Shown: positions 1 to 64,000 of the stretch, piece by piece | How the letters are laid out: every line of letters begins with the position of its first letter | Position numbering within the stretch: position 1 is the stretch's first letter | Virus record (IMG/VR): IMGVR_UViG_3300034069_002177 | Coordinates: 32,001 to 96,000 of that record | DNA from: a virus | Taxonomy: Duplodnaviria; Caudoviricetes | Direction: 5' to 3' (one strand) | Length of the DNA stretch: 64,000 nt | Notes under the pieces: model-generated | Told to the model about the DNA's origin: nothing | Database searches by the model: none | What the model saw: the letters and a program-made list of their open reading frames with translations, nothing else | Translations under genes and position numbers: made by a program

Positions 1-372
1 AATCTTACCCCCAACACTTGGACGCTAATCAAGCAGACATCTACTACAGGATATGGCGTTCTCGGTGTCTCTCAAAATGGCAATGTATACGTCATCAACG
101 GAAGCAACAAGACTCCATTGTGGGTGGGCACAGTCACTTTCAACGGAAACATCTCCGCAACCAAGACCATCAAGTCCGGTAGTTTCAAGTTGCGCACTAC
201 TGGTCCTTCCGCCCCTCAAATCGCCCAAATGATGAGCGATAGTGGTTTTACGACAACTGATGCGCAGACAGCGGTCCGTAACAAGTAGTGATTGCCCTGC
301 ATTACCCGCATTTTTCACTTCTCGTCTCGTCCATCTGAGATAATGAAGCACATCCCTGCCAGGAAAGACCGA

Positions 373-2019
373 ATGAAGCAATCAGCTACCCACACGCCTA
401 AGACGCATCAGCGGAGGTTTATCGACATCCTCCGTGGTTTCATGCGCGATGATCGAGGTGACACGCCAATTCAGGTAATGATTGGTGCGTTCATCGCTAT
501 CCTTCTCATCGTCCCTTCGATGACGTTCTTTGTGAACTTCCTCGCTACCACTTCGGTTACTGCTGTAGATGCAGAACGTTCCAAGGATATGCGTGCGTGG
601 TCTATTGACGAGTTCGAAACAAAGCCTTGGGATGAGGTTCTTGCAACGTTCAAGTCCAACAAGATCGAGACCGGCGATGTCGCTACCAAGTTCAATTTCG
701 GTATCAAGTACGCTGTTGACAACGTAGATGCTTCCGGTGGATATGTCGTCAAGCTTGTTGCGCCTCAGGCAAACGTGGATAACGCTACTTGTAACGACCC
801 TCGCGCACACAAGACCAACGTTTGCTTGTACTACCAATACACCAAAACCCCTACACTTTCCGAAGGTCTTCCGCCAACGTGGAACGGCATGAACTACGGT
901 AACGCTGATCTTCAGCCCGCCAGCGGAACTACTTCTCCCGCTCTTGCTGTCACCACGAACCGCACCATCAACGTCGGTACCTTCAATGGCTGCTCGGCTC
1001 TCACCCCTGACAAAATGCGTATCTCCTTCAAGTGGGTAAGCACGAACGGTATCCGTCCTACTTCGGTCCAGCACTTGGTTATCGGCGGGAAACTCTATGA
1101 GACCATTCCGCTGTCGTCGTCCTCTTCCAGTAACACTCTCTGGTATGCAGCGACCATCAACAAGCCTCAGGCATCTACGTGTTACAGCGCAGAGCAGGTT
1201 CGTATTGTTGTTGACAATGGTGCCAAGGGTACACTGAGCGACCTTTACGTCTCGCCTCTTCTCAACCAGTGCACGGCTACCGCAACCGACTCGAACTCCT
1301 GTGTCGCTGCCGGTAACGACACTTCCGACGCCAACATCCCGAACATCGTCTCGAACCCTGTATGGGCAACTGACGGTCTTACGTGGTACTTCAGCTTCGA
1401 CAGCCCCCTCACGGGTACCGCTGTTTCCAAGTACCAGATTCGTGGTACGGGAACCGAGTCCTCTTGTAACACCAATGTCACCATCATCAACGAAGGTAAC
1501 GCCAGCAACGGCACAGACAACGTATTCAAAATCGGTAGCTTCAACAGCCTTGCCGATTTGAAGAAGGCGGCTTGTGATCGTTACTATGTCACGTCGCTCG
1601 GTACCAATGGCTACAACAGCGCCGAGGTCAACTTCACTTCCGCGAACATCACCAAGGTTGTCAATGTCGATGGTTCCGGTTCCTCTGCCGCTCCTGCTAC
1701 CCCCACCACTCCGGTTCTTTCTTCGACCGCAACTGGAACCAAGTGGTCGCTCAAGTTCAGCGAAGCCAACATCAGTACCATTGACCACTTCAACGTCACT
1801 GGTAAAGGCACCAACGCCAAGTGTGTGACGACTCAGCAGAGCGTCAACCCTGTGGCAACGAGCGGAAACATCTACTCGTTGGGTACATTTACCAATGAAG
1901 CCGCCATGCGTGCCGGTACATGTGATAGTTTCAAGGTTGTCGCCGTTGGAAACAACGGACAGACGAGCAACCCTGTGACATTCACCACTGCCAGTATCAC
2001 TAATGTCGAAAATCTCTAA
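373..2019 (+). CDS. pilin-leader (type IV/Tad-like) secreted adhesin-like protein with two FnIII-like Cys-containing C-terminal modules
   Basis: RBS AGGAAAG before ATG 373; RDDRG|DTPIQ followed by a hydrophobic helix; S/T/N-rich beta-type body; two similar ~95-aa C-terminal modules. Confidence 0.7.
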   Translation: MKQSATHTPKTHQRRFIDILRGFMRDDRGDTPIQVMIGAFIAILLIVPSMTFFVNFLATTSVTAVDAERSKDMRAWSIDEFETKPWDEVLATFKSNKIETGDVATKFNFGIKYAVDNVDASGGYVVKLVAPQANVDNATCNDPRAHKTNVCLYYQYTKTPTLSEGLPPTWNGMNYGNADLQPASGTTSPALAVTTNRTINVGTFNGCSALTPDKMRISFKWVSTNGIRPTSVQHLVIGGKLYETIPLSSSSSSNTLWYAATINKPQASTCYSAEQVRIVVDNGAKGTLSDLYVSPLLNQCTATATDSNSCVAAGNDTSDANIPNIVSNPVWATDGLTWYFSFDSPLTGTAVSKYQIRGTGTESSCNTNVTIINEGNASNGTDNVFKIGSFNSLADLKKAACDRYYVTSLGTNGYNSAEVNFTSANITKVVNVDGSGSSAAPATPTTPVLSSTATGTKWSLKFSEANISTIDHFNVTGKGTNAKCVTTQQSVNPVATSGNIYSLGTFTNEAAMRAGTCDSFKVVAVGNNGQTSNPVTFTTASITNVENL

Positions 2020-2034
2020 GGAAGGAGACGGACA

Positions 2035-4215
2035 ATGCTAATCAAACTCAACGATTCCATGCGCAAGTTCTGGCGCATGGACCGCTCTTCATGGGGAAAG
2101 TTCCTACGCGGAGATCGTGCGTCGATGACGCAGGTCATGCTCATCAGCTTGATGATTCCCACGACCATTGCGCTCATTGTCTCCACGGCATTGACTCAGT
2201 TGTTCGTGCAATACCAGGATAACCGCAAGACGAATATGACTTCGGCTACCCAGGTTGCTTCCGCGTACCTTCTGAATGACATCAACACTAAGTTGCCGTC
2301 ACGATACGCCGCAATGACTCCTGCCCAGCTAAAGGCTGAGACTGCTGAGACCATCTCGACCGTGAATGCGACCACCTATGCAAAAACGTTCAACGTTGAT
2401 GCCAACGGTTGGATTACGGCTACTTTCGCGGTCAACCTTACTGGTAGTCCCGGTGATCCAGGAACCTACTCTGTGCAGTACCGCCCTACTTCGGCAACTG
2501 TCTTCAAGGGTTTCGACCCGACTACCAAGCGTCCCCTCTGGTCTTTCACCAGCGGTTCGACTGATGCCACTAAGTCTTTGACTCCTCTCGGTCTTTATGA
2601 GCAGGTTCCGACCGTTTCATCTGTTGGCGATTACCCGACCATCAACCGTCCCGGTGTGAAGGCTTCGGCTCCGTTGAATCTTCGTATTCTGCGTTCCAAG
2701 CAGTTCGGTCAGGTTCTGGCATGGGACAAGCCCGCTAACGCCGCCGACTCGCTTCTCACCGGATACCGTGTTGACTCCACCAAGAACACGGCTTGCTACA
2801 ACCTCGCGCCAGAAACCGGTACGGACGTATACGCTGACGGTTATATTACGCTTACCAAGGATTACAATTCCACCGATGTCTCGTCATGGAAATGTGGTTC
2901 TTCTGATCCTACCAACCGTGTATCCGTTCGCGGTATTGGTATCGCCGGTACCGGTGTTGCCGCATTCGTTGACTTGAAGACTGTTGTCACCTATGACTTG
3001 GACAACCTCAAGCCTTCCGTTCCCGCTAACGTGACATATGCCAAGACTGGTGCAAGTGACGTTCTTAGTTGGGACAACCAGACCTGTAACTTCGGTTACA
3101 ACATCCAGTTCCGCGTCTCTAAGACCCGTCAAGCTAATGTCACTGGTAACTACGGAATTACTGCCGACTGGTCCAACTACGTTGCTTCCGGTGGTCGTTA
3201 CAGCTTCGTCATCCCTGCCACGAATGTCACCGCTGGTGGTACGAATGGTTGGAAGGTCGAGGCTCGCTGTCTCAACAATACTTTTGGTGCATCCGACAGT
3301 AGTGGTCTTTCCAACGAAGCTACAACTGTTTCGCCAATCACGACCACTCCTAATCTCGCTAATGCGAAAATTAGTGGAACGACCAACTTCGGTACCGCTT
3401 CATGGTCCGCAGTCACTAACTGTGTCGCACCCGCCGTCGCTCAGTACCGCGTTTCGTACACCTTGCAGAATGGCGTAGCTGCTGATGATGTCATCAAGGA
3501 CTGGGGTGTCAATTACACGTCCGTTGGTGTCACAAGTAAGATCGGTACCAAGGCTGCTGTCGAGGTAGATGCGCGATGTGCTGCTGCCAATGGTGGTTCG
3601 GCATTGTATGGTCCGACCGCGACCGATACTTCCGACCCGTGGCTTGCAGCAGTCGGTGCTCCTACCGGAACACTGTCATTGACTGACAATAACGTCAATG
3701 TCGTTACCTACAAGGGTATGACTTGTGCTGCTGGTTCTACCATTCAGTATTACGTCACTCAGACCGTGACCAACGGTAGTGCTTCGGCAACTGTTCTTCA
3801 GAACTGGGGTGCAGCCGGTACCGATACCGCAACCACATCTCAGGGTGGAAATCAAACAGTAACCGCCAAGGCTCGTTGTGCTGTTGGTACCGTCTACTCG
3901 GCAAATAGCGCTACGGCAACTACGTCATGGACACGACCGGTCAGCGCTCCCGCATGGACCAAATATCCTGGTCTTTCGGGCTACCGTACATTCTCGTGGG
4001 CAGCTAGCTGTTCCGCAGGAACCGTTCAGTACCAGTTTGATGTCTACATCCAAGGCGGTGCTAAGCACGTCACTGGTGGATGGAACGGAACGACCCAGAT
4101 TAACGATTCCAACTTCGGCGGTGTCGGTTGGGGTTCTTACGGTGGAACAATTCAAGCTCGTTGTAACGTGAGTGGTGTAGTATCACCTGCCATCGTCGGT
4201 TCATCGAACGGCTAA
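2035..4215 (+). CDS. pilin-leader adhesin-like protein with FnIII-like W..C/ARC repeats
   Basis: Strong RBS; RGDR|ASMTQ plus hydrophobic helix; repeated W-x3-C...V-x-ARC modules. Confidence 0.7.
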   Translation: MLIKLNDSMRKFWRMDRSSWGKFLRGDRASMTQVMLISLMIPTTIALIVSTALTQLFVQYQDNRKTNMTSATQVASAYLLNDINTKLPSRYAAMTPAQLKAETAETISTVNATTYAKTFNVDANGWITATFAVNLTGSPGDPGTYSVQYRPTSATVFKGFDPTTKRPLWSFTSGSTDATKSLTPLGLYEQVPTVSSVGDYPTINRPGVKASAPLNLRILRSKQFGQVLAWDKPANAADSLLTGYRVDSTKNTACYNLAPETGTDVYADGYITLTKDYNSTDVSSWKCGSSDPTNRVSVRGIGIAGTGVAAFVDLKTVVTYDLDNLKPSVPANVTYAKTGASDVLSWDNQTCNFGYNIQFRVSKTRQANVTGNYGITADWSNYVASGGRYSFVIPATNVTAGGTNGWKVEARCLNNTFGASDSSGLSNEATTVSPITTTPNLANAKISGTTNFGTASWSAVTNCVAPAVAQYRVSYTLQNGVAADDVIKDWGVNYTSVGVTSKIGTKAAVEVDARCAAANGGSALYGPTATDTSDPWLAAVGAPTGTLSLTDNNVNVVTYKGMTCAAGSTIQYYVTQTVTNGSASATVLQNWGAAGTDTATTSQGGNQTVTAKARCAVGTVYSANSATATTSWTRPVSAPAWTKYPGLSGYRTFSWAASCSAGTVQYQFDVYIQGGAKHVTGGWNGTTQINDSNFGGVGWGSYGGTIQARCNVSGVVSPAIVGSSNG

Positions 4216-4223
4216 TCAGAAAG

Positions 4224-4979
4224 ATGACAATGAAGAAAATCGCCAAAGTAGCTCCATTGATTGGGCTAGCTCTTGCTGGCTCCCTCCTGCTAGCTGGCTG
4301 TACCAACAATGACAACACTCCCAAGCCAAGCTCCACCACGGCGGCGGCTGTCGATAAGGCTGCCGTCACCGATACTAAGGCTCCAGTGGATAAGTCAGCA
4401 CTGAGCTTCGGCACCTCACCAAAAATTACGGTGGCACCTACGTGGTCGGCTGTAAAGGCGGTTCCTGCTGGTTGGGTCGCAACACCCACCGATGCTGCGG
4501 CAGAGGCTGATTCCAAGGCTCAGGGCTTCCCCATTCCTGCACAACCGTTCTTCAACAAGGCAAACACCGCCGAGGTGTCTGTCATTACCGGTTTCGACCC
4601 GACGACTGACACGGGTCGTGGTGAGCTTTATCTGTCGCAGGATTACCTTTACTCACAGTTTGATGGTGACGGCACGGCAGTGAAAATTTCTGAACCTCAG
4701 GTTGTGAAGTTGAAGACCGCAGATGGCACCATTGATGCATTCGGTGTGTACTTCGAAGGCAAAGACATCGCTCCCTTCAAGGGTGATGTCAAGGGCTTCC
4801 GTGTTGTTCGTGTATTCGACACCACGGTGCCAACCAACTTCAAGCAGGTTGCTGGTCAGACAAATCAGGTGAACGGTCTTCCTGTTCTCAGTCTCACCTA
4901 CGTGGCTCAGGCTGCTGACTTCAAGAAGATCTCCGAGGATGGCAGTCCTCTGGAACTCTTCACTGCTAACTTGAAGTAA
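4224..4979 (+). CDS. lipoprotein, unknown function
   Basis: Signal peptide with lipobox LLLAG-C. Confidence 0.75.
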   Translation: MTMKKIAKVAPLIGLALAGSLLLAGCTNNDNTPKPSSTTAAAVDKAAVTDTKAPVDKSALSFGTSPKITVAPTWSAVKAVPAGWVATPTDAAAEADSKAQGFPIPAQPFFNKANTAEVSVITGFDPTTDTGRGELYLSQDYLYSQFDGDGTAVKISEPQVVKLKTADGTIDAFGVYFEGKDIAPFKGDVKGFRVVRVFDTTVPTNFKQVAGQTNQVNGLPVLSLTYVAQAADFKKISEDGSPLELFTANLK

Positions 4980-4983
4980 GCGT

Positions 4984-6216
4984 TTAGCCTTTGGACTGTA
5001 ACCAGTTCAACACAATGCCCGTCGTCTTCGTGATGGCGGGCATTTCTGTGGAGTAGGCGTGAGTGAGTTGAAGCAGGTTCGGGTGGGTCAGGTCGAGGTT
5101 GGTAAGTTTCTTCGACTCGCGGATGCGGACAACGAGGTATCCGGCATCGAGAAACAGTTGCGTATTTAGGGTGTCCCTGGCGGCGTTCTTAGGGATTTTG
5201 TGGAAGCGTTGACCGTCATACTCGATAATGATTGGTCGGTCGTTGTAGGTACCAATGATGTCTACTTGGATGGGTTTGCTAGCACCGGGCACGGTTACTT
5301 TGTGGAGGTGATCGGTGTTGATGGTCTGGAAGTGTTTAGCGAACTCATCACGGAAGACTTCTTCGGCTTTAGAGGTGCCGGGTGAGGGGTTGCATTTGGG
5401 GCAGCCTGACGGATTCGTTTTGCTACTTCTGGCGTTAAGCGAAATTTTCCATTCGTGTGAGTTCTTGCAGATCCACCAATACTTGACGTGGGTGCCGAAC
5501 AAAACCTCTAATGGAGAGAGTTCGTTCTTGGGAGACCATTCGGGCACGAGATGCGGAAGTCTGGTTGCGATGTCGTTGAAACCAATAAGAAGTACGCGGT
5601 TGGAACAGGTAGGACACCGGTTGCCACCGATGGTTAGCGCATATACCATAGTCGTCCATTCATGCCCTAATTCGCATTCCCAAATAAACTTCTTGTTGCT
5701 ACCCCTAACAACTTCAGTTACCTTTGTGGTGTTCTTTGCTGACCAGAATTTAGCCACATCGGGGTCTGTTGTTGCTAGATCGTTGTAGCCAACGTAAGCA
5801 GACAAACCTCGGCAAACTCCGCATCCAGTTCCTTGCAACGCTCGGCTAGCAATGCAAGCGAAGTAGTCATGACCAACCTTGCAGTCCCACCACACCTTGA
5901 CCAATGAGCCAGGCTTTACTTGGGAGGGCAGAAGCTCATTTTTAGCCGACCAGTCTTTGGCAACGTCGGGGTAAAGAGTCTCTAAATCAGTTTCTCCAGG
6001 AATAACTCGATGACCGGAACAATAAGGGCAGCCGTTACCGAGGTGAATGCGATTAGCAATTTTGGCAGCCCATCGGTGACCTCGACCGCACTCCCAATTG
6101 ACAGTCCCTTTTGCTCCAATTCTAATTTCCAGCAAGGGCACTTCGTTATCTAGACGATACTGATCGACCAAATGGGCATGCTGAGTATTGATTCGACAGT
6201 AGTCAATTAGAAGCAC
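4984..6216 (-). CDS. zinc-ribbon repeat (DUF4379-like) protein with C-terminal Vsr/DUF559-like endonuclease
   Basis: Four W-x-C-x2/3-(G/S)H-x-(W/Y)...GCPxC repeats; C-terminal IEYDGxxFH...RD...GYLVVRIRE. Confidence 0.75.
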   Translation of the reverse strand: MLLIDYCRINTQHAHLVDQYRLDNEVPLLEIRIGAKGTVNWECGRGHRWAAKIANRIHLGNGCPYCSGHRVIPGETDLETLYPDVAKDWSAKNELLPSQVKPGSLVKVWWDCKVGHDYFACIASRALQGTGCGVCRGLSAYVGYNDLATTDPDVAKFWSAKNTTKVTEVVRGSNKKFIWECELGHEWTTMVYALTIGGNRCPTCSNRVLLIGFNDIATRLPHLVPEWSPKNELSPLEVLFGTHVKYWWICKNSHEWKISLNARSSKTNPSGCPKCNPSPGTSKAEEVFRDEFAKHFQTINTDHLHKVTVPGASKPIQVDIIGTYNDRPIIIEYDGQRFHKIPKNAARDTLNTQLFLDAGYLVVRIRESKKLTNLDLTHPNLLQLTHAYSTEMPAITKTTGIVLNWLQSKG

Positions 6217-6333
6217 GAGCGGTTTATACCACTCGAAGCTCCGATTTCGCTGTGAATGTCATCCGTGAACGATATAATCCAAGGGTAGCTATCTGTAGAT
6301 ACACCTTTGACCCATCCCAAAAGGAAAAACCAT

Positions 6334-9087
6334 ATGTTCACTGAACTTCGCAAGCGTCTTGTCTTTGCGCACCGCAATGATAGAGGTGAAAGTAGTATAA
6401 TGGTAATTATATCACAACAATTATCACTTCTCGTTTTGGCGGCACTTGCCGGACTTATGTTCATCCTTATTACCGGTGGCACCAAGATTCAAGCTGAAAA
6501 TTCGGCTCAAACGGAACTTCGTGTAGCCAACCGAGCATTCCTTTCCGATGTCGATAACGCATCAACTATCTTCGTTCAAGATGACACGAAGATGACTCTA
6601 TCGAGCACTAATTTCTTGAAAGACCCCACGGACGCAACGAAATACCTCTGTCGTTCAAGCTCGTGGTACATCGCCCCTGCTTCGGCTGATGTCAAGAAGG
6701 CTCGTAATGACAACACCTTGATGTCCCTCCACAACGACATCACAATTCACAAGACCGCTTCCTGCGCCAGCCCTGCTTCCTCTACGCAGGCTCGTACCGC
6801 AGTAACTGCAATTGCTCAGGATGCTACGTTCCTCTACAAGAACATTGCAGGCGTGCCGCTCAACTTCTCCAACGGTATTGTCACCAACTTCCAGAGCATT
6901 GACGCCAACAATGACGGCACCCTCTCGACCGCCGAGATCAACAACTTCCGTACCGCCAACAACGTTGACTCTTGGTACACCGATGATGAGGCAATGCGCG
7001 AGACTCCTAAGGTTATCGACGCGAAGATGACTGCTGTTCTCCCCATCACCGAGAACAACGTCGCAGAGTTCAAGGCAACTACCAACGATGCCGAGACCGA
7101 GCTTGTTGGTAATGACACCAACGTCACCGACCCTGGTGGAGAGCAGACTCGTTGGATTCCTAACGCTGTCAGCACCCCAATCCTCGCTCGTTCGACCACG
7201 ACCGGTCCTGTTGTCGGTGGCGTTCACGAAGGCATCCAGATTTCCTGGGCACCTCGTCCTGCCGCTGAGTGTGCCCCTACCCAGAAGCTCACTTACTCGT
7301 GGATTCTGACGAACCTCCGTACCAAGCATGTCTCTTCCGGTCAGACGACGGCGAACAATGTCACTGTTCAGACGAGCACTGGTCCTGCTGAAGTATGGAA
7401 CGGTGGAAAGTATTCTGCTTCTGTCGCTGCTCGTTGTAACGACATCGACGGTCAGAGCCCGACTACAACTGTTCCTTCTTATACCTTGCCACTTCCTGAT
7501 GTGCAGATTCATAACACTACTTCCAATGCTGCTGAAACCAGCACGGTTGTTTCTTGGGACAAGGCTTCCTCTGACCCCACGACGAAGTACACCGTCACCT
7601 ACACCCCTGCTAAGGTGTCCAATAGCTACAAGTTGGACAAGAGTGCTACCCCCGATGTGTACCGTTACTATTCGACAGCTAATGAGCCTACTGCGAACAT
7701 CTCAGGTGCTCCTACCTCCGCGTTGACGATTACTCACACAAAAAATAAGGTCACTCCTGGGTTCCCTGACATCTACTACGTCCGTGCGTCCACAACAGAT
7801 AGTCCGAACACTGGTGGTGACCGTTCCGCTGCCAACTACATCTACCGCTCGGATGAAACCGCCCACCCGAACATCAATGCCATTGATGCGAACAACGCTA
7901 CCTGGGTTGGTTCTGCCTGTGCTACTGGAAACACCAAGCTCTACCGCTCGGACGACTCCAATACTTACGGTGGTAAAAATACGACTGTGTTGACTGGTTC
8001 TAACGGTACCGGTGGCGCTACAGGTACCAACCGTAACTACGGAACCATCAATCAGGGTTCCAAGGTGTGGGTCCGTGTCGATCAGCGTTGTAAGACCATC
8101 TACACGGATGCTCCTACGAACAACCAGTCGGCTGCAAGTCTTAGCCCTTGGGGTGCAGATGAGACCGCTTCCTACGTTCGACCAATTAGCGTTCCCGCTC
8201 GTCCCACCAACCCTACTAACGTCTACGTTGGACACGGTAATGGTTCGAACGCTCAGACCGCATGGAACGCTGTTGCTTGCCCCACCGGCACCAACATCTC
8301 CTACGGTCACCGTTACGCTCGCGTGAACTCAAACAACGGTTCCTTCGGAGCTACTGAGATCACTGCTACCCGCCGTACGATTGCTCACAATGAAGGTCCG
8401 GGTGGCTTCTACGTCTGGGCTGTCTTTGCTAAGTGTTCTTCGAGTGCTTCTGGAACCAACTTGCATGCTCAGAGTGGCGACGCTTCGAACTCGTACTACA
8501 CGGACGTTCCCAACCCGACCCGTGCACCTGCTATCACGCGTAGCGTTGCCAGTACCCCAATCAACACTTCGGGTACCGTTTACGCCTCTGCGGGTGGTTG
8601 TGTCGCTAACACCGTCTGGTCTTGGAACAGCAACCCCGCTGGAACCTACAGCTACTCCACCAACGGAACTCGTACCTACTATGGTACCGGTCACTGCTTG
8701 GGTGCTAACGGTCGCACCTCGCCGGGTACGTCGTCTGACAACACCAACATCACGTGGTACACCCCAGCACCTAGCACTCCTGGTTCTGCTGGCGGAGTTT
8801 ACGTTATGACTTGTCAGAACGATGGAAGCCGCAGCGGATTCTCCGGTACTGCTAACTGGAGCGCATCGTCATACGCAACTAGCTACACCGTTACTATCTA
8901 CTACAAGAACCGCGCTGGTGGTACTTCAAGCCTGAGCTACACCACCTCGGGTACGAGTGAGTCGTTCGGTACCGGTTCTAGTGCTGGTGGTCCTAATGCG
9001 ACCGTTTCGGTTACTGCTCATGGTCCTGGTGGTACTTCTGGAACAGTTAGCAATTCACTAACTCTCATTGCCGGTGGTTGTCAGTAA
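6334..9087 (+). CDS. pilin-leader giant adhesin-like protein with FnIII-like repeats
   Basis: RBS AAGGAAA; RNDRG|ESSIM plus hydrophobic helix; ARC/QRC modules as in 2035..4215. Confidence 0.7.
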   Translation: MFTELRKRLVFAHRNDRGESSIMVIISQQLSLLVLAALAGLMFILITGGTKIQAENSAQTELRVANRAFLSDVDNASTIFVQDDTKMTLSSTNFLKDPTDATKYLCRSSSWYIAPASADVKKARNDNTLMSLHNDITIHKTASCASPASSTQARTAVTAIAQDATFLYKNIAGVPLNFSNGIVTNFQSIDANNDGTLSTAEINNFRTANNVDSWYTDDEAMRETPKVIDAKMTAVLPITENNVAEFKATTNDAETELVGNDTNVTDPGGEQTRWIPNAVSTPILARSTTTGPVVGGVHEGIQISWAPRPAAECAPTQKLTYSWILTNLRTKHVSSGQTTANNVTVQTSTGPAEVWNGGKYSASVAARCNDIDGQSPTTTVPSYTLPLPDVQIHNTTSNAAETSTVVSWDKASSDPTTKYTVTYTPAKVSNSYKLDKSATPDVYRYYSTANEPTANISGAPTSALTITHTKNKVTPGFPDIYYVRASTTDSPNTGGDRSAANYIYRSDETAHPNINAIDANNATWVGSACATGNTKLYRSDDSNTYGGKNTTVLTGSNGTGGATGTNRNYGTINQGSKVWVRVDQRCKTIYTDAPTNNQSAASLSPWGADETASYVRPISVPARPTNPTNVYVGHGNGSNAQTAWNAVACPTGTNISYGHRYARVNSNNGSFGATEITATRRTIAHNEGPGGFYVWAVFAKCSSSASGTNLHAQSGDASNSYYTDVPNPTRAPAITRSVASTPINTSGTVYASAGGCVANTVWSWNSNPAGTYSYSTNGTRTYYGTGHCLGANGRTSPGTSSDNTNITWYTPAPSTPGSAGGVYVMTCQNDGSRSGFSGTANWSASSYATSYTVTIYYKNRAGGTSSLSYTTSGTSESFGTGSSAGGPNATVSVTAHGPGGTSGTVSNSLTLIAGGCQ

Positions 9088-9095
9088 ATTGTCAA

Positions 9096-9136
9096 AATAA
9101 ACCGCCCCACGAGGTTGACTCGTGGGGCGGTTTATT
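9096..9136. terminator. bidirectional intrinsic terminator
   Basis: Perfect inverted repeat AATAAACCGCCCCACGAG/CTCGTGGGGCGGTTTATT between convergent genes. Confidence 0.85.
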
Positions 9137-9180
9137 GCTAGAGTTGTAGCAGGCGAGGGACCGCTTGGAACTGGTCCAGA

Positions 9181-9843
9181 CTAGCCGAAAGTTACAACTG
9201 CATAGTCACTGCTACCCTGGGTGTAAGCCTGCACTGCGGCGAGAGCAGCAGCCTCAGATCCGAAGCCATTGAGCGTTCCCGCATCGATAGAAGTCTCGGA
9301 AACGAACCAGCCATGACCAGCGGGCGAAGGTCCGCTGTAGACAGCAATGATGGTCTTGCCGGTCTTGTCCTCCTGGTCGGAAATTGACTGAAGGAAGCCG
9401 TCCACGTACTGACCGTTAGTGCTCATAGAAGCGGAACGGTAAGTGTTAGCGGCAGGAGCAATGGCGTTGGTCACAGCAGCCTGAACGGTTGCCGGAAGAG
9501 CGCCACCCTCGGGAATCTTGACGATGCTGCCGTCAGGCATGTGGTAGTTGCTCTTGTTGATCTGCTCCTGCTCCCAGACCGAAATCTCACCGTCGCCATC
9601 GAGGTCGCCGTCGAGCTTCTTCGGCGCAGCCGGAGCGGTGGACACCTCGGGGATGGAGATGACCTCGTTCGAAGTCTTGGTAGCTGCGTCGTGGTTCTGC
9701 GCCTTGATGATCTTGCTGGAACCCGCGACGTTGCTGATGCCGGTGTCGATGCTGTGGATTCCTACAACCGCGACAGACGCGATGAGTCCAGCACCGACGA
9801 TGCTGCTGAGTGCGGTAACGAAAATCTTCTTGTTCTTGTTCAC
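9181..9843 (-). CDS. secreted/membrane-anchored hypothetical protein
   Basis: N-terminal basic plus hydrophobic segment; DGDLDGDGE Ca-loop-like motif. Confidence 0.65.
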   Translation of the reverse strand: MNKNKKIFVTALSSIVGAGLIASVAVVGIHSIDTGISNVAGSSKIIKAQNHDAATKTSNEVISIPEVSTAPAAPKKLDGDLDGDGEISVWEQEQINKSNYHMPDGSIVKIPEGGALPATVQAAVTNAIAPAANTYRSASMSTNGQYVDGFLQSISDQEDKTGKTIIAVYSGPSPAGHGWFVSETSIDAGTLNGFGSEAAALAAVQAYTQGSSDYAVVTFG

Positions 9844-10163
9844 GGTGTGGACCCTTTCTCGGAGCCTGTCTACAAACCTTGTAGAACGTCTACAACTACT
9901 GTAACAAAGAGTTTGTAGGATGTCAACAACGAGTTTCCATTAATCTTTGTAGGGTCTGCACAAACCCCTTAGATCCCCGTGTTTATAAGGAAGTTGCTCA
10001 TACACTGACCCACCGACAAACGGCGTGTCGCGAGGAAATCAAACAAATTTGTAGAGATCCTCGAAAAAACGAAACGGCTAAAAACTGCGTGCTATCGTGT
10101 CACTTGTTCAGCACCACAGTGGGTGGTATGAATACCAACTACTACCTAGAAAGAGGAATCACA

Positions 10164-10430
10164 ATGGGTGCAATTCTCGGAGTCCTTTCAAGTCTGTCCT
10201 TCTTGGGCTACCCAATCATCGGTTTGGGTCTCGTCGCTATCATCCTTGGTGTCGTTCTCAACGTCGTACAGAAGCGTGTTGAAGCCGAAACTGACGAGGA
10301 TGACCCGGATGACGATCCCGATGTACGTCGCATCAGCGGCTTCCGTAAGCTCTCGCTTTGGGGCGGTCTGGTTCTCGCAATTCTTGGTGCTGTGTTCCTT
10401 AGTGCACCTCAGTGGGCAACCATTCTCTAA
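10164..10430 (+). CDS. small two-TM membrane protein
   Basis: RBS AGAGGA; two hydrophobic helices; followed by hairpin terminator. Confidence 0.65.
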   Translation: MGAILGVLSSLSFLGYPIIGLGLVAIILGVVLNVVQKRVEAETDEDDPDDDPDVRRISGFRKLSLWGGLVLAILGAVFLSAPQWATIL

Positions 10431-10528
10431 GCGTCAACTGCAACGTTTGTAACATCAAGTCAGGCTCTTACTTTTCGGTGAGAGCCTGACTTGTTTGTAT
10501 ATTCCCCACAATCGGCTATGCTGTCCGC

Positions 10529-11008
10529 ATGAGAATGACTCCGCGCATGATTGTCCTTGCGCTTACCGCCGCCGCAACCATCATGGTGCTGTCTTTGGCT
10601 GCCATCGGCGCGCAGCTTGCCGCTAAGACCGCTGTAGCTCAGCACAAGACTTCGCACAGCACATCGGCACCTCATGTCACCCAATCTTCTAAGCCTTCCA
10701 CACAGCCTTCTGTGGCTCCGGCTAGTGATGATGCGATCCGCGCGGTTTATTCGAACTCCTTTTTGGTATCGCAGTTATCCAGTGGTGGTTCCGAGCCGGT
10801 ATTCTTCATCACTATCGGTACCGATGACAACGACATCACTTCCGCTGCTATCAATGTAGGGCTGAAGAAGTTGAAGGCGCTGTCTGGTGTGGATAACGTC
10901 ACTTTGGTGTTTACCTACAAAGACAATCCGTATGACACCAAGGCGCTCGCTAAGCTTGTCCCTCACTCTACGGCTGAGGAAAATCAGTTGATTGTAGACC
11001 TTCGCTGA
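10529..11008 (+). CDS. secreted hypothetical protein
   Basis: Signal-like N-terminus, S/P linker. Confidence 0.65.
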   Translation: MRMTPRMIVLALTAAATIMVLSLAAIGAQLAAKTAVAQHKTSHSTSAPHVTQSSKPSTQPSVAPASDDAIRAVYSNSFLVSQLSSGGSEPVFFITIGTDDNDITSAAINVGLKKLKALSGVDNVTLVFTYKDNPYDTKALAKLVPHSTAEENQLIVDLR

Positions 11009-11075
11009 AACGACTTGGCAGCTAGTTCACCGTGCTAGTATCTGGACACATTCCAAAGAACTCGGAGGACTCGTT

Positions 11076-12476
11076 GTGGCTCTTATAAGTAAGAAATCAT
11101 CAGACGACAAGCAGCCAGCAAAGAAGCGTACGACGAAACCCGCGACTCGTAAAAGGGGAGCGGCGACCAAGAAAGTTGCTTCTATTGCCGATGTCAACAA
11201 GGCTACTTCGGCGGTTCAGGAAGAACCCACGGATCAGCCGGTAGTTCAGAAGATTCGCACCAAGAAGCCCGAGGTCGAAAGTCTCACTGGCGATAAGAAG
11301 ACGGCATACGATCACTTCTCCACAAAGACGCATTCTGAGGATGCTGCCGAGCAGCGCAAGAAGTCCGCTAGTTCGACTGAGGTTGATGAGTACGCTGATG
11401 CCTATGATGTCGGTGTTATCTATGCCGACGAGAACGACCGCGAGTTCTACTATGACGAGTATGGCGCTCAGCACTTCGCTGATGAAGTAGTTCCGTCGCC
11501 TGAGATTCCTGAGTCATTTGAGGAAGCTCGAAACAGTGAGTCACGCGAACGATTCCGCAAAGAGGCTGAGCAGGTCCGCAAAGAGCGCGCAGAAAGTGTC
11601 GAAGCAAACTTCGATTCCGTCATATCCGATCCTCGGAATACCCAGGGCGGATTCGGTGGCAGTAGCGGCGGTGGGTACCCTAGTAACGGTAACCAAAGTT
11701 CAGGTGATAATGGCTACGCCGGTAATGGTCAGGGATATAACCCCGGCCCTGCTGACAACAACGGGTTCAATCCCCAGCCATCTCAGCCTAATGTCGGCGC
11801 TCCTACTGGATTCGGTCAGAGCGATGGTCAGGGCTTTCCAATTACCGGTGGTGTCTTTGATGAGGGCTTCAACCCCAATGCTTCGCGTCGTCCACAGGGC
11901 GGCTCTAACAGAGGCGTGACTCATGCTGTTGGTACGGATACGGTGAATCTCTCCAATGCCGAGCATGTGGATAACCCGTACCTTGAAGGTTCAGAAATCA
12001 TTAATGATCAGATTGACCAGGGGACGGTAGCGGAGAACTTCCCATCCATCGCAACCACCATCGCTTCTTTGGTGAACTCATCTAAGCGCCCAGATGAAAT
12101 TACGAGAACGCTGCTTGGTTACTTGCAGACCACTCTTGCTGGTGAAGGTATCGATGCCACCATCAAGCTTCTTGGTACTGAGAACATCTACGCTCCCCTT
12201 CTTGTTTCAGCATTGTCCTATAACTTGCAGCAGCGTCAGATTGATGCCGTTCGTCTTCGAGATCTTTGGGATATTCGACCCGAGGTTCAGGTGCAGGAAA
12301 AGATTGTCTATGTCAAGGACAACTCCACCCCTCGCGATGGTGAGAAGGGTTACTGGATTTCGTTGGAGGATGTTTCCGAAGAAACAAGTCCTTTGTTCGA
12401 TACTCTCGATGCAGAGTCTAAGGCTAATGAAGTCCCTCTGGAGGACCGGTTGAACTACTCGCGATTCGATTACTGA
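11076..12476 (+). CDS. low-complexity hypothetical protein (basic N-terminus, acidic and G/N/Q-rich middle)
   Basis: 466-aa ORF, RBS GGAGG, genome-typical codons. Confidence 0.75.
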   Translation: MALISKKSSDDKQPAKKRTTKPATRKRGAATKKVASIADVNKATSAVQEEPTDQPVVQKIRTKKPEVESLTGDKKTAYDHFSTKTHSEDAAEQRKKSASSTEVDEYADAYDVGVIYADENDREFYYDEYGAQHFADEVVPSPEIPESFEEARNSESRERFRKEAEQVRKERAESVEANFDSVISDPRNTQGGFGGSSGGGYPSNGNQSSGDNGYAGNGQGYNPGPADNNGFNPQPSQPNVGAPTGFGQSDGQGFPITGGVFDEGFNPNASRRPQGGSNRGVTHAVGTDTVNLSNAEHVDNPYLEGSEIINDQIDQGTVAENFPSIATTIASLVNSSKRPDEITRTLLGYLQTTLAGEGIDATIKLLGTENIYAPLLVSALSYNLQQRQIDAVRLRDLWDIRPEVQVQEKIVYVKDNSTPRDGEKGYWISLEDVSEETSPLFDTLDAESKANEVPLEDRLNYSRFDY

Positions 12477-12540
12477 TTCGATTTGACGCAGTGATTTGTG
12501 TCATGTATAGTCAGCCAACCGAACCGCAAGGAAGTCCCAA

Positions 12541-13725
12541 TTGGTATATCGCAAGAATCGTGAGCTAGACCCGAAGGTAATTCTCAACAACCTTCAGGGC
12601 TGGAAGTTGTTTCCGTACTCGACCGAAGGTAGTGAAGGTTCCGCCAGCTATATGGGCGGAGAGGACACTAAGGTCGAAGGATTCATCGGATGGGAGGGCA
12701 ACCACATTCATTTCGTCGTAGTAGGAAACAGCAAGGCGTGGGGTGAGATCCCTGCGGGTGTTACCGGTTTGTCTTTGACGTTTACGGTTTACCCGAGTGA
12801 TGACATTGACTCCAATCTCTACTACACGACCCTGGTTGACGAGGCGCAGTTGGAAGATGTCGTGATGTCGAACGATGGTGAAATCATCGGTAACATTTAC
12901 AGCCAGAAGATCAGCGAAGATGACGATGATGACATCCATCACTCATTGGCTCTCATCACGGATAATGGGATGATTGGTCGAGGTTACTTTGCGTACAGCA
13001 AAGATGCACCGGTCGCCAACCGTATCATCAGTGTCTACACTCGTCTCATCGAGAGCATTGGTCGCGAACTAAGTAACCTTCCCGAGTTCCATGCTGCGGT
13101 GAGTGGTTTCGAGACCGGTCAGTCCAACCGTTCATCGTTGGAAGTCATCCTTCGCAATGATGCAGAGGAAAACGAAAAGAAGACGTGGTACAACCCAGTT
13201 GCTGGTTTAGATGGATGGCAGGTATTCCTTCCCTACACCGAAGATGCATTCGCCATGAACATCTATCAGAAGGTGTCCGGGCATCCCGTCGAGATGATGG
13301 AGTTGGCGCTGTATCCCGCCAACGACAACCAGATTCCGTGGCATGAGAAATCAACCAACCTTCTTGTACGACCCGACCTTGATGACATTCGTTTCAGTAC
13401 GACCTATTCCATCATCTCTATCAACATCGAACGGAAAGCGTCACGCGTTCTCCCCGTCTATGTTTTCGATGAGGAAGAGGCGAAGTCAACGATTACCGTT
13501 GATGGTTTGGAAGTGGAACTCTTCAATACGGTGGAGGAACAGGAGACTTTCTATAACGGTGAGTCATCAAAGATTTTCGCTCATCGCCTCACCGCTATCC
13601 AGAAGGACATCGATGTGATGCTTGCCTTTGATTACATCAGCACGAACCAGACGGATGCGTACACGAAAGACATTGAAAAGATCGTCGCTAACTTGGTGAC
13701 GGAATTGAAGGAGGTAGTTCGATGA
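12541..13725 (+). CDS. acidic hypothetical protein
   Basis: 394-aa ORF; promoter-like TTGACG-N17-TATAGT upstream. Confidence 0.7.
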   Translation: MVYRKNRELDPKVILNNLQGWKLFPYSTEGSEGSASYMGGEDTKVEGFIGWEGNHIHFVVVGNSKAWGEIPAGVTGLSLTFTVYPSDDIDSNLYYTTLVDEAQLEDVVMSNDGEIIGNIYSQKISEDDDDDIHHSLALITDNGMIGRGYFAYSKDAPVANRIISVYTRLIESIGRELSNLPEFHAAVSGFETGQSNRSSLEVILRNDAEENEKKTWYNPVAGLDGWQVFLPYTEDAFAMNIYQKVSGHPVEMMELALYPANDNQIPWHEKSTNLLVRPDLDDIRFSTTYSIISINIERKASRVLPVYVFDEEEAKSTITVDGLEVELFNTVEEQETFYNGESSKIFAHRLTAIQKDIDVMLAFDYISTNQTDAYTKDIEKIVANLVTELKEVVR

Positions 13726-14960
13726 TCGATGACGAGAACATCAACATCATGTTCCAGAACGTCGAGGGTTGGCGTGCATTCGAACTCAAAGAAGGTATTG
13801 GTCTTGCTCAGGCATCAGCGCTTCGCGAGCTTCCTTTCGACCTCGATCCCGAGCGTGCACCGTATGCCAAAGAATTGTACTGGGAGGGCAGCATTCTTCG
13901 TGCCGTCATCACCCCTACTCGTGATGTGCTGACGGCTGATTGGTTACGCTACAACATCGAGCCGATCATCATCATGGTTGCTCCGAGTAGCGTCATTGAT
14001 CCTGACGAGGTGAAGTACGTCACTTCGCATTACGAGAAGGTCGGTCGGGTGAACAACACCGACGAAGAGCAGCATGGAACCGTCTACCACCTCAGCATGA
14101 ACGAGAACGAAGATGAGGAAGATGAGGGCGGTCTCACCAGACATTCCATCGTTGTGACTTTCATCGAACATGATGCTCAAGTGTCTTTCACTTTCGCTGC
14201 GGCATCTGCTGCCGAGGATAGCGAAATCTTTGATGCGGTCTTGAAGCCTTTGGTCCAGATTGCCAACAACTTCTTGAAGTCCCCCACTCTGGATATTCTT
14301 GGTGCCAGCGCTCGTGCTGCTCGTAGTTCGACTGATATGGCGTTCGAATACTCGTTGTCAGGTTCATTTGTTTCCGAGGGTGCCGATGTCGTTCATCCTT
14401 TGAAGGGATTGGATGAGGGTTGGAGTATTTATGCTCACGGCGGCAATGAAGCCATCTATTCGATGCTGGCTGTGGAGAACTTGACGGATCAGCCTGCTGA
14501 CCTTGTGGAGCGGTCTCGGAACAGAATCTTCAAGCTGGAACCTGACGACACGGGCGAGGTTGCTTTCGGCTGGCGTGAAGATGGTGCTCAGTTATTTGTT
14601 ACACCTCCGGTCGATATTGATGCAGAAGGCGTTAGCCCTCTGTTGCTCACGATTACCATTTCAAGTGATTTCGTTGTTCCTGCTGTGTCGGAAGATTACG
14701 ACCTGATTTACCAGGATGATGAGCCGGGTGGTATGCAGGTGATGGCATTTGCTCCAATGCAGTCGGTTCTTTCAGAAGAAGCGGAACGTTTCGATCACAG
14801 CTACATCGCTGTTTTCAATGAAATCAACTGCTCTATCACAGCGGTGTGTATCTCGACCAGTGAGGATGAGCCGAAGTTCTACGACGATGCTTTCATCCAG
14901 ATTGCACTCAATGTTGCTGAATATGTGCATGGAATCGCTGTTGACGAGGACCAGTCGTAG
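13722..14960 (+). CDS. acidic hypothetical protein, possibly a distant paralog of 12541..13725
   Basis: ATGA overlap with upstream gene; similar N-terminal N-x2-GW-x2-F pattern and composition. Confidence 0.7.
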   Translation: MIDDENINIMFQNVEGWRAFELKEGIGLAQASALRELPFDLDPERAPYAKELYWEGSILRAVITPTRDVLTADWLRYNIEPIIIMVAPSSVIDPDEVKYVTSHYEKVGRVNNTDEEQHGTVYHLSMNENEDEEDEGGLTRHSIVVTFIEHDAQVSFTFAAASAAEDSEIFDAVLKPLVQIANNFLKSPTLDILGASARAARSSTDMAFEYSLSGSFVSEGADVVHPLKGLDEGWSIYAHGGNEAIYSMLAVENLTDQPADLVERSRNRIFKLEPDDTGEVAFGWREDGAQLFVTPPVDIDAEGVSPLLLTITISSDFVVPAVSEDYDLIYQDDEPGGMQVMAFAPMQSVLSEEAERFDHSYIAVFNEINCSITAVCISTSEDEPKFYDDAFIQIALNVAEYVHGIAVDEDQS

Positions 14961-14982
14961 CTAAATCGGCTACACTCTACTT

Positions 14983-15489
14983 ATGGCTATAACCGAGATT
15001 CCAGCGATAATTCCAGAATCCGAAACCACTTTCTTCCTAAGAGAGTGGAACCCTCTTGTCGAACTCAACGATGAATCTGACGCTTCTCCGACCGTTCTCA
15101 TTTACGGTGCTTCGGATGCTGCTCATCAGGCAGCAGCGGGTATGATTGCGAAATTGATTTCACAGTTCCCCAACATGGCGTTATTTGTTGTGCCGGAAAC
15201 ACCAGAAAACGCTGAAGAGGAAATCGACAAGACAACCGAGATTATGGAATGGTTATCGAATACAGAGAATAGAGGCTTGATGCCTCAGGTTTCTGATTTC
15301 AACACTCCTATCCCGCTCATCTACCTTTCTAACGTCAATGACCTTTATACGGAGACATCTTTGGTGCGCCTCGTACGCAGGGCTAGATTTCTAGGCGTGG
15401 CAGTATTGGCAGTAGCCAGTCACATCGACCCGGAATCATCGACGTTCAGCAACATCTCAGGTATGTTCACTCATGCCATCGAAGTGTAG
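14983..15489 (+). CDS. hypothetical protein resembling a degenerate FtsK-type P-loop domain
   Basis: VLIYGA..., PLIYLSNV..., LVRRARFLGVAVLAVA pattern; no intact Walker A. Confidence 0.45.
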   Translation: MAITEIPAIIPESETTFFLREWNPLVELNDESDASPTVLIYGASDAAHQAAAGMIAKLISQFPNMALFVVPETPENAEEEIDKTTEIMEWLSNTENRGLMPQVSDFNTPIPLIYLSNVNDLYTETSLVRLVRRARFLGVAVLAVASHIDPESSTFSNISGMFTHAIEV

Positions 15490-15522
15490 TGCTATAGTCA
15501 GGGCTAACCCTGGAGGCACACC

Positions 15523-16035
15523 ATGTACGGAAGAGCTTTAGCTGCTCGCATTCCTGAACGCAAATGGTACGAGCCATCTCCCTACATCACTACGTTCGAT
15601 GATTTCGGGAACATCAATACAAAGGCGCTTGATGCCGTTCAAGAAGCCTATCTTTGCTGTGCGGATCAGTTGCCCGCTGCAAGCCATCCCGGTGATGTCT
15701 GGCTGTGTGCAATCTGCGACAGGATATGGGCTGTTCCTTCCGATCATGCTATTGGTAACTCATGGACGCTCACTCGATTGAAGTACGTGGACAAAGCCTC
15801 CAAGGATGTTCTAGCGCTCCGTTCATACCATTGGGGACATGCTACCTTCGCAGTTTTCATCGTCTCGATTCTGCTTTCCATTGCAGTCTTCGTTATTTCC
15901 AGTGGAGTTCACCCCCTATCGGCAACATATATCAGTTCGGCTTTCTTTGCGGTCGGGGTGGTCATTACTGCTTTTATCGCTTCTCGATGGCGTAAACTGT
16001 CTGCTCAGTACAACTTGTCAATAAGTGACAACTAG
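15523..16035 (+). CDS. Cys-cluster plus two-TM membrane protein
   Basis: CC...CxxC followed by two TM helices; RBS GGAGG. Confidence 0.65.
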   Translation: MYGRALAARIPERKWYEPSPYITTFDDFGNINTKALDAVQEAYLCCADQLPAASHPGDVWLCAICDRIWAVPSDHAIGNSWTLTRLKYVDKASKDVLALRSYHWGHATFAVFIVSILLSIAVFVISSGVHPLSATYISSAFFAVGVVITAFIASRWRKLSAQYNLSISDN

Positions 16036-16047
16036 GGGATGATTTAG

Positions 16048-16557
16048 ATGGCGGAGCACGTTTCAGTAGACTCCGATATCGTAGGTATCGACAACGAACT
16101 CAAAGGCGTTGAATCGTGTTGCATCAATTCGCTTTACGCGGAGGAAGCAACACCTAATGGCGTTGGCATTGTCTGCAATGTCTGCGGTGATGTGTGGGTC
16201 TCCACCATCGAAGAAAGCAGCAACGTTCTTTGGCGTCGTACGTACGCCGGTCGTTATACAGATGATGTCCGCGCGAAAATTGAAGTAGCTTCCAAGAATG
16301 AACACCGTATCAAGCGAAACATCGTTCTCAGCATTGCTGCGGTATTCGTGTTCGTCATCATTTGGAACATCTTCGACTACGCAACGGATAAGTATGCGTT
16401 GTCGGAGATTCTGCTCAGTAGCTTCATCGTCATTATCATTGGCGGTGCTGTTTCCGTTGCTATGTTCAAGGGTTTGTTCAGAAGCTTCTCCCGCAATACT
16501 CGTAAGTTGAAGTACGAGTTACCTCGTGTGGAAAAGACCGAATTGGTTGCCGAGTAG
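16048..16557 (+). CDS. Cys-cluster plus two-TM membrane protein (paralog of 15523..16035)
   Basis: Same CC...CxxC-x2-W plus two-TM layout. Confidence 0.65.
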   Translation: MAEHVSVDSDIVGIDNELKGVESCCINSLYAEEATPNGVGIVCNVCGDVWVSTIEESSNVLWRRTYAGRYTDDVRAKIEVASKNEHRIKRNIVLSIAAVFVFVIIWNIFDYATDKYALSEILLSSFIVIIIGGAVSVAMFKGLFRSFSRNTRKLKYELPRVEKTELVAE

Positions 16558-16566
16558 CAACTGCAC

Positions 16567-16615
16567 AAGACCGGCTGTGATTCTTCGGATGAACAGCCGG
16601 TCTTTTCTTTTTTTT
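16567..16615 (+). terminator. intrinsic terminator
   Basis: AAGACCGGCTGT/ACAGCCGGTCTT stem plus T-run. Confidence 0.8.
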
Positions 16616-16705
16616 ACTTGGGTATCCAATTTTTGACTTTCTTCGCCGGTCCATGTTCGGACTTGTATGCTGTAGAAAATTTAGTCAATCAGAAGGGGCG
16701 CTGTA

Positions 16706-17719
16706 GTGCCAACCATCAAGTCGAGTAACACGTCAACGAAAGACAACAGCGTAAGCAAGGGGGTGTTGTACCTCATTGGTGTTGCCGCATTCGTCCTTTT
16801 ATGGCTCATTGGTTACGGCGCGGATCTTCTCATCTATCGCTCGCTTAGTCCGCTGCCTCTAATTCTTCCGCTGGTGACAAGTATCCCTATCGCTATGCTG
16901 TTTAATCGCGTTTCTCGCGTGTACCCAGGTGCCGCCTCCATTTTTGGATACGTTGCTACTTCCATGCTGGCACTGGCATTAGCCATCATCGCCCTGCTGA
17001 CTTTCTCTTCCAGTAACAGCCCGTTGGCGATTGGAACCGCTGCGGCTATTCTTGGTCTCATCTACCCAACCGTCGCCGTTGGTTTTTGCCGAGCTATCGA
17101 AGTATTCATGGAGAAGCTTGGTTTGTTCGACAACGCCATCTCCACTTTGGATCACTACGACACCATCAAGGAGCGCGAGCGTTCTGAAAAGGTCCAGCAC
17201 GAAGAAGAAGTTGTTCATGATAAGGAGGAAGCCGACGCGGTAGTGGCGGAAGTTGTTGCTGAGGCGGTTGCCGTAGCTGTCGCAGAGGCTGCACCTGTGG
17301 TTGTCGAGCCTACGGTTGTTGTCGTATTGAAGGACGAGCCTGAAGTTCCGGCAAGTCCTTTTGCTCTGAGTGATGAATCTAAGGAGCCAGCAGTTTTGGA
17401 TTACAGCAAGGCTGTCAAGACCATCAAGACGAAGAAAAGTGGTGTTGAAATCATTGAACTTGACTTCGACGAACTAGGTCGTGTGGGCGCATCCAAAGTT
17501 CAGGTAATTGTTGACTCGCAGCATGAGAACGAGGTTGCTGTTAGCGCCGAGTCTACTAGCGATGAAGAGCTAGAAGAAGTTCTCGTTGCCGAAGAATCAC
17601 CTGCTGAAGCGCCTGTTGTCGTCAAGAAGGCTACGCCCCGGAAGAAGTCCGCTACCCGCCGACGTACCACGCCCAGCAAATCCCCCACAGCCGAAGTTGA
17701 TGAGACTATCGAGTCGTAA
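16706..17719 (+). CDS. multi-TM membrane protein with acidic C-terminal tail
   Basis: Four TM segments followed by E/V/A-rich tail. Confidence 0.7.
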   Translation: MPTIKSSNTSTKDNSVSKGVLYLIGVAAFVLLWLIGYGADLLIYRSLSPLPLILPLVTSIPIAMLFNRVSRVYPGAASIFGYVATSMLALALAIIALLTFSSSNSPLAIGTAAAILGLIYPTVAVGFCRAIEVFMEKLGLFDNAISTLDHYDTIKERERSEKVQHEEEVVHDKEEADAVVAEVVAEAVAVAVAEAAPVVVEPTVVVVLKDEPEVPASPFALSDESKEPAVLDYSKAVKTIKTKKSGVEIIELDFDELGRVGASKVQVIVDSQHENEVAVSAESTSDEELEEVLVAEESPAEAPVVVKKATPRKKSATRRRTTPSKSPTAEVDETIES

Positions 17720-17731
17720 GTAACAAAAATG

Positions 17732-17770
17732 AAAGACCTAGCTGAGAGTTACATGCAGCTAGGTCTTTTA
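17732..17770 (+). terminator. intrinsic terminator
   Basis: AAAGACCTAGCTG/CAGCTAGGTCTTT stem plus T-run. Confidence 0.75.
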
Positions 17771-17835
17771 TTTGCCTTCCTCCTTGCTGAGTGTTTATCT
17801 AAGTGCTACGATTACCGCTCAGCAACGGAGGTATC

Positions 17836-18651
17836 GTGGGGACACGTAAAGACGAAATCAAGCAGAAGGCGCAAGCAACTCGTGATGCGCAGAAGAAAAA
17901 AGAGAAGCGCTCTCGATTAGCCTTCCAAGGCGGTATTGCCGGTGTGATCCTCGCGGCTGTTGTCGTTGTCGTCTTAGTCGTTCTGGGGTCTAGTAGTGCA
18001 CAGGCGGGTACTCCTGGAAATATGTTTAGCGGCGGTGTCCAGTTCAAGAATTCAAGTCTGACGCCAGTGTCAAGTCCAGCTTCCGATAAGTTCGCTATCA
18101 AGACTCCACCACTGCCTAAGGACAAGGTGGACGTGAGTATTTATATCGACTACCAGTGCCCGTTCTGTAACGATTTCGAGAAGGCATATGGAGACAATTT
18201 GCAGTCTCTGGCAGCATCTGGGAAAATTGACCTCGCATATCACCCCATTGCTATTCTTGATCGTTCTTCATCTGGAACCAAGTATTCGACTCGTGCAGCG
18301 GGAGCCAGTGCATGCGTAGCTGAGTCTGCTCCTTCGCAGTGGCTTGCATTCAACAAGCTGATGTTCGCCAATCAGCCTGCCGAAGGTGGTACTGGTCTTG
18401 AGAACGATAGGATCATCAGTATTACTAAGGAAGCAAAAGTAGACAATGCTGACACCATCAGCAAGTGCATTACAGACAAGAAGTACGACGGTTGGGCAAC
18501 CAAGGTGACCGCCGCTGCGAGCAAGAACCTGCCGCACACCAATGCAGGTCTTGCTGCTACGCCGTCTATTGTTGTCGATGGCAAGCTTTACGCTCAGGCT
18601 GACGGAGACTTCAGCGCTTACCTGAACAAGCTCATTGCCGCGAAGAGCTAA
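17836..18651 (+). CDS. dsbA: membrane-anchored DsbA-family thiol-disulfide oxidoreductase
   Basis: N-terminal TM; IYIDYQCPFC active site; ATPSIVVDG cis-Pro loop; RBS GGAGGT. Confidence 0.88.
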   Translation: MGTRKDEIKQKAQATRDAQKKKEKRSRLAFQGGIAGVILAAVVVVVLVVLGSSSAQAGTPGNMFSGGVQFKNSSLTPVSSPASDKFAIKTPPLPKDKVDVSIYIDYQCPFCNDFEKAYGDNLQSLAASGKIDLAYHPIAILDRSSSGTKYSTRAAGASACVAESAPSQWLAFNKLMFANQPAEGGTGLENDRIISITKEAKVDNADTISKCITDKKYDGWATKVTAAASKNLPHTNAGLAATPSIVVDGKLYAQADGDFSAYLNKLIAAKS

Positions 18652-19301
18652 CCCGCAATACGCTTAGCGTTGTCAATAGTAGAATCTTCCTGTTCAACTC
18701 CACCTTGGTTGATGAGCAGGAAGATTTCTGCTTCTTGCTCAATGGTTTCGACACTCGCCTCCATTGTAGGAAGAACGGTTGTGTGGCGGAAGCTACGCTG
18801 AAAACCTTCACTGAGGTCGCTGTACTTGACCATTTCTTCTTCGGATGAACTTTGTGATTCGTCGAACCACTCATTGGGTACCTCCAAGCGGTCTTCCATG
18901 AAGTCAAGTACAGCTTCGATACGCTGTTTGCCGTCTACGACAGCACCATAGTGGTCACTGCCGAACGGTCGTTTGTTCAGAATTACCGAGCCGGTGGGAA
19001 TGCCTAGCAAAAGTGAACGAATGAGACCCTGCTTGTGTGCGGTATCCCAGACGGATCCGCGCTGATAAGGAGCATCAAAGTCGTATTGATCACGCGCAGA
19101 GAGCCAATGTCCTACCGTATAGGAGGCGGAATCCATGCGGAGCTTTTCCAAAGGCTTGCGTTCGATCTTGGAAGCCTTCGGAGGCGCACCGACAGCAGCA
19201 GACCTATCCGCAGTGGAACCGGAGTTCTTATCAGGGTTCACTTTGCGAGAGGTGACAATGCCGTTTTTATCAACGATTGGCTTATTAACGAGGTTGCTCA
19301 T
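18648..19301 (-). CDS. DUF262 (ParB-like) domain protein with N-terminal VDKNG motif
   Basis: YQRGSVW...LIRSLLLGIPTG...VVDGKQR DUF262 signature. Confidence 0.8.
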   Translation of the reverse strand: MSNLVNKPIVDKNGIVTSRKVNPDKNSGSTADRSAAVGAPPKASKIERKPLEKLRMDSASYTVGHWLSARDQYDFDAPYQRGSVWDTAHKQGLIRSLLLGIPTGSVILNKRPFGSDHYGAVVDGKQRIEAVLDFMEDRLEVPNEWFDESQSSSEEEMVKYSDLSEGFQRSFRHTTVLPTMEASVETIEQEAEIFLLINQGGVEQEDSTIDNAKRIAG

Positions 19302-19328
19302 ATCTCTATTATGCCAGATGCGTCCGAT

Positions 19329-19577
19329 CTAACGAACTGTAAGCTCGGACAGAGCGAAATCAGCCTGTCGCATACCGGAGCGCAGCGCAACATGCGTCAC
19401 ACCCTGACGAGCCAGCTTGGCAGCCCACGACCTGGAGATACGCTTGTTGTAGCTCTGTCGCACCCAACCCTTGTCCGGGTGGAACTCGGATACGACAGTC
19501 GGATGAAGAGCGAAATCGCGGACGGCATCACCAAAGTATTTAAGGGCAGCAGCCGGAACCTTTGCAGAGAATCCCAT
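19329..19577 (-). CDS. small basic hypothetical protein
   Basis: 82-aa ORF co-oriented with the DUF262 gene. Confidence 0.5.
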   Translation of the reverse strand: MGFSAKVPAAALKYFGDAVRDFALHPTVVSEFHPDKGWVRQSYNKRISRSWAAKLARQGVTHVALRSGMRQADFALSELTVR

Positions 19578-19710
19578 GATGATTAGCTTTCTGATTACAG
19601 TGAGTGTTTCAAGTCAATTATTACGATACTACTTATTTGTTCTGATGTCAATTTGATTTGTGAAGTTTGTCCTGATATCTTGTGGACTGCACAACAAGGA
19701 GCACACAGTA

Positions 19711-20637
19711 ATGCGAAAACTAGCAGTCAAGCTCACAGCCTTCGACCTGCTTCATTGGGTTAACGAACACACCGTCAGCAATGACATCTTTGAACAGGCT
19801 ATCGTCCGCAATACCCTCATCAACCTTCTGGATCTTTACGACCACTGGTGTAAAGACGAGACAACTTGTGATGTGTGCCAACGCCCCGAGGGTGCCTTCG
19901 TTAGAAATCGTGAGTCCGAACTTGAATATCATGCCGAAGCAATTTTCGAGAGCAACCGTAAGTTCGCAGAGTTGAAGACGCGGCTAGATAAAACCAATTT
20001 TGACATCAGTTCTTTGTACTCCGCCTTCATCACCCCCGAGAGCGATACCGTTATTCGAGCCGTCGCGCACCGTGGAGTGATTAGTGACTTCGGTGAGATG
20101 CATTACACCCGACGAGGATCTGTTGCAACTCTTGGTTCGAATCACCCTGTCGTTATTCAAGGCGAAGAATTTGGAAAGACGGCTTTTGACGGCTCTCTCA
20201 CCTTGACGGTGTTTCTTGATACCGATCACCTTTCCGAAAGTTGGACCGTCGAAAATACGCTTGCAGCTAATGAGCTTGTGACATTCACCTCTGATTCACT
20301 GAGTTCAATGCGAGTGGGCGACATCGAAATACCCACTAACGTGGAAAGGGTTGAAGAAGAAGTCTTCGCCCTCGGCGGGATTCTGGAAGACGAACGTGAC
20401 ATAGTTCGTTTGGAACGTCACAAGGTTATCAACGCTACTCGTTCGCACCCTGTATTAGGTAGGTTGGCTAACGGGGATGACGTATGGCAGATTGTCAGCG
20501 ATGGTGCTGGTAGGACAATCAACGATGCCATGCGGACCATTTTGGCATCTAAGGGCGATCCTTCGTTGACCACTGAAGAGGCGATCAAATTAGCTTCGAT
20601 TGTTTTCTCGAAACGAGGCATCAAGCAGTACGTTTGA
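19711..20637 (+). CDS. hypothetical protein
   Basis: RBS AAGGAG; N-terminal H..C..C..C cluster. Confidence 0.65.
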   Translation: MRKLAVKLTAFDLLHWVNEHTVSNDIFEQAIVRNTLINLLDLYDHWCKDETTCDVCQRPEGAFVRNRESELEYHAEAIFESNRKFAELKTRLDKTNFDISSLYSAFITPESDTVIRAVAHRGVISDFGEMHYTRRGSVATLGSNHPVVIQGEEFGKTAFDGSLTLTVFLDTDHLSESWTVENTLAANELVTFTSDSLSSMRVGDIEIPTNVERVEEEVFALGGILEDERDIVRLERHKVINATRSHPVLGRLANGDDVWQIVSDGAGRTINDAMRTILASKGDPSLTTEEAIKLASIVFSKRGIKQYV

Positions 20638-20674
20638 CCCTAGACTGTACCCGGTCACAACGATAAGGAACTTC

Positions 20675-22288
20675 ATGGTCACGTATTCTGCTGCACCCCT
20701 CGAAAATGAGACGGTTGCCCAAATCGCTCCCCAGACTCTCAAGGAGATTTTCCAGACGGATTCTCTCTTCCCCGGACGCGTTCTGTCCGCATTAGGGTTT
20801 GGTCGTTCGCTTGACGCTAAGTATCGTGAGGTGACAGAATCTGATACGGCAAACGAGTTCTATCGCGGCGTCATTGAAGACGCAGTAGCCTTCCGCGAAG
20901 GCGTTGGACTCTACATCGTTGATGACATCACCACGACTTTGGTTGGTGAGTCTCTCATCGCTAAGATTTCCGTGACGGATGATTCTGTTATCAAGCAGGA
21001 CACTCATCTTCTCGGAGGTGTTGCCGCATTCGCTATCCCGACCAATAGCCACAATCATGCAGTGTTGGTGACATCCGGTGGACTCGACAAGCCAGCATTC
21101 AAGAACGTTGCGGGTGTCTCGGTGCTTCCTGTTGACTATGCGTTCCAGAACGTCGCAGAGACGCTCTATACCATTGCTAATCTTGTACTAGGTGACTTCC
21201 CAGAGGAACACGGTACTAATTGGTCAGAAGGCACCAATGTTGCTATCACGTTCTACCGCGTATCGGGTGAAGAGATCAAGCGTGAGTACCAGTTGGTTCT
21301 TCGTACCGAAGACGGCATTGTCGTCGCTAAGGAAGCGAACGCCAATGAGGATGGTTATATCTCCATCAAGGCATGGAGCGATGTCGAGCCAGGCGAGCAC
21401 GCGCTTTCTTCGTTTGTGTATCACGCACACGAGAAGTTCGCTGATCGACTCAATGAGATCGAGAACAAGGGTAATGCACTCGCGACCATCAATGCTGATG
21501 AGAACGTCGAAGCGTATGACGACTACAACAACGACCGTTACCTTCCTCTTTACCTTGACGACTTGCAGGTAGTTGCAAGTCAGGATGTCTTCGGCTATGA
21601 CGAGCACCCTGTTCACGAGCTTGCCGCTCTCGAAGAAGAACCAGTTGATGACGGTAACTCCGATGTTCCCGATTTCGGTTCAGATGCGGACACGGACGAG
21701 GTTACTTCCGAAGCTGTCGCAGATGCCCCCGCCGAGTCCGATTCCGCCACTGACGACGCCACCGCCGATGCTATCGAGTCGGAAGATACCGGGTCTGTTA
21801 TCACCTCGCCGGAAGATATTGAGACGGCTGATGATTTGGTTCATTTCGCTGAGTACGAAGTGACCCATTCTGAAGAGCCGGTTGTTGCTGGTGATGTCAA
21901 TGACGTAACCGCTGAGACCGAAGATCCTTTCGCGCTTGGTGCTGAGTACCTCATCAACGAAATTCCCGAAAGTGATGAAGTGCAGCCCTTGGTAGAAGGT
22001 GAAATCGATGGCACCGTATTCGATAAGACCGAGGTTGTCACTGACGATGCAGATATTCAGCCCGAGCCTTTGGAAGAACTAGCTGACCCTGCTGCGTTCG
22101 AAAACCTCCAGTGGTCCGAAGTTGTTGCCGGTGATGGTTTCGATGAAACTATCGTCGAAGACGCGACGCCTCAGCTTGCTCCTGAGTTCGGTGATCTTTC
22201 GTGGGAAGATGTCGCCACTACGGTAGCTGACGACGATAATGATGCGCAGGATGAGAAGCCATTGAAGGGTTTCTTGAATAAGGGCTGA
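20675..22288 (+). CDS. hypothetical protein with very acidic C-terminal half
   Basis: RBS AAGGAA; D/E-rich tail. Confidence 0.7.
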   Translation: MVTYSAAPLENETVAQIAPQTLKEIFQTDSLFPGRVLSALGFGRSLDAKYREVTESDTANEFYRGVIEDAVAFREGVGLYIVDDITTTLVGESLIAKISVTDDSVIKQDTHLLGGVAAFAIPTNSHNHAVLVTSGGLDKPAFKNVAGVSVLPVDYAFQNVAETLYTIANLVLGDFPEEHGTNWSEGTNVAITFYRVSGEEIKREYQLVLRTEDGIVVAKEANANEDGYISIKAWSDVEPGEHALSSFVYHAHEKFADRLNEIENKGNALATINADENVEAYDDYNNDRYLPLYLDDLQVVASQDVFGYDEHPVHELAALEEEPVDDGNSDVPDFGSDADTDEVTSEAVADAPAESDSATDDATADAIESEDTGSVITSPEDIETADDLVHFAEYEVTHSEEPVVAGDVNDVTAETEDPFALGAEYLINEIPESDEVQPLVEGEIDGTVFDKTEVVTDDADIQPEPLEELADPAAFENLQWSEVVAGDGFDETIVEDATPQLAPEFGDLSWEDVATTVADDDNDAQDEKPLKGFLNKG

Positions 22289-22295
22289 TCCCGAG

Positions 22296-22349
22296 TTGCA
22301 AAAATACTCCCGAGTTGTTATGATCACATTTCAACTCGGGAGTATTTGC
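22296..22349 (+). promoter_or_regulatory. promoter with overlapping long inverted repeat upstream of helicase
   Basis: TTGCAA-N17-TATGAT; AATACTCCCGAGTTG / CAACTCGGGAGTATT inverted repeat. Confidence 0.55.
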
Positions 22350-23828
22350 GTGAAAGCAACAGACGAACAGGCAGACGCCATTGAAGCGTTCGACGAAGGG
22401 GACAACCTCGCGCTCGTAGCGGGGGCAGGAACCGGCAAGACCACCGTCCTCAAAATGATGGCGGAAGGCGACTCACGTCGGGGTCTTTACCTGGCATTCA
22501 ATAAGTCAGTGAGGGAAGAAGCCAACATCAAGTTCCGTAAGACTAACGTCGAGGCGCGCACCGCACACTCGTTGGCTTACAAGGACTTCGGCGCTCCCCG
22601 ACAAGATCGCCTTCCTGGTCAGGGTGCTGCGTTCATGCGTAACTCCACTCTTGCCAAGGCGCTCGACATTGTTCCAACGACTGTCAAGGGCGATGACATC
22701 AGCGAGCGCAAGGTCGGTGCTGCCGAACTAGCCCACCTCGCTAAGCAGACTGTCAAGCAATTCACCAAGACCAAAGATGAATCCATCAGTCTTGATATGG
22801 TGGAGCTTCCTCCACTATTTGCTGCTGACAAAAAGATCGCAGCAGACCTCACGCCTCTCGTGCACAAATACGCTGAGCGTCTGTGGAAAGAAGTTGTTTC
22901 GCTCGATAGCGAAATCCCCATTTCTCACGATGACTACTTGAAGCTCTACCAGCTAAGCAAGCCGTTCATTAAGGCTGACTATATTTTCCTTGACGAGGCA
23001 CAGGATGCCGACTCTCTCATGGTGGAAATCATCAAGGATCAGATGGACCACGCTCAGATCATTGCGGTAGGAGACCGTTCGCAGGCTATCTATGGCTGGC
23101 GAGGCGGCACCATAGACGCTATGACTGAGTTTGGTGGCGTAGAGCGTCACCTCACGCAGTCATTCCGATTCGGTGATGCAATCGCCGCACAGGCAAATAA
23201 GATTCTGGATCTTCTCGATGCTGACATTCGACTGAGAGGAACGCCCTCTATCAAGTCTGAGGTGTTGTTCGGTGAGCGCTTGGAAGAGCCTGACGCCATT
23301 CTCACTCGCACTAACATTGGAAGTATGGTGGAAGTTCTTGCGCGTCAGTCCGCAGGTGAGAACGTTGCTATCGCTGGTCAGCACAAGGCGAATGAAATGA
23401 AGAAGATTGCTAAGGCGGCTCAGGATTTGCAGGAGAAGGGTTACACCCCGCACCCCGACTTCTCGGCGTTTGACAACTGGAGCGAAGTTGTCGCATTCAG
23501 CGAAACAGATGAAGGCTCCGAGTTTACCCCGATTGTGAACCTCGTTCAAACATGGTCGCCGTTGCAGATTATCGATGCTATCGATTCCTGCGTACCGGTC
23601 GAGAAGTCCGATGTGGTTATCTCCACTGCTCACATCGCAAAGGGTCTCGAATGGAATCGTGTTCGTATCGGTGAAGACTTCTACCCTCCGAAGTACATTG
23701 ACGGCGTTCAGCAGCCGCTGGCGCGCGAGGAAGCCATGCTCGCATATGTCGCAGTGACTCGTGCCAAGCATGAACTGGACGACTTCGGCTTGTCGTGGAT
23801 TTACAAGTACCGTGGGGAGATTGAATAG
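22350..23828 (+). CDS. UvrD/REP-like superfamily 1 helicase
   Basis: AGAGTGKT Walker A, YLAFN, FLDEAQD, VGDRSQAIY, LTQSFRF, STAHIAKGLEW, YVAVTRA; start uncertain. Confidence 0.9.
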   Translation: MKATDEQADAIEAFDEGDNLALVAGAGTGKTTVLKMMAEGDSRRGLYLAFNKSVREEANIKFRKTNVEARTAHSLAYKDFGAPRQDRLPGQGAAFMRNSTLAKALDIVPTTVKGDDISERKVGAAELAHLAKQTVKQFTKTKDESISLDMVELPPLFAADKKIAADLTPLVHKYAERLWKEVVSLDSEIPISHDDYLKLYQLSKPFIKADYIFLDEAQDADSLMVEIIKDQMDHAQIIAVGDRSQAIYGWRGGTIDAMTEFGGVERHLTQSFRFGDAIAAQANKILDLLDADIRLRGTPSIKSEVLFGERLEEPDAILTRTNIGSMVEVLARQSAGENVAIAGQHKANEMKKIAKAAQDLQEKGYTPHPDFSAFDNWSEVVAFSETDEGSEFTPIVNLVQTWSPLQIIDAIDSCVPVEKSDVVISTAHIAKGLEWNRVRIGEDFYPPKYIDGVQQPLAREEAMLAYVAVTRAKHELDDFGLSWIYKYRGEIE

Positions 23829-23853
23829 CGCCGACTGGTGTTATTCGTGAACG

Positions 23854-24663
23854 ATGATGAAGAGAAAGAAAATCATGCGTAAGAGTTTCATTGCTGTAGG
23901 TACAGCCGCACTGTCACTTTTGGTGCTCACGGGATGCCAGGGTCTTAACGGATCATCCTCATTTAAGCTAGCTCCCGCTGCTCAGTATCAGCCGCATGCT
24001 CTGTCCAGTTTGGACGAGCAGCAGTTCGAAAACGGTGACATTGCCAGCGATTTCAAGGAGTGGACGAAGGATATTGGTTGGTCGAAGACGTACGAGCTTG
24101 CCAACTCCCCTATTACGTTCATTCCCAAAAACCAGAATGAGTCTTTTGGAGGTTCGGCATCTCATAACGCTTGCACGGCATGGGTTCCTTCTACTCCCGG
24201 CTCCGAGGCTAGCTCGACAACTTTCGACTACGTATATCGACTCAAAAGCGCTGAGGGTAAAGCTGCGAATGCAACCGAGGTCGCTGATGTCATCACGCAC
24301 CTAGATGGCGATATGCAGCGTCAGGGATGGAAGACCTACAACGTGTCACACCTTGGTTTTACCAGCGGTAGCGCCGGTCAGAAGGCTTGGTACGCCCCTT
24401 CTACAGACATTGACTCACCTTCGCCTACCCCCGTCAAGGGTCACCTAGAAGCTATTTCGGGTAAGCCTAACTCTGAGTACATCAGCTACAGAGTTCTCGC
24501 TGCTGATCGAGGAAACGGATATATTTCGCTGTACGTAACGACGCCTTGCGCGCCTGTAGAAAGCGATTCTTATAGTCAGTTACAAGGAGATGTGGGAAGC
24601 GCTGAGCTAGACTTGATTCAGTCCGATTCCAAGAATCCCGACAATGCTGTCACCGCGCAGTAA
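23854..24663 (+). CDS. lipoprotein, unknown function
   Basis: Lipobox VLTG-C. Confidence 0.75.
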   Translation: MMKRKKIMRKSFIAVGTAALSLLVLTGCQGLNGSSSFKLAPAAQYQPHALSSLDEQQFENGDIASDFKEWTKDIGWSKTYELANSPITFIPKNQNESFGGSASHNACTAWVPSTPGSEASSTTFDYVYRLKSAEGKAANATEVADVITHLDGDMQRQGWKTYNVSHLGFTSGSAGQKAWYAPSTDIDSPSPTPVKGHLEAISGKPNSEYISYRVLAADRGNGYISLYVTTPCAPVESDSYSQLQGDVGSAELDLIQSDSKNPDNAVTAQ

Positions 24664-24705
24664 CACACGAAACACAGACACTACAACAAGGAGAACCACC
24701 AAAGC

Positions 24706-25479
24706 ATGACAACAAACGAAACCGAAGAAACCAAGGTCGAACCGACTTTCCGTTCTGATATCAAAGTAGAACTCGTCAAGAGTTCGGCTAGTGATGACGA
24801 TGTTCTTTTCGCCGCCAGGGTATCTACCGCAGGCGAGCAGACCCGCGAGCTAGTTGACTACGATAACCTCTCGGATGAAGACAAGGCAAAGGCGGAAAAG
24901 AGGGCTTCCGGTCTTATCAACTACCTGATGCGCGACCGTCATGGCTCGCCTTTCGAGCACACTTCCTTCACGTTCTACGTCGAAGCACCCATCTTCGTAT
25001 TCCGCGAATTCATGCGTCACCGCATGGCTTCCTACAATGAAGAATCGGGACGTTACCGGGAGATGCGCCCTGTCTTCTACGTGCCTAACCGTGAGCGTAA
25101 CCTCATTCAAGTTGGCAAGCCTGGTGCATACGACTTCCTTCCTGGCACGGATGAGCAGTTTGAAATCGTAGACGATGAGACGCGTAAGCAGTCAGTTGCC
25201 GCTTACGAGGCATACCAGAAGATGCTGAAGGCTGGTGTCGCTCGTGAGGTAGCGCGCATCGTGCTTCCTCTCAACTTGTTCTCCAGCATGTATGTCACCG
25301 TGAATGCTCGTTCCATGATGAACTTCCTTTCGCTTCGCACCAAGGTCGAAGGGTCACACTTCCCCTCTTTCCCGCAGCGCGAGATCGAAATGGCTGCCGA
25401 GCAGATGGAAAAGTTCTTCGCAGAGAAGATGCCAAACACCTACGCTTCGTTCCAGAAGAACGGGCGCGTGTCCCCGTAA
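24706..25479 (+). CDS. thyX: flavin-dependent thymidylate synthase
   Basis: HGSPFEH and RHRMASYNEESGRY ThyX motifs; QREI. Confidence 0.95.
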   Translation: MTTNETEETKVEPTFRSDIKVELVKSSASDDDVLFAARVSTAGEQTRELVDYDNLSDEDKAKAEKRASGLINYLMRDRHGSPFEHTSFTFYVEAPIFVFREFMRHRMASYNEESGRYREMRPVFYVPNRERNLIQVGKPGAYDFLPGTDEQFEIVDDETRKQSVAAYEAYQKMLKAGVAREVARIVLPLNLFSSMYVTVNARSMMNFLSLRTKVEGSHFPSFPQREIEMAAEQMEKFFAEKMPNTYASFQKNGRVSP

Positions 25480-25497
25480 CACCGCTGTAGAAACAAC

Positions 25498-25534
25498 AAG
25501 AAGGCACCAGACGAAATCAGTTTGGTGCCTTCTT
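25498..25534 (+). terminator. intrinsic terminator
   Basis: AAGAAGGCACCA/TGGTGCCTTCTT stem after thyX. Confidence 0.75.
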
Positions 25535-25606
25535 CTGTATTCGCAATGCGACCGATTTTGCATGCTAGTTTAGTACCCACATAGGCAGTACACGAAAGGG
25601 TTTATT

Positions 25607-27019
25607 GTGGCGGACGTTTGGGTTCTACAGAATAGTGATAAGCAGATCGCTGGAGTTTTCGGAAGTCGGAGCGCGGCTAACCGTTCCATCAGTGATGAAG
25701 ATGCTCGCGCATTGCCATTTGACATCCAGGAGCCTAAGCGCACCACTGATGAAGGGGCGCGAAATGTTGAAGTTCCGGTAGAGGTAAGGGTCGAAGTACC
25801 CGTCTATATTCCTTCTGATTCCGCCGAAGGAGCACCGCTACTTCAGGCACTGAATGACATCACGGAAATGCTGATGAAAGCTAACGCGCCTCAGCAGATT
25901 CTTACCGCTGTCACGAATATTTCCGCTCCTGCAATCGAGCGTTACAACGCTTCCGCCTTAGAGCCAGAGCAGGCTGGGGTCACTTCACTCGTCGAGTCCG
26001 CTATCGAAGATCACGTTTCTACCAATGCCGAACTCGATGCACATAACCCTGACAACACCGAGCCTGAAAATGATGTTGTTGATAGCGGTGAAGAAGAGGT
26101 CAGTGCCGATGATGCTATGGACTTCCTTTTTGGCGACGATGATGAAGACGCCTTCAGCCAAGACGAAGAGAGCACTCTCGACGATGCCGAGGCGGACATC
26201 GAAAATGGCACCGAGCCTGAGTTTGTAGCACCAGAAGACAACTCTCCCGACGAAGAGCCTGACTTCCTTTCCGAAGTCGAAACGACTCCTGCCGAAGACG
26301 AATTAGCCGTAGATGCATTCGCTAATGAGGGCGCTCCTGTTGTAGACGTTGACGAGAATATTGATGTCGAAGAAGCGTTTGACTTTGACGCCCTTGAAGA
26401 CCCGGATGAAGTCATCTCGCAGGAAGATGTAGCCGAGGAAGAAATCAATAACAGTGACTCGGACGATAACAACGCCGAAGATTCGGATGAGAGTGATTCT
26501 GATGTTGCAGAAGCACTAGATGATGACGATAACACTGAAGACGTTGCTACTGAAAACATCGAAGAATCCGCCGACGATGAAGATGATGAAGACCCCGTTT
26601 TTGAGCCGATGACGGATACGGTCGCTCCGATTGACTTCCTTGCTCCTAATGCAGACGGAATCGATTTCACGGGAAATGAAGATGACTTTGGTATCGACCC
26701 CGATCTAGAAAATGAGATCGAAGATGGACCCCAGCCAGTATCTGCATTCCGCCGTGCCAAGGAGATTCGCGAGAACACAGCACCGGTCGAGACGAAGGCT
26801 TCTGCTATGCCCGCTGTCACTGATGCAGTGATTAGTCTCAATAGCTGGTTGGTTAGCGCCGTCAAGGCTCCTGTATCAGCACCCCAGGTGGAGGTCGAAG
26901 ATGAGCCGAAACCAGCTAAGGCAAAGTCACCTACTCGCCGGGAGATTCGTGCACAGCAGGAAAAGGAAGCAGCTTCGGCAGATGAGAATTCTGACGCATC
27001 TGACGCAGTAGTAATCTAG
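25607..27019 (+). CDS. extremely acidic, probably disordered hypothetical protein
   Basis: D/E-dominated 470-aa ORF; RBS GAAAGG. Confidence 0.7.
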   Translation: MADVWVLQNSDKQIAGVFGSRSAANRSISDEDARALPFDIQEPKRTTDEGARNVEVPVEVRVEVPVYIPSDSAEGAPLLQALNDITEMLMKANAPQQILTAVTNISAPAIERYNASALEPEQAGVTSLVESAIEDHVSTNAELDAHNPDNTEPENDVVDSGEEEVSADDAMDFLFGDDDEDAFSQDEESTLDDAEADIENGTEPEFVAPEDNSPDEEPDFLSEVETTPAEDELAVDAFANEGAPVVDVDENIDVEEAFDFDALEDPDEVISQEDVAEEEINNSDSDDNNAEDSDESDSDVAEALDDDDNTEDVATENIEESADDEDDEDPVFEPMTDTVAPIDFLAPNADGIDFTGNEDDFGIDPDLENEIEDGPQPVSAFRRAKEIRENTAPVETKASAMPAVTDAVISLNSWLVSAVKAPVSAPQVEVEDEPKPAKAKSPTRREIRAQQEKEAASADENSDASDAVVI

Positions 27020-27382
27020 CCAATAGTCACGATTCCGATCTAATGTCGGAGCAAGGTGTTACGATTTACTCAATGGAACTCACCGGAAACCTCGCCTGAT
27101 GCGCAACACTGTGGCATCTACCTCGAATTGCGTTGCGCGTGTTCTTCCTGTCATCTTCAAAAACGGTACCGTCTCTCAGTCTTCTGAGTGCGGTGCCGTT
27201 TTTGCGTTGTCTCACTTTGTGAAACAACCCTAGACTTCCTTCAAGGAAGACGCGATTCGCTACCGCGTGGATGGTTGAAACCCCCGGCTATAAAATGTCG
27301 GGGGTTTCGCTCCGTCTAGACTAGTTTCCTATGCTGGCGACTAGTTGTAGTCAAAGAGAGTTTGTGGTGGTAGATTCCTCGT

Positions 27383-27922
27383 ATGAACAATTCGTTGGAT
27401 AGCAACCCAGTAACAGCAGCGCTGTTGTGGATGTTCCAACACATCGTCCAAGACCCAGACTTTCTCAAAAAACTGGGCGCTCTTGTCGTTCTGTTCTTGT
27501 TCTTCCGTTTCGTCTTGCTCATTGCCGGTCTTGTTCAAACCGCTAGACGAAAGAAGTTTCGCGAACAGTACGAACGTGGTTTTAGTGCATCGCAGAGACG
27601 TGATGGATTTGCCCGTGCTGGCAATAGATGTGAATTCGATAACGGCATGGCAAGATGCAAGAATAGAGCAGAACACGCTGACCACTTCTATCCGTGGGCT
27701 AGGGGTGGCGCGACTTCCATGAACAATCTCGTTGCTGCATGTGCTGGTCACAATCTTTCTAAAGGGGCTAAAATGCCATCGCCGCTACTCAAATCCCGTA
27801 TCGAGAATCGTCGTAAGCGGTACTTTCCACGAGGTGCCAATCGAACCGCTGGCGAATGGTCCGTTAGACACAAGAACCAACCGGAGTCAGACGGTCCCGG
27901 TTGGTCTTCCGCAGAACTCTAA
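27383..27922 (+). CDS. HNH endonuclease with N-terminal TM segment
   Basis: CE...C...HADHFYPWARGGATSMNNLVAACAGHN. Confidence 0.85.
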   Translation: MNNSLDSNPVTAALLWMFQHIVQDPDFLKKLGALVVLFLFFRFVLLIAGLVQTARRKKFREQYERGFSASQRRDGFARAGNRCEFDNGMARCKNRAEHADHFYPWARGGATSMNNLVAACAGHNLSKGAKMPSPLLKSRIENRRKRYFPRGANRTAGEWSVRHKNQPESDGPGWSSAEL

Positions 27923-28014
27923 TCCTGTTTCCGAAAACCCTTGACGTAGATCTTCCCGACTGTTAAACTCACCAAGCATTGGCAACGACCATGCGAAAAA
28001 GAAATGATGAATGC

Positions 28015-28869
28015 ATGAGCGAGCTAATCCGATTCCTACCGAGTTACGTCGGTTCTAAGCGTGCCTGGCTTCCTTATCTTCAAGAGTTCAAGAACCGTCC
28101 GTTTGTCGAGATGTTCGCGGGTTCCGGTGTGCTTAGTTCAAACCTGGCTTCCAAAGCCATTCTGGTAGACCTCGACCCCATCGTATCCAAAGTTCTATCC
28201 CGGTTCGATGAGCAGATCGTTCCCGAGGAATTCACTCGTGAGGATTACTACCGCGTTCGATTCCAAGAGGATTGGTGGAAGCATCTTTACTCGTTGCAGT
28301 CAATGTCTTTCTCTGGTGTATTCCGATATTCCAAGCGCGGTTACAATGTCCCAGCCAAAGGCGGCGAAGATCCAAGCAAGAACAAGGTGAACACGTTCCG
28401 CAACCGTCCGTCTTACGAAGCAGCATTGAACCGCTGGAATGAGTTACAGCCTGATGTTCGTAATTGCTCTTACCTAGACATCACAGATGAAGAAATCGCA
28501 GCACTAGGTGACGACGTTATTGTCATTCTCGACCCGCCTTATGGTGACGGCGAAACCCAGAAATCACAGGCTGCATACAACGACACCACTTCACAGTCCA
28601 AGAAGGGTGAAGGGTTTGACTTCGATGCTTATTGGAAGAGAGCGGCGGAACTCGTCGAGAAGTTCGATGTGATTTTGTTCGACCGGCAGTTCAACCTCGA
28701 ACGTAACGGCTACCATGTCGATGGTGTACGAAAGATGCGTGTCAATGGTGCCCGTGAAGGAGATGTCGAGGCTATGAGCGTTAACCTTCGCGCAGGTAGT
28801 AAGCGTTTCGGAACCAAGGACTTGCATGACTTGTGGGATGAAGAACCCGAGATGCTGGTTATCGGCTAG
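28015..28869 (+). CDS. Dam-like N6-adenine DNA methyltransferase
   Basis: YVGSK, FVEMFAGSG motif I, FSGVFRYS..GYNVP, ILDPPY motif IV. Confidence 0.88.
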   Translation: MSELIRFLPSYVGSKRAWLPYLQEFKNRPFVEMFAGSGVLSSNLASKAILVDLDPIVSKVLSRFDEQIVPEEFTREDYYRVRFQEDWWKHLYSLQSMSFSGVFRYSKRGYNVPAKGGEDPSKNKVNTFRNRPSYEAALNRWNELQPDVRNCSYLDITDEEIAALGDDVIVILDPPYGDGETQKSQAAYNDTTSQSKKGEGFDFDAYWKRAAELVEKFDVILFDRQFNLERNGYHVDGVRKMRVNGAREGDVEAMSVNLRAGSKRFGTKDLHDLWDEEPEMLVIG

Positions 28870-28934
28870 CCTTTCTCGCACTGTCGTCTCCACACGCTAC
28901 AATCGTAGTAGAACGTAAGCGTCAGGAGAAAAGC

Positions 28935-29750
28935 ATGCAAGGAAGAATCCAGCACACCATCACGGATAAGAACGGTCATCAGAAGATCGTTTGGGTCACT
29001 CCCGACAAGAAGCTACCTTCATCTGCTGAGGGTCGCAACCGTGTCGTCGGCGCAGTGCCAACCATCTCCAAGAAGCCTCTCATTACTTCCGGCGATATCG
29101 AGAACTGGGCGGCACGCAATAATCTTCCATTCGGGGAAGATGAAGATTTCGTAGACCTTGTGAATGCCACCGTCATTGCCAATGACGACTATACGGATGG
29201 TGGGTTACAGAACGCCTACGACGAGGTATTTCGCAGCAACTTCGGTGGATACTCGGTTGATAGTCTCCGTGCCGCGCTGGGAGTCAGTGCGGAACCCACA
29301 GCCCCAGTTGTCCCTTCAAGCTCCGATCCTCGCGTGCAAGCTGGAGAAGTTCTCGATGAGGTAGAGCACGATGGTGTTGTCTATCACCGTGTGCGTGATG
29401 GAGTATACCCGACCGATATCTACTCGATGCGTTTCCAGTTCGACCGCAAGCTCAGTGTCGAGGAAGCTCGTCATGCTCGTGATCTCATCGCTTATGCATG
29501 GACTTCGAAAGTACGCGGAGAGCCCTTCGGCACTGAACTGCAAGATAGTCCGTTCTCCTTCGTTGCTTATGGTGATGTCACCAAGACGCGCCGAGATGAT
29601 TCCGGGCAGGCTCTCGCAGAATGGGAAGAAACCCTTGCTGAGTATCTTGCCGAAGGAACAAAGCAGAAGAACGAATCGCTTCGTATTCCCCCTGTCACTC
29701 CCGCTCTCAAAGTCGAGATTTACTACGACAACGTAGAAGGCGACATTTGA
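28935..29750 (+). CDS. hypothetical protein with N-terminal TDKNG motif
   Basis: RBS AGGAG; 271 aa. Confidence 0.7.
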   Translation: MQGRIQHTITDKNGHQKIVWVTPDKKLPSSAEGRNRVVGAVPTISKKPLITSGDIENWAARNNLPFGEDEDFVDLVNATVIANDDYTDGGLQNAYDEVFRSNFGGYSVDSLRAALGVSAEPTAPVVPSSSDPRVQAGEVLDEVEHDGVVYHRVRDGVYPTDIYSMRFQFDRKLSVEEARHARDLIAYAWTSKVRGEPFGTELQDSPFSFVAYGDVTKTRRDDSGQALAEWEETLAEYLAEGTKQKNESLRIPPVTPALKVEIYYDNVEGDI

Positions 29751-30364
29751 TGCCGAACGCGCATCCTAATAATGCTCAGCGTGTCGTCGATGTCAACGGA
29801 AGGCTCACCACCGTCTACAAACGCCCTGAAGGTGCCGTAGGCGCACCTAATCGGCTCAGCACCGTCACGCCAGCACACAAGATGGTGTCGATGAATACGG
29901 AACTCAACTCCCATGCTGGTGGTAATTACGTGTCTATTCGCGCTGCTAATAGTGAGAGTGGTATCAATCGTCATATTGCTGACACCCCCGAAGATGAGTC
30001 GCCTCTGTTCATGGTGAGCGACAGCACGCTCAATCAGGACGGCTCGCTGAATATCGATGGTGGTGCAAGCCCCGTTCTGATTCATCTCGACACACTTCGC
30101 ACCGCAAACGTCAACATTCGTTCTGGTCATGCTGTCATCAAGTCTTACAGTGAGAGGCACATCCCGAACATAAACGTTTCCGGTGATGCTCATGTGACCG
30201 TCATCATTGCCGAAGGTACCGGTGCCGAGGTGACATCCGAGGAAGATGCTACCGCCACTATCGTTCCCGAGTCTGGGGCATTCGGCACTGTCTATATCAA
30301 GGGAAGCAACCCGGCTGAAATCGATGATGAGGGTGTCAAGCACCAGATGATCGTATTGGGTTGA
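29750..30364 (+). CDS. hypothetical protein with N-terminal VDVNG motif and beta-helix-like C-terminus
   Basis: Overlapping start with upstream stop; repetitive V-x-V-x-G strands. Confidence 0.65.
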   Translation: MPNAHPNNAQRVVDVNGRLTTVYKRPEGAVGAPNRLSTVTPAHKMVSMNTELNSHAGGNYVSIRAANSESGINRHIADTPEDESPLFMVSDSTLNQDGSLNIDGGASPVLIHLDTLRTANVNIRSGHAVIKSYSERHIPNINVSGDAHVTVIIAEGTGAEVTSEEDATATIVPESGAFGTVYIKGSNPAEIDDEGVKHQMIVLG

Positions 30365-30372
30365 AAATAAAC

Positions 30373-30402
30373 TTGACATCTGATTAAAGTCTGCACTAAG
30401 GT
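30373..30402 (+). promoter_or_regulatory. sigma70/SigA-type promoter
   Basis: TTGACA-N18-TAAGGT. Confidence 0.7.
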
Positions 30403-30458
30403 AAGTGTTGTACCAAGAACACGTCAGAATTCATCAGAACCGGAAGGAACCACCTCCC

Positions 30459-31160
30459 ATGTCCAGCAACGCTCCCGCAATGAAGACCTCCGCCAACTCG
30501 CTCCAGGTCTTCGCAGTCTTCCTGCTCGCCATCATCGGCGCTGGCGCATTCATCCTCTCCTTCCGTGCTCTCCGTGAGATGTTCGAGGGCGCTGGCGGAA
30601 CGGTCGCCACCTCGTGGATCTTCCCCATCATCATCGATGGTCCCATCCTCGCGGCAACCGTCTCCGTCTTCTACCTCTCGTCGTTCGATGACAAGCGTTC
30701 CGAGAAGATCTACTCCTGGTTCGTTCTCGGTCTCTTCTCGCTCGCCTCCATCGTCCTGAACGCCCGCCACGTCTCGCTGAACTCGAACCGTCAGCTTGAC
30801 CTCACCACTTCGACCGTGATGGCTGCCGCCCCGCCCGTCGCCCTCATGTTCACCATCCACCTTCTCGCCATCCTCATCCACCGCCAGAAGCGTCGCTCGG
30901 GTTCCACCGTCAAGGCGACCAACAAGGACGGTGAGGTCATCGTTGGCACCAAGAAGAAGACCGATGGTCAGCTTCTTGCCCTGGTTCGCAACAAGGTCGC
31001 CAAGGGTGGAACCGTCACCGCCAGCGACATGAGCAAGTGGATGGGCGCTTCGAGTATCCAGGCGGCTTCCTACCAGCTTGGTCGTCTCCGCCGCGAGCAC
31101 CCCGCCGCATTCGAGGCGAAGACCGCTGAGGTCAAGGAACTGGTCGGCGCTGACGCCTGA
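30459..31160 (+). CDS. DUF2637-like membrane protein (actinomycete plasmid/ICE type)
   Basis: AFILSFRALRE...WIFPIIIDG...SIVLNARH...AAAPPVAL pattern; four TMs; C-terminal HTH-like tail. Confidence 0.7.
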   Translation: MSSNAPAMKTSANSLQVFAVFLLAIIGAGAFILSFRALREMFEGAGGTVATSWIFPIIIDGPILAATVSVFYLSSFDDKRSEKIYSWFVLGLFSLASIVLNARHVSLNSNRQLDLTTSTVMAAAPPVALMFTIHLLAILIHRQKRRSGSTVKATNKDGEVIVGTKKKTDGQLLALVRNKVAKGGTVTASDMSKWMGASSIQAASYQLGRLRREHPAAFEAKTAEVKELVGADA

Positions 31161-31183
31161 TAGGTGAGTGGTTGGTTCTGAGT

Positions 31184-31216
31184 CAACACCCCGTACTGTA
31201 ATGGTGCGGGGTGTTG
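31184..31216 (+). terminator. intrinsic terminator
   Basis: CAACACCCCGTAC/GTGCGGGGTGTTG stem. Confidence 0.7.
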
Positions 31217-31269
31217 GTATTTAAGCAAGCATATCCATGACTGTCGCTACCGGCTGGTAGAATCATGCT

Positions 31270-32289
31270 ATGACTTCAAACAACACCACTCGCGTTCCAG
31301 TCGTTGACAAGAACGGTAAGCAGACGACGGTTCACAAGAACTTAAACAAGGGTTACACTTCGCAGTTCCGTGTTGCCGCAGTAGCTCAGCCCAACGCCAA
31401 CCCGCCTTATCAGCGTGCTGTCCGTACCGCCATTGGCGAGATTTACAAGGACCGCAACGCCACGGTGAAGAAGCGTAATGTTGATTCCGATTGGAAAGAC
31501 GTACAGGCACTGCTTCGTGAAGGCACTCCGTACTTCGGCAAGCTATCTGACGCCATTTACGAAAAGGTCGGCGGCTCCTGGGGTAATGACCCTGCTAAGC
31601 GCCGTGAGGTGGCAGAGAAGATTGTCGATCTCGTTGGTCGTGAAGATGGGATATACAGTGACTTTGCAGTCGAGAACAACGCTGAGTTCGCTGCGGTTGA
31701 TGACAAGACCGATGCTGTTATCGATGGTGCCGTCAGCAAGGTCATCAACGAGCCCCGCACTAATGAGCGCAATAACCCCTTCTACACCTCGCAGGTTCTC
31801 AATCGTGAGACTCATGACTTGAAGGCAGACGGTGACCCTAAGACTTTTGGGGCGTACTACGAATTCGAGTACATGGGCGCAAGCGAATACGAGTGGGGCG
31901 CGATTCCTAAGTCGTTGAAGAACCTCCACTCAGCCGATGAGATTCAGATTGCTGAACACGAAGTCGAGTACAACGGCGTCAAGCGCACCGCGTACTTCAT
32001 TGGCGAGAACGTTGGTCCGGCAGTGGAAGCGATGGACTATGCTGCTAAGAACGCACAGGAGAACTACGGTCAGCTTTTCAGGAACAAGATTGGTAGCGGC
32101 TTGGAAGATGCGTTTACTGGTGGTGGCTATAAGTCTTCACCTAACCGCACCGTATGGCTCGCACTTGATGAGGATGCACCCATCATCTACACCTTGGATG
32201 CAGACCGGGCACGAGATGCTGCCAAGATTTTGCGTCGCGGTTCTGATGAAGGTCAGAAGTTCACCAAGGTTGAAGTCAACCTTACGTAG
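31270..32289 (+). CDS. hypothetical protein with N-terminal VDKNG motif
   Basis: 339 aa; YYEFEYMGASEYEWG motif. Confidence 0.75.
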   Translation: MTSNNTTRVPVVDKNGKQTTVHKNLNKGYTSQFRVAAVAQPNANPPYQRAVRTAIGEIYKDRNATVKKRNVDSDWKDVQALLREGTPYFGKLSDAIYEKVGGSWGNDPAKRREVAEKIVDLVGREDGIYSDFAVENNAEFAAVDDKTDAVIDGAVSKVINEPRTNERNNPFYTSQVLNRETHDLKADGDPKTFGAYYEFEYMGASEYEWGAIPKSLKNLHSADEIQIAEHEVEYNGVKRTAYFIGENVGPAVEAMDYAAKNAQENYGQLFRNKIGSGLEDAFTGGGYKSSPNRTVWLALDEDAPIIYTLDADRARDAAKILRRGSDEGQKFTKVEVNLT

Positions 32290-32815
32290 TCGTGAGTCAT
32301 CATGGTCACATCCTTGATTTGGCGGGGATGTGACCATGATGAGACTATGTGGTACCATTGATGTCAGTGGTCAGCACGACACTAGTAACAAGAGGCGAGA
32401 GATAGCCTCTTCAAAGTTTCTTCGAAAAGTTTCTCGGAAAACTCGACAAATCGCTTTCGAGTGTGTATTCTCTAAACGTAGGGCAGCAAGCCCTACACCC
32501 AAACTAGTCAAGAACCCTTGACGAAACCTAGGAGCAAACGTCACATGATGCGACAGCTATTTACGAACGGACACGCAGCTAAGCGTGCGTTCGATGCTGC
32601 CGGAAAATGGCAGTCGCCCGTATGCTCAGATATTGAAACCCCAGCCTATAAGCTCGGTCAATTGAATAGCGGTTTCGTCGGAGGTGAACTCGACAAGTAG
32701 ATCTAAACGTCTACCCCAGGCAATTTTAAGCCGGGAGTCACCGAAGCGAAAGCAACGGGACTCTCGGCTTTTTGGTTTGCCCCGAACAACACGAAAAAGA
32801 AAATCAAGAAATAGT

Positions 32816-32844
32816 TTGACAAAGGAAATACGGTCTGCTACATT
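32816..32844 (+). promoter_or_regulatory. SigA-type promoter heading the tRNA island
   Basis: TTGACA-N17-TACATT, downstream of a terminator at 32728-32773. Confidence 0.7.
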
Positions 32845-32898
32845 AGAAATATAGTAACCGAGAACACAACAGCAAGATAGCAAGTCACAACACAATAT

Positions 32899-32971
<73 letters not shown>

Positions 32972-33217
32972 CAAAGCCTTTCATCGGAGGAAACGTTGAT
33001 GATGAAGGGTCCGCGAGTAGAAATACTCATTGGAAACTACACAGTGGATAAAGAAAGGGGATAGGTTGCCAAACCTATCCCACCCCTTGTCGTAAAAATC
33101 ACGAACTCTTCGGAGGTCGGGAGGAACAACAAGGTGTGATGAGGGCGGCAATCAACATGCCGTCGTATAGCCTCACGGCTCAAAACGAAGGACTTGATTG
33201 TCGTTCTCATCAGTAAT

Positions 33218-33299
33218 GGTAGTTTAGTCAAGTGGTCAACGACACCGCGCTGTAAACGCGACGGCTAAGCCTTCGGGAGTTCGAATCTCTCAACTACCA
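33218..33299 (+). tRNA. tRNA-Tyr(GTA)
   Basis: Class II cloverleaf, loop CTGTAAA. Confidence 0.9.
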
Positions 33300-33395
33300 C
33301 ATCTTTGCTAGTCACTCCAGTGGTGAGAAACTAGTCGTAGCGAACACTCGCGTCAAGGTTCGAAGTAGGTAAGGTCGCTCCTTATCTGCGTGCAT

Positions 33396-33478
33396 GGCGC
33401 ATTGCCCGAGTGGTCAAAGGGATCTGACTGTAAATCAGCCGCAAATATGCTACGGGAGTTCGAATCTCTCATGCGCCA
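33396..33478 (+). tRNA. tRNA-Tyr(GTA)
   Basis: Class II cloverleaf, loop CTGTAAA. Confidence 0.92.
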
Positions 33479-33520
33479 CAGTTCATAACGAACTAGTAGT
33501 AAGCAACACAGTTTCACCAT

Positions 33521-33592
33521 GCCTTTATAGCTGAGATGGTTTAGCAATCGGCTCTTAACCGATGGACGCGGGTTCGAATCCCTCTGGGGGCA
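33521..33592 (+). tRNA. tRNA-Lys(CTT)
   Basis: Cloverleaf, loop CTCTTAA. Confidence 0.88.
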
Positions 33593-33718
33593 CATGTCGT
33601 TGTGGCGGGTAGCGCAAACCGAAGTACAAGGTAAGCGTCCAAAGCATGAAGGGTAACAGTCAAGCGCCGTGGCAAGGTGTGCTAGCAACCGTGAAGGTTG
33701 TAATGGCTTGACAAGCTT

Positions 33719-33792
33719 GGTTCTATAGCTCAGATGGTTAGAGCGCCGCCCTGTCACGGCGGAGGTCGCCGGTTCAAGTCCGGTTAGGATCG
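33719..33792 (+). tRNA. tRNA-Asp(GTC)
   Basis: Cloverleaf, loop CTGTCAC. Confidence 0.92.
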
Positions 33793-33889
33793 CGATGTAG
33801 CCGACAATATTCATCATCCTGCGAGACCTTTTATCGAAGGCGGTAGTGAGGCTTGAATGCGGACTTTCCTTCCGTACATCAAAGGATAT

Positions 33890-33962
33890 TCCTCTATAGC
33901 TCAATTGGCAGAGCATCTCACTGTTAATGAGACGGTTCGTGGTTCGAGTCCACGTGGGGGAG
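33890..33962 (+). tRNA. tRNA-Asn(GTT)
   Basis: Cloverleaf, loop CTGTTAA. Confidence 0.93.
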
Positions 33963-34065
33963 CAGTAATTCCGAGTCTGTGAGACTCGGGGTGAAACGAT
34001 GGTTAGGCTTTGGTATCGCTTCTCACAGGGGCGGTTGAAGGCTGTTCACATCCATAAAAAGAACA

Positions 34066-34135
34066 GGGGTAATAGCTCAACGGTTAGAGCGCTCATCCGA
34101 GTGATGAGAGAAGCTGTTCAAATCAGCGAATCCTA
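34066..34135 (+). ncRNA. atypical tRNA-like element (loop CCGAGTG, no U33, weak acceptor)
   Basis: D arm TAGCTCAACGGTTAGAGC, stem CTCAT/ATGAG, T arm GCTG-TTCAAAT-CAGC. Confidence 0.6.
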
Positions 34136-34308
34136 CAAAGCCTAAGATGGAAGGCGCTGCAAAGACTGTGCGGAGGTACCCCAAACAGAAACTAGCAATG
34201 TTGGAAGTTATGGCTTCGGGTTAGCATAAACCAGAATGCGGCGTGGGAGCGTGTATGGAACCGTGGTAGGTTCTACCCGATGTAAGAGGGAGGGAGAAAT
34301 CCTCACCC

Positions 34309-34380
34309 GACGAGATGGGCTAATTGGTCAGCCAGCGGACCTAATATCCGTGCATGGGAGTTCGAGCCTCCTTCTTGTCA
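34309..34380 (+). ncRNA. atypical tRNA-like element (loop CCTAATA)
   Basis: Fully paired acceptor GACGAGA/TCTTGTC, D stem GGCT/AGCC, T loop TTCGAGC; C33 and T37. Confidence 0.75.
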
Positions 34381-34386
34381 AAACAT

Positions 34387-34461
34387 GTCTGTGTAGCTCA
34401 GTCGGTTTAGAGTGCCACCCTGTCAAGGTGGAAGTCGCGGGTTCAAGTCCCGTCACAGTCG
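34387..34461 (+). tRNA. tRNA-Asp(GTC)
   Basis: Cloverleaf, loop CTGTCAA; one acceptor mismatch. Confidence 0.88.
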
Positions 34462-34471
34462 CAAGCAATTT

Positions 34472-34689
34472 GAAGGAGGTTAGCTTAGAAGTAGCAATCC
34501 TTTAAAGAGTGACGAGCGGCAATAAGCGTGATGGTGATAGCCGCACCCGATGCCTGAGTGAGAGTAAAGCTCAGGGGTTGCTAGAATAAGAACAAAGTCG
34601 AAATCCATCAGGAGTAGACGGAGTGAAGCGGGCGGTCCCTGCGTTCTGGATATACAAGGGTCAGAGTCTTTGGTGTAGTAACACACTTC
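34472..34689 (+). ncRNA. structured ncRNA containing a 23S rRNA H43/L11-site-like segment (possibly GOLLD-related)
   Basis: GGAGGTTAGCTTAGAAGTAGCAATCCTTTAAAGAGTG closely resembles the 23S rRNA 1055-1091 consensus; GAAG/CTTC closing pairing. Confidence 0.6.
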
Positions 34690-34844
34690 TTTTTGCCTAA
34701 TGTTGTGGTATGAATTCCGACGACAAAACCTCGGATGGCAACTGAGTTCTAGACTCAGAGCAGTGATTCGAACACTGCACCACGACCCAACTTTACTGGT
34801 GTCAGTCCCAGTAAAAGGTCGCCGTAACCACTCGGTGACCATCT

Positions 34845-34918
34845 TCCCCGCTAGCACAATTGGCAGTTGCATCTGGTTCTGGACCAGAAGGTTCTAGGTT
34901 CGACTCCTAGGTGGGGAG
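34845..34918 (+). tRNA. tRNA-Gln(CTG)
   Basis: Cloverleaf, loop TTCTGGA. Confidence 0.9.
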
Positions 34919-34954
34919 CAAAGGTCAATAATGACCCTCATCAGCAAATTTCAT

Positions 34955-35026
34955 TCCCCGATGGTGTAATTGGTAGCACGACTGGTTCTGGTCCAGTTAG
35001 TCTTGGTTCGAGTCCAGGTTGGGGAG
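34955..35026 (+). tRNA. tRNA-Gln(CTG)
   Basis: Cloverleaf, loop TTCTGGT. Confidence 0.92.
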
Positions 35027-35101
35027 CGGGAGTGGTAGAAATTACCGCTTGTATCAACTTGCATACAGCAGTCAGATGTGCAAGAATCTAGACAGTAGTA
35101 A

Positions 35102-35172
35102 TCCCCTATAGTGTAATGGCAGCACGAGAGCCTTTGGAGCTTTTTGTTTTGGTTCGAATCCAGATGGGGGAA
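35102..35172 (+). tRNA. tRNA-Gln(TTG)
   Basis: Cloverleaf, loop CTTTGGA. Confidence 0.9.
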
Positions 35173-35245
35173 CAAACGCGAAAGCGTCAAGCATTCCAGA
35201 ACGGTGACTACAACTCGCGCCGCTCCACGTTAGCATTCTGGATGC

Positions 35246-35317
<72 letters not shown>

Positions 35318-35421
35318 CAAGACACGTTCTCTACACCGAGGCGTCTTAGATACATCAAACAGCAGTGTGTAGTCAGGTTAGCTGGAATATGCAAGTTGCT
35401 CTATCAACTCAAACTGGGTAT

Positions 35422-35505
35422 GCGCACGTGGCGGAAATGGCAGACGCGCTAGCTTGAGGTGCTAGTGTTCGAAAGGACGTGAGGGTTCAAGTCCCTCCGC
35501 GCGCA
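35422..35505 (+). tRNA. tRNA-Leu(GAG)
   Basis: Class II, loop TTGAGGT. Confidence 0.92.
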
Positions 35506-35513
35506 CACATGAT

Positions 35514-35543
35514 TTGACAACATCGGTTTCGTTGGTGTACAGT
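35514..35543 (+). promoter_or_regulatory. SigA-type promoter
   Basis: TTGACA-N18-TACAGT. Confidence 0.65.
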
Positions 35544-35573
35544 TATGGAACAAGACAACAGAGAAAAAGATAT

Positions 35574-35655
35574 GCCCCTGTGGCGGAATTGGCAGACGCG
35601 CTCGACTCAAAATCGAGTTCTTCACGGAGTATCGGTTCAAGTCCGATTAGGGGTA
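35574..35655 (+). tRNA. tRNA-Leu(CAA)
   Basis: Class II, loop CTCAAAA. Confidence 0.92.
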
Positions 35656-35699
35656 CAGGTTGTAGGCTGAAAATAACCAGCATAGTCAGAAGCCTATAT

Positions 35700-35773
35700 G
35701 CTCTCGTAGCCCAATCGGCAGAGGCGGTTGACTTAAAATCAATACAGTGTGGGTTCAAGTCCCACCGAGAGTA
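35700..35773 (+). tRNA. tRNA-Leu(TAA), short variable arm (actinobacterial type)
   Basis: Loop CTTAAAA; D arm TAGCCCAATCGGCAGAGGC. Confidence 0.9.
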
Positions 35774-35816
35774 CGCAACACAAGCAATAGAACAAATCCC
35801 ATTAATTAACACACCA

Positions 35817-35889
35817 CGGGGTGTGGCGCAGTTGGTAGCGCGCCCGTTTTGGGGGCGGGAGGTCGCAAGTTCGAATCTTGTCACCCCGA
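35817..35889 (+). tRNA. tRNA-Pro(TGG)
   Basis: C1-G72, loop TTTGGGG. Confidence 0.92.
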
Positions 35890-35942
35890 CGTAACAATGC
35901 ATTACACTAACAAGTAACGCAAGCAACAAAAGCAACACGTAT

Positions 35943-36015
35943 TCCTCGATAGCTCAATTGGCAGAGCATCGCACTGTTAATGCGACGGTTCTTGGTTCGA
36001 GTCCAAGTCGGGGAG
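35943..36015 (+). tRNA. tRNA-Asn(GTT)
   Basis: Cloverleaf, loop CTGTTAA. Confidence 0.93.
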
Positions 36016-36175
36016 CTAGGCGGTAGGGTCGCCTCTACACGTCGATTACGACAAACATCATGCAACAGTGCGTAGCACGCGCTTTCGCCCAATGGGCGGA
36101 CGACCGCCTCTACTAGCCGCATGGTCATAAAGTCGAAATCATTAGTACGGTGCATCCGCGCCTACCGCCCATGTT

Positions 36176-36342
36176 TTCCTTGAAGCACACTGGCAGTGCG
36201 CGCCTACATAGTAGGTCTTAAGAGATGGAGGTTCGAATCCTCCCAGCCGCCCTCGTGACGGCTGTAGTTCAATTCGTAGATTGGTAGAACAGACCGACAT
36301 AGCCGGTAACAAAGAATGTGGGTTCAAATCCCACCAAGGAAT
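36176..36342 (+). ncRNA. double cloverleaf with cross-paired (swapped) acceptor strands
   Basis: TTCCTTG(36176-82)/CAAGGAA(36335-41) and CAGCCG(36244-49)/CGGCTG(36259-64); two D-like arms, two ACATAG loops, two canonical T arms. Confidence 0.75.
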
Positions 36343-36524
36343 CGAAACAACATCTAGCAGCATGGTCAGGAAGATGACTTGGATGTTGTTGTATCGAGGT
36401 ATGAATGAACCCGCGTAGCGAACCATTCCCATCTTCACCTATTCTTTCCTCGTAAGAGGCGGTGTTTCCTAAATCCCTCGGGATGGACGGACTCAGGGCT
36501 TTCCGTAAAGTTTCGTCCACCAAA

Positions 36525-36913
36525 GGGGATGACTTGGATTCGACTGATTGATACAGGCGAAAAGAAGCGTGCCGTGGGTTGTCTGGCGACTACGTAAATT
36601 ACACCAGGCAAAAAGAAATGCAAACGCATCTCGCAACGACTTCGCACTCGCAGCCTAACCGCTACGAGGCTTAATGGAGTCTGTCTCAGCTTCCAATGCA
36701 GAATGATTCACGGCAGGAACTAGGCATCAGCAAAGAGGAATCCGATGCGTCACCTAACTACTGGGTGGCAAGCAGCGTAATCATGGTAGATAGACGATAA
36801 CGAGCCGGTGTCCATACCAACTCGTTGCAGTCGATAACCGCCCCAAATGGACTACGCACGTAGAAGGTTTCGGTTTATCAAGCAACACGCGGGTTCGATT
36901 CCCGCCATCTCCA
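36525..36913 (+). ncRNA. ssrA: one-piece tmRNA; tag (A)ANASRNDFALAA at 36620-36658
   Basis: 5' GGGGATGACTTGGATTCGAC, 3' GCGGGTTCGATTCCCGCCATCTCCA, G3:U70, ALAA-stop tag. Confidence 0.95.
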
Positions 36914-37160
36914 CGACCACTCACGAGAAGTACCGGCTCGATACCGGCATGATCCACCATATGGGTCATCTGCATGGCAACAGACTACGTGGGAGCACAT
37001 ATTTAGGTGAGAGTCCTTAGTCCAGACCGGGAGGGTATGACCGGGAGAGGGTGAAAGCCCCTAGGTGCCGCCTAACGTGGACGGCACCGCACAAACTTAC
37101 AAGTACGAGTTGACAGAAGCCATTTCTGCCTGTCATACTGAATGAACAGCAACACAATAT

Positions 37161-37249
37161 GGAGTGGTCGCATAGTCCGGCTTAGTGCAGCAGTCTTGAA
37201 AACTGCCGTGGCGTTAAAACCACCGTGGGTTCAAATCCCACCCGCTCCG
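37161..37249 (+). tRNA. tRNA-Ser(TGA)
   Basis: Class II, loop CTTGAAA. Confidence 0.92.
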
Positions 37250-37296
37250 CGAAGGTTATAGGGTAGACATACCCGTTCCCTTTCACAATCAAAAGA

Positions 37297-37453
37297 TGGC
37301 GTGTGGCGCAATTTGGCTGACGCAGTGGACTAGTACCTAACCCCTACGACTGGTGAGTTGTAATGGCATGGACGGAATCCACCGGAAATAGGGAGGCATT
37401 GGAAACGATGTCCCACCCGAGGTTCCTTGCAGGTTCGAGTCCTGTCACGTTGT
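37297..37453 (+). ncRNA. expanded tRNA-like element (48-nt anticodon insertion, long variable region)
   Basis: TGGCGTG/CACGTTG acceptor, TGGCGCAATTTGGC D arm, GTGGA/TCCAC stem, GCAGG-TTCGAGT-CCTGT T arm. Confidence 0.65.
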
Positions 37454-37469
37454 CTTCGATTGTGCCTTC

Positions 37470-37542
37470 GGGTTTTTAGCTCATCTGGTAGAGCGCTGCT
37501 TTTGCAAGGCAGAGGTGAGGGGTTCAAGTCCCCTAAGATCCA
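37470..37542 (+). tRNA. tRNA-Ala(TGC)
   Basis: G3:U70, loop TTTGCAA. Confidence 0.92.
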
Positions 37543-37670
37543 CGAGTCAAAGAAACTTCGGTTTTGATTTGACTTAGATAGAAATTGTCTGGTAGTGTTG
37601 TGATAACAACAACGGAACTTGAAAAGACAACAGTGGAAATACAAGCTCAACGAAATTGGTTGAGCGAAAT

Positions 37671-37757
37671 GGAGCCGTCGCATAGTGGCCTAGTGCACCA
37701 CCCTGCTAAGGTGGAGTACCCGCAAGGGTACCGTGGGTTCAAATCCCACCGGCTCCG
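37671..37757 (+). tRNA. tRNA-Ser(GCT)
   Basis: Class II, loop CTGCTAA. Confidence 0.93.
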
Positions 37758-37951
37758 CAAAGACCGAATGAGTAACCCCTGGTACGGGTAAAAATTCAGT
37801 CCTCGCTCAAATCAGCATCATCGATGCGGCTTCCAGCCGTGAAGTTGGAAAGTACATCGAGGGTGGTACCACTGAAACGAGCAATTGCCTTGGATGACTC
37901 AATAGGGGTGCGAAATGACATAAGTCATGAGCTTCACTGAATAGGCATTAT

Positions 37952-38038
37952 GGAACCGTCGCATAGTGGTCTAGTGCACCACCTTGGAAAGGTGGCATAC
38001 CTGCAAGGGTATCGAGAGTTCGAATCTCTCCGGTTCCG
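37952..38038 (+). tRNA. tRNA-Ser(GGA)
   Basis: Class II, loop TTGGAAA. Confidence 0.93.
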
Positions 38039-38237
38039 CGTTGTCGTCTTCCAAGCGACAATCCCGACAAACCTGGGTGAAGGGTTGTTCAATGATGGCT
38101 AAGAACTAAAACCGAGCCATTGTGTATTTTCTTCATTCTTGCACTGACTAGAATGTTGCGGTTGATCCCGTTAGGAAATCTACGGAACGGCTTCGGTTGT
38201 TTCGGGTCGTTAGGGTTTGATCACCCTTTCGACGCAT

Positions 38238-38311
38238 GCCTCGCTAGCTCAATTGGCAGTAGCATCTGACTCTTAATCAGAGGGTTCCCGGTTCAAGTCC
38301 GGGGCGAGGCA
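38238..38311 (+). tRNA. tRNA-Lys(CTT)
   Basis: Cloverleaf, loop CTCTTAA. Confidence 0.92.
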
Positions 38312-38745
38312 CAAAGTATCTTCGGATACTTGCAGTAAGACAAGGCTTCCATGTACGCCGCAAGGTATGTAGAGAAATCGCTTCGCATGGGTGAGTCTTA
38401 CTGAGAACGTAGAGATGCGATTAGAGGCGTTCTTTCCACACTTGTACACCGGATCGGTCCTAGGAGCCTATCGTCACAGACGGCACATCCGAGGGAGGGG
38501 TTGATGAACCCTTGTACGTATACATCGTCGCTTCAAGCACAGCCTCTGTGAGGAACTGTTGCCAGTTCGGACGTAACCCGAACGCTCGTAAGTTCACAGC
38601 CTATGTAGAGGGGCTGGTGGGGCGCAATCCCATTGCGGTTATGAAAAGCCGAAAACTTGCAGCATTTTCGTCATGTGCGGGGTTCAATTCCCCAAGGGCG
38701 TCGGCTCAAACCCGGCGCGGTTGGATTCATTACCGTGGCGAATAT

Positions 38746-38819
38746 GGTGGGCGTAGCTCAGTTGGTAGAGCGCTGGCTTGTGGAGCCGGATGTCGCGGGT
38801 TCGAGCCCCGTCGTTCACC
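38746..38819 (+). tRNA. tRNA-His(GTG)
   Basis: G-1:C73, loop TTGTGGA. Confidence 0.93.
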
Positions 38820-38994
38820 CGAATTACGTTCTGATTCAGATACCAAAAAGGAATCAGAAAGTCATCGAACAGCTTGGTATCTCTGTTGTGGATGGTGTGA
38901 AGTCGTATCGAGTCATCTTTTGCGTCGGCAGGCGTTGATGACAGGTGATGCATTCCGAAAGGAACTGCCCGTCGATAGCTTCACATAAGTTTTT

Positions 38995-39085
38995 GGAGGG
39001 GTCGCATAGTCCGGCTTAGTGCAGCAGTTTCGAAAGCTGCCGTAGGTGTCACATCCTACCGTGGGTTCAAATCCCACCCTCTCCG
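38995..39085 (+). tRNA. tRNA-Ser(CGA)
   Basis: Class II, loop TTCGAAA. Confidence 0.92.
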
Positions 39086-39195
39086 CAATAGAGTTCAAGC
39101 AGCCCTGATTACCAGGAAGCATAAGATGACACTTGGACCTAGATTTCTTCATCGACTAGCAGATTCGTTCTGACTTGTCAGATGAAGTAAGTAAT

Positions 39196-39275
39196 GCCCG
39201 ATTGGTGGAATTGGCAGACACGCTGGCTTTAGGTGCCAGTGCTTAGGCGTGAGAGTTCAAGTCTCTCATCGGGTA
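39196..39275 (+). tRNA. tRNA-Leu(TAG)
   Basis: Class II, loop TTTAGGT. Confidence 0.92.
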
Positions 39276-39421
39276 CGCACGGATTCACAAGACGACTGGT
39301 GCAATGGTCGTTGCATAGTGCCTTGTTGTGATGATGTTGCCGGTTGGATCGGTATTGCACAATTGCCCCCCAACAAATCAGGTCCACCGAACGTCGTGAT
39401 GACAGTGCGGTGGGCTTCTGA

Positions 39422-39495
39422 CGCTCAGTAGCCAAGATGGTAAGGCGCACCGCTCATAACGGTGTTACGCGGTGGTTCGAGTCCACCCTGAGCGA
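39422..39495 (+). tRNA. tRNA(CAT), elongator Met or Ile2
   Basis: Paired C1-G72, loop CTCATAA. Confidence 0.88.
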
Positions 39496-39732
39496 CAAAG
39501 GTGATGAGGAAGGTCTTGACTACACTCATTATCTAACGGGACGACCCGGCAAGGTCGCTTTCGGTTCTCAGGTTTATCCCGTACACCCCTGAGACAGCAG
39601 TGTGAAACCTTTTGCCGAGGGTTGCTGCATTTTGAGACAGAAGAATGCATGTGATGTTATTGCCTCCGCGCTGACCTCTCCATGTTGGATATCTGTCGGA
39701 TCCTAAGTTGGTCACACTCGGCTTAGTTGTCT

Positions 39733-39806
39733 GGCGCGTTAGCACAATTGGTAGTTGCAGCACCCTTTCACGGTGCAGGTTACGGGTTCGAGCCCCGTAC
39801 GCGTCA
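39733..39806 (+). tRNA. tRNA-Glu(TTC)
   Basis: Cloverleaf, loop CTTTCAC. Confidence 0.9.
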
Positions 39807-39822
39807 CGTTTCTTGTTGGTAC

Positions 39823-39852
39823 TTGACAAGATAGGTAAGTCACCTGTAAGGT
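39823..39852 (+). promoter_or_regulatory. SigA-type promoter
   Basis: TTGACA-N18-TAAGGT. Confidence 0.7.
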
Positions 39853-39867
39853 GATAGTAGTAAATAT

Positions 39868-39941
39868 GGCGCTGTAGCACAATTGGCAGTTGCATCGGTT
39901 TCTCAGACCGAAGGTTGCGGGTTCAAGTCCCGTCAGCGTCA
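39868..39941 (+). tRNA. tRNA-Glu(CTC)
   Basis: Cloverleaf, loop TTCTCAG. Confidence 0.88.
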
Positions 39942-40070
39942 CGATAACCCAAACGCTCCGAGGAATGTCGGAATCACTGGCGGGTTAGATAACTAACGAG
40001 AGACACTACGTAGCCTTCCTCAGGAGGTCTTTCGTCCAGAGTCGCCTACTGAGGCGGAAGCGACTACCAT

Positions 40071-40144
40071 GCCATCTTAGCTCAGTTGGAGAGAGCGACT
40101 GTTTGAAAAGCAGTAGGTCACCGGTTCGGCTCCGGTAGTTGGCA
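40071..40144 (+). tRNA. tRNA-Phe(GAA)
   Basis: Cloverleaf, loop TTGAAAA. Confidence 0.88.
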
Positions 40145-40171
40145 CACTGGTTCCTTTTAGGACCACGTTAT

Positions 40172-40246
40172 ACCCTTGTAGTTCAGTAGAGATTAGGGCG
40201 CTTGTCGATGAGACAGGAGGCGGTGGTTCAAGTCCACCTGGGGGTA
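40172..40246 (+). ncRNA. atypical tRNA-like element (loop CGATGAG)
   Basis: ACCCTTG/TGGGGGT acceptor, CTTGT/ACAGG stem, canonical T arm; G33. Confidence 0.65.
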
Positions 40247-40363
40247 CGGTTGAGAGACTTTGCAAGGTCTCGATGCAAGTTCGGCGGGAATTGAACCCGT
40301 GCGGGGCGCAAGCTACGGTTGTCGTATGAGGAAGCTTACTCAGATAGTCTTCGCGTAGCACAT

Positions 40364-40436
<73 letters not shown>

Positions 40437-40517
40437 CAAACGGTGAGAGCCACTGGTTCTTAGCCGTCTTATCTCTACATCAACATCCAATCTATAGATA
40501 CGGCGTTGCTGTAGGGT

Positions 40518-40591
40518 TCCCTGTTGCGACTAATGGAATATGTCGTCTTCACAAGAACGAAGAGATGCCAGTTCGACTCTGGTACGGGGAG
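40518..40591 (+). ncRNA. atypical tRNA-like element with 8-nt anticodon loop
   Basis: TCCCTGT/ACGGGGA acceptor, CGAC/GTCG D stem, TCTTC-ACAAGAAC-GAAGA, GCCAG-TTCGACT-CTGGT. Confidence 0.7.
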
Positions 40592-40772
40592 CTTAGTGGT
40601 ACCGGCACAGGGTGTACAACCATCGTCGGTGCGGTCGGGAGTGATATCCCCTGACCAGTCGTGCTTGGAAGGCTGCGTAATGTAGTACGGGGTTCGATCC
40701 CCGTCATGAGCCACTTATACTTCTTCAAGGGTTGACCGGAATCAAGATGCCGTGATACCATTGAAGGCATAA

Positions 40773-40847
40773 TGCGGGGTAGGGCAGTTCGGTAGCCCGC
40801 CAGGCTCATAATCTGGAAGTCGCGTGGTTCAAATCCCGCCCCCGCAA
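40773..40847 (+). tRNA. tRNA-Met(CAT), initiator-like body
   Basis: TGCGGGG acceptor, loop CTCATAA; bulged T stem; lacks the three G-C anticodon pairs. Confidence 0.8.
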
Positions 40848-41069
40848 CGTTACAACGAAGATACAAACATCGAAGGGTTCTTGTATCGGGATTACTAGAA
40901 AGCGCAACCTGCGTGTAACTGGGTTGTGTTAGGTGGGGACCGTAAGGTTCGTGCCGACACCGGCAAGAGAACGAGACCTAGCGTGAGAGCGAGAGGTCAG
41001 GTGAATTGGTACTTCGTACCGCGAGAAGCCCGAGCTTAGATGCACACGTTCCACTTGCCGGTTTTGTTT

Positions 41070-41142
41070 GGGTCGTTAGCTCATCTGGTAGAGCGCTGCT
41101 TTTGCAAGGCAGAGGTGAGGGGTTCAAGTCCCCTACGATCCA
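41070..41142 (+). tRNA. tRNA-Ala(TGC)
   Basis: Near-identical to 37470..37542; G3:U70. Confidence 0.93.
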
Positions 41143-41242
41143 CGCTTCCTCTCCAATCACCATTCTCGGCTCATTACCTTGGATGGCGGAGAGCCCCCAC
41201 TTCGATACCGGTTACGGGGTGGGGGATAGAAGCAACCAATAT

Positions 41243-41316
41243 AGGGGTATAGCTCAGATGGTTAGAGCGCTTCGCTGATAACGAAGAGGTCTTCGGTTCA
41301 ATTCCGAATATCCCTA
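41243..41316 (+). tRNA. tRNA-Ile(GAT)
   Basis: Cloverleaf, loop CTGATAA. Confidence 0.92.
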
Positions 41317-41346
41317 CTGCTCATTGTCACTTCTAGAATCTGGCGG

Positions 41347-41376
41347 TTGACAAAGAGTTACGACACACGATAAAGT
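41347..41376 (+). promoter_or_regulatory. SigA-type promoter
   Basis: TTGACA-N18-TAAAGT. Confidence 0.7.
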
Positions 41377-41424
41377 GGTGGTCGCGGTAAACAGTCCGCA
41401 CAGGCTCTCAACATTGAGGGTTCT

Positions 41425-41499
41425 GGCGCATTAGCACAATTGGTTAGTTGCATCGCCCTTTCACGGCGAAGGTTACGGGTTCAAGTCCCGTATGCGTCA
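41425..41499 (+). tRNA. tRNA-Glu(TTC)
   Basis: Cloverleaf, loop CTTTCAC. Confidence 0.9.
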
Positions 41500-41500
41500 C

Positions 41501-41577
<77 letters not shown>

Positions 41578-41602
41578 CTTCCAAACCAATATCAGTTTGG
41601 AC

Positions 41603-41632
41603 TTGACATCTACACAAAGTTGTTGCTAAGGT
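41603..41632 (+). promoter_or_regulatory. SigA-type promoter
   Basis: TTGACA-N18-TAAGGT. Confidence 0.7.
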
Positions 41633-41701
41633 TGTTCTATAAGCAAGAAAGAACAACACTTGGTAACTCCATAGAGAAAGAAATGCCGCGCAAGCGGTTT
41701 T

Positions 41702-41774
41702 GGCTGTATAGCTCAGGGGTGAGAGCACTTCGCTGATAACGAAGGGGTCGGTGGTTCGATTCCACCTACAGCCA
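41702..41774 (+). tRNA. tRNA-Ile(GAT)
   Basis: Cloverleaf, loop CTGATAA. Confidence 0.92.
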
Positions 41775-41973
41775 CTCGGAACACAACAACTCGCATACCT
41801 GCCGGACCAATCATCTGAGCAGCGCGGGGCGGAATGTTCGTCTCGAAAGAGAAATCGGCGGTATCTAGCGGTCCTTGGTTGCAAGGGTGCCGCAAGATGG
41901 ATGAGTACCGAGCGTTAACCTCATCAGATGATACGAAGCGAGATTGATTACCAAGCTTCTAAGTCGTCAACAT

Positions 41974-42046
41974 GCCCCTTTAGCTCAGTTGGTAGAGCGC
42001 TACGTTTACACCGTAGATGTCATCGGTTCGAGCCCGGTAGGGGGCA
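41974..42046 (+). tRNA. tRNA-Val(TAC)
   Basis: Cloverleaf, loop TTTACAC. Confidence 0.92.
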
Positions 42047-42252
42047 CTGCACCAAGCGGTTATGCATGACTGACTATGGTGCTTGACACATACCAAGTGT
42101 CTAGGCGGGGTTCCTGAATGTGACCTAGTTGTCGGTTGGCTCCAAACCGTCCCTTATGGACTACGAGGTTACCGCGTGTCCCGTTTAGCGTTCTTGCGTG
42201 AAGAGCGTTGTGGGTGTCCGTCTCAGTGGTACGAGACGTAATCCCACAGAAT

Positions 42253-42325
42253 GCGCCCGTAGCTCAGGGGATAGAGCGGTTGACTACGGATCAACAGGTC
42301 GGGGGTTCGATTCCCTTCGGGCGCA
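42253..42325 (+). tRNA. tRNA-Arg(ACG)
   Basis: Cloverleaf, loop CTACGGA. Confidence 0.93.
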
Positions 42326-42340
42326 CGCAACACAAAGATT

Positions 42341-42581
42341 TTCAACCAACTGGACTGTCGCGGGCGAAAGCTTGAGGAAAGTCCGGGCACTTGACCAACT
42401 ACCGTGTGGTAGATGAACTCCGCGTTCATCGCTCAAGAACCACTAAGCCCAACCTAAAAAGCAGGGTGCAGGATGTGTGCAACGCCAAACAGTCTGAGGG
42501 AGTTGGTCTCCTGTGAAAGACGGGTAGGCGGCTGAGACAGATGACAGTCTAAAACAGAACCCGGCTTACGGGTTGGTTGAA
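42341..42581 (+). ncRNA. rnpB: compact RNase P RNA (~240 nt, no P18, reduced S-domain)
   Basis: P1 TTCAACCAAC/GTTGGTTGAA, P2 GACTGTC/GACAGTC, CR-I GAGGAAAGTCCGGGC, GGGTAGGCGGCT, CR-V AAACAGAACCCGGCTTA. Confidence 0.92.
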
Positions 42582-42586
42582 TTAAT

Positions 42587-42670
42587 GCCCGCATGGCGAA
42601 ATTGGCAGCCGCGTTGCGTTCAGAGCGCAATGACCGAATGGTCGTCCGAGTTCAAGTCTCGGTGTGGGCA
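42587..42670 (+). tRNA. tRNA-Leu(CAG)
   Basis: Class II, loop TTCAGAG. Confidence 0.9.
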
Positions 42671-42761
42671 CTGCTGACCTAGGTCAGCCACTAATGAAAG
42701 GCTACACGAAATGATGGACTCCACCTAACCCTCCTTTGTTGACTATACAAAGGAGGTGAAA

Positions 42762-42941
42762 ATGAGAAAATTCACATACACAGACACCCGCGACTGGAAG
42801 GTCGCTGATGTCGATGGCAAGGCTATGACCTTGCTCGTGACGGATGCAAAGGGCAACAAAAGGAACGTCGAAAAGTTCGACGGCTTCCGCTCTGCATCCA
42901 GAGCAGCCAAGAAGCTTGGTGGTTTCGCCGTTAGGGCGTAA
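42762..42941 (+). CDS. 59-aa basic protein with hairpin-sequestered RBS
   Basis: AAAGGAGGTG RBS; genome-typical codons. Confidence 0.75.
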   Translation: MRKFTYTDTRDWKVADVDGKAMTLLVTDAKGNKRNVEKFDGFRSASRAAKKLGGFAVRA

Positions 42942-43057
42942 CTAGGCTTTCAGATTTCTCCGGTGTGCGGAGAATGAAATACCCAGTCGTGGACCTTGCA
43001 GAAACGAAGCGGCTGGCGAGTGGTAGGCATGTACTGCACTGTCCTACCACTCAAAAT

Positions 43058-43130
43058 GGCTCTGTAGCTCAGTTGGTAGAGCGTTCGACTGAAAATCGAA
43101 AGGTCACCGGATCGATGCCGGTCGGAGCCA
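43058..43130 (+). tRNA. tRNA-Phe(GAA)
   Basis: Loop CTGAAAA; actinobacterial ATCGATG T loop. Confidence 0.93.
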
Positions 43131-43280
43131 CGACCGATTCCATACAGTTTTTGCGGACTGCGATGGATCTCACTACTAGCCACGGGTACTTCGTTGCGTG
43201 CTGAGTAGGACATGAGGATTGGTGCCTCATCAATGAATAGACTGGTTGGGATACCGCAAAATTTCCAACTGGTCGCACTA

Positions 43281-43354
43281 GCCTCGCTAGCTCAATATGG
43301 CAGAGCATCAGACTTTTAATCTGCGGGTTCTCGGTTCAAGTCCGAGGCGGGGCA
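43281..43354 (+). tRNA. tRNA-Lys(TTT)
   Basis: Cloverleaf, loop CTTTTAA. Confidence 0.92.
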
Positions 43355-43379
43355 CACATCATTGGGATTCCAATGACTA

Positions 43380-43463
43380 GATAGTAGTGATGTAATTGGC
43401 AGCACGTCCGCCTTGTGTACAGAGGGCTAACGGAAGGAATCGACTCGAAATCGTTCTACTATC
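43380..43463 (+). ncRNA. tRNA-like element with extended anticodon hairpin
   Basis: GATAGTAG/CTACTATC 8-bp acceptor, Gln-type D arm TGTAATTGGCAGCAC, TCCG/CGGA enclosing a further hairpin, CTCGAAA T loop. Confidence 0.6.
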
Positions 43464-43590
43464 GAAAACCGTGGCGTATGGTTTATTACGCAGTCACCGA
43501 AACATGGCGTAGGCGAAGCGCCCTAGAAGTTGGATTAGGTGAAAGGTGTCGGAAGCTCCCTCAGCAGGAGCCTAGTCTTGGTCACCATAT

Positions 43591-43663
43591 TCCTCTATAG
43601 CTCAATTGGCAGAGCAGTCGGCTGTTAACCGACAGGTTCGTGGTTCGAATCCACGTGGGGGAG
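43591..43663 (+). tRNA. tRNA-Asn(GTT)
   Basis: Cloverleaf, loop CTGTTAA. Confidence 0.93.
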
Positions 43664-43786
43664 CAATGCGAGTATCCGGTACGCAAGGTTGCAACGCTCG
43701 CAGAAGTCCTAACTTTCCCACAGCAGTCCGTGAGGGAAGTCAAGCAACGGAAATGAGAAATCATAGGGTTGGCGGTTAGGCAACAT

Positions 43787-43858
43787 GGCGATGTGGTGTG
43801 AGTGGTTAGCCGTTTCTCTGCAAAAGAAAATATGCCGGTTCGATTCCGGTCGTCGCCT
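43787..43858 (+). tRNA. tRNA-Cys(GCA)
   Basis: Loop CTGCAAA, U73. Confidence 0.88.
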
Positions 43859-43914
43859 CAATGCTCGATTTGACTTTCACCGGTCAGTCGTTCTACCATG
43901 TTCTATATGAACAT

Positions 43915-43989
43915 GGGGTGATAGCCAAGCTGGTTAAGGCACCGAACTCATAATTCGACGATTCGTGGGTTCAAGTCCCACTCACCCCA
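43915..43989 (+). tRNA. tRNA(CAT), Ile2 or elongator Met
   Basis: GGGGTGA/TCACCCC acceptor, loop CTCATAA. Confidence 0.88.
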
Positions 43990-44163
43990 CTCAACTTCAT
44001 CACTACTCCGATGAGGTAGGGTTCCGATAAGCACCATGTGTGCTAAGATTGGGGCTCGCAGAACCACCCGGTTCTGTTGTGTGCTGGATTCCGTGTTGTG
44101 CGCACGACGTGGAATTCATCGGTCGAAGTCCGACGTATGTAACCGACGAAACAGGTGCTACAT

Positions 44164-44236
44164 GCCCGTATAGCTCAGTTGGTAGAGCGCCAGCATGACT
44201 CGCTGGATGTCGGGGGTTCAAATCCCTCTACGAGCA
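44164..44236 (+). tRNA. tRNA-Val(GAC)
   Basis: Loop ATGACTC (pyrimidine at 37); one acceptor mismatch. Confidence 0.8.
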
Positions 44237-44257
44237 CTGCTTCTTGACACGAAGCTA

Positions 44258-44500
44258 TTCCTGAGAAATCGGGATGTTCCGCCCTGACCTTCGCATTGTG
44301 AAGTTCCTTACCTCGGTTTGGATGAACCACTGCGACCCTTGGAGCCACCAAGTCCCTACTCCGGTAGGGATGAACCACCACGACCTTCGCGTCCACAATA
44401 TCCTCGCCTCGGCTTGGATGATCCTCCCCAACCTTCAGATTCATCACTTCCTCGCTCCGGCTTGGATGAACCGCGATGACCTCTACCGTGGGTACACTTT
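44258..44500 (-). repeat. five tandem 48-bp repeats encoding a 16-aa (K/R)V-x3-HP-x-R unit on the minus strand
   Basis: GGATG at 44272, 44320, 44368, 44416, 44464 (exact 48-nt period); synonymous variation in the minus frame. Confidence 0.8.
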
Positions 44501-44528
44501 CGTTTCGACGGGAATTATGGAAATGGAC

Positions 44529-44558
44529 TTGACAGAGTATGGTCTGGTACTGTAAAGT
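44529..44558 (+). promoter_or_regulatory. SigA-type promoter
   Basis: TTGACA-N18-TAAAGT. Confidence 0.7.
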
Positions 44559-44626
44559 GGTAAACGTCTTGTGAGAGCAAGACTTCGGAACTTCACAACA
44601 CAATAGCGTTTAGTAAGAAAGATTTT

Positions 44627-44700
44627 GCTTCTGTAGCTCAGATGGTTAGAGCGCCGCCCTGTCACGGCGGAGGTCGCCGGTTCAAGTCCGGTCAGGGGCG
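44627..44700 (+). tRNA. tRNA-Asp(GTC)
   Basis: Body identical to 33719 copy, different acceptor. Confidence 0.92.
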
Positions 44701-44947
44701 CTATCAAAGGAACCGCGTTAGCGGGTTGCCTGCGATACAGCAAGACACCAGATACCGTCAAATATCTGGTACCCACACTTCTACCGTCGATGCGGTAGGT
44801 TCCGTTGACACGGAAGGATCGTTTCAAGTGAAGGTCTTGTACTTTGTTGGGCGTCGTCCTCCGGGACTGGCGCAGCCGATGGGTTCGGTTCCGTGACTCA
44901 TCTCCCTTTTATGCCGAGTGGTTGCAAACGCGAGGAAACGGAAATAT

Positions 44948-45020
44948 GGGGTCTTAACTCAGTTGGTAGAGTGCCTGCTTTGCAAGCAGGATGTCAGGAG
45001 TTCGATTCTCCTAGACTCCA
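44948..45020 (+). tRNA. tRNA-Ala(TGC)
   Basis: G3:U70, loop TTTGCAA. Confidence 0.92.
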
Positions 45021-45160
45021 CGTTGGTAGACGAAAGTCTTACCTTGGTAGATGAACACCTACCCTGCTCCAGTAATGGACAGGCTCCGAAGCAGAGATTC
45101 GGAATCCTACGTAAGACTGCTAGCGTCGCACATAGGAATATCGAGTCAAGTGTTCAACAT

Positions 45161-45231
45161 GGATTTTAGCTCAGTTGGTAGAGCACCTGCTTTCAAGCAG
45201 AATTTCGGGAGTTCGATTCCCCCATAATCCG
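45161..45231 (+). pseudogene. degenerate tRNA (Ala-like, 6-nt loop TTTCAA)
   Basis: Canonical D arm, CTGC/GCAG stem, mismatched T stem and shortened acceptor. Confidence 0.6.
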
Positions 45232-45375
45232 CGAACAAGAAGCTGTTGAAGTTTAGGGATTAACTACCCGAGTGCAGATACGTGTGTGTACTGTTTATAC
45301 CCTAGTCGCCGGTTAGGATGATGACTGCTTGGTAGTTCTTGCAGTGATTGTTCATGAATACGAGCTAGGCTCTGT

Positions 45376-45446
45376 GGGGATGTAGCTTAATGGTAAAGCC
45401 TTAGTCTTCCAAACTAATGACGCGGGTTCGATTCCCGTCATCCCCT
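45376..45446 (+). tRNA. tRNA-Gly(TCC)
   Basis: Loop CTTCCAA, U73. Confidence 0.93.
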
Positions 45447-45709
45447 CTGTGGCATCATCGAAATTACGGTGAAGGCTTCCTAACGCCTCTGTGTGAATCG
45501 CAGTGAAAAGTTAGGACTCTGCCGGAGTAGAGTGGTTGCATAGACTAAACCGGAAACAGGGCTTGCGGACCTGGGCGTGATACGGGATTCGGCTATCACA
45601 GACCTCTTTATGAGGCATATGGATGAAAGTTCCACAGTGAAGCATTTAGGAAATTCGAAGAATCCAAACGCGTTGGATGAAATCGTATAGACTAAGTGCA
45701 TCACGACAT

Positions 45710-45781
45710 GCGGATGTGGCGCAGTGGTAGCGCATAACCTTGCCAAGGTTAGGGTCGCGAGTTCGAATCTCGTCATCCGCT
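45710..45781 (+). tRNA. tRNA-Gly(GCC)
   Basis: Loop TTGCCAA. Confidence 0.94.
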
Positions 45782-45949
45782 CGTAAGCAGCATTTGACTG
45801 CTAGGGCTTCTAGGATATCCATTGGGTATCCTTTTAGTCGAGATCCCGTCCAACCGCAAGGTTGGCGTAAGCGGTCGTTCAAATACACCTTCTCTAACTC
45901 CGGTTGGCATCGAAAGATGCGTTCTTGGGAAGCGTGTTAAACCGGATAT

Positions 45950-46021
45950 GCGGTCATAGCCTACGGGTATGGCAACTTGGCTTCCAGCCAAGAGTTGATG
46001 GTTCAAGTCCATCTGACCGCT
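45950..46021 (+). tRNA. tRNA-Gly(TCC)
   Basis: Loop CTTCCAG. Confidence 0.88.
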
Positions 46022-46344
46022 CAAAGCCATCCAGAAGGCGGTATAAGCGAGTAACTAACGCCGATACCATCCGATGCTGGCTCATCCTTAGAATGGAACG
46101 TGGCGCTTGTGAGACTGTAGTGGTCAAGCACGTGTTACCGGAAATTCTCAGGCTCTGATTCTCGACTAGTAATCGGGAAGCGGGTTTGCTTCACCCGCCC
46201 TAGCTGCGACGAGTAGTGGCGAAGGAATAAGCACCTCAGCAATGCGAGGCTAAGCGTTGCCACTATTGGGTCACTGTTTACTAGACAAACCCTTTAGGAT
46301 TCGGTAAGCTAGAGACTAAGAAGCTTCCTAGCTTCCGAATACAT

Positions 46345-46439
46345 GGGACTGTAGCTCAAAAGTCACCCTCAAGGTGGCGGGTAGAGCAAGGAGCGGCGCG
46401 CGTTCCAGAAGGTTATCGGTTCGATCCCGATCAGTTCCA
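46345..46439 (+). ncRNA. Ala-identity tRNA-like element with hairpin inserted in the D loop and no anticodon loop consensus
   Basis: GGGACTG/CAGTTCC (G3:U70), A73; GTCACC/GGTGGC inside D loop; GGAGCG-GCGCG-CGTTCC; canonical T arm. Confidence 0.7.
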
Positions 46440-46481
46440 CGGTCTTCTAGTCGTCCTTCGGGATGGCTAGAACTCCACCAT

Positions 46482-46556
46482 GCGAAAGTAACTCAGCGGT
46501 AGAGTTCCTCGTTGCCAACGAGGTTGTCGCGGGTTCGATCCCCGTCTTTCGCTCCA
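46482..46556 (+). tRNA. tRNA-Gly(GCC), CCA encoded
   Basis: Loop TTGCCAA. Confidence 0.93.
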
Positions 46557-46641
46557 AGGTAGGAATTTGTCAAACGCAGCCCGGTGCCCTGACGACATCG
46601 ATGCTGTAGGGGTTCCTGCCTGTAACTTATTTTCATGATTT

Positions 46642-46714
46642 GCCCTCGTAGCTCAGGGGATAGAGCAGGAGCCTTCTAATCTCTTGGTCGCAGGTTCGAA
46701 TCCTGCCGAGGGCA
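46642..46714 (+). tRNA. tRNA-Arg(TCT)
   Basis: Loop CTTCTAA. Confidence 0.92.
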
Positions 46715-46815
46715 CAACGGTCGTCAATGGGCGTACACGACCGGGTTTACTTGGCGTCCAAAACAGGCGGCTTCCTATGAGTGTATGGAGGCTGATCCTC
46801 GACTCGACACTCACT

Positions 46816-46888
46816 GCGTTTGTAGCTCAGTGGATAGAGCAGTTGACTACGGATCAACAGGTCGGGGGTTCGAATCCCTCCAGGCGCA
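46816..46888 (+). tRNA. tRNA-Arg(ACG)
   Basis: Loop CTACGGA. Confidence 0.93.
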
Positions 46889-46947
46889 CAGATTTGCATG
46901 GTAGCTGTCTAGCTGCTATGCTTTTCACGAGGGTAAAACCTTGAAAT

Positions 46948-47020
46948 GCCGACTTGGCGCAATTGGTAGCGCAACTGTCTTGTAAACAGTAGGTTGCGGG
47001 TTCAAGTCCCGCAGTTGGCT
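46948..47020 (+). tRNA. tRNA-Thr(TGT)
   Basis: Loop CTTGTAA. Confidence 0.93.
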
Positions 47021-47036
47021 CTCCGAAGGGATAATT

Positions 47037-47399
47037 ATGTACGACTTGTCATTCTCTGAATTTGACGACGAACCTCGCGCCCTCCCCATCGATGTAGCGC
47101 GTAATCGCATCGAGCCGTTGTTCCCGAATTTGAAGTTCACAAGTGCTGGCGGGTCAGTTCCCTTCCAAGCCGAGGGCTACTACATGGGTATCGCGGACTT
47201 TTACTTTCGGTTCCGACATGACTCGGCTAGTCTCACGATTGGTCGTCCTGGTCGGCACACCCCCGAAAATGATTTCGTCATCTACAAAGATGACGTGACT
47301 GGCGAGGATTACGCGGGAACGCTCGACGATGATGAATTTGTAGCGTTGTTCACGGAACTCATGGAGCGTATGCTTGCAGAGAAACCACTTCCTCGCTAA
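47037..47399 (+). CDS. hypothetical protein inside tRNA array
   Basis: 120 aa, RBS GAAGGG; PFQAEG...FYFRFRHD motif. Confidence 0.7.
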   Translation: MYDLSFSEFDDEPRALPIDVARNRIEPLFPNLKFTSAGGSVPFQAEGYYMGIADFYFRFRHDSASLTIGRPGRHTPENDFVIYKDDVTGEDYAGTLDDDEFVALFTELMERMLAEKPLPR

Positions 47400-47448
47400 G
47401 AAATAGACTGGTGATGGTCAGGTCAGAAATGAAGCAGCCATCATCTTT

Positions 47449-47521
47449 GCCCTTGTAGTTCAGCGGATAGAGCGTCATCTTCCGAAGGTGAATGTCGCTG
47501 GTTCGAATCCAGTCAAGGGCA
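47449..47521 (+). tRNA. tRNA-Arg(CCG)
   Basis: Loop TTCCGAA. Confidence 0.9.
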
Positions 47522-47619
47522 CAAGCAACACGAAGTGGCGATGGCAGGGTAAGTTGCAACGACTGTCACGCTCCCTATGCATGGGGTTGTGTTGTGAGGT
47601 GAAGGGAAATCACCAAATT

Positions 47620-47691
47620 CGTACTGGTCGTTCAAGTCAGGACTGCTTGTTAAAAGTGAGATGGGGGTATCGAATCCTTCCTAGTACGCCA
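47620..47691 (+). pseudogene. degenerate tRNA-like element ending in CCA
   Basis: CGTACTGG/CTAGTACG acceptor plus CCA, GTTC/GGAC D stem, irregular anticodon and T arms. Confidence 0.5.
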
Positions 47692-47757
47692 AACTTCTTG
47701 TAACACGACCGGGTTCAGCCCAGTCGTGTGATATAGCCAGACACCGATGGTGTTTAT

Positions 47758-47829
47758 GCCACTTTAGCTCAGGGGTAGAGCAAACGCTTCGTAAGCGTTA
47801 GGTCGTCAGTTCAAATCTGACAAGTGGCT
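47758..47829 (+). tRNA. tRNA-Thr(CGT)
   Basis: Loop TTCGTAA. Confidence 0.93.
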
Positions 47830-48089
47830 CGGAATCGGGAACAAGGTCTCTCGGTAACGGACAGGTACAAAACGAGAACCCAGTGCACATGGACTCGCAC
47901 AAAATCCTGTTACCGTTTCGGTGTCCGTCTTCTTACGTTTTCGGGCACCGAACATTCTTCGAGGTTCAGCACTCGACGTATTTCATCTCAGGATACGGTA
48001 CGATACCAAAGGCTGGTCGGAGGTACACCGAAGGTAATCTGTTAGTGCAGATGATCAACCATGCACAGCGCGGAGTGATTCGCGTTTGT

Positions 48090-48161
<72 letters not shown>

Positions 48162-48197
48162 CGTAAAGACTGCTACGGTAGTTATTCACGAAAATAT

Positions 48198-48273
48198 GGG
48201 TTCTTAGCTCAGTTGGTAGAGCATCACGCTGGCAGCGTGAGGGTCAGGGGTTCGAATCCCCTAGGATCCACCA
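48198..48273 (+). tRNA. tRNA-Ala(GGC), CCA encoded
   Basis: G3:U70, loop CTGGCAG. Confidence 0.92.
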
Positions 48274-48302
48274 TATAGACACCTTGACGAAACGGACCAA
48301 AG

Positions 48303-48776
48303 TTGACCGAGCTAGTAATCGCTCCAATGAATGTCGAAGATATTCAGTCCGTTATCGACCATGTAACCAATGTATCCCTAGCTTCGTCGCATCTCGACCA
48401 CCCCAATATCGGTGCATGGCTTGAAGGTGAATACAATCCTGCTGATGTACTCGCAAAGCTTGATTCGAGCATCTGTCTCATTGTGAGAGATAACGAGCAC
48501 ATTGTCGGTACCGGATTCATCGATACGACAACTGGCTACATTTCGGGTGTCTATGTCTCCAATAAGGGACACGGTACTGGTCGTTTGATTGTCGATAGGT
48601 TGCTTGAAGAAGCAGCAGCAGAGGCTGGTACGAAACACTTCACTGCGAGTGTTCATCCTGACTCGAAAGCCATGCAGCACATTCTTTCAACGTCTGGTTT
48701 CACGGCAACGCATGTGGACCCTCACGTTGTTTACTATGTTGGTACCGACTTCATGATTTGGGAAAAGTCGGTATAG
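48303..48776 (+). CDS. GNAT-family acetyltransferase
   Basis: ISGVYVS..GHGTGRLIV acetyl-CoA loop; ..HIL..SGF motif. Confidence 0.8.
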   Translation: MTELVIAPMNVEDIQSVIDHVTNVSLASSHLDHPNIGAWLEGEYNPADVLAKLDSSICLIVRDNEHIVGTGFIDTTTGYISGVYVSNKGHGTGRLIVDRLLEEAAAEAGTKHFTASVHPDSKAMQHILSTSGFTATHVDPHVVYYVGTDFMIWEKSV

Positions 48777-48782
48777 CAACAC

Positions 48783-48854
48783 GCCTCGTTAGTTCAGCGG
48801 AAGAATGCCTCTTTCCTAAAGAGTTGGTCGCTGGTTCGAATCCAGTACGGGGCA
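48783..48854 (+). tRNA. tRNA-Arg(CCT)
   Basis: Loop TTCCTAA. Confidence 0.9.
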
Positions 48855-49209
48855 CTGGGAAAACACCAACAGATTCGATTAGTCATCGAGGAACTAAGTT
48901 GGTGAGGGTGGTCGTTCACCGTGAAAAGAACGATGTCTGGTGATGTAGACGAGGTACCTAGCCTGAATCACAAGCGGATGAGACGGTTAGCTGGTTGGTG
49001 GACGCTCGATAAGGGTGGTTTCCGTACTCGCTGATTTGTGGGGTATAGATTCCGAATACTGCGACCCATCGTGGAAGACAACAAGCGGCTTGACTGGTCG
49101 CCCAAGTGACAAGTGTGGTGGAAATCCACTAGTAATCAAGAGCGTGGTACAGGGATCATAACCCTGCCTCCGTGAAGGTTTTAAGCCGGAGCGGCTTGGT
49201 TGCGATTTA

Positions 49210-49283
49210 CGGAGTATGGGAAAATTTGGCAATCCGCGCCGTTCGGGACGGCGAGAATGAGGGTTCAAATCCCTCTACTCCGA
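49210..49283 (+). tRNA. tRNA-Pro(CGG)
   Basis: C1-G72, loop TTCGGGA. Confidence 0.9.
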
Positions 49284-49377
49284 CATGGGGCGAGTGAGTC
49301 CGCGAAACCTTGGTGTTGACAACACAAGTAGACGTGGGCGCGGTCGCGTGTTTTCTCGACACCCTGTATCGTCAAAT

Positions 49378-49634
49378 GCAGTAGGGTTGAGGAACAGAAA
49401 TGCGGGCAGCAATGTGCCGCTACCGTAGGTCGAGACTACGGCGCTCCACCAAACTTTTGACACAGATTGGTCAACCCCGGCGCTTTAGGGGCTGAGAACG
49501 GCTCACAGAGCCAGTGGTCGTGGGCGAAGCGTGAAGGCATCCTGGGTAAGTCCTTCCGGCAAGCTACCAACGCGAATTCTGAGGTTCATGTCTTGGAAGT
49601 GCTGGGGACGTGGGTTCGATTCCCACCGACTGCA
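49378..49634 (+). ncRNA. second swapped-acceptor double tRNA/tmRNA-like element with internal Ala-type CCA end
   Basis: GCAGTAG/CGACTGC outer stem; internal CGTAG-GTCGAGA-CTACG T arm plus GCGCTCC-A-CCA, then GGGGCTG; terminal GTGGG-TTCGATT-CCCAC. Confidence 0.65.
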
Positions 49635-49660
49635 CAACGTCAGCAATGCGCTGACCGTAT

Positions 49661-49734
49661 GGTGTTCGTAGCTCAATTGGCAGAGCGGCAGGTCGTGAAC
49701 CTGTTCGTTGCGGGTTCAAGTCCCGTCGTCCACC
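49661..49734 (+). tRNA. tRNA-His(GTG), atypical (C33, two acceptor mismatches)
   Basis: G-1:C73, loop TCGTGAA. Confidence 0.72.
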
Positions 49735-49766
49735 TGAAACGATACCCTTATCGTCAAAAGGAATAA

Positions 49767-49840
49767 CAGGATGTAGCGCAGTTTGGTAGCGCGCCAGTTC
49801 GGGGAACTGGAGGTCGCGGGTTCAAACCCCGCCATCCTGA
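49767..49840 (+). tRNA. tRNA-Pro(GGG), C33
   Basis: C1-G72, loop TCGGGGA. Confidence 0.82.
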
Positions 49841-50016
49841 CACTTATCGACATCCGTTAACGAATGACACCGTACTGTTTTATGGTATAAACACCCCAAT
49901 AGAGGGGTGGTTGTTCGATAGCGGGTACATTCCACATAAAAATGGCTTGACAGATGAGACAATTTCATACACGGCAAAATGGTTGCTGTATCTACATCCG
50001 AAAGCTCATCCCGACC

Positions 50017-51537
50017 ATGCTCCCAACTTCCCGCCAACTACTCGTTGGAGACTCCGCTGAAAACAGCATCATGCAGACAATTACGATTGCTGTTTCAGCA
50101 ATCCTTATTGCCGCTGGTCTTGTTACCGCTCCGGGTCTTATCAACAACGCCCGCGACAACAACGCCACTTCTGACTTGGCTAACGTAGCCTACGCTCAGG
50201 AAGGTGCGCTTGCTGTTGACGGCAAGTACCACTCTGACATCGATCCTAAGTCAACTGCTGATGATTCCCTCATCAAGACTGGCGGTGTCAAGTACACCTT
50301 CTCGGGCAAGACGACCAATCAGGCTGCATTGACTTGCGATACGCCAACCGCTGCCTACCTCATTCGCACAACCGCTGCTAATGGCAAGACTTTCTACCGC
50401 GCATCCGGTTCTGCTACGACTTCTACGGACCTTTCCAAGCTCACCATTGCAGATTGCATCAAGGCGCTTCCGGGATGGACCAGCTTCGAGATTCCTCAGC
50501 CCTCCGCTGGTGGCTCAACCACACCTTCTGCTGGTGCTTTCGTTGTCAAGAATCTCGCTAACCCCGGTCTTCGCTCCGCTGTTGCTAGCAACGGAAAAAT
50601 CTACGGTACGTTGAACTACGGCGCTCCTGACACTACTCAGTCGCCCGACCAAGACGGCAACCAGCCCGAACTTCCTCTAGATTTGCGAATTTCTTCTGAC
50701 AACGGTGCTACATGGTCAAGTGCAACTGGTCTACCTTCTAACCAGTTGATGGACAACATCCACGCTTCTGCGGATGGTCAAACCATCATCTTGACGCCTG
50801 GTGACAGCAACGGTCTCTACATCTCACACGATGCGGGCGCTTCATGGTCTCGCGTTGATGCCGCTGGAGAAAACAACTGGAATGGCGCGGTCACGTTGTC
50901 AGATGATGGCAAGACTATCGTCCTTTCTTCCCAGGATCAGAACAACTTTGATTATGGTACTGGACAGAACACTGTTGTTCCTGGTGGAGCAATGATCTCG
51001 CACGATGGTGGTGCTACCTTCACTACCAAGAACGTTGGGTCGGGAAACGACTTCCACGCATGGGCAACTTCTTCTGACGGAAGCGTCATTTACGGTAATG
51101 CAAATGACGGCACATTGTACAAGTCAACCAATGGTGGAAACACCTTCACTGCTCTATCTACGAGCACTCAAGGTGACTCTGCCATCAGCACCAATTCTGA
51201 TGGAAGCAGTGTCCTGCTTGTTGACGGAAACGATAGAGGAAACAACTTGTCGCTTTCTACAAATGGCGGTCAGTCCTTCAAAAACATCTCTCCGACAAAT
51301 GATCCTGATAATCGTAGATTCTGGTTCAAGTCGGATATGAGCGCCGATGGCAACACCATTGTTGTTGGTGATGGCAATGGTAACCCTGATTCATATATCT
51401 CAACCGATGCTGGTTCGACGTGGACCAAGGTTGACGGTACTTCTGGTCAGATCGGTTCAGTAAGTGTTTCTGCTGATGGTAAGACTTTCACAGTAACCGA
51501 TTCGAACAACCGCAGCACCGCAGTTGGTACCCGCTAG
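50017..51537 (+). CDS. type IV pilin-like protein fused to a BNR/Asp-box beta-propeller
   Basis: Hydrophobic helix then NNARDNNATSDLANVAYAQE pilin alpha1-C pattern; six S-x-(D/N)-x-G-x-(T/S)-(W/F) repeats. Confidence 0.78.
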   Translation: MLPTSRQLLVGDSAENSIMQTITIAVSAILIAAGLVTAPGLINNARDNNATSDLANVAYAQEGALAVDGKYHSDIDPKSTADDSLIKTGGVKYTFSGKTTNQAALTCDTPTAAYLIRTTAANGKTFYRASGSATTSTDLSKLTIADCIKALPGWTSFEIPQPSAGGSTTPSAGAFVVKNLANPGLRSAVASNGKIYGTLNYGAPDTTQSPDQDGNQPELPLDLRISSDNGATWSSATGLPSNQLMDNIHASADGQTIILTPGDSNGLYISHDAGASWSRVDAAGENNWNGAVTLSDDGKTIVLSSQDQNNFDYGTGQNTVVPGGAMISHDGGATFTTKNVGSGNDFHAWATSSDGSVIYGNANDGTLYKSTNGGNTFTALSTSTQGDSAISTNSDGSSVLLVDGNDRGNNLSLSTNGGQSFKNISPTNDPDNRRFWFKSDMSADGNTIVVGDGNGNPDSYISTDAGSTWTKVDGTSGQIGSVSVSADGKTFTVTDSNNRSTAVGTR

Positions 51538-51561
51538 AACCAATCTGCATCAACTAGCACC

Positions 51562-51600
51562 AGAAGCCGTGATACTCTCCCGATGAGTGTCACGGCTTCT
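51562..51600 (+). terminator. intrinsic terminator
   Basis: AGAAGCCGTGATACTC/GAGTGTCACGGCTTCT stem. Confidence 0.75.
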
Positions 51601-51692
51601 GTCGTTCTTACTCCTAGATTTTTCTTTATCCGCTACGTAGAATTCAACTCCATAGCGTCACCTACAACCGAGCATAGAACAGGAGAAAACCA

Positions 51693-52190
51693 ATGACCGG
51701 TGTAATTGTACTGAATGCAAGTTATGAGCCCCTAGGCGTTGTTTCGCTCCACAAGGCGATGAAGAACATCATCCGTGGTCGTGTCGAAGTTGTACGTGCG
51801 CACGATTCTGATGTCATCCACACGTCTTCTGGTGTGCTCGCTGTGCCTATCGCTGTTCGTTTCACCAAGATGGTTCGGGTTCCTTACCGTAATGGTGAGA
51901 TGCAGCCGCACCTGAAGAAGGTTTTGATCCGTGACAACTACACGTGTGCCTACTGCGGTAAGCACGCTAAGACAGTTGACCACATCCAGCCTAAGTCCCG
52001 TGGTGGTAAGAACACGTGGATGAACCTCATTGCTGCTTGCCAGCCTTGTAACGGTAAGAAGGCGAACAAGACTCCTGAGGAAGCACACATGGTTCTTCAG
52101 TTCCAGCCGCACCCTGTCTACCAGCAGGATGTCCTGACGGCGAACATTGCCAAGACAGGCTTCAGCATGGATACTCTGTTCGACTTCTGA
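51693..52190 (+). CDS. HNH endonuclease (actinobacterial LNASYEPL family)
   Basis: RDNYTCAYCG...TVDHIQPKSRGGKNTWMNLIAACQPCNGKK. Confidence 0.9.
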   Translation: MTGVIVLNASYEPLGVVSLHKAMKNIIRGRVEVVRAHDSDVIHTSSGVLAVPIAVRFTKMVRVPYRNGEMQPHLKKVLIRDNYTCAYCGKHAKTVDHIQPKSRGGKNTWMNLIAACQPCNGKKANKTPEEAHMVLQFQPHPVYQQDVLTANIAKTGFSMDTLFDF

Positions 52191-52290
52191 ACGAACTAGC
52201 TACACCCTCGGGGACAACTATCTATGGGTGGTTGTCCCCGAGCCATTTGCGGAGTACGCTCCGCTTGTCAGTCAAGAGAAAGAGAAAAAG

Positions 52291-53493
52291 ATGAGTAACG
52301 AATTAGGATTCCCAATCGAGATGATTGGTACCAAGGCTCCGGTCCGAATGTGGGCTAATGAGTGGGAAGTAGAGCATGATGCGTTGAAGCAGCTACGGAA
52401 TATTGCTTCGATGCCTTGGGTTCACGGCGTCCGTGTGATGCCTGACGTGCATGTCGGCAAGGGCGCTACCGTTGGTTCGGTTATCGCTATGAAGCAAGCC
52501 GTATCTCCCAATGCTGTTGGTGTTGATATTGGCTGTGGAGTTGTAGCCGTTCGCACGAGCTTGCGCGAAGAAGATTTAGAGCGTTTGCCTCAGTTACGTG
52601 CGGCTATTGAGAACTCCATCCCTGTCGGTTTCCGTGGACATGACCGTGATGTGAATGTCCGCCAGCTTGGTCTTGAACGAGGCTGGGATAACTTCTGGGG
52701 CGACTACAAGAATTTGCACAAGGATGCCGATGCTATTGAGGGTAGAGCGCACTCTCAAATGGGTACATTAGGTGGCGGTAATCACTTCATCGAACTCTGT
52801 GTAGACGAAGCCGGTGATGTGTGGCTAACGCTGCACTCCGGTTCTCGTAACATCGGCAAGTCACTTGCGGAACGTCACATCGACATTGCGCAGAAGCTTG
52901 CTCACAATGACGGCTTGGTTGACCGAGACCTGGCGGTGTTCTTATCGGGTACGCCCGAAATGGATGCTTACCGTCACGACTTGATGTGGGCTCAGGAGTA
53001 TGCGCTACGTTCTCGCTCGATCATGATGGCGCTGTTCCGCAAGGCACTTCGTGATCACTACGGTGACAGCAAGACCGTCACCTTCGATGAAGAAATCAAT
53101 GTGCACCACAACTACGTCGCTGAGGAAATCATCGACGGCGAAGAGATGTTGGTTACCCGTAAGGGCGCTATTCGCGCAGGTCTTGGCGATGTTGCATTGA
53201 TTCCTGGTTCGATGGGTACCGGTTCGTATGTTGTTCGTGGTCTCGGAAACGATGCTTCGTTCCAGTCGGCATCTCACGGCGCTGGTCGTCGTATGAGCCG
53301 CAGCGCTGCAAAGCGGAAGTACACGGTCGAAGACTTGATTGCTCAGACAAAGGGTGTTGAGTCTCGTAAGGACCAGGGTGTTGTCGATGAGATTCCAGCG
53401 GCATACAAGGATTTGAAGCATGTCATGGATTCGCAGTCGGACTTGGTAGAAATCGTTCAGCACCTACGAACGGTTCTCTGCGTCAAGGGCTAG
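52291..53493 (+). CDS. rtcB: RNA ligase RtcB
   Basis: MPDVHVGKG, GVDIGCG, GTLGGGNHFIE, LHSGSR, HHNY, TRKGA, IPGSMG, SHGAGR, DEIPAAYK. Confidence 0.96.
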   Translation: MSNELGFPIEMIGTKAPVRMWANEWEVEHDALKQLRNIASMPWVHGVRVMPDVHVGKGATVGSVIAMKQAVSPNAVGVDIGCGVVAVRTSLREEDLERLPQLRAAIENSIPVGFRGHDRDVNVRQLGLERGWDNFWGDYKNLHKDADAIEGRAHSQMGTLGGGNHFIELCVDEAGDVWLTLHSGSRNIGKSLAERHIDIAQKLAHNDGLVDRDLAVFLSGTPEMDAYRHDLMWAQEYALRSRSIMMALFRKALRDHYGDSKTVTFDEEINVHHNYVAEEIIDGEEMLVTRKGAIRAGLGDVALIPGSMGTGSYVVRGLGNDASFQSASHGAGRRMSRSAAKRKYTVEDLIAQTKGVESRKDQGVVDEIPAAYKDLKHVMDSQSDLVEIVQHLRTVLCVKG

Positions 53494-53592
53494 ACGGTAT
53501 TGCTCAGAAGAGAGGCTCGAAAGGGTCTCTCTTCTTTGCGTAACCGCCTATGTCGGATGACTGCGTTAGACTTGTATCAACAAAGGAGATTC

Positions 53593-54201
53593 ATGTCCGA
53601 CCGCTCTCACCTCATTCGTGACACTACCGTCGATGTCAATGGACACCCTAAAACGGTGTATCGCAAACCGGGCGACCCCGCGCCAACGAACAACAGCCGC
53701 TCCGGTGGTATCGGCGCTCCGATTTCTTCACGACTTGTCAAGGTGGTTCCTGACCACTCGCAAGAGTTCCCTATCGCGGCAGATAAGTTCGATTCTCGTT
53801 GGGCTGAAACTAATCGTGTGAAGTACGCTGATGATTACATCAACGAATTCCAAGCGTGGAATGGCTGGAACGATTACAACCCAAACGGCACCCTCAACGC
53901 TCAGTCTGGTGATGATGGCATACTCTACTTCGTGGAGCCTCATACTGGCGATTTGGTTCTCACTGGTACGCCTGGTGAATTTTACATTGCAGCCATTTCA
54001 TCGCCACCAGTTGTCGAGCCCATCGAGTCCGGCTACAAGATCACGTACGTATCAACCGATTATGCAGAGGATGACAACCACCTCACCACCTTCAATATTG
54101 ACGCTAAGGGTGACTACACCGGAGAACCGGGTACGCTCGACACGTTCGGTAGTAACCTTGATGCAGAAAGCGCTCTCGGTGTTCTGCGTGGAGAGAACTA
54201 A
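53593..54201 (+). CDS. hypothetical protein with N-terminal VDVNG motif
   Basis: RBS AAAGGAG. Confidence 0.7.
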   Translation: MSDRSHLIRDTTVDVNGHPKTVYRKPGDPAPTNNSRSGGIGAPISSRLVKVVPDHSQEFPIAADKFDSRWAETNRVKYADDYINEFQAWNGWNDYNPNGTLNAQSGDDGILYFVEPHTGDLVLTGTPGEFYIAAISSPPVVEPIESGYKITYVSTDYAEDDNHLTTFNIDAKGDYTGEPGTLDTFGSNLDAESALGVLRGEN

Positions 54202-54316
54202 ACACATTTGATTGTGCTGAGAAGGGAAGTCTTTTACGGCTTCCCTTCTTGCATTTAACGGTCTCGTATGACTCGGGATGCTAACCTCTGTGTAGTCAAA
54301 ACGAGAGGCTCCTAGC

Positions 54317-54961
54317 GTGAGTATTGTCCAGAATCCCAAGTCCGATGTCACAGAAGACAACATTCAACTCACGGGTAAGAATGCCCTTTTGGCTTGGAAC
54401 CGTATTTCGACTGTACTTGCCGAGCATGGGGTCGATGATTCCACCGCTATTTCCAAGGCGGTCGCAAGGCGTCTAGTCGAGGACCACATCGTAGAAGGAG
54501 ATTTTTTCACACCCGGCTTGACTCATAACAGCAGCATTCGTGTTCGCAAGCTTGTGGATAATGCAGTTGTTCCTCATTTTGCTCACGTCACCGATGCCGG
54601 TGCTGACCTCATCAGCGTAGAAGATGTCGTGATTCCCGCTGGCGGACACAAGATGGTAGGTACTGGTATCGCTATCGAAATTCCTCTCGGTCGCGTTGGT
54701 CTTGTCCACCCTCGTTCCGGTCTTGCTGCGAAGCATGGCATCACCGTCTTGAACACCCCTGGCACTATTGACTCCGGTTACCGTGGTGAAGTCAAGGTAA
54801 TCCTCTACAACAGCACGAAAGAGGATTACGAAGTTGCTGTAGGTGACCGTATTGCTCAGTTGGTTATCCAAGAGCATGATTACCCGTTGTTCATCGAGGT
54901 CGAAGATCTCGCAACTTCCGACCGTGGTGAAAACGGTATCGGGTCCACAGGAAAGAACTGA
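54317..54961 (+). CDS. dut: trimeric dUTPase with ~70-aa N-terminal extension
   Basis: AGADL, PRSGLAAKHG, GTIDSGYRGE, GDRIAQ, RGENGIGSTG. Confidence 0.93.
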   Translation: MSIVQNPKSDVTEDNIQLTGKNALLAWNRISTVLAEHGVDDSTAISKAVARRLVEDHIVEGDFFTPGLTHNSSIRVRKLVDNAVVPHFAHVTDAGADLISVEDVVIPAGGHKMVGTGIAIEIPLGRVGLVHPRSGLAAKHGITVLNTPGTIDSGYRGEVKVILYNSTKEDYEVAVGDRIAQLVIQEHDYPLFIEVEDLATSDRGENGIGSTGKN

Positions 54962-54966
54962 ACCAG

Positions 54967-55440
54967 ATGAAGAAAATCTTTGCCGTATCGGCATTGGTAA
55001 TGACCATTGGGCTGACGCTCGTTGGTTGTACTAACGCGAGCACAAACGGTGGCGGTACAGATGGTGTTCTTGCGCCGACGACCAAAGGTGATGATGTCAC
55101 TATCAGTCAGCTAAGCCAGGCAGAGACCGATAAACTTGTCGATGCTTCTGGTTCGAACTTCAGTGATTTCACGCCGGTTGCAAAGGGCAACAAGGTTACT
55201 TTTATTACGGTCGGTAGCAAGACGTGCAAGGAGACTCCTATTGCTGCCAAGGCAGAGAGCGATGCTACCAAGATCGCATTCAAGGTCTACGACCAGAAGA
55301 CGACCTGTTCCAATGATTTCGGCACTTACGGTTGGACCATCACATTCAAGAACACCACTCCTTTCGCTGGTGCTCCCTTCCTTCGTTGTGAGGGTGACAA
55401 ATGCTATAGCGATACCACAAACGACACCAAGGCTTGGTAA
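54967..55440 (+). CDS. lipoprotein, unknown function
   Basis: Lipobox LVG-C; two Cys pairs. Confidence 0.75.
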   Translation: MKKIFAVSALVMTIGLTLVGCTNASTNGGGTDGVLAPTTKGDDVTISQLSQAETDKLVDASGSNFSDFTPVAKGNKVTFITVGSKTCKETPIAAKAESDATKIAFKVYDQKTTCSNDFGTYGWTITFKNTTPFAGAPFLRCEGDKCYSDTTNDTKAW

Positions 55441-55443
55441 CGA

Positions 55444-57075
55444 GTGAGTGATGGTGATTTCTCCGGTTTTGGTGCCGGGGTAGACAACAACGATAATTCG
55501 AAGAGGTCTTGGTATGACGGATTATCGCCAGAGGAACGTGCGCGTTATCAGGTAGAGGCTCAGAAGAAGCTACAGAACAGCAATCCGTCTTCTCGACCTC
55601 CTGTGCAACCAGTACGTCCGGTTCAGCCGGTTCGCCCTGTGCAGCCGGTTCGCCCTGTGCAGCCCATACGACCCGTCAACCCCACGCAGCAGCAAGTACC
55701 CGTATCTCGGGCTCGGTCGGCTCAGCCAGCCCCACAGCGCCCTGCGGCACCGGTTCAGGCAACCTCATACACATCTTCGCCGCCACCCACTCCGCAGCGT
55801 TCTTTACCCCCGGAAGCACCCTCAACACCTACTTCTTTTCTAAGCCCTTCTTCGACTCAGCAGCCTTCGGGAGATATTCAGCCGCCGCCGCCTGACCCGT
55901 ATCGCTATCTTCAGGCGGCACCTCAATCCTTCGAGGATCAGTCGCCGCCTTCGACTCCTAGGAATCCTTCATATCTTGATGACTTTGATGGCTTAGATAG
56001 ACAACAGCCGGTTCCTCCTATCGATCCTGCCGTTTTGCTGGATCCTTATGGTCGGGCTGCGATAACTCCACCCGAATTCCGCCCCTCTCCCCAAGGTCAA
56101 CCTGTTCCAGAATATCGCAACTATACGGAACCAACTCCCGGACAAACCCAGTATCGCCCCGCATTCAATCCGGTACCAAATTTCGCTCAGCAAGGACCGA
56201 CATACGCCCCACGCCCGCCTAGGCGTCGCAAAAAGTCTTTCATCCCCTTTACAATCGTCGCGGCATTTCTCGCGTTTGCCTTGGGAGCGGGAATCCCGTT
56301 AATTGGTCAGTACAGTGGTTCTGTGCAACAGTCAATAACTAACGCCGCCCCGAGTTCTCATGTAGGGACGGATGGCTCTATTGCCACTGTTACCGATCTC
56401 TCTACGACGTTGGCTGCGTCTGAGCAGATTCTCAAAGGGTCTGATGGTGTCAAGTCAGCCGCCGATTTAAAGGCAAAGATAGCGACCGCCACAAAGGTTG
56501 TAGCAGATAGCAAAAGCACCCCGGCAGAGCTTGGAAAGGCTCAGAACGAACTTGCTACAGTGACTGCCGATGTACGCCAGGAAGTACGCGTAGTTCAAGT
56601 GAATACTTACTCGGCAGCAGTAAAGACTAAACTTGCCAATGGCGAATTCCACCAAGGTGCTACTCGTAAAGACGATGTTCGCAACATGCTCGATACCCTC
56701 GGTGGTCAGGACATCGGGGTTATCTATGTTGACAGCCCTTGTGGTCTCACTAACGCCGCAGGTTGTGTCAAGAGCGAAGATCCTTCTGTCATGTACATCT
56801 CTCCCAAGATTTTGAACAAGGCTTACTACCAGGACTACATGTTGTTGCAGACTGTTGCCCACGAATACGGACATACTGTTCACTTCCGTACAGGCTACTA
56901 CCGTGTTTTCAATAACCCCGAAGTCAAGGCAGCTTTCGGCAAAGACCCAGAACATATTGCTGACTGCATGTCTCAGGACATTACGGGAGTGGTATTTACG
57001 ACCTATGGTTACACATGTGACGCTTCGCAACTCGCTGCTGCGAGAAAAATCTGGAATGATGACCTCGCATCTTGA
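55444..57075 (+). CDS. Pro-rich single-pass membrane protein with C-terminal HExxH (zincin-like) domain
   Basis: PVQPVR repeats, TM after RRRKK, VAHEYGH. Confidence 0.7.
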   Translation: MSDGDFSGFGAGVDNNDNSKRSWYDGLSPEERARYQVEAQKKLQNSNPSSRPPVQPVRPVQPVRPVQPVRPVQPIRPVNPTQQQVPVSRARSAQPAPQRPAAPVQATSYTSSPPPTPQRSLPPEAPSTPTSFLSPSSTQQPSGDIQPPPPDPYRYLQAAPQSFEDQSPPSTPRNPSYLDDFDGLDRQQPVPPIDPAVLLDPYGRAAITPPEFRPSPQGQPVPEYRNYTEPTPGQTQYRPAFNPVPNFAQQGPTYAPRPPRRRKKSFIPFTIVAAFLAFALGAGIPLIGQYSGSVQQSITNAAPSSHVGTDGSIATVTDLSTTLAASEQILKGSDGVKSAADLKAKIATATKVVADSKSTPAELGKAQNELATVTADVRQEVRVVQVNTYSAAVKTKLANGEFHQGATRKDDVRNMLDTLGGQDIGVIYVDSPCGLTNAAGCVKSEDPSVMYISPKILNKAYYQDYMLLQTVAHEYGHTVHFRTGYYRVFNNPEVKAAFGKDPEHIADCMSQDITGVVFTTYGYTCDASQLAAARKIWNDDLAS

Positions 57076-57142
57076 CGTAGATCAATTTGTCTGGTAGATT
57101 AGGTCTGATCGGACAAAGTGTTCGGGACAAGCTAGTTGAGAG

Positions 57143-58063
57143 ATGAATGACAACCTACGCCGATATGACCTAATCCAAATCCACTTCGATACCCGTACCA
57201 TCAGCGGCAGTAAACCATTGTGCTACCTCGTAGCTGCCGTTGGGGACGGCTCTGGTGAATTTGAAGTCATAACCGATGAATTTGAACCCCGTGAGAATGC
57301 TCATGGGGAGCTTGCCGCGCGCATCGTCGATACCTGCATGAAGGTTGCTTCCAATAACCCACAGGCTCCGATTGAAGCCTTGGTTTACAATTCCGGTCCA
57401 CGCAAGAACATCTTGGCTATCGGAAGCGAATTCGGTCATGTGCGTTTCGCGCTACAGTCGGAGTTGAACAAGTCAAGTGCAGGCGGTCAGATAGTTACCG
57501 AAAAGACTCATAGTTGGGTAGTGGGTACCCCTGAGGTCGTTCAGGAAGATAGCGGTTCTGAACCAATGACTTTTGTGGCAACAGATGGAAGTCTGAACAA
57601 GTTCTACGCTGGTGGTTCCTACGGCTGGATTTCCTCTGACGGAGAGTTCGGTTACGGCGGTGTCGTACGTGGTGAAAGTTCACTTATCTGTGAACTTATT
57701 GCCATCAAAGAAATGCTTTCTTCGATGAAGCGAGACAATGTAAGGGTTCTGGTTGACAACCGATTAGCTATCAAGATTTCACGCGAGCCTGATTCGATGG
57801 GTGACAGCAAGCTTGTGAGCAAGCGTGCGCTTACGTTGGCTCGTAGCATCGCAGACCTAGTAAAGAAACGCAAGAATGTCGAGTTCCGTTGGATTAAGGG
57901 GCACAGCGGACATCCTTTGAATGAGGGTGCCGACCGTTTGGCGCGCAACGCTAGACTTGCTCAGTCATTCGATCAAGACAGCACGACAGTGAGCCAAATC
58001 GCACAGACCATTGCTGATGATATTACTGAGGAATACAACGCCTACGCCGAAACAGTACGCTGA
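57143..58063 (+). CDS. RNase HI-like protein with extra N-terminal domain
   Basis: ATDGS, CELIAI, LVDN, FRWIKGHSGHPLNEGADRLA. Confidence 0.88.
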   Translation: MNDNLRRYDLIQIHFDTRTISGSKPLCYLVAAVGDGSGEFEVITDEFEPRENAHGELAARIVDTCMKVASNNPQAPIEALVYNSGPRKNILAIGSEFGHVRFALQSELNKSSAGGQIVTEKTHSWVVGTPEVVQEDSGSEPMTFVATDGSLNKFYAGGSYGWISSDGEFGYGGVVRGESSLICELIAIKEMLSSMKRDNVRVLVDNRLAIKISREPDSMGDSKLVSKRALTLARSIADLVKKRKNVEFRWIKGHSGHPLNEGADRLARNARLAQSFDQDSTTVSQIAQTIADDITEEYNAYAETVR

Positions 58064-58110
58064 CAACTTTCTCGCTGCTATCATCTGACGACGCCGCAAG
58101 ATAAGAATGA

Positions 58111-58824
58111 GTGTGCATGTCTTTCCCTCCCAATACGCCTGATGAGGCAAGGAGTTCCACCGCTGGGTTCTTTGCGAAACTTGTTATCTTCATCCTCGTT
58201 GTAACTGCTGCGTTTGTTGTTCCTTATGTCGTGGTGAAGCAAAACGAAGCAAAAGGGTCCACGAGTACCGTTTCGCCGGAAGCAGTACATGGAGGTACAG
58301 CCACCCCGCATCCAGCAGTAAACGATCCCGGAACGGTGAAGACAAGCGCGGGTACTCTGCCCGATGAGTTGACGTTCGTAGCTGGAGATTCGTTGCCTTC
58401 GTCTGCAACATTAGCACTGGCTTCTCCTTCTGAAGCGGGCTGGGATCTCATCAGTCAGACTAATGGCGTGAATACCTATAAGTACCGTGCGTTGGGGTGC
58501 ACTATCACTTCGCAAATAGTCTCGATGAAGTTCACAGCGACTGGCGAAGGAGCAAGTACAGAACTACTCACTAACGAATTGAAACAGACCGTTTCTAGCA
58601 GTGATGTGACGGTAGCCAACCTCGAATACAACTTCCAACCATTCGATACTCAGTTCGTTGGAGTGGGTACGAGCGATGGTGGACTTTTCAAATGGAATTA
58701 CGGTCGTGCCTTCCCCACGATGAACAAGGGCGTTTATATCACTGCATCGTGCGGCACCAAGGATACGATGTTCCAAGCAGCGGATGAACTCCGCGCACAG
58801 TTCGGTGTATTGATTAAGGCGTAA
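58111..58824 (+). CDS. single-pass membrane hypothetical protein
   Basis: N-terminal TM segment. Confidence 0.65.
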   Translation: MCMSFPPNTPDEARSSTAGFFAKLVIFILVVTAAFVVPYVVVKQNEAKGSTSTVSPEAVHGGTATPHPAVNDPGTVKTSAGTLPDELTFVAGDSLPSSATLALASPSEAGWDLISQTNGVNTYKYRALGCTITSQIVSMKFTATGEGASTELLTNELKQTVSSSDVTVANLEYNFQPFDTQFVGVGTSDGGLFKWNYGRAFPTMNKGVYITASCGTKDTMFQAADELRAQFGVLIKA

Positions 58825-59440
58825 GACCGAAACGATCTGGTTGAAGAACTCGCACGAGGGCGTATTCCTTACCCCATCGGGTGAACAGCTTGCGCTTCCT
58901 GAGATCAGCGATGTAAGCGTCTCGTTGGAGCTTGCGACCTGTTTCTTCGCCAAGACCAATAAGGAACTCATCGAAATCAGGTTCCAATACTTGCATATGA
59001 TCTGCGTCGTAAACAAATCTTGATGGGTAATACTCAGGAGCCTTTCGACGCTTGGCATAACGTGATTCTTCTATCATCGTGCCGATGTCTCGAATGAAGT
59101 CAGTGCGACGCTCACCCTCGATACGGGTGATGTGTTCCTGTGCACCCACGATAGCTAGCGGTCGGCTGATGTTGTCGTCAGGTGAGGTGTGGTTGTAGTC
59201 ATGATATAGAGCGGCTAAGGTTATCGCCAGCTTGTCGATAGTAGCGAAGCCGAACCACTCGGCACCTTCACTAGCGTATAGCGCTACGGTAATCCCATGC
59301 TGAGCATTGTGGTACGGCTTGTTGGCTGTAGGATTGGTCTCCGTGATAGCGGTGAGATGAGCCTGCGGGTCAGCAGATTTGAGCCTTGTGAGTGTTTCGA
59401 TAAGGCGTGAGATTCGACTTGCATTGACGGCTTGATCCAT
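58814..59440 (-). CDS. HD-domain phosphohydrolase
   Basis: YHNAQH...AALYHDYNH...YDAD. Confidence 0.8.
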   Translation of the reverse strand: MDQAVNASRISRLIETLTRLKSADPQAHLTAITETNPTANKPYHNAQHGITVALYASEGAEWFGFATIDKLAITLAALYHDYNHTSPDDNISRPLAIVGAQEHITRIEGERRTDFIRDIGTMIEESRYAKRRKAPEYYPSRFVYDADHMQVLEPDFDEFLIGLGEETGRKLQRDAYIADLRKRKLFTRWGKEYALVRVLQPDRFGLTP

Positions 59441-59457
59441 TGCCGAAGACTACCATC

Positions 59458-60201
59458 TCAGTCCGCAAACAAATCAAAAAGTTCTTTCGGAGCAATGTCA
59501 AGTTTGTTGGGAACATCATCGATATCTGAGATGAGCAGTCCATCAAGTTTCCGTTTGTATTCGACGATGGTCTTAGCCTTAGCCTTTTCGGCATCTGTTG
59601 CTTGTCGCCAGGACGACTCATACTTACTGGTCGGCTTCACGGGACGCTTAGTAGTCCATTTGGCATAGATGAGCTTTTTGTCGGTTTCGGCGCGAGTGTG
59701 TTGAGCCGTGAGTCCTCCTTTGTTGTGGACTTTGGTATTACCCTTCGTCTCACCGAGGTAGGTCCAATTGTCAGCCTTATAGAGTGCGCCCTTGCGAGTA
59801 TCGTTCTCTACAACGAATGTCTCGAAGCCGATAACCTTGACACCGTAGATGTCCTCCCACAATTGCGCGCACACTTTGCGCCAGAGCGCTAGAACTCGCG
59901 TGGCAAGGTTCTTCTCATGAAACTCTAAACGAAAGACTGTGTTATTGATGATTGCCGGTAGGTAGTAGCTCTGTTTGATCTCTTTGTCTTTGGGAATGCC
60001 GAAGAATGTATCTCTTGCACCTACGCCGTAGACCGATGATGCACCGGAGATGATACCTACGACTTTTCCGTTGTAGTGAATGATGAAGTGAAGTTGCTGA
60101 CCGTGCGTACCGTTGTTTTCGACGTAATGACGATTGCGAATTTCTTGATAGCGCTCGTCAGTTCGCTTGACGCATTCGAGCGCGATTTCTTCATTACTCA
60201 C
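59458..60201 (-). CDS. DUF4338/Mom-like GNAT-fold protein
   Basis: RHY...INNTVFRL...NLATRVL...FETFV...GALYKADNWTYLGETKG. Confidence 0.72.
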   Translation of the reverse strand: MSNEEIALECVKRTDERYQEIRNRHYVENNGTHGQQLHFIIHYNGKVVGIISGASSVYGVGARDTFFGIPKDKEIKQSYYLPAIINNTVFRLEFHEKNLATRVLALWRKVCAQLWEDIYGVKVIGFETFVVENDTRKGALYKADNWTYLGETKGNTKVHNKGGLTAQHTRAETDKKLIYAKWTTKRPVKPTSKYESSWRQATDAEKAKAKTIVEYKRKLDGLLISDIDDVPNKLDIAPKELFDLFAD

Positions 60202-60451
60202 TGGTACTCCTTAGGCGAAGAAATAGTAGCACGACGCATCTTAAATCACCAGAGCGAGATGTCGGAAGCATCATCTACAATCGAGTTATGCGAGGAAACT
60301 ACCGATTACGCAAACGTTGTTCTGGCGTCCTTTATGGCTGTGCTTATTCTGCGCAGCCATTTGCATTTAACAACTTGACAACCCAATTGGAATGCAATAG
60401 TATTGCTGTTGACGTAAGTGTTACCAGCCAAAAACGAAAGGAGGGATGGTC

Positions 60452-60979
60452 ATGCGCGGAGTAATTGTTTTGAACGGGAACAACGAGCCACTTGGTGTCG
60501 TGTCTGTCCGTCGTGCGGTCGGCTATGTTGTGGCTGATCGAGTTGATATCATCGAGGACACCGATGACGACTTCTTCCGCTCTGCTGGAAACAAGCTCGT
60601 GAAGGTACCTCGGGTAGTTCGCTTCAAGGACGCCGTGGATGTTCCTACACGGTTCAACGAAATGAACTGGTCTCGTACTAAGATGCTCGACCGCGACCTC
60701 TACACCTGTGGCTACTGCGGCAAGTGGGGTAACACCGTGGACCACATTATGCCTCAGTCTCGTGGCGGAAAGTACACCTGGATGAACACCATCACGGCGT
60801 GCCACAAGTGCAACAACCGCAAGGCTGACCGCACCCCTGAAGAGGCTGGTATGGAGCTTTTGTTCCAGCCCAAGCTTGTCTACCGAACCGACACTCTGCT
60901 GCTCGCTATGGCTGCGACAGGTGCCGACTTGGAGCGTTTGGGTTTTGACACCCCTACGCCTCGAATGGTGGAAGCCTAG
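60452..60979 (+). CDS. HNH endonuclease, paralog of 51693..52190
   Basis: RDLYTCGYCG...TVDHIMPQSRGGKYTWMNTITACHKCNNRK; promoter TTGACA-N17-TAGTAT upstream. Confidence 0.9.
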   Translation: MRGVIVLNGNNEPLGVVSVRRAVGYVVADRVDIIEDTDDDFFRSAGNKLVKVPRVVRFKDAVDVPTRFNEMNWSRTKMLDRDLYTCGYCGKWGNTVDHIMPQSRGGKYTWMNTITACHKCNNRKADRTPEEAGMELLFQPKLVYRTDTLLLAMAATGADLERLGFDTPTPRMVEA

Positions 60980-61094
60980 GAGGTTCCTGGCAACATAAGA
61001 AAGAGGTTGGGCTAATCGTCCAACCTCTTTCTGTTTCTCTGACGATGTGACTATACTGGCGAAGTAAGTGTTTGACAGAAACGAAAGGTATCTC

Positions 61095-61568
61095 ATGTCA
61101 GCAGTTGTAAGTACCCCCATCGTAGATAAGAACGGTAAGCAGACTACGGTCAAAAAGAAGGTTGGTGAGGCTCCCAAGCCTTTCGCCCGTCCTATCCCAT
61201 TCCCTATCTCACGACCACAGCAGGCATCGCCTGAGCAAAGAAACAAGGACGCAGTACGAGATCTTCTTACCCGCCTTTCGGTAGGAGACAGCAGCACCAT
61301 CGCTGACTCGGATGTCAAGGAAGTAAGCACGAGTATTTACTCGGTCACCAGCGGCAAGACCAAGTTCGTTGCATTCGACAACATTCAGGTCTCTGATGAA
61401 ATCGTTTCCGGTATTGTCACCATTGACGACGGAAAAGTCGGTGGAAGCCTTTACCTCGGTAACGGTACCAGCAGCCAGACTGATTCGAGGGGTTACGCTC
61501 TTCGTTCTTCCAATGCCGCTGTTGAAACTCAGCTAGATGCAGCAAAGATTGCGTTGCCTTACCTCTAA
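61095..61568 (+). CDS. hypothetical protein with N-terminal VDKNG motif
   Basis: RBS GAAAGG. Confidence 0.7.
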   Translation: MSAVVSTPIVDKNGKQTTVKKKVGEAPKPFARPIPFPISRPQQASPEQRNKDAVRDLLTRLSVGDSSTIADSDVKEVSTSIYSVTSGKTKFVAFDNIQVSDEIVSGIVTIDDGKVGGSLYLGNGTSSQTDSRGYALRSSNAAVETQLDAAKIALPYL

Positions 61569-62098
61569 CGAGATTTGACTTCCAGCGAGAGTCGAAGTTC
61601 CTTCATCACAGCGAAGAGAACATCGACTCTCGCTTCTTTTCTGCCCTCTTCGATCTCGGTTACTCGAATGATCGGCACCTTGATTTTGGTTGCAACCTGC
61701 TTTCGGGTGAGCTTACGAGTCTCTCGTTGACGTTGAATCACCGAGCCTAGTTGTTCGAAGCTCGTGACTCCGCGATGCAATGAAGTTTCTTCAACAGCAA
61801 TAGGGGCATTGTGTCCGATGTGGAGGTTGTGACAGTAATCACAGCGGTATACATTTGAGGCTGGGTCGTCACGAAGCCTCTGCGGCACTTCTCCTTCGTA
61901 TTTGAAACGAGTTTTGAATCCCCACTGACCGTTCACGAGCCTTTTGCAACCGCGAGGTGCATCATCTACCTTATTGGACGGTGCGGGTACTTTGGCGCAT
62001 CGATACGAGCAATACATACCATCGACGACCGGAGTGCCATCCAAACCCTTGCGACAGTTCTTGCAGCGAGTACGGACGGGGTAAAGTGTTTCAGCCAT
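61565..62098 (-). CDS. Zn-finger plus XRE/Cro HTH protein
   Basis: CKNC, CSYRC, CDYC; C-terminal LTRKQVA...VTEIEEG HTH. Confidence 0.75.
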   Translation of the reverse strand: MAETLYPVRTRCKNCRKGLDGTPVVDGMYCSYRCAKVPAPSNKVDDAPRGCKRLVNGQWGFKTRFKYEGEVPQRLRDDPASNVYRCDYCHNLHIGHNAPIAVEETSLHRGVTSFEQLGSVIQRQRETRKLTRKQVATKIKVPIIRVTEIEEGRKEARVDVLFAVMKELRLSLEVKSR

Positions 62099-62165
62099 GA
62101 TGGAGATACTACCATCTCGGTGTCGCCGCCTACGGCTATGATGGATACAGCCTTAAGGAGCAAAC

Positions 62166-63251
62166 ATGGTATCCACGAACACGCGACCAGAGTCCATTGT
62201 TGACAAAAACGGTGTCGCGACTACTCGACACAAGAAGCTAGACAATGGAACTTCTACTAAGCGCAGCGGTGGCGCACCCGCCCCCAAACTTGCTGCTGGA
62301 CAGAACTCCCGTCCGTTTGCTAACGACACTCCAGCCGAGGTTGATGTTCCGCTTGCTGAGATTTATGGAAAGATTGCTTCCGAACGTGGAGCAATCAACC
62401 ACGCCCGTTCCCAGATTGAAAATTATACGCGCCTTGTCGAAACCGAGATTGCCAAGGAAGCCAAGCGCGGTGTCGAAAATGGAAACGGTGGCTATTACGC
62501 TGATTCGTACCGTAACACCATCGGCAAGTTGCAACAAACCGTCAAAGAACATGAACCGCTTCTTGCCGAAGCTATCGAAGAAGCTGAGCCGTACGAAGAT
62601 GAATTTGCCGCTCGCGGAGGATGGAGTCGCTTCTATCAGGTAAGTAACTCAAATGGTCACGTTCACCGCAGTATGAATTGCTCGACGTGTTACCCCACGA
62701 CGGAGTTCTACTGGCATGCAGAGCGCTCCGGTTCTACTGACGCCGAAATTGTTGATGATGCCGGTGAGGACGCTTGTACCGTTTGCTTCCCCGACGCGCC
62801 CGTAGAAACACTATCCCGTCCTGGCAAGATGGAAACTCCTGATCGCACCAAGCAGCGTGAAGAGCGTGAAGCCCGCGCCGCGAAGAAGATCGCCGCAGAT
62901 GCTGCCAAGGTTGCTAAGTCCATCACCAACCCAGACGGCTCGCCTCTTCGTCTCGGTAAATATGACCTTATCAAGACAGAACGAGCAGCGGAAATGGATT
63001 TTGTTGATACAGCGCTCTACGCATACGCATACATCGACCCTGAAGAAGAAGGGTTCCGTAGAAACACCTGGCGCGATGAACAAGTCGAGAAGATGAGGCT
63101 TCTTTCGGCTGCGTTGGCTGCTAAGCGTGGAGTATCGCATGAAGAAATTTCTGAGTCCCTCAAGGCAAAGGCAGTCGGTAGGCTGAAGCGCGAGAACAAA
63201 GATCTCATTGAGAAGTTCGAGCGTAATTTCAAGCCTTCCGATTTCGAGTGA
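62166..63251 (+). CDS. hypothetical protein with N-terminal VDKNG motif and H/C cluster
   Basis: RBS AAGGAG; HVHRSMNCSTC...ACTVCFP. Confidence 0.75.
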   Translation: MVSTNTRPESIVDKNGVATTRHKKLDNGTSTKRSGGAPAPKLAAGQNSRPFANDTPAEVDVPLAEIYGKIASERGAINHARSQIENYTRLVETEIAKEAKRGVENGNGGYYADSYRNTIGKLQQTVKEHEPLLAEAIEEAEPYEDEFAARGGWSRFYQVSNSNGHVHRSMNCSTCYPTTEFYWHAERSGSTDAEIVDDAGEDACTVCFPDAPVETLSRPGKMETPDRTKQREEREARAAKKIAADAAKVAKSITNPDGSPLRLGKYDLIKTERAAEMDFVDTALYAYAYIDPEEEGFRRNTWRDEQVEKMRLLSAALAAKRGVSHEEISESLKAKAVGRLKRENKDLIEKFERNFKPSDFE

Positions 63252-63303
63252 TAGATTCATCTACAGACATAAGGGCTGACGCCTAGAATTGGAGCACCAC
63301 TAC

Positions 63304-64000
63304 ATGGATGCCATCGGCTTTTTCGGTTTCGAAATTGACGGTGACGTAAAACTGGCTAACGTTGAGTCTTCATACGAAGCATTCGCACCCCACTATCTTG
63401 ACTGGATACGTGAGGCGAATCGTGAAGATCTGCTCCGCATGGTTACAACGTTACAGACCGTTCCAAATAATGCTGACGATGATGAGATCGCTCAGGCATT
63501 CGGCTACGCGAGTGCCGAAGACTTTTCCGAAAAGGTGGGAGCCTTCCCGGAAGGTGTACTTGACGAAGCATTGGGCAGCCCCAAGGATATGCTCTATAAC
63601 GGCGTTGTCTACGGTACAACCAAGCCATCTGATTTTCGTCATGCTGAGTATGGATATGTCGTCAACCTCACACAAGGAACTTTGGATTGCTACATCGGTA
63701 ATCAGCTAGCACCACATGATGAAGGTTTGTTCTTCATGGTTGCTCCGGTCACTGATTCAGGGACTATTGCGGAACACCACCACGTAGATTCAGTCGAAGT
63801 TTTTGCACCTCGCCTTTACGCTAGTTACGATTGGGATAACCTGCCGTCTAAAGCTGAGTTTCTTGCTAACCACTACCGAGCCTTGATGTTGCAAGAAGAC
63901 ATGAACAACTCTGCCATCACGAAAAGTAAGAAGACCAAGAAGAAACGTCATTCTCTTCTTGCGTTCGGAAGGAACAGGCCGGTCCTGGAAGATTCAGTCT
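63304..64000 (+). CDS. hypothetical protein, 3'-partial
   Basis: RBS GGAG; open frame MDAIGFFGFEIDG... running off the window; EYGYVVNL motif. Confidence 0.65.
   Translation, partial: MDAIGFFGFEIDGDVKLANVESSYEAFAPHYLDWIREANREDLLRMVTTLQTVPNNADDDEIAQAFGYASAEDFSEKVGAFPEGVLDEALGSPKDMLYNGVVYGTTKPSDFRHAEYGYVVNLTQGTLDCYIGNQLAPHDEGLFFMVAPVTDSGTIAEHHHVDSVEVFAPRLYASYDWDNLPSKAEFLANHYRALMLQEDMNNSAITKSKKTKKKRHSLLAFGRNRPVLEDSV

Follow-up and report, generated by a model that had tools for sequence, protein, structure and literature searches.

The question raised by this locus is what fills the gap between a tRNA-Arg(acg) and a tRNA-Leu(cag) gene within an unusually crowded array, and what such a spacer might do for the DNA that carries it. 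The stretch analyzed here (the window, 64,000 nucleotides in length) is part of a 202.7-kb record and holds an island of 17 kb in which 64 tRNA genes and a tmRNA gene all lie on the plus strand. An earlier note on this DNA had read the gap as a miniature RNase P RNA (RPR) placed between two tRNAs, and both parts of that reading are borne out: the tRNA genes flank it on the 5' and 3' sides, and P1, P2, the GAAA-capped P3, CR-I, L15 and CR-V, which the note had recognized as catalytic-domain signatures within about 240 nt, are each in place (Table 1). Read by eye from P1 to P1, the bacterial type-A RPR occupies window positions 42341-42581 on the plus strand (241 nt). The cmscan that the note had called for, run locally on 42040-42600, matched RNaseP_bact_a (RF00010) at 42342-42584 with 84.9 bits (E 2.6e-26), though below the gathering score of that model, which is 100 bits. 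RF00010 is the best Rfam match of the window RNA, and model positions 1-367 are covered at both ends, with about 140 positions of the specificity (S) domain and 24 positions of P18 deleted. It is because most of the S-domain and P18 are missing that the score falls short of the gathering score, and for this reason a default Rfam scan overlooked the RNA. The window RNA is the sole RNase P RNA match in the whole record. The minimum free energy fold of the single window sequence gained only modestly over shuffled sequences (z = -2.0) and was therefore left out of the evidence. Together with the selection on the fold described below, the RF00010 match supports a reduced type-A RPR on a mobile element within a tRNA array, as had been proposed, and the window RNA is a real RPR of this kind, with strong selection acting on the structure of its catalytic domain.

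Table 1. Positions of the RPR elements and flanking tRNA genes in the window, followed by the copies in cultured phages (positions in the accessions given; R1 is the covariance model described in the text).
Feature	Position	Strand	Remark
tRNA-Arg(acg)	42253-42326	+	ends 14 nt before P1
P1, 10 bp	42341-42350 with 42572-42581	+	9/9 counted pairs (42342-42350 with 42572-42580) show double-sided changes in 14 copies; outermost pair 42341/42581 by eye
P2, 8 bp	42352-42359 with 42543-42550	+	double-sided changes in 6/8 pairs
P3 hairpin, 5 bp, GAAA loop	42361-42374	+	4 counted pairs, 100% of cells paired, 3/4 covary; innermost fifth pair by eye
CR-I GAGGAAAGUCCGGGC (J3/4 AGGAA and P4 5' strand)	42374-42388	+	bulged U at 42382
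P5, 5' strand	42387-42390 with 42477-42480	+	100% paired; 2/4 pairs covary
P6 pseudoknot	J5/7 strand 42394-42399 with P17 loop 42502-42507	+	double-sided changes in 5/6 pairs
S-domain remnant	42402-42472	+	P7 with hairpins A and B
P7, CC/GG	42402-3 with 42471-2	+	some copies add U-A, G-C or C-G pairs
Hairpin A, GUGG/CCAC stem	42406-42443	+	clade-specific stem-loop inserted at 42412-42430
Hairpin B, 4 bp	42447-42467	+	2 covarying pairs; conserved A-rich 13-nt loop
J5/15 AA, P15 (42483-6 with 42527-30), P16, P17, L15	42481-42530	+	P15 4/4 and P16 3/3 pairs covary
L15 CGGGUAGG	from 42521	+	loop CGGGUA holds the CCA-binding GGU; letters C.GGUA invariant
Strand joining P15 to P2, usual place of P18	42532-42542, 11 nt	+	24 Rfam model positions deleted
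CR-V ACAGAACCCGGCUUA (J2/4 ACAGAA and P4 3' strand)	42554-42568	+	from Rfam alignment and pair count
tRNA-Leu(cag)	42587-42671	+	starts 5 nt after P1
Copy in Microbacterium phage A3Wally	MZ150783.1 93855-94065 (L179:2501-2711)		R1 126 bits
Copy in Microbacterium phage Zooman	OK040793.1 89341-89551 (L180:1201-1411)		R1 116 bits
Copy in Microbacterium phage Big4	ON637770.1 91782-91992		blastn match, no R1 score

Of the catalytic domain only P18 is missing: P1-P5, P6, P15-P17 with the GGU, J5/15, J15/2 and J2/4 are all present. A P15-P16-P17 arm with GGU in L15, together with the P6 pseudoknot, marks type-A RPRs as against type B; the window RNA has both, along with a P4 helix bearing the bulged U between CR-I (AGGAAAGUCC) and CR-V (ACAGAAnCCGGCUUA) and a P1-P2-P3 framework with P5, all of which covary. 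Of the further type-A features, the S-domain of P7-P14 with CR-II and CR-III and the P18 hairpin are absent, and the score lies under 100 bits. The earlier note was right that P18 is gone, its place being taken by a short single strand (P18 is absent in 13 of 14 copies of the family described below), and right that the S-domain has shrunk, but the change goes beyond shortening. P8-P14 are replaced by a small junction closed by P7 and carrying two hairpins, which together form a conserved module of about 70 nt. At the tip of hairpin A the inserted stem-loops are clade-specific and self-complementary. The invariance of hairpin A is a product of the search, since its sequence was the pattern by which members were found. 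In a metatranscriptome contig of 780 nt (run X20, depth 22) the RPR is matched on either side of 42389-42450, but 541 other letters take the place of these 62 nt; in this relative the variable tip of hairpin A has therefore received a large insert.

That the window RNA is not a solitary curiosity was established by searching the viral collection with a CR-I motif and then the viral, genome and metagenome collections with the hairpin pattern CCGUGUGGU...CCACUAAGC. The resulting family of mini-RPRs comprises 14 distinct copies of 210-264 nt on viral and metagenome contigs, with a median pairwise identity of 67% and a minimum of 55%; the copies in phages A3Wally and Zooman come in addition to these. 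Most matches of the first pattern over the viral collection were due to chance, as were the matches of the hairpin-A pattern in the genome contig collection, where 54 of 54 were without RNase P signatures. Our covariance model R1, seeded from five members, scores the members at 79-285 bits (285 for the window RNA), and all other RPRs from 93 sources, whether ordinary or reduced in some other way, at no more than 63 bits. Over 151 Microbacteriaceae genomes R1 found only ordinary RPRs of 326-344 nt, at up to 52 bits, and no mini-RPR. When 12 other members were scanned with Rfam (L164 was not scanned), none reached the gathering score, and standard annotation thus misses these RNAs. The best Rfam match of nine members besides the window RNA was RF00010, at 50.7-82.2 bits, while L159 had no RNase P match listed. 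Two further members, L169:367-576 and L100:8501-8743, gave their highest Rfam scores with the archaeal RNase P model (80.1 and 48.6 bits, threshold 84), a preference that probably reflects the tolerance of this model for RNAs with no P18 and little S-domain.

Whether the fold is maintained was judged from pair counts, with a structure of 59 pairs, on A6, in which Infernal had aligned the 14 copies; for the nested helices, this alignment had itself been fitted to the model. Three MAFFT alignments (A1-A3), in which P1-P3 were misaligned, had been set aside. Standard pairs occupy 96.1% of cells, as compared with 73% in shuffles and 33-42% in slid-partner controls, and double-sided changes occur at 41 of 59 pairs, a number reached by 0 of 500 shuffles. 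The strongest covariation evidence comes from P4 and P6, as these lie outside the search model and their pairing is not imposed by it. In P4 all cells (100%) are paired, four of seven pairs change on both strands and the bulged U is invariant; the variants are AAG/CUU to AUC/GAU or ACC/GGU, and CCGG/CCGG to CCGC/GCGG, CGGG/CCCG or CCGA/UCGG. RNAalifold, run without our structure being supplied, recovers P1, P3, P4, P15-P17 and both hairpins A and B. Invariant or nearly so are AGGAA in J3/4, the bulged U of P4, AA in J5/15, GGU in L15 and ACAGAA in J2/4. The base identities of P4 are near-universal in other RPRs, and their drift here (AAG to AUC or ACC) could signal altered catalysis.

The position of the RNA bears on how its ends might be made. 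As tRNA-Leu(cag) begins only 5 nt beyond P1, the window RPR is in effect the 5' leader of that tRNA. Most mini-RPR copies lie within dense tRNA arrays, with a tRNA start 3-9 nt past P1 in 9 of 16 copies and an upstream tRNA end within 14 nt of P1 in 8 of 16. A scan for promoter and terminator consensus sequences gave nothing above shuffles, which is weak evidence. Where the spacing is this close, neither a promoter nor a terminator belonging to the RPR could fit, and the RPR is thus most likely cut from a co-transcript with the tRNAs, its 3' end being made by RNase P acting on the downstream tRNA. A parallel exists in RPM1 of yeast mitochondria, a strongly reduced RPR gene that is likewise flanked by tRNAs and is freed from a shared transcript by tRNA processing, the route of release proposed here for the mini-RPR. 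However, RPM1 is organellar and extremely AT-rich, has lost almost everything other than P1, P4 and P18, and depends on a protein dedicated to it. The RPR usually stands 3' of a tRNA-Arg (acg or ccg; in the window, L164, L076, L168, L179 and L180). The tRNA gene downstream of it is tRNA-Arg(cct) or, at three loci, tRNA-Leu(cag); these three are the window, L165 and L156, where the tRNA-Leu lies 615 nt farther on. This conserved synteny suggests that the RPR moves with part of the array. At two loci, L162:108-160 and L087:1130-1175 (minus), there is no tRNA 5' of the RPR, and a hairpin resembling a terminator partly coincides with hexamers of promoter type (TTGACA-17-TACAAT and TTGCCA-18-TAAAAT, found by eye) that end about 7 nt before P1; these RPRs would head a small RPR-tRNA unit. 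With regard to expression, a leaf-litter RNA-seq run contained one 184-nt contig identical to 42374-42557 and wholly intragenic, and a metatranscriptome from a different study held a relative at depth 22 that runs on into tRNA-Leu. These give a weak hint that mini-RPRs are expressed, as contigs from RNA libraries can stem from contaminating DNA.

The carriers are diverse. A blastn search with the window RNA against phage and plasmid collections returned nothing, whereas the L076 copy as query was 99.5% identical to a gap in phage A3Wally and 91% identical to the same gap in Zooman and Big4. In all three phages, each of which is cultured, tRNA-Arg(ccg) and tRNA-Arg(cct) border the copy, and the space between them carries no annotation; every mini-RPR copy is unannotated, even in curated phage genomes. 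The viral record holding L076 encodes a large terminase, and a terminase or an HK97 capsid protein is present in records with other reduced RPRs. The window replicon encodes a DnaE-type polymerase, a clamp loader, helicases, an FtsK-like translocase and a VirB4-like AAA_10 ATPase, of which the ATPase and the translocase lie outside the window at record positions 146395-149157 and 177617-180709. Pfam models for terminase, HK97 capsid and VirD4 (PF02534) found nothing in this record, which IMG/VR files as a virus. The only plasmid relatives of its AAA_10 ATPase are Curtobacterium megaplasmids of 546-567 kb, at 22% identity. This giant mobile element may be a phage or a conjugative element. The weak Curtobacterium ATPase matches and the Microbacterium phages point to Microbacteriaceae as hosts. 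No homologue of the window VirB4-like ATPase or DnaE was found on the other carriers, and the same RNA subtype therefore resides on unrelated replicons. RPRs of other kinds occur in tRNA arrays of viral contigs of 24-463 kb. Among these are a 205-nt RPR with P8, P9 and a CR-II-like sequence, seemingly without P15-P17 (L050:10595-10799); RPRs of about 270 nt (L044:41-310, 56.9 bits) and about 308 nt (L063:1748-2055, 64.4 bits), scored against an Rfam threshold of 100; and RPRs of about 320 nt at L012:4029-4347, L025:4461-4783 and L057:3889-4204, which like L050 were not scanned with Rfam.

Compared with E. coli M1 RNA (rnpB) and RF00010, the mini-RPRs share the catalytic domain, with P1-P5, P6, P15-P17 with GGU, CR-I, CR-IV and CR-V. 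They differ from type-A RPRs in length (210-264 nt against about 330-400 nt), in the loss of P10-P14 (CR-II/III) and P18, in the covariation of P4 pairs, and in residing on phages and a giant mobile element, in tRNA arrays, with no rnpA found. The archaeal type T RPR of Thermoproteaceae also combines a normal catalytic domain with an S-domain reduced to P7-P9 and a P10 stub; it has a P2 of 3 bp and a shortened P15, is chromosomal, is the only RPR of its cell, works with archaeal proteins and is missed by standard Rfam models (PMC3579882). The designs are convergent, as both have a P7 junction with short hairpins and both escape the standard models. However, the mini-RPR has neither the 3-bp P2 and shortened P15 nor the Thermoproteaceae origin that define type T; its P2 has 8 bp and its P15 4 bp, its carriers are bacterial phages and mobile elements, and there is no sequence kinship beyond the universal core. 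A laboratory construct, the engineered E. coli catalytic-domain ribozyme Eco CP RPR, requires a P6-type pairing, is less efficient in vitro without the S-domain, and gains nothing from P18 when the S-domain, which holds P8, the docking partner of P18, is removed (Mao et al., 2018; PMC5839562). The same elements are kept and dropped in the mini-RPR (P6 retained, S-domain and P18 lost), although in the mini-RPR a conserved pair of hairpins stands where the S-domain was. RPRs of CPR bacteria, which are without P12, P13, P14 and P18, were likewise found only by sub-threshold searches; unlike the mini-RPRs, they are chromosomal, form the sole RPR of the cell and in many cases have no GGU in L15, a motif that does not vary among the mini-RPRs (Lui et al., 2021; PMC8172020).

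RnpA (PF00825) was not found on eight records, namely that of the window, five other viral records (three with this subtype), A3Wally and Zooman. The earlier note had presumed that host RnpA is borrowed and had suggested a search for rnpA on the replicon; the negative result fits such borrowing but is no proof of it. The window element has a gene for a CCA-adding enzyme, as do three of the five other viral records. The window element also encodes RtcB and the tmRNA, and no SmpB was found in it. Among the 64 tRNA genes of the window (32899-49841), U(-1) is present in 79%, C74 in 98% and C75 in 5%, so that of the CCA end only the first C is encoded. The other mini-RPR loci (L156, L165, L164, L168 and L076; 109 genes) have C74 in 99% and C75 in 15%, and the full CCA is encoded in the viral arrays whose RPRs measure about 320 nt (L012, L025 and L057), a comparison that rests on a small sample of lineages that are not independent. 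U(-1) is present in 57-75% of tRNA genes in other viral arrays, so that its enrichment is not specific to mini-RPR arrays. It is the catalytic domain that contacts both U(-1) and C74, and these features fit a ribozyme that has lost its reader of the tRNA elbow.

We consider it probable, from these sequence comparisons, that the window RNA works as a minimized RNase P ribozyme, relying on host RnpA to mature the tRNAs of the element itself; its catalysis, protein partner, processing route and benefit to the element are what we infer. This model proposes that the RPR, having no promoter or terminator of its own, would be transcribed together with the neighboring tRNAs, that its 5' end would arise from 3' processing of the upstream tRNA-Arg, and that RNase P would create its 3' end by cutting 5 nt farther on, where tRNA-Leu begins. 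The RNA would bind host RnpA and remove the 5' leaders of the 64 element pre-tRNAs and of the tmRNA, and may thereby secure tRNA maturation capacity while the array is expressed. The S-domain normally gives much of the affinity for pre-tRNA, and substrates would here be recognized through the catalytic domain, with U(-1) meeting the J5/15 adenosine and C74 the GGU of L15. Since the host possesses a complete RNase P in any case, a benefit to the element is an assumption.

Other explanations can be weighed against the same data. It is scarcely credible that the RNA is a decaying, functionless fragment of a captured host rnpB; the score below the Rfam threshold and the loss of about 40% of a normal RPR might be read in this way, but the covariation contradicts it, as the core helices are kept by compensatory changes across 14 diverged copies, the copies share the same deletions, and they reside on unrelated replicons, cultured phages included. 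An RNA that is intact and yet serves mainly as a sponge or regulator, titrating host RnpA so as to throttle or redirect host tRNA maturation, with catalysis secondary, would agree with the lack of rnpA on the carriers tested and with the loss of most of the substrate-binding S-domain. However, a sponge would have no need of the residues for chemistry and docking that are conserved (the bulged U of P4, GGU in L15, AA in J5/15 and P6), nor to lie among its presumed substrates, and we regard this role as unlikely.

The partner might instead be an unrecognized protein encoded by the element, or the RNA might act without protein, and many element proteins do match no family, while the base identities of P4 drift. 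Bacterial RPRs nevertheless need RnpA in vivo, as is generally known, and a common dedicated partner looks improbable on unrelated carriers, no homologue of the window element's VirB4-like ATPase or DnaE having been found on the others; we give this version very little weight. The loss of the elbow-measuring S-domain could also make the RNA a specialized processor of non-canonical RNAs from the island; two-bodied tRNA-like RNAs, tmRNA and structured spacers would be examples of RNAs on which the host enzyme performs badly. Ribozymes reduced to the catalytic domain do cleave simple hairpin substrates (PMC5839562), but the same subtype occurs in Microbacterium phages and on short contigs beside ordinary tRNAs or protein genes, which makes such specialization improbable. 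The suggestion of the earlier note that the trimmed S-domain serves atypical or swapped-acceptor RNAs finds no support for the same reason. Beyond the preferred reading of a functional ribozyme that works with host RnpA on the element's tRNAs, it is conceivable, if doubtful, that actinobacterial mobile elements and phages carry a co-adapted kit for tRNA maturation, composed of a minimal ribozyme that reads its substrates solely through the catalytic domain, tRNA genes of which almost all have U(-1) and C74 only, and a CCA-adding enzyme of their own, in which captured RnpA would favor the tRNAs of the element over those of the host. If this were true, RNase P would be a tool of translational takeover.

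RNase P RNA is regarded as a universal cellular and organellar ribozyme. In the searchable literature we found no description of an RNase P RNA borne by a virus or plasmid; neither of two papers on tRNA arrays in mycobacteria refers to such an RNA, and a further report covers only the chromosomal mycobacterial rnpB (PMC6582537). New here are the subtype with a two-hairpin S-domain remnant, its copies in cultured Microbacterium phages, a possibly conjugative carrier, and the link with tRNA genes that encode C74 only. At 210-264 nt the mini-RPRs are among the smallest bacterial-type RNase P RNAs, and they amount to a natural deletion experiment whose outcome agrees with engineered catalytic-domain ribozymes, with the addition of natural covariation inside P4, the core helix of catalysis. 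The GenBank records of A3Wally, Zooman and Big4 are open to re-annotation, and the copies in these cultured phages open to test the questions of what a phage gains from such an RNA, whether RnpA is hijacked, and how small an RNA can be and still serve RNase P in vivo.
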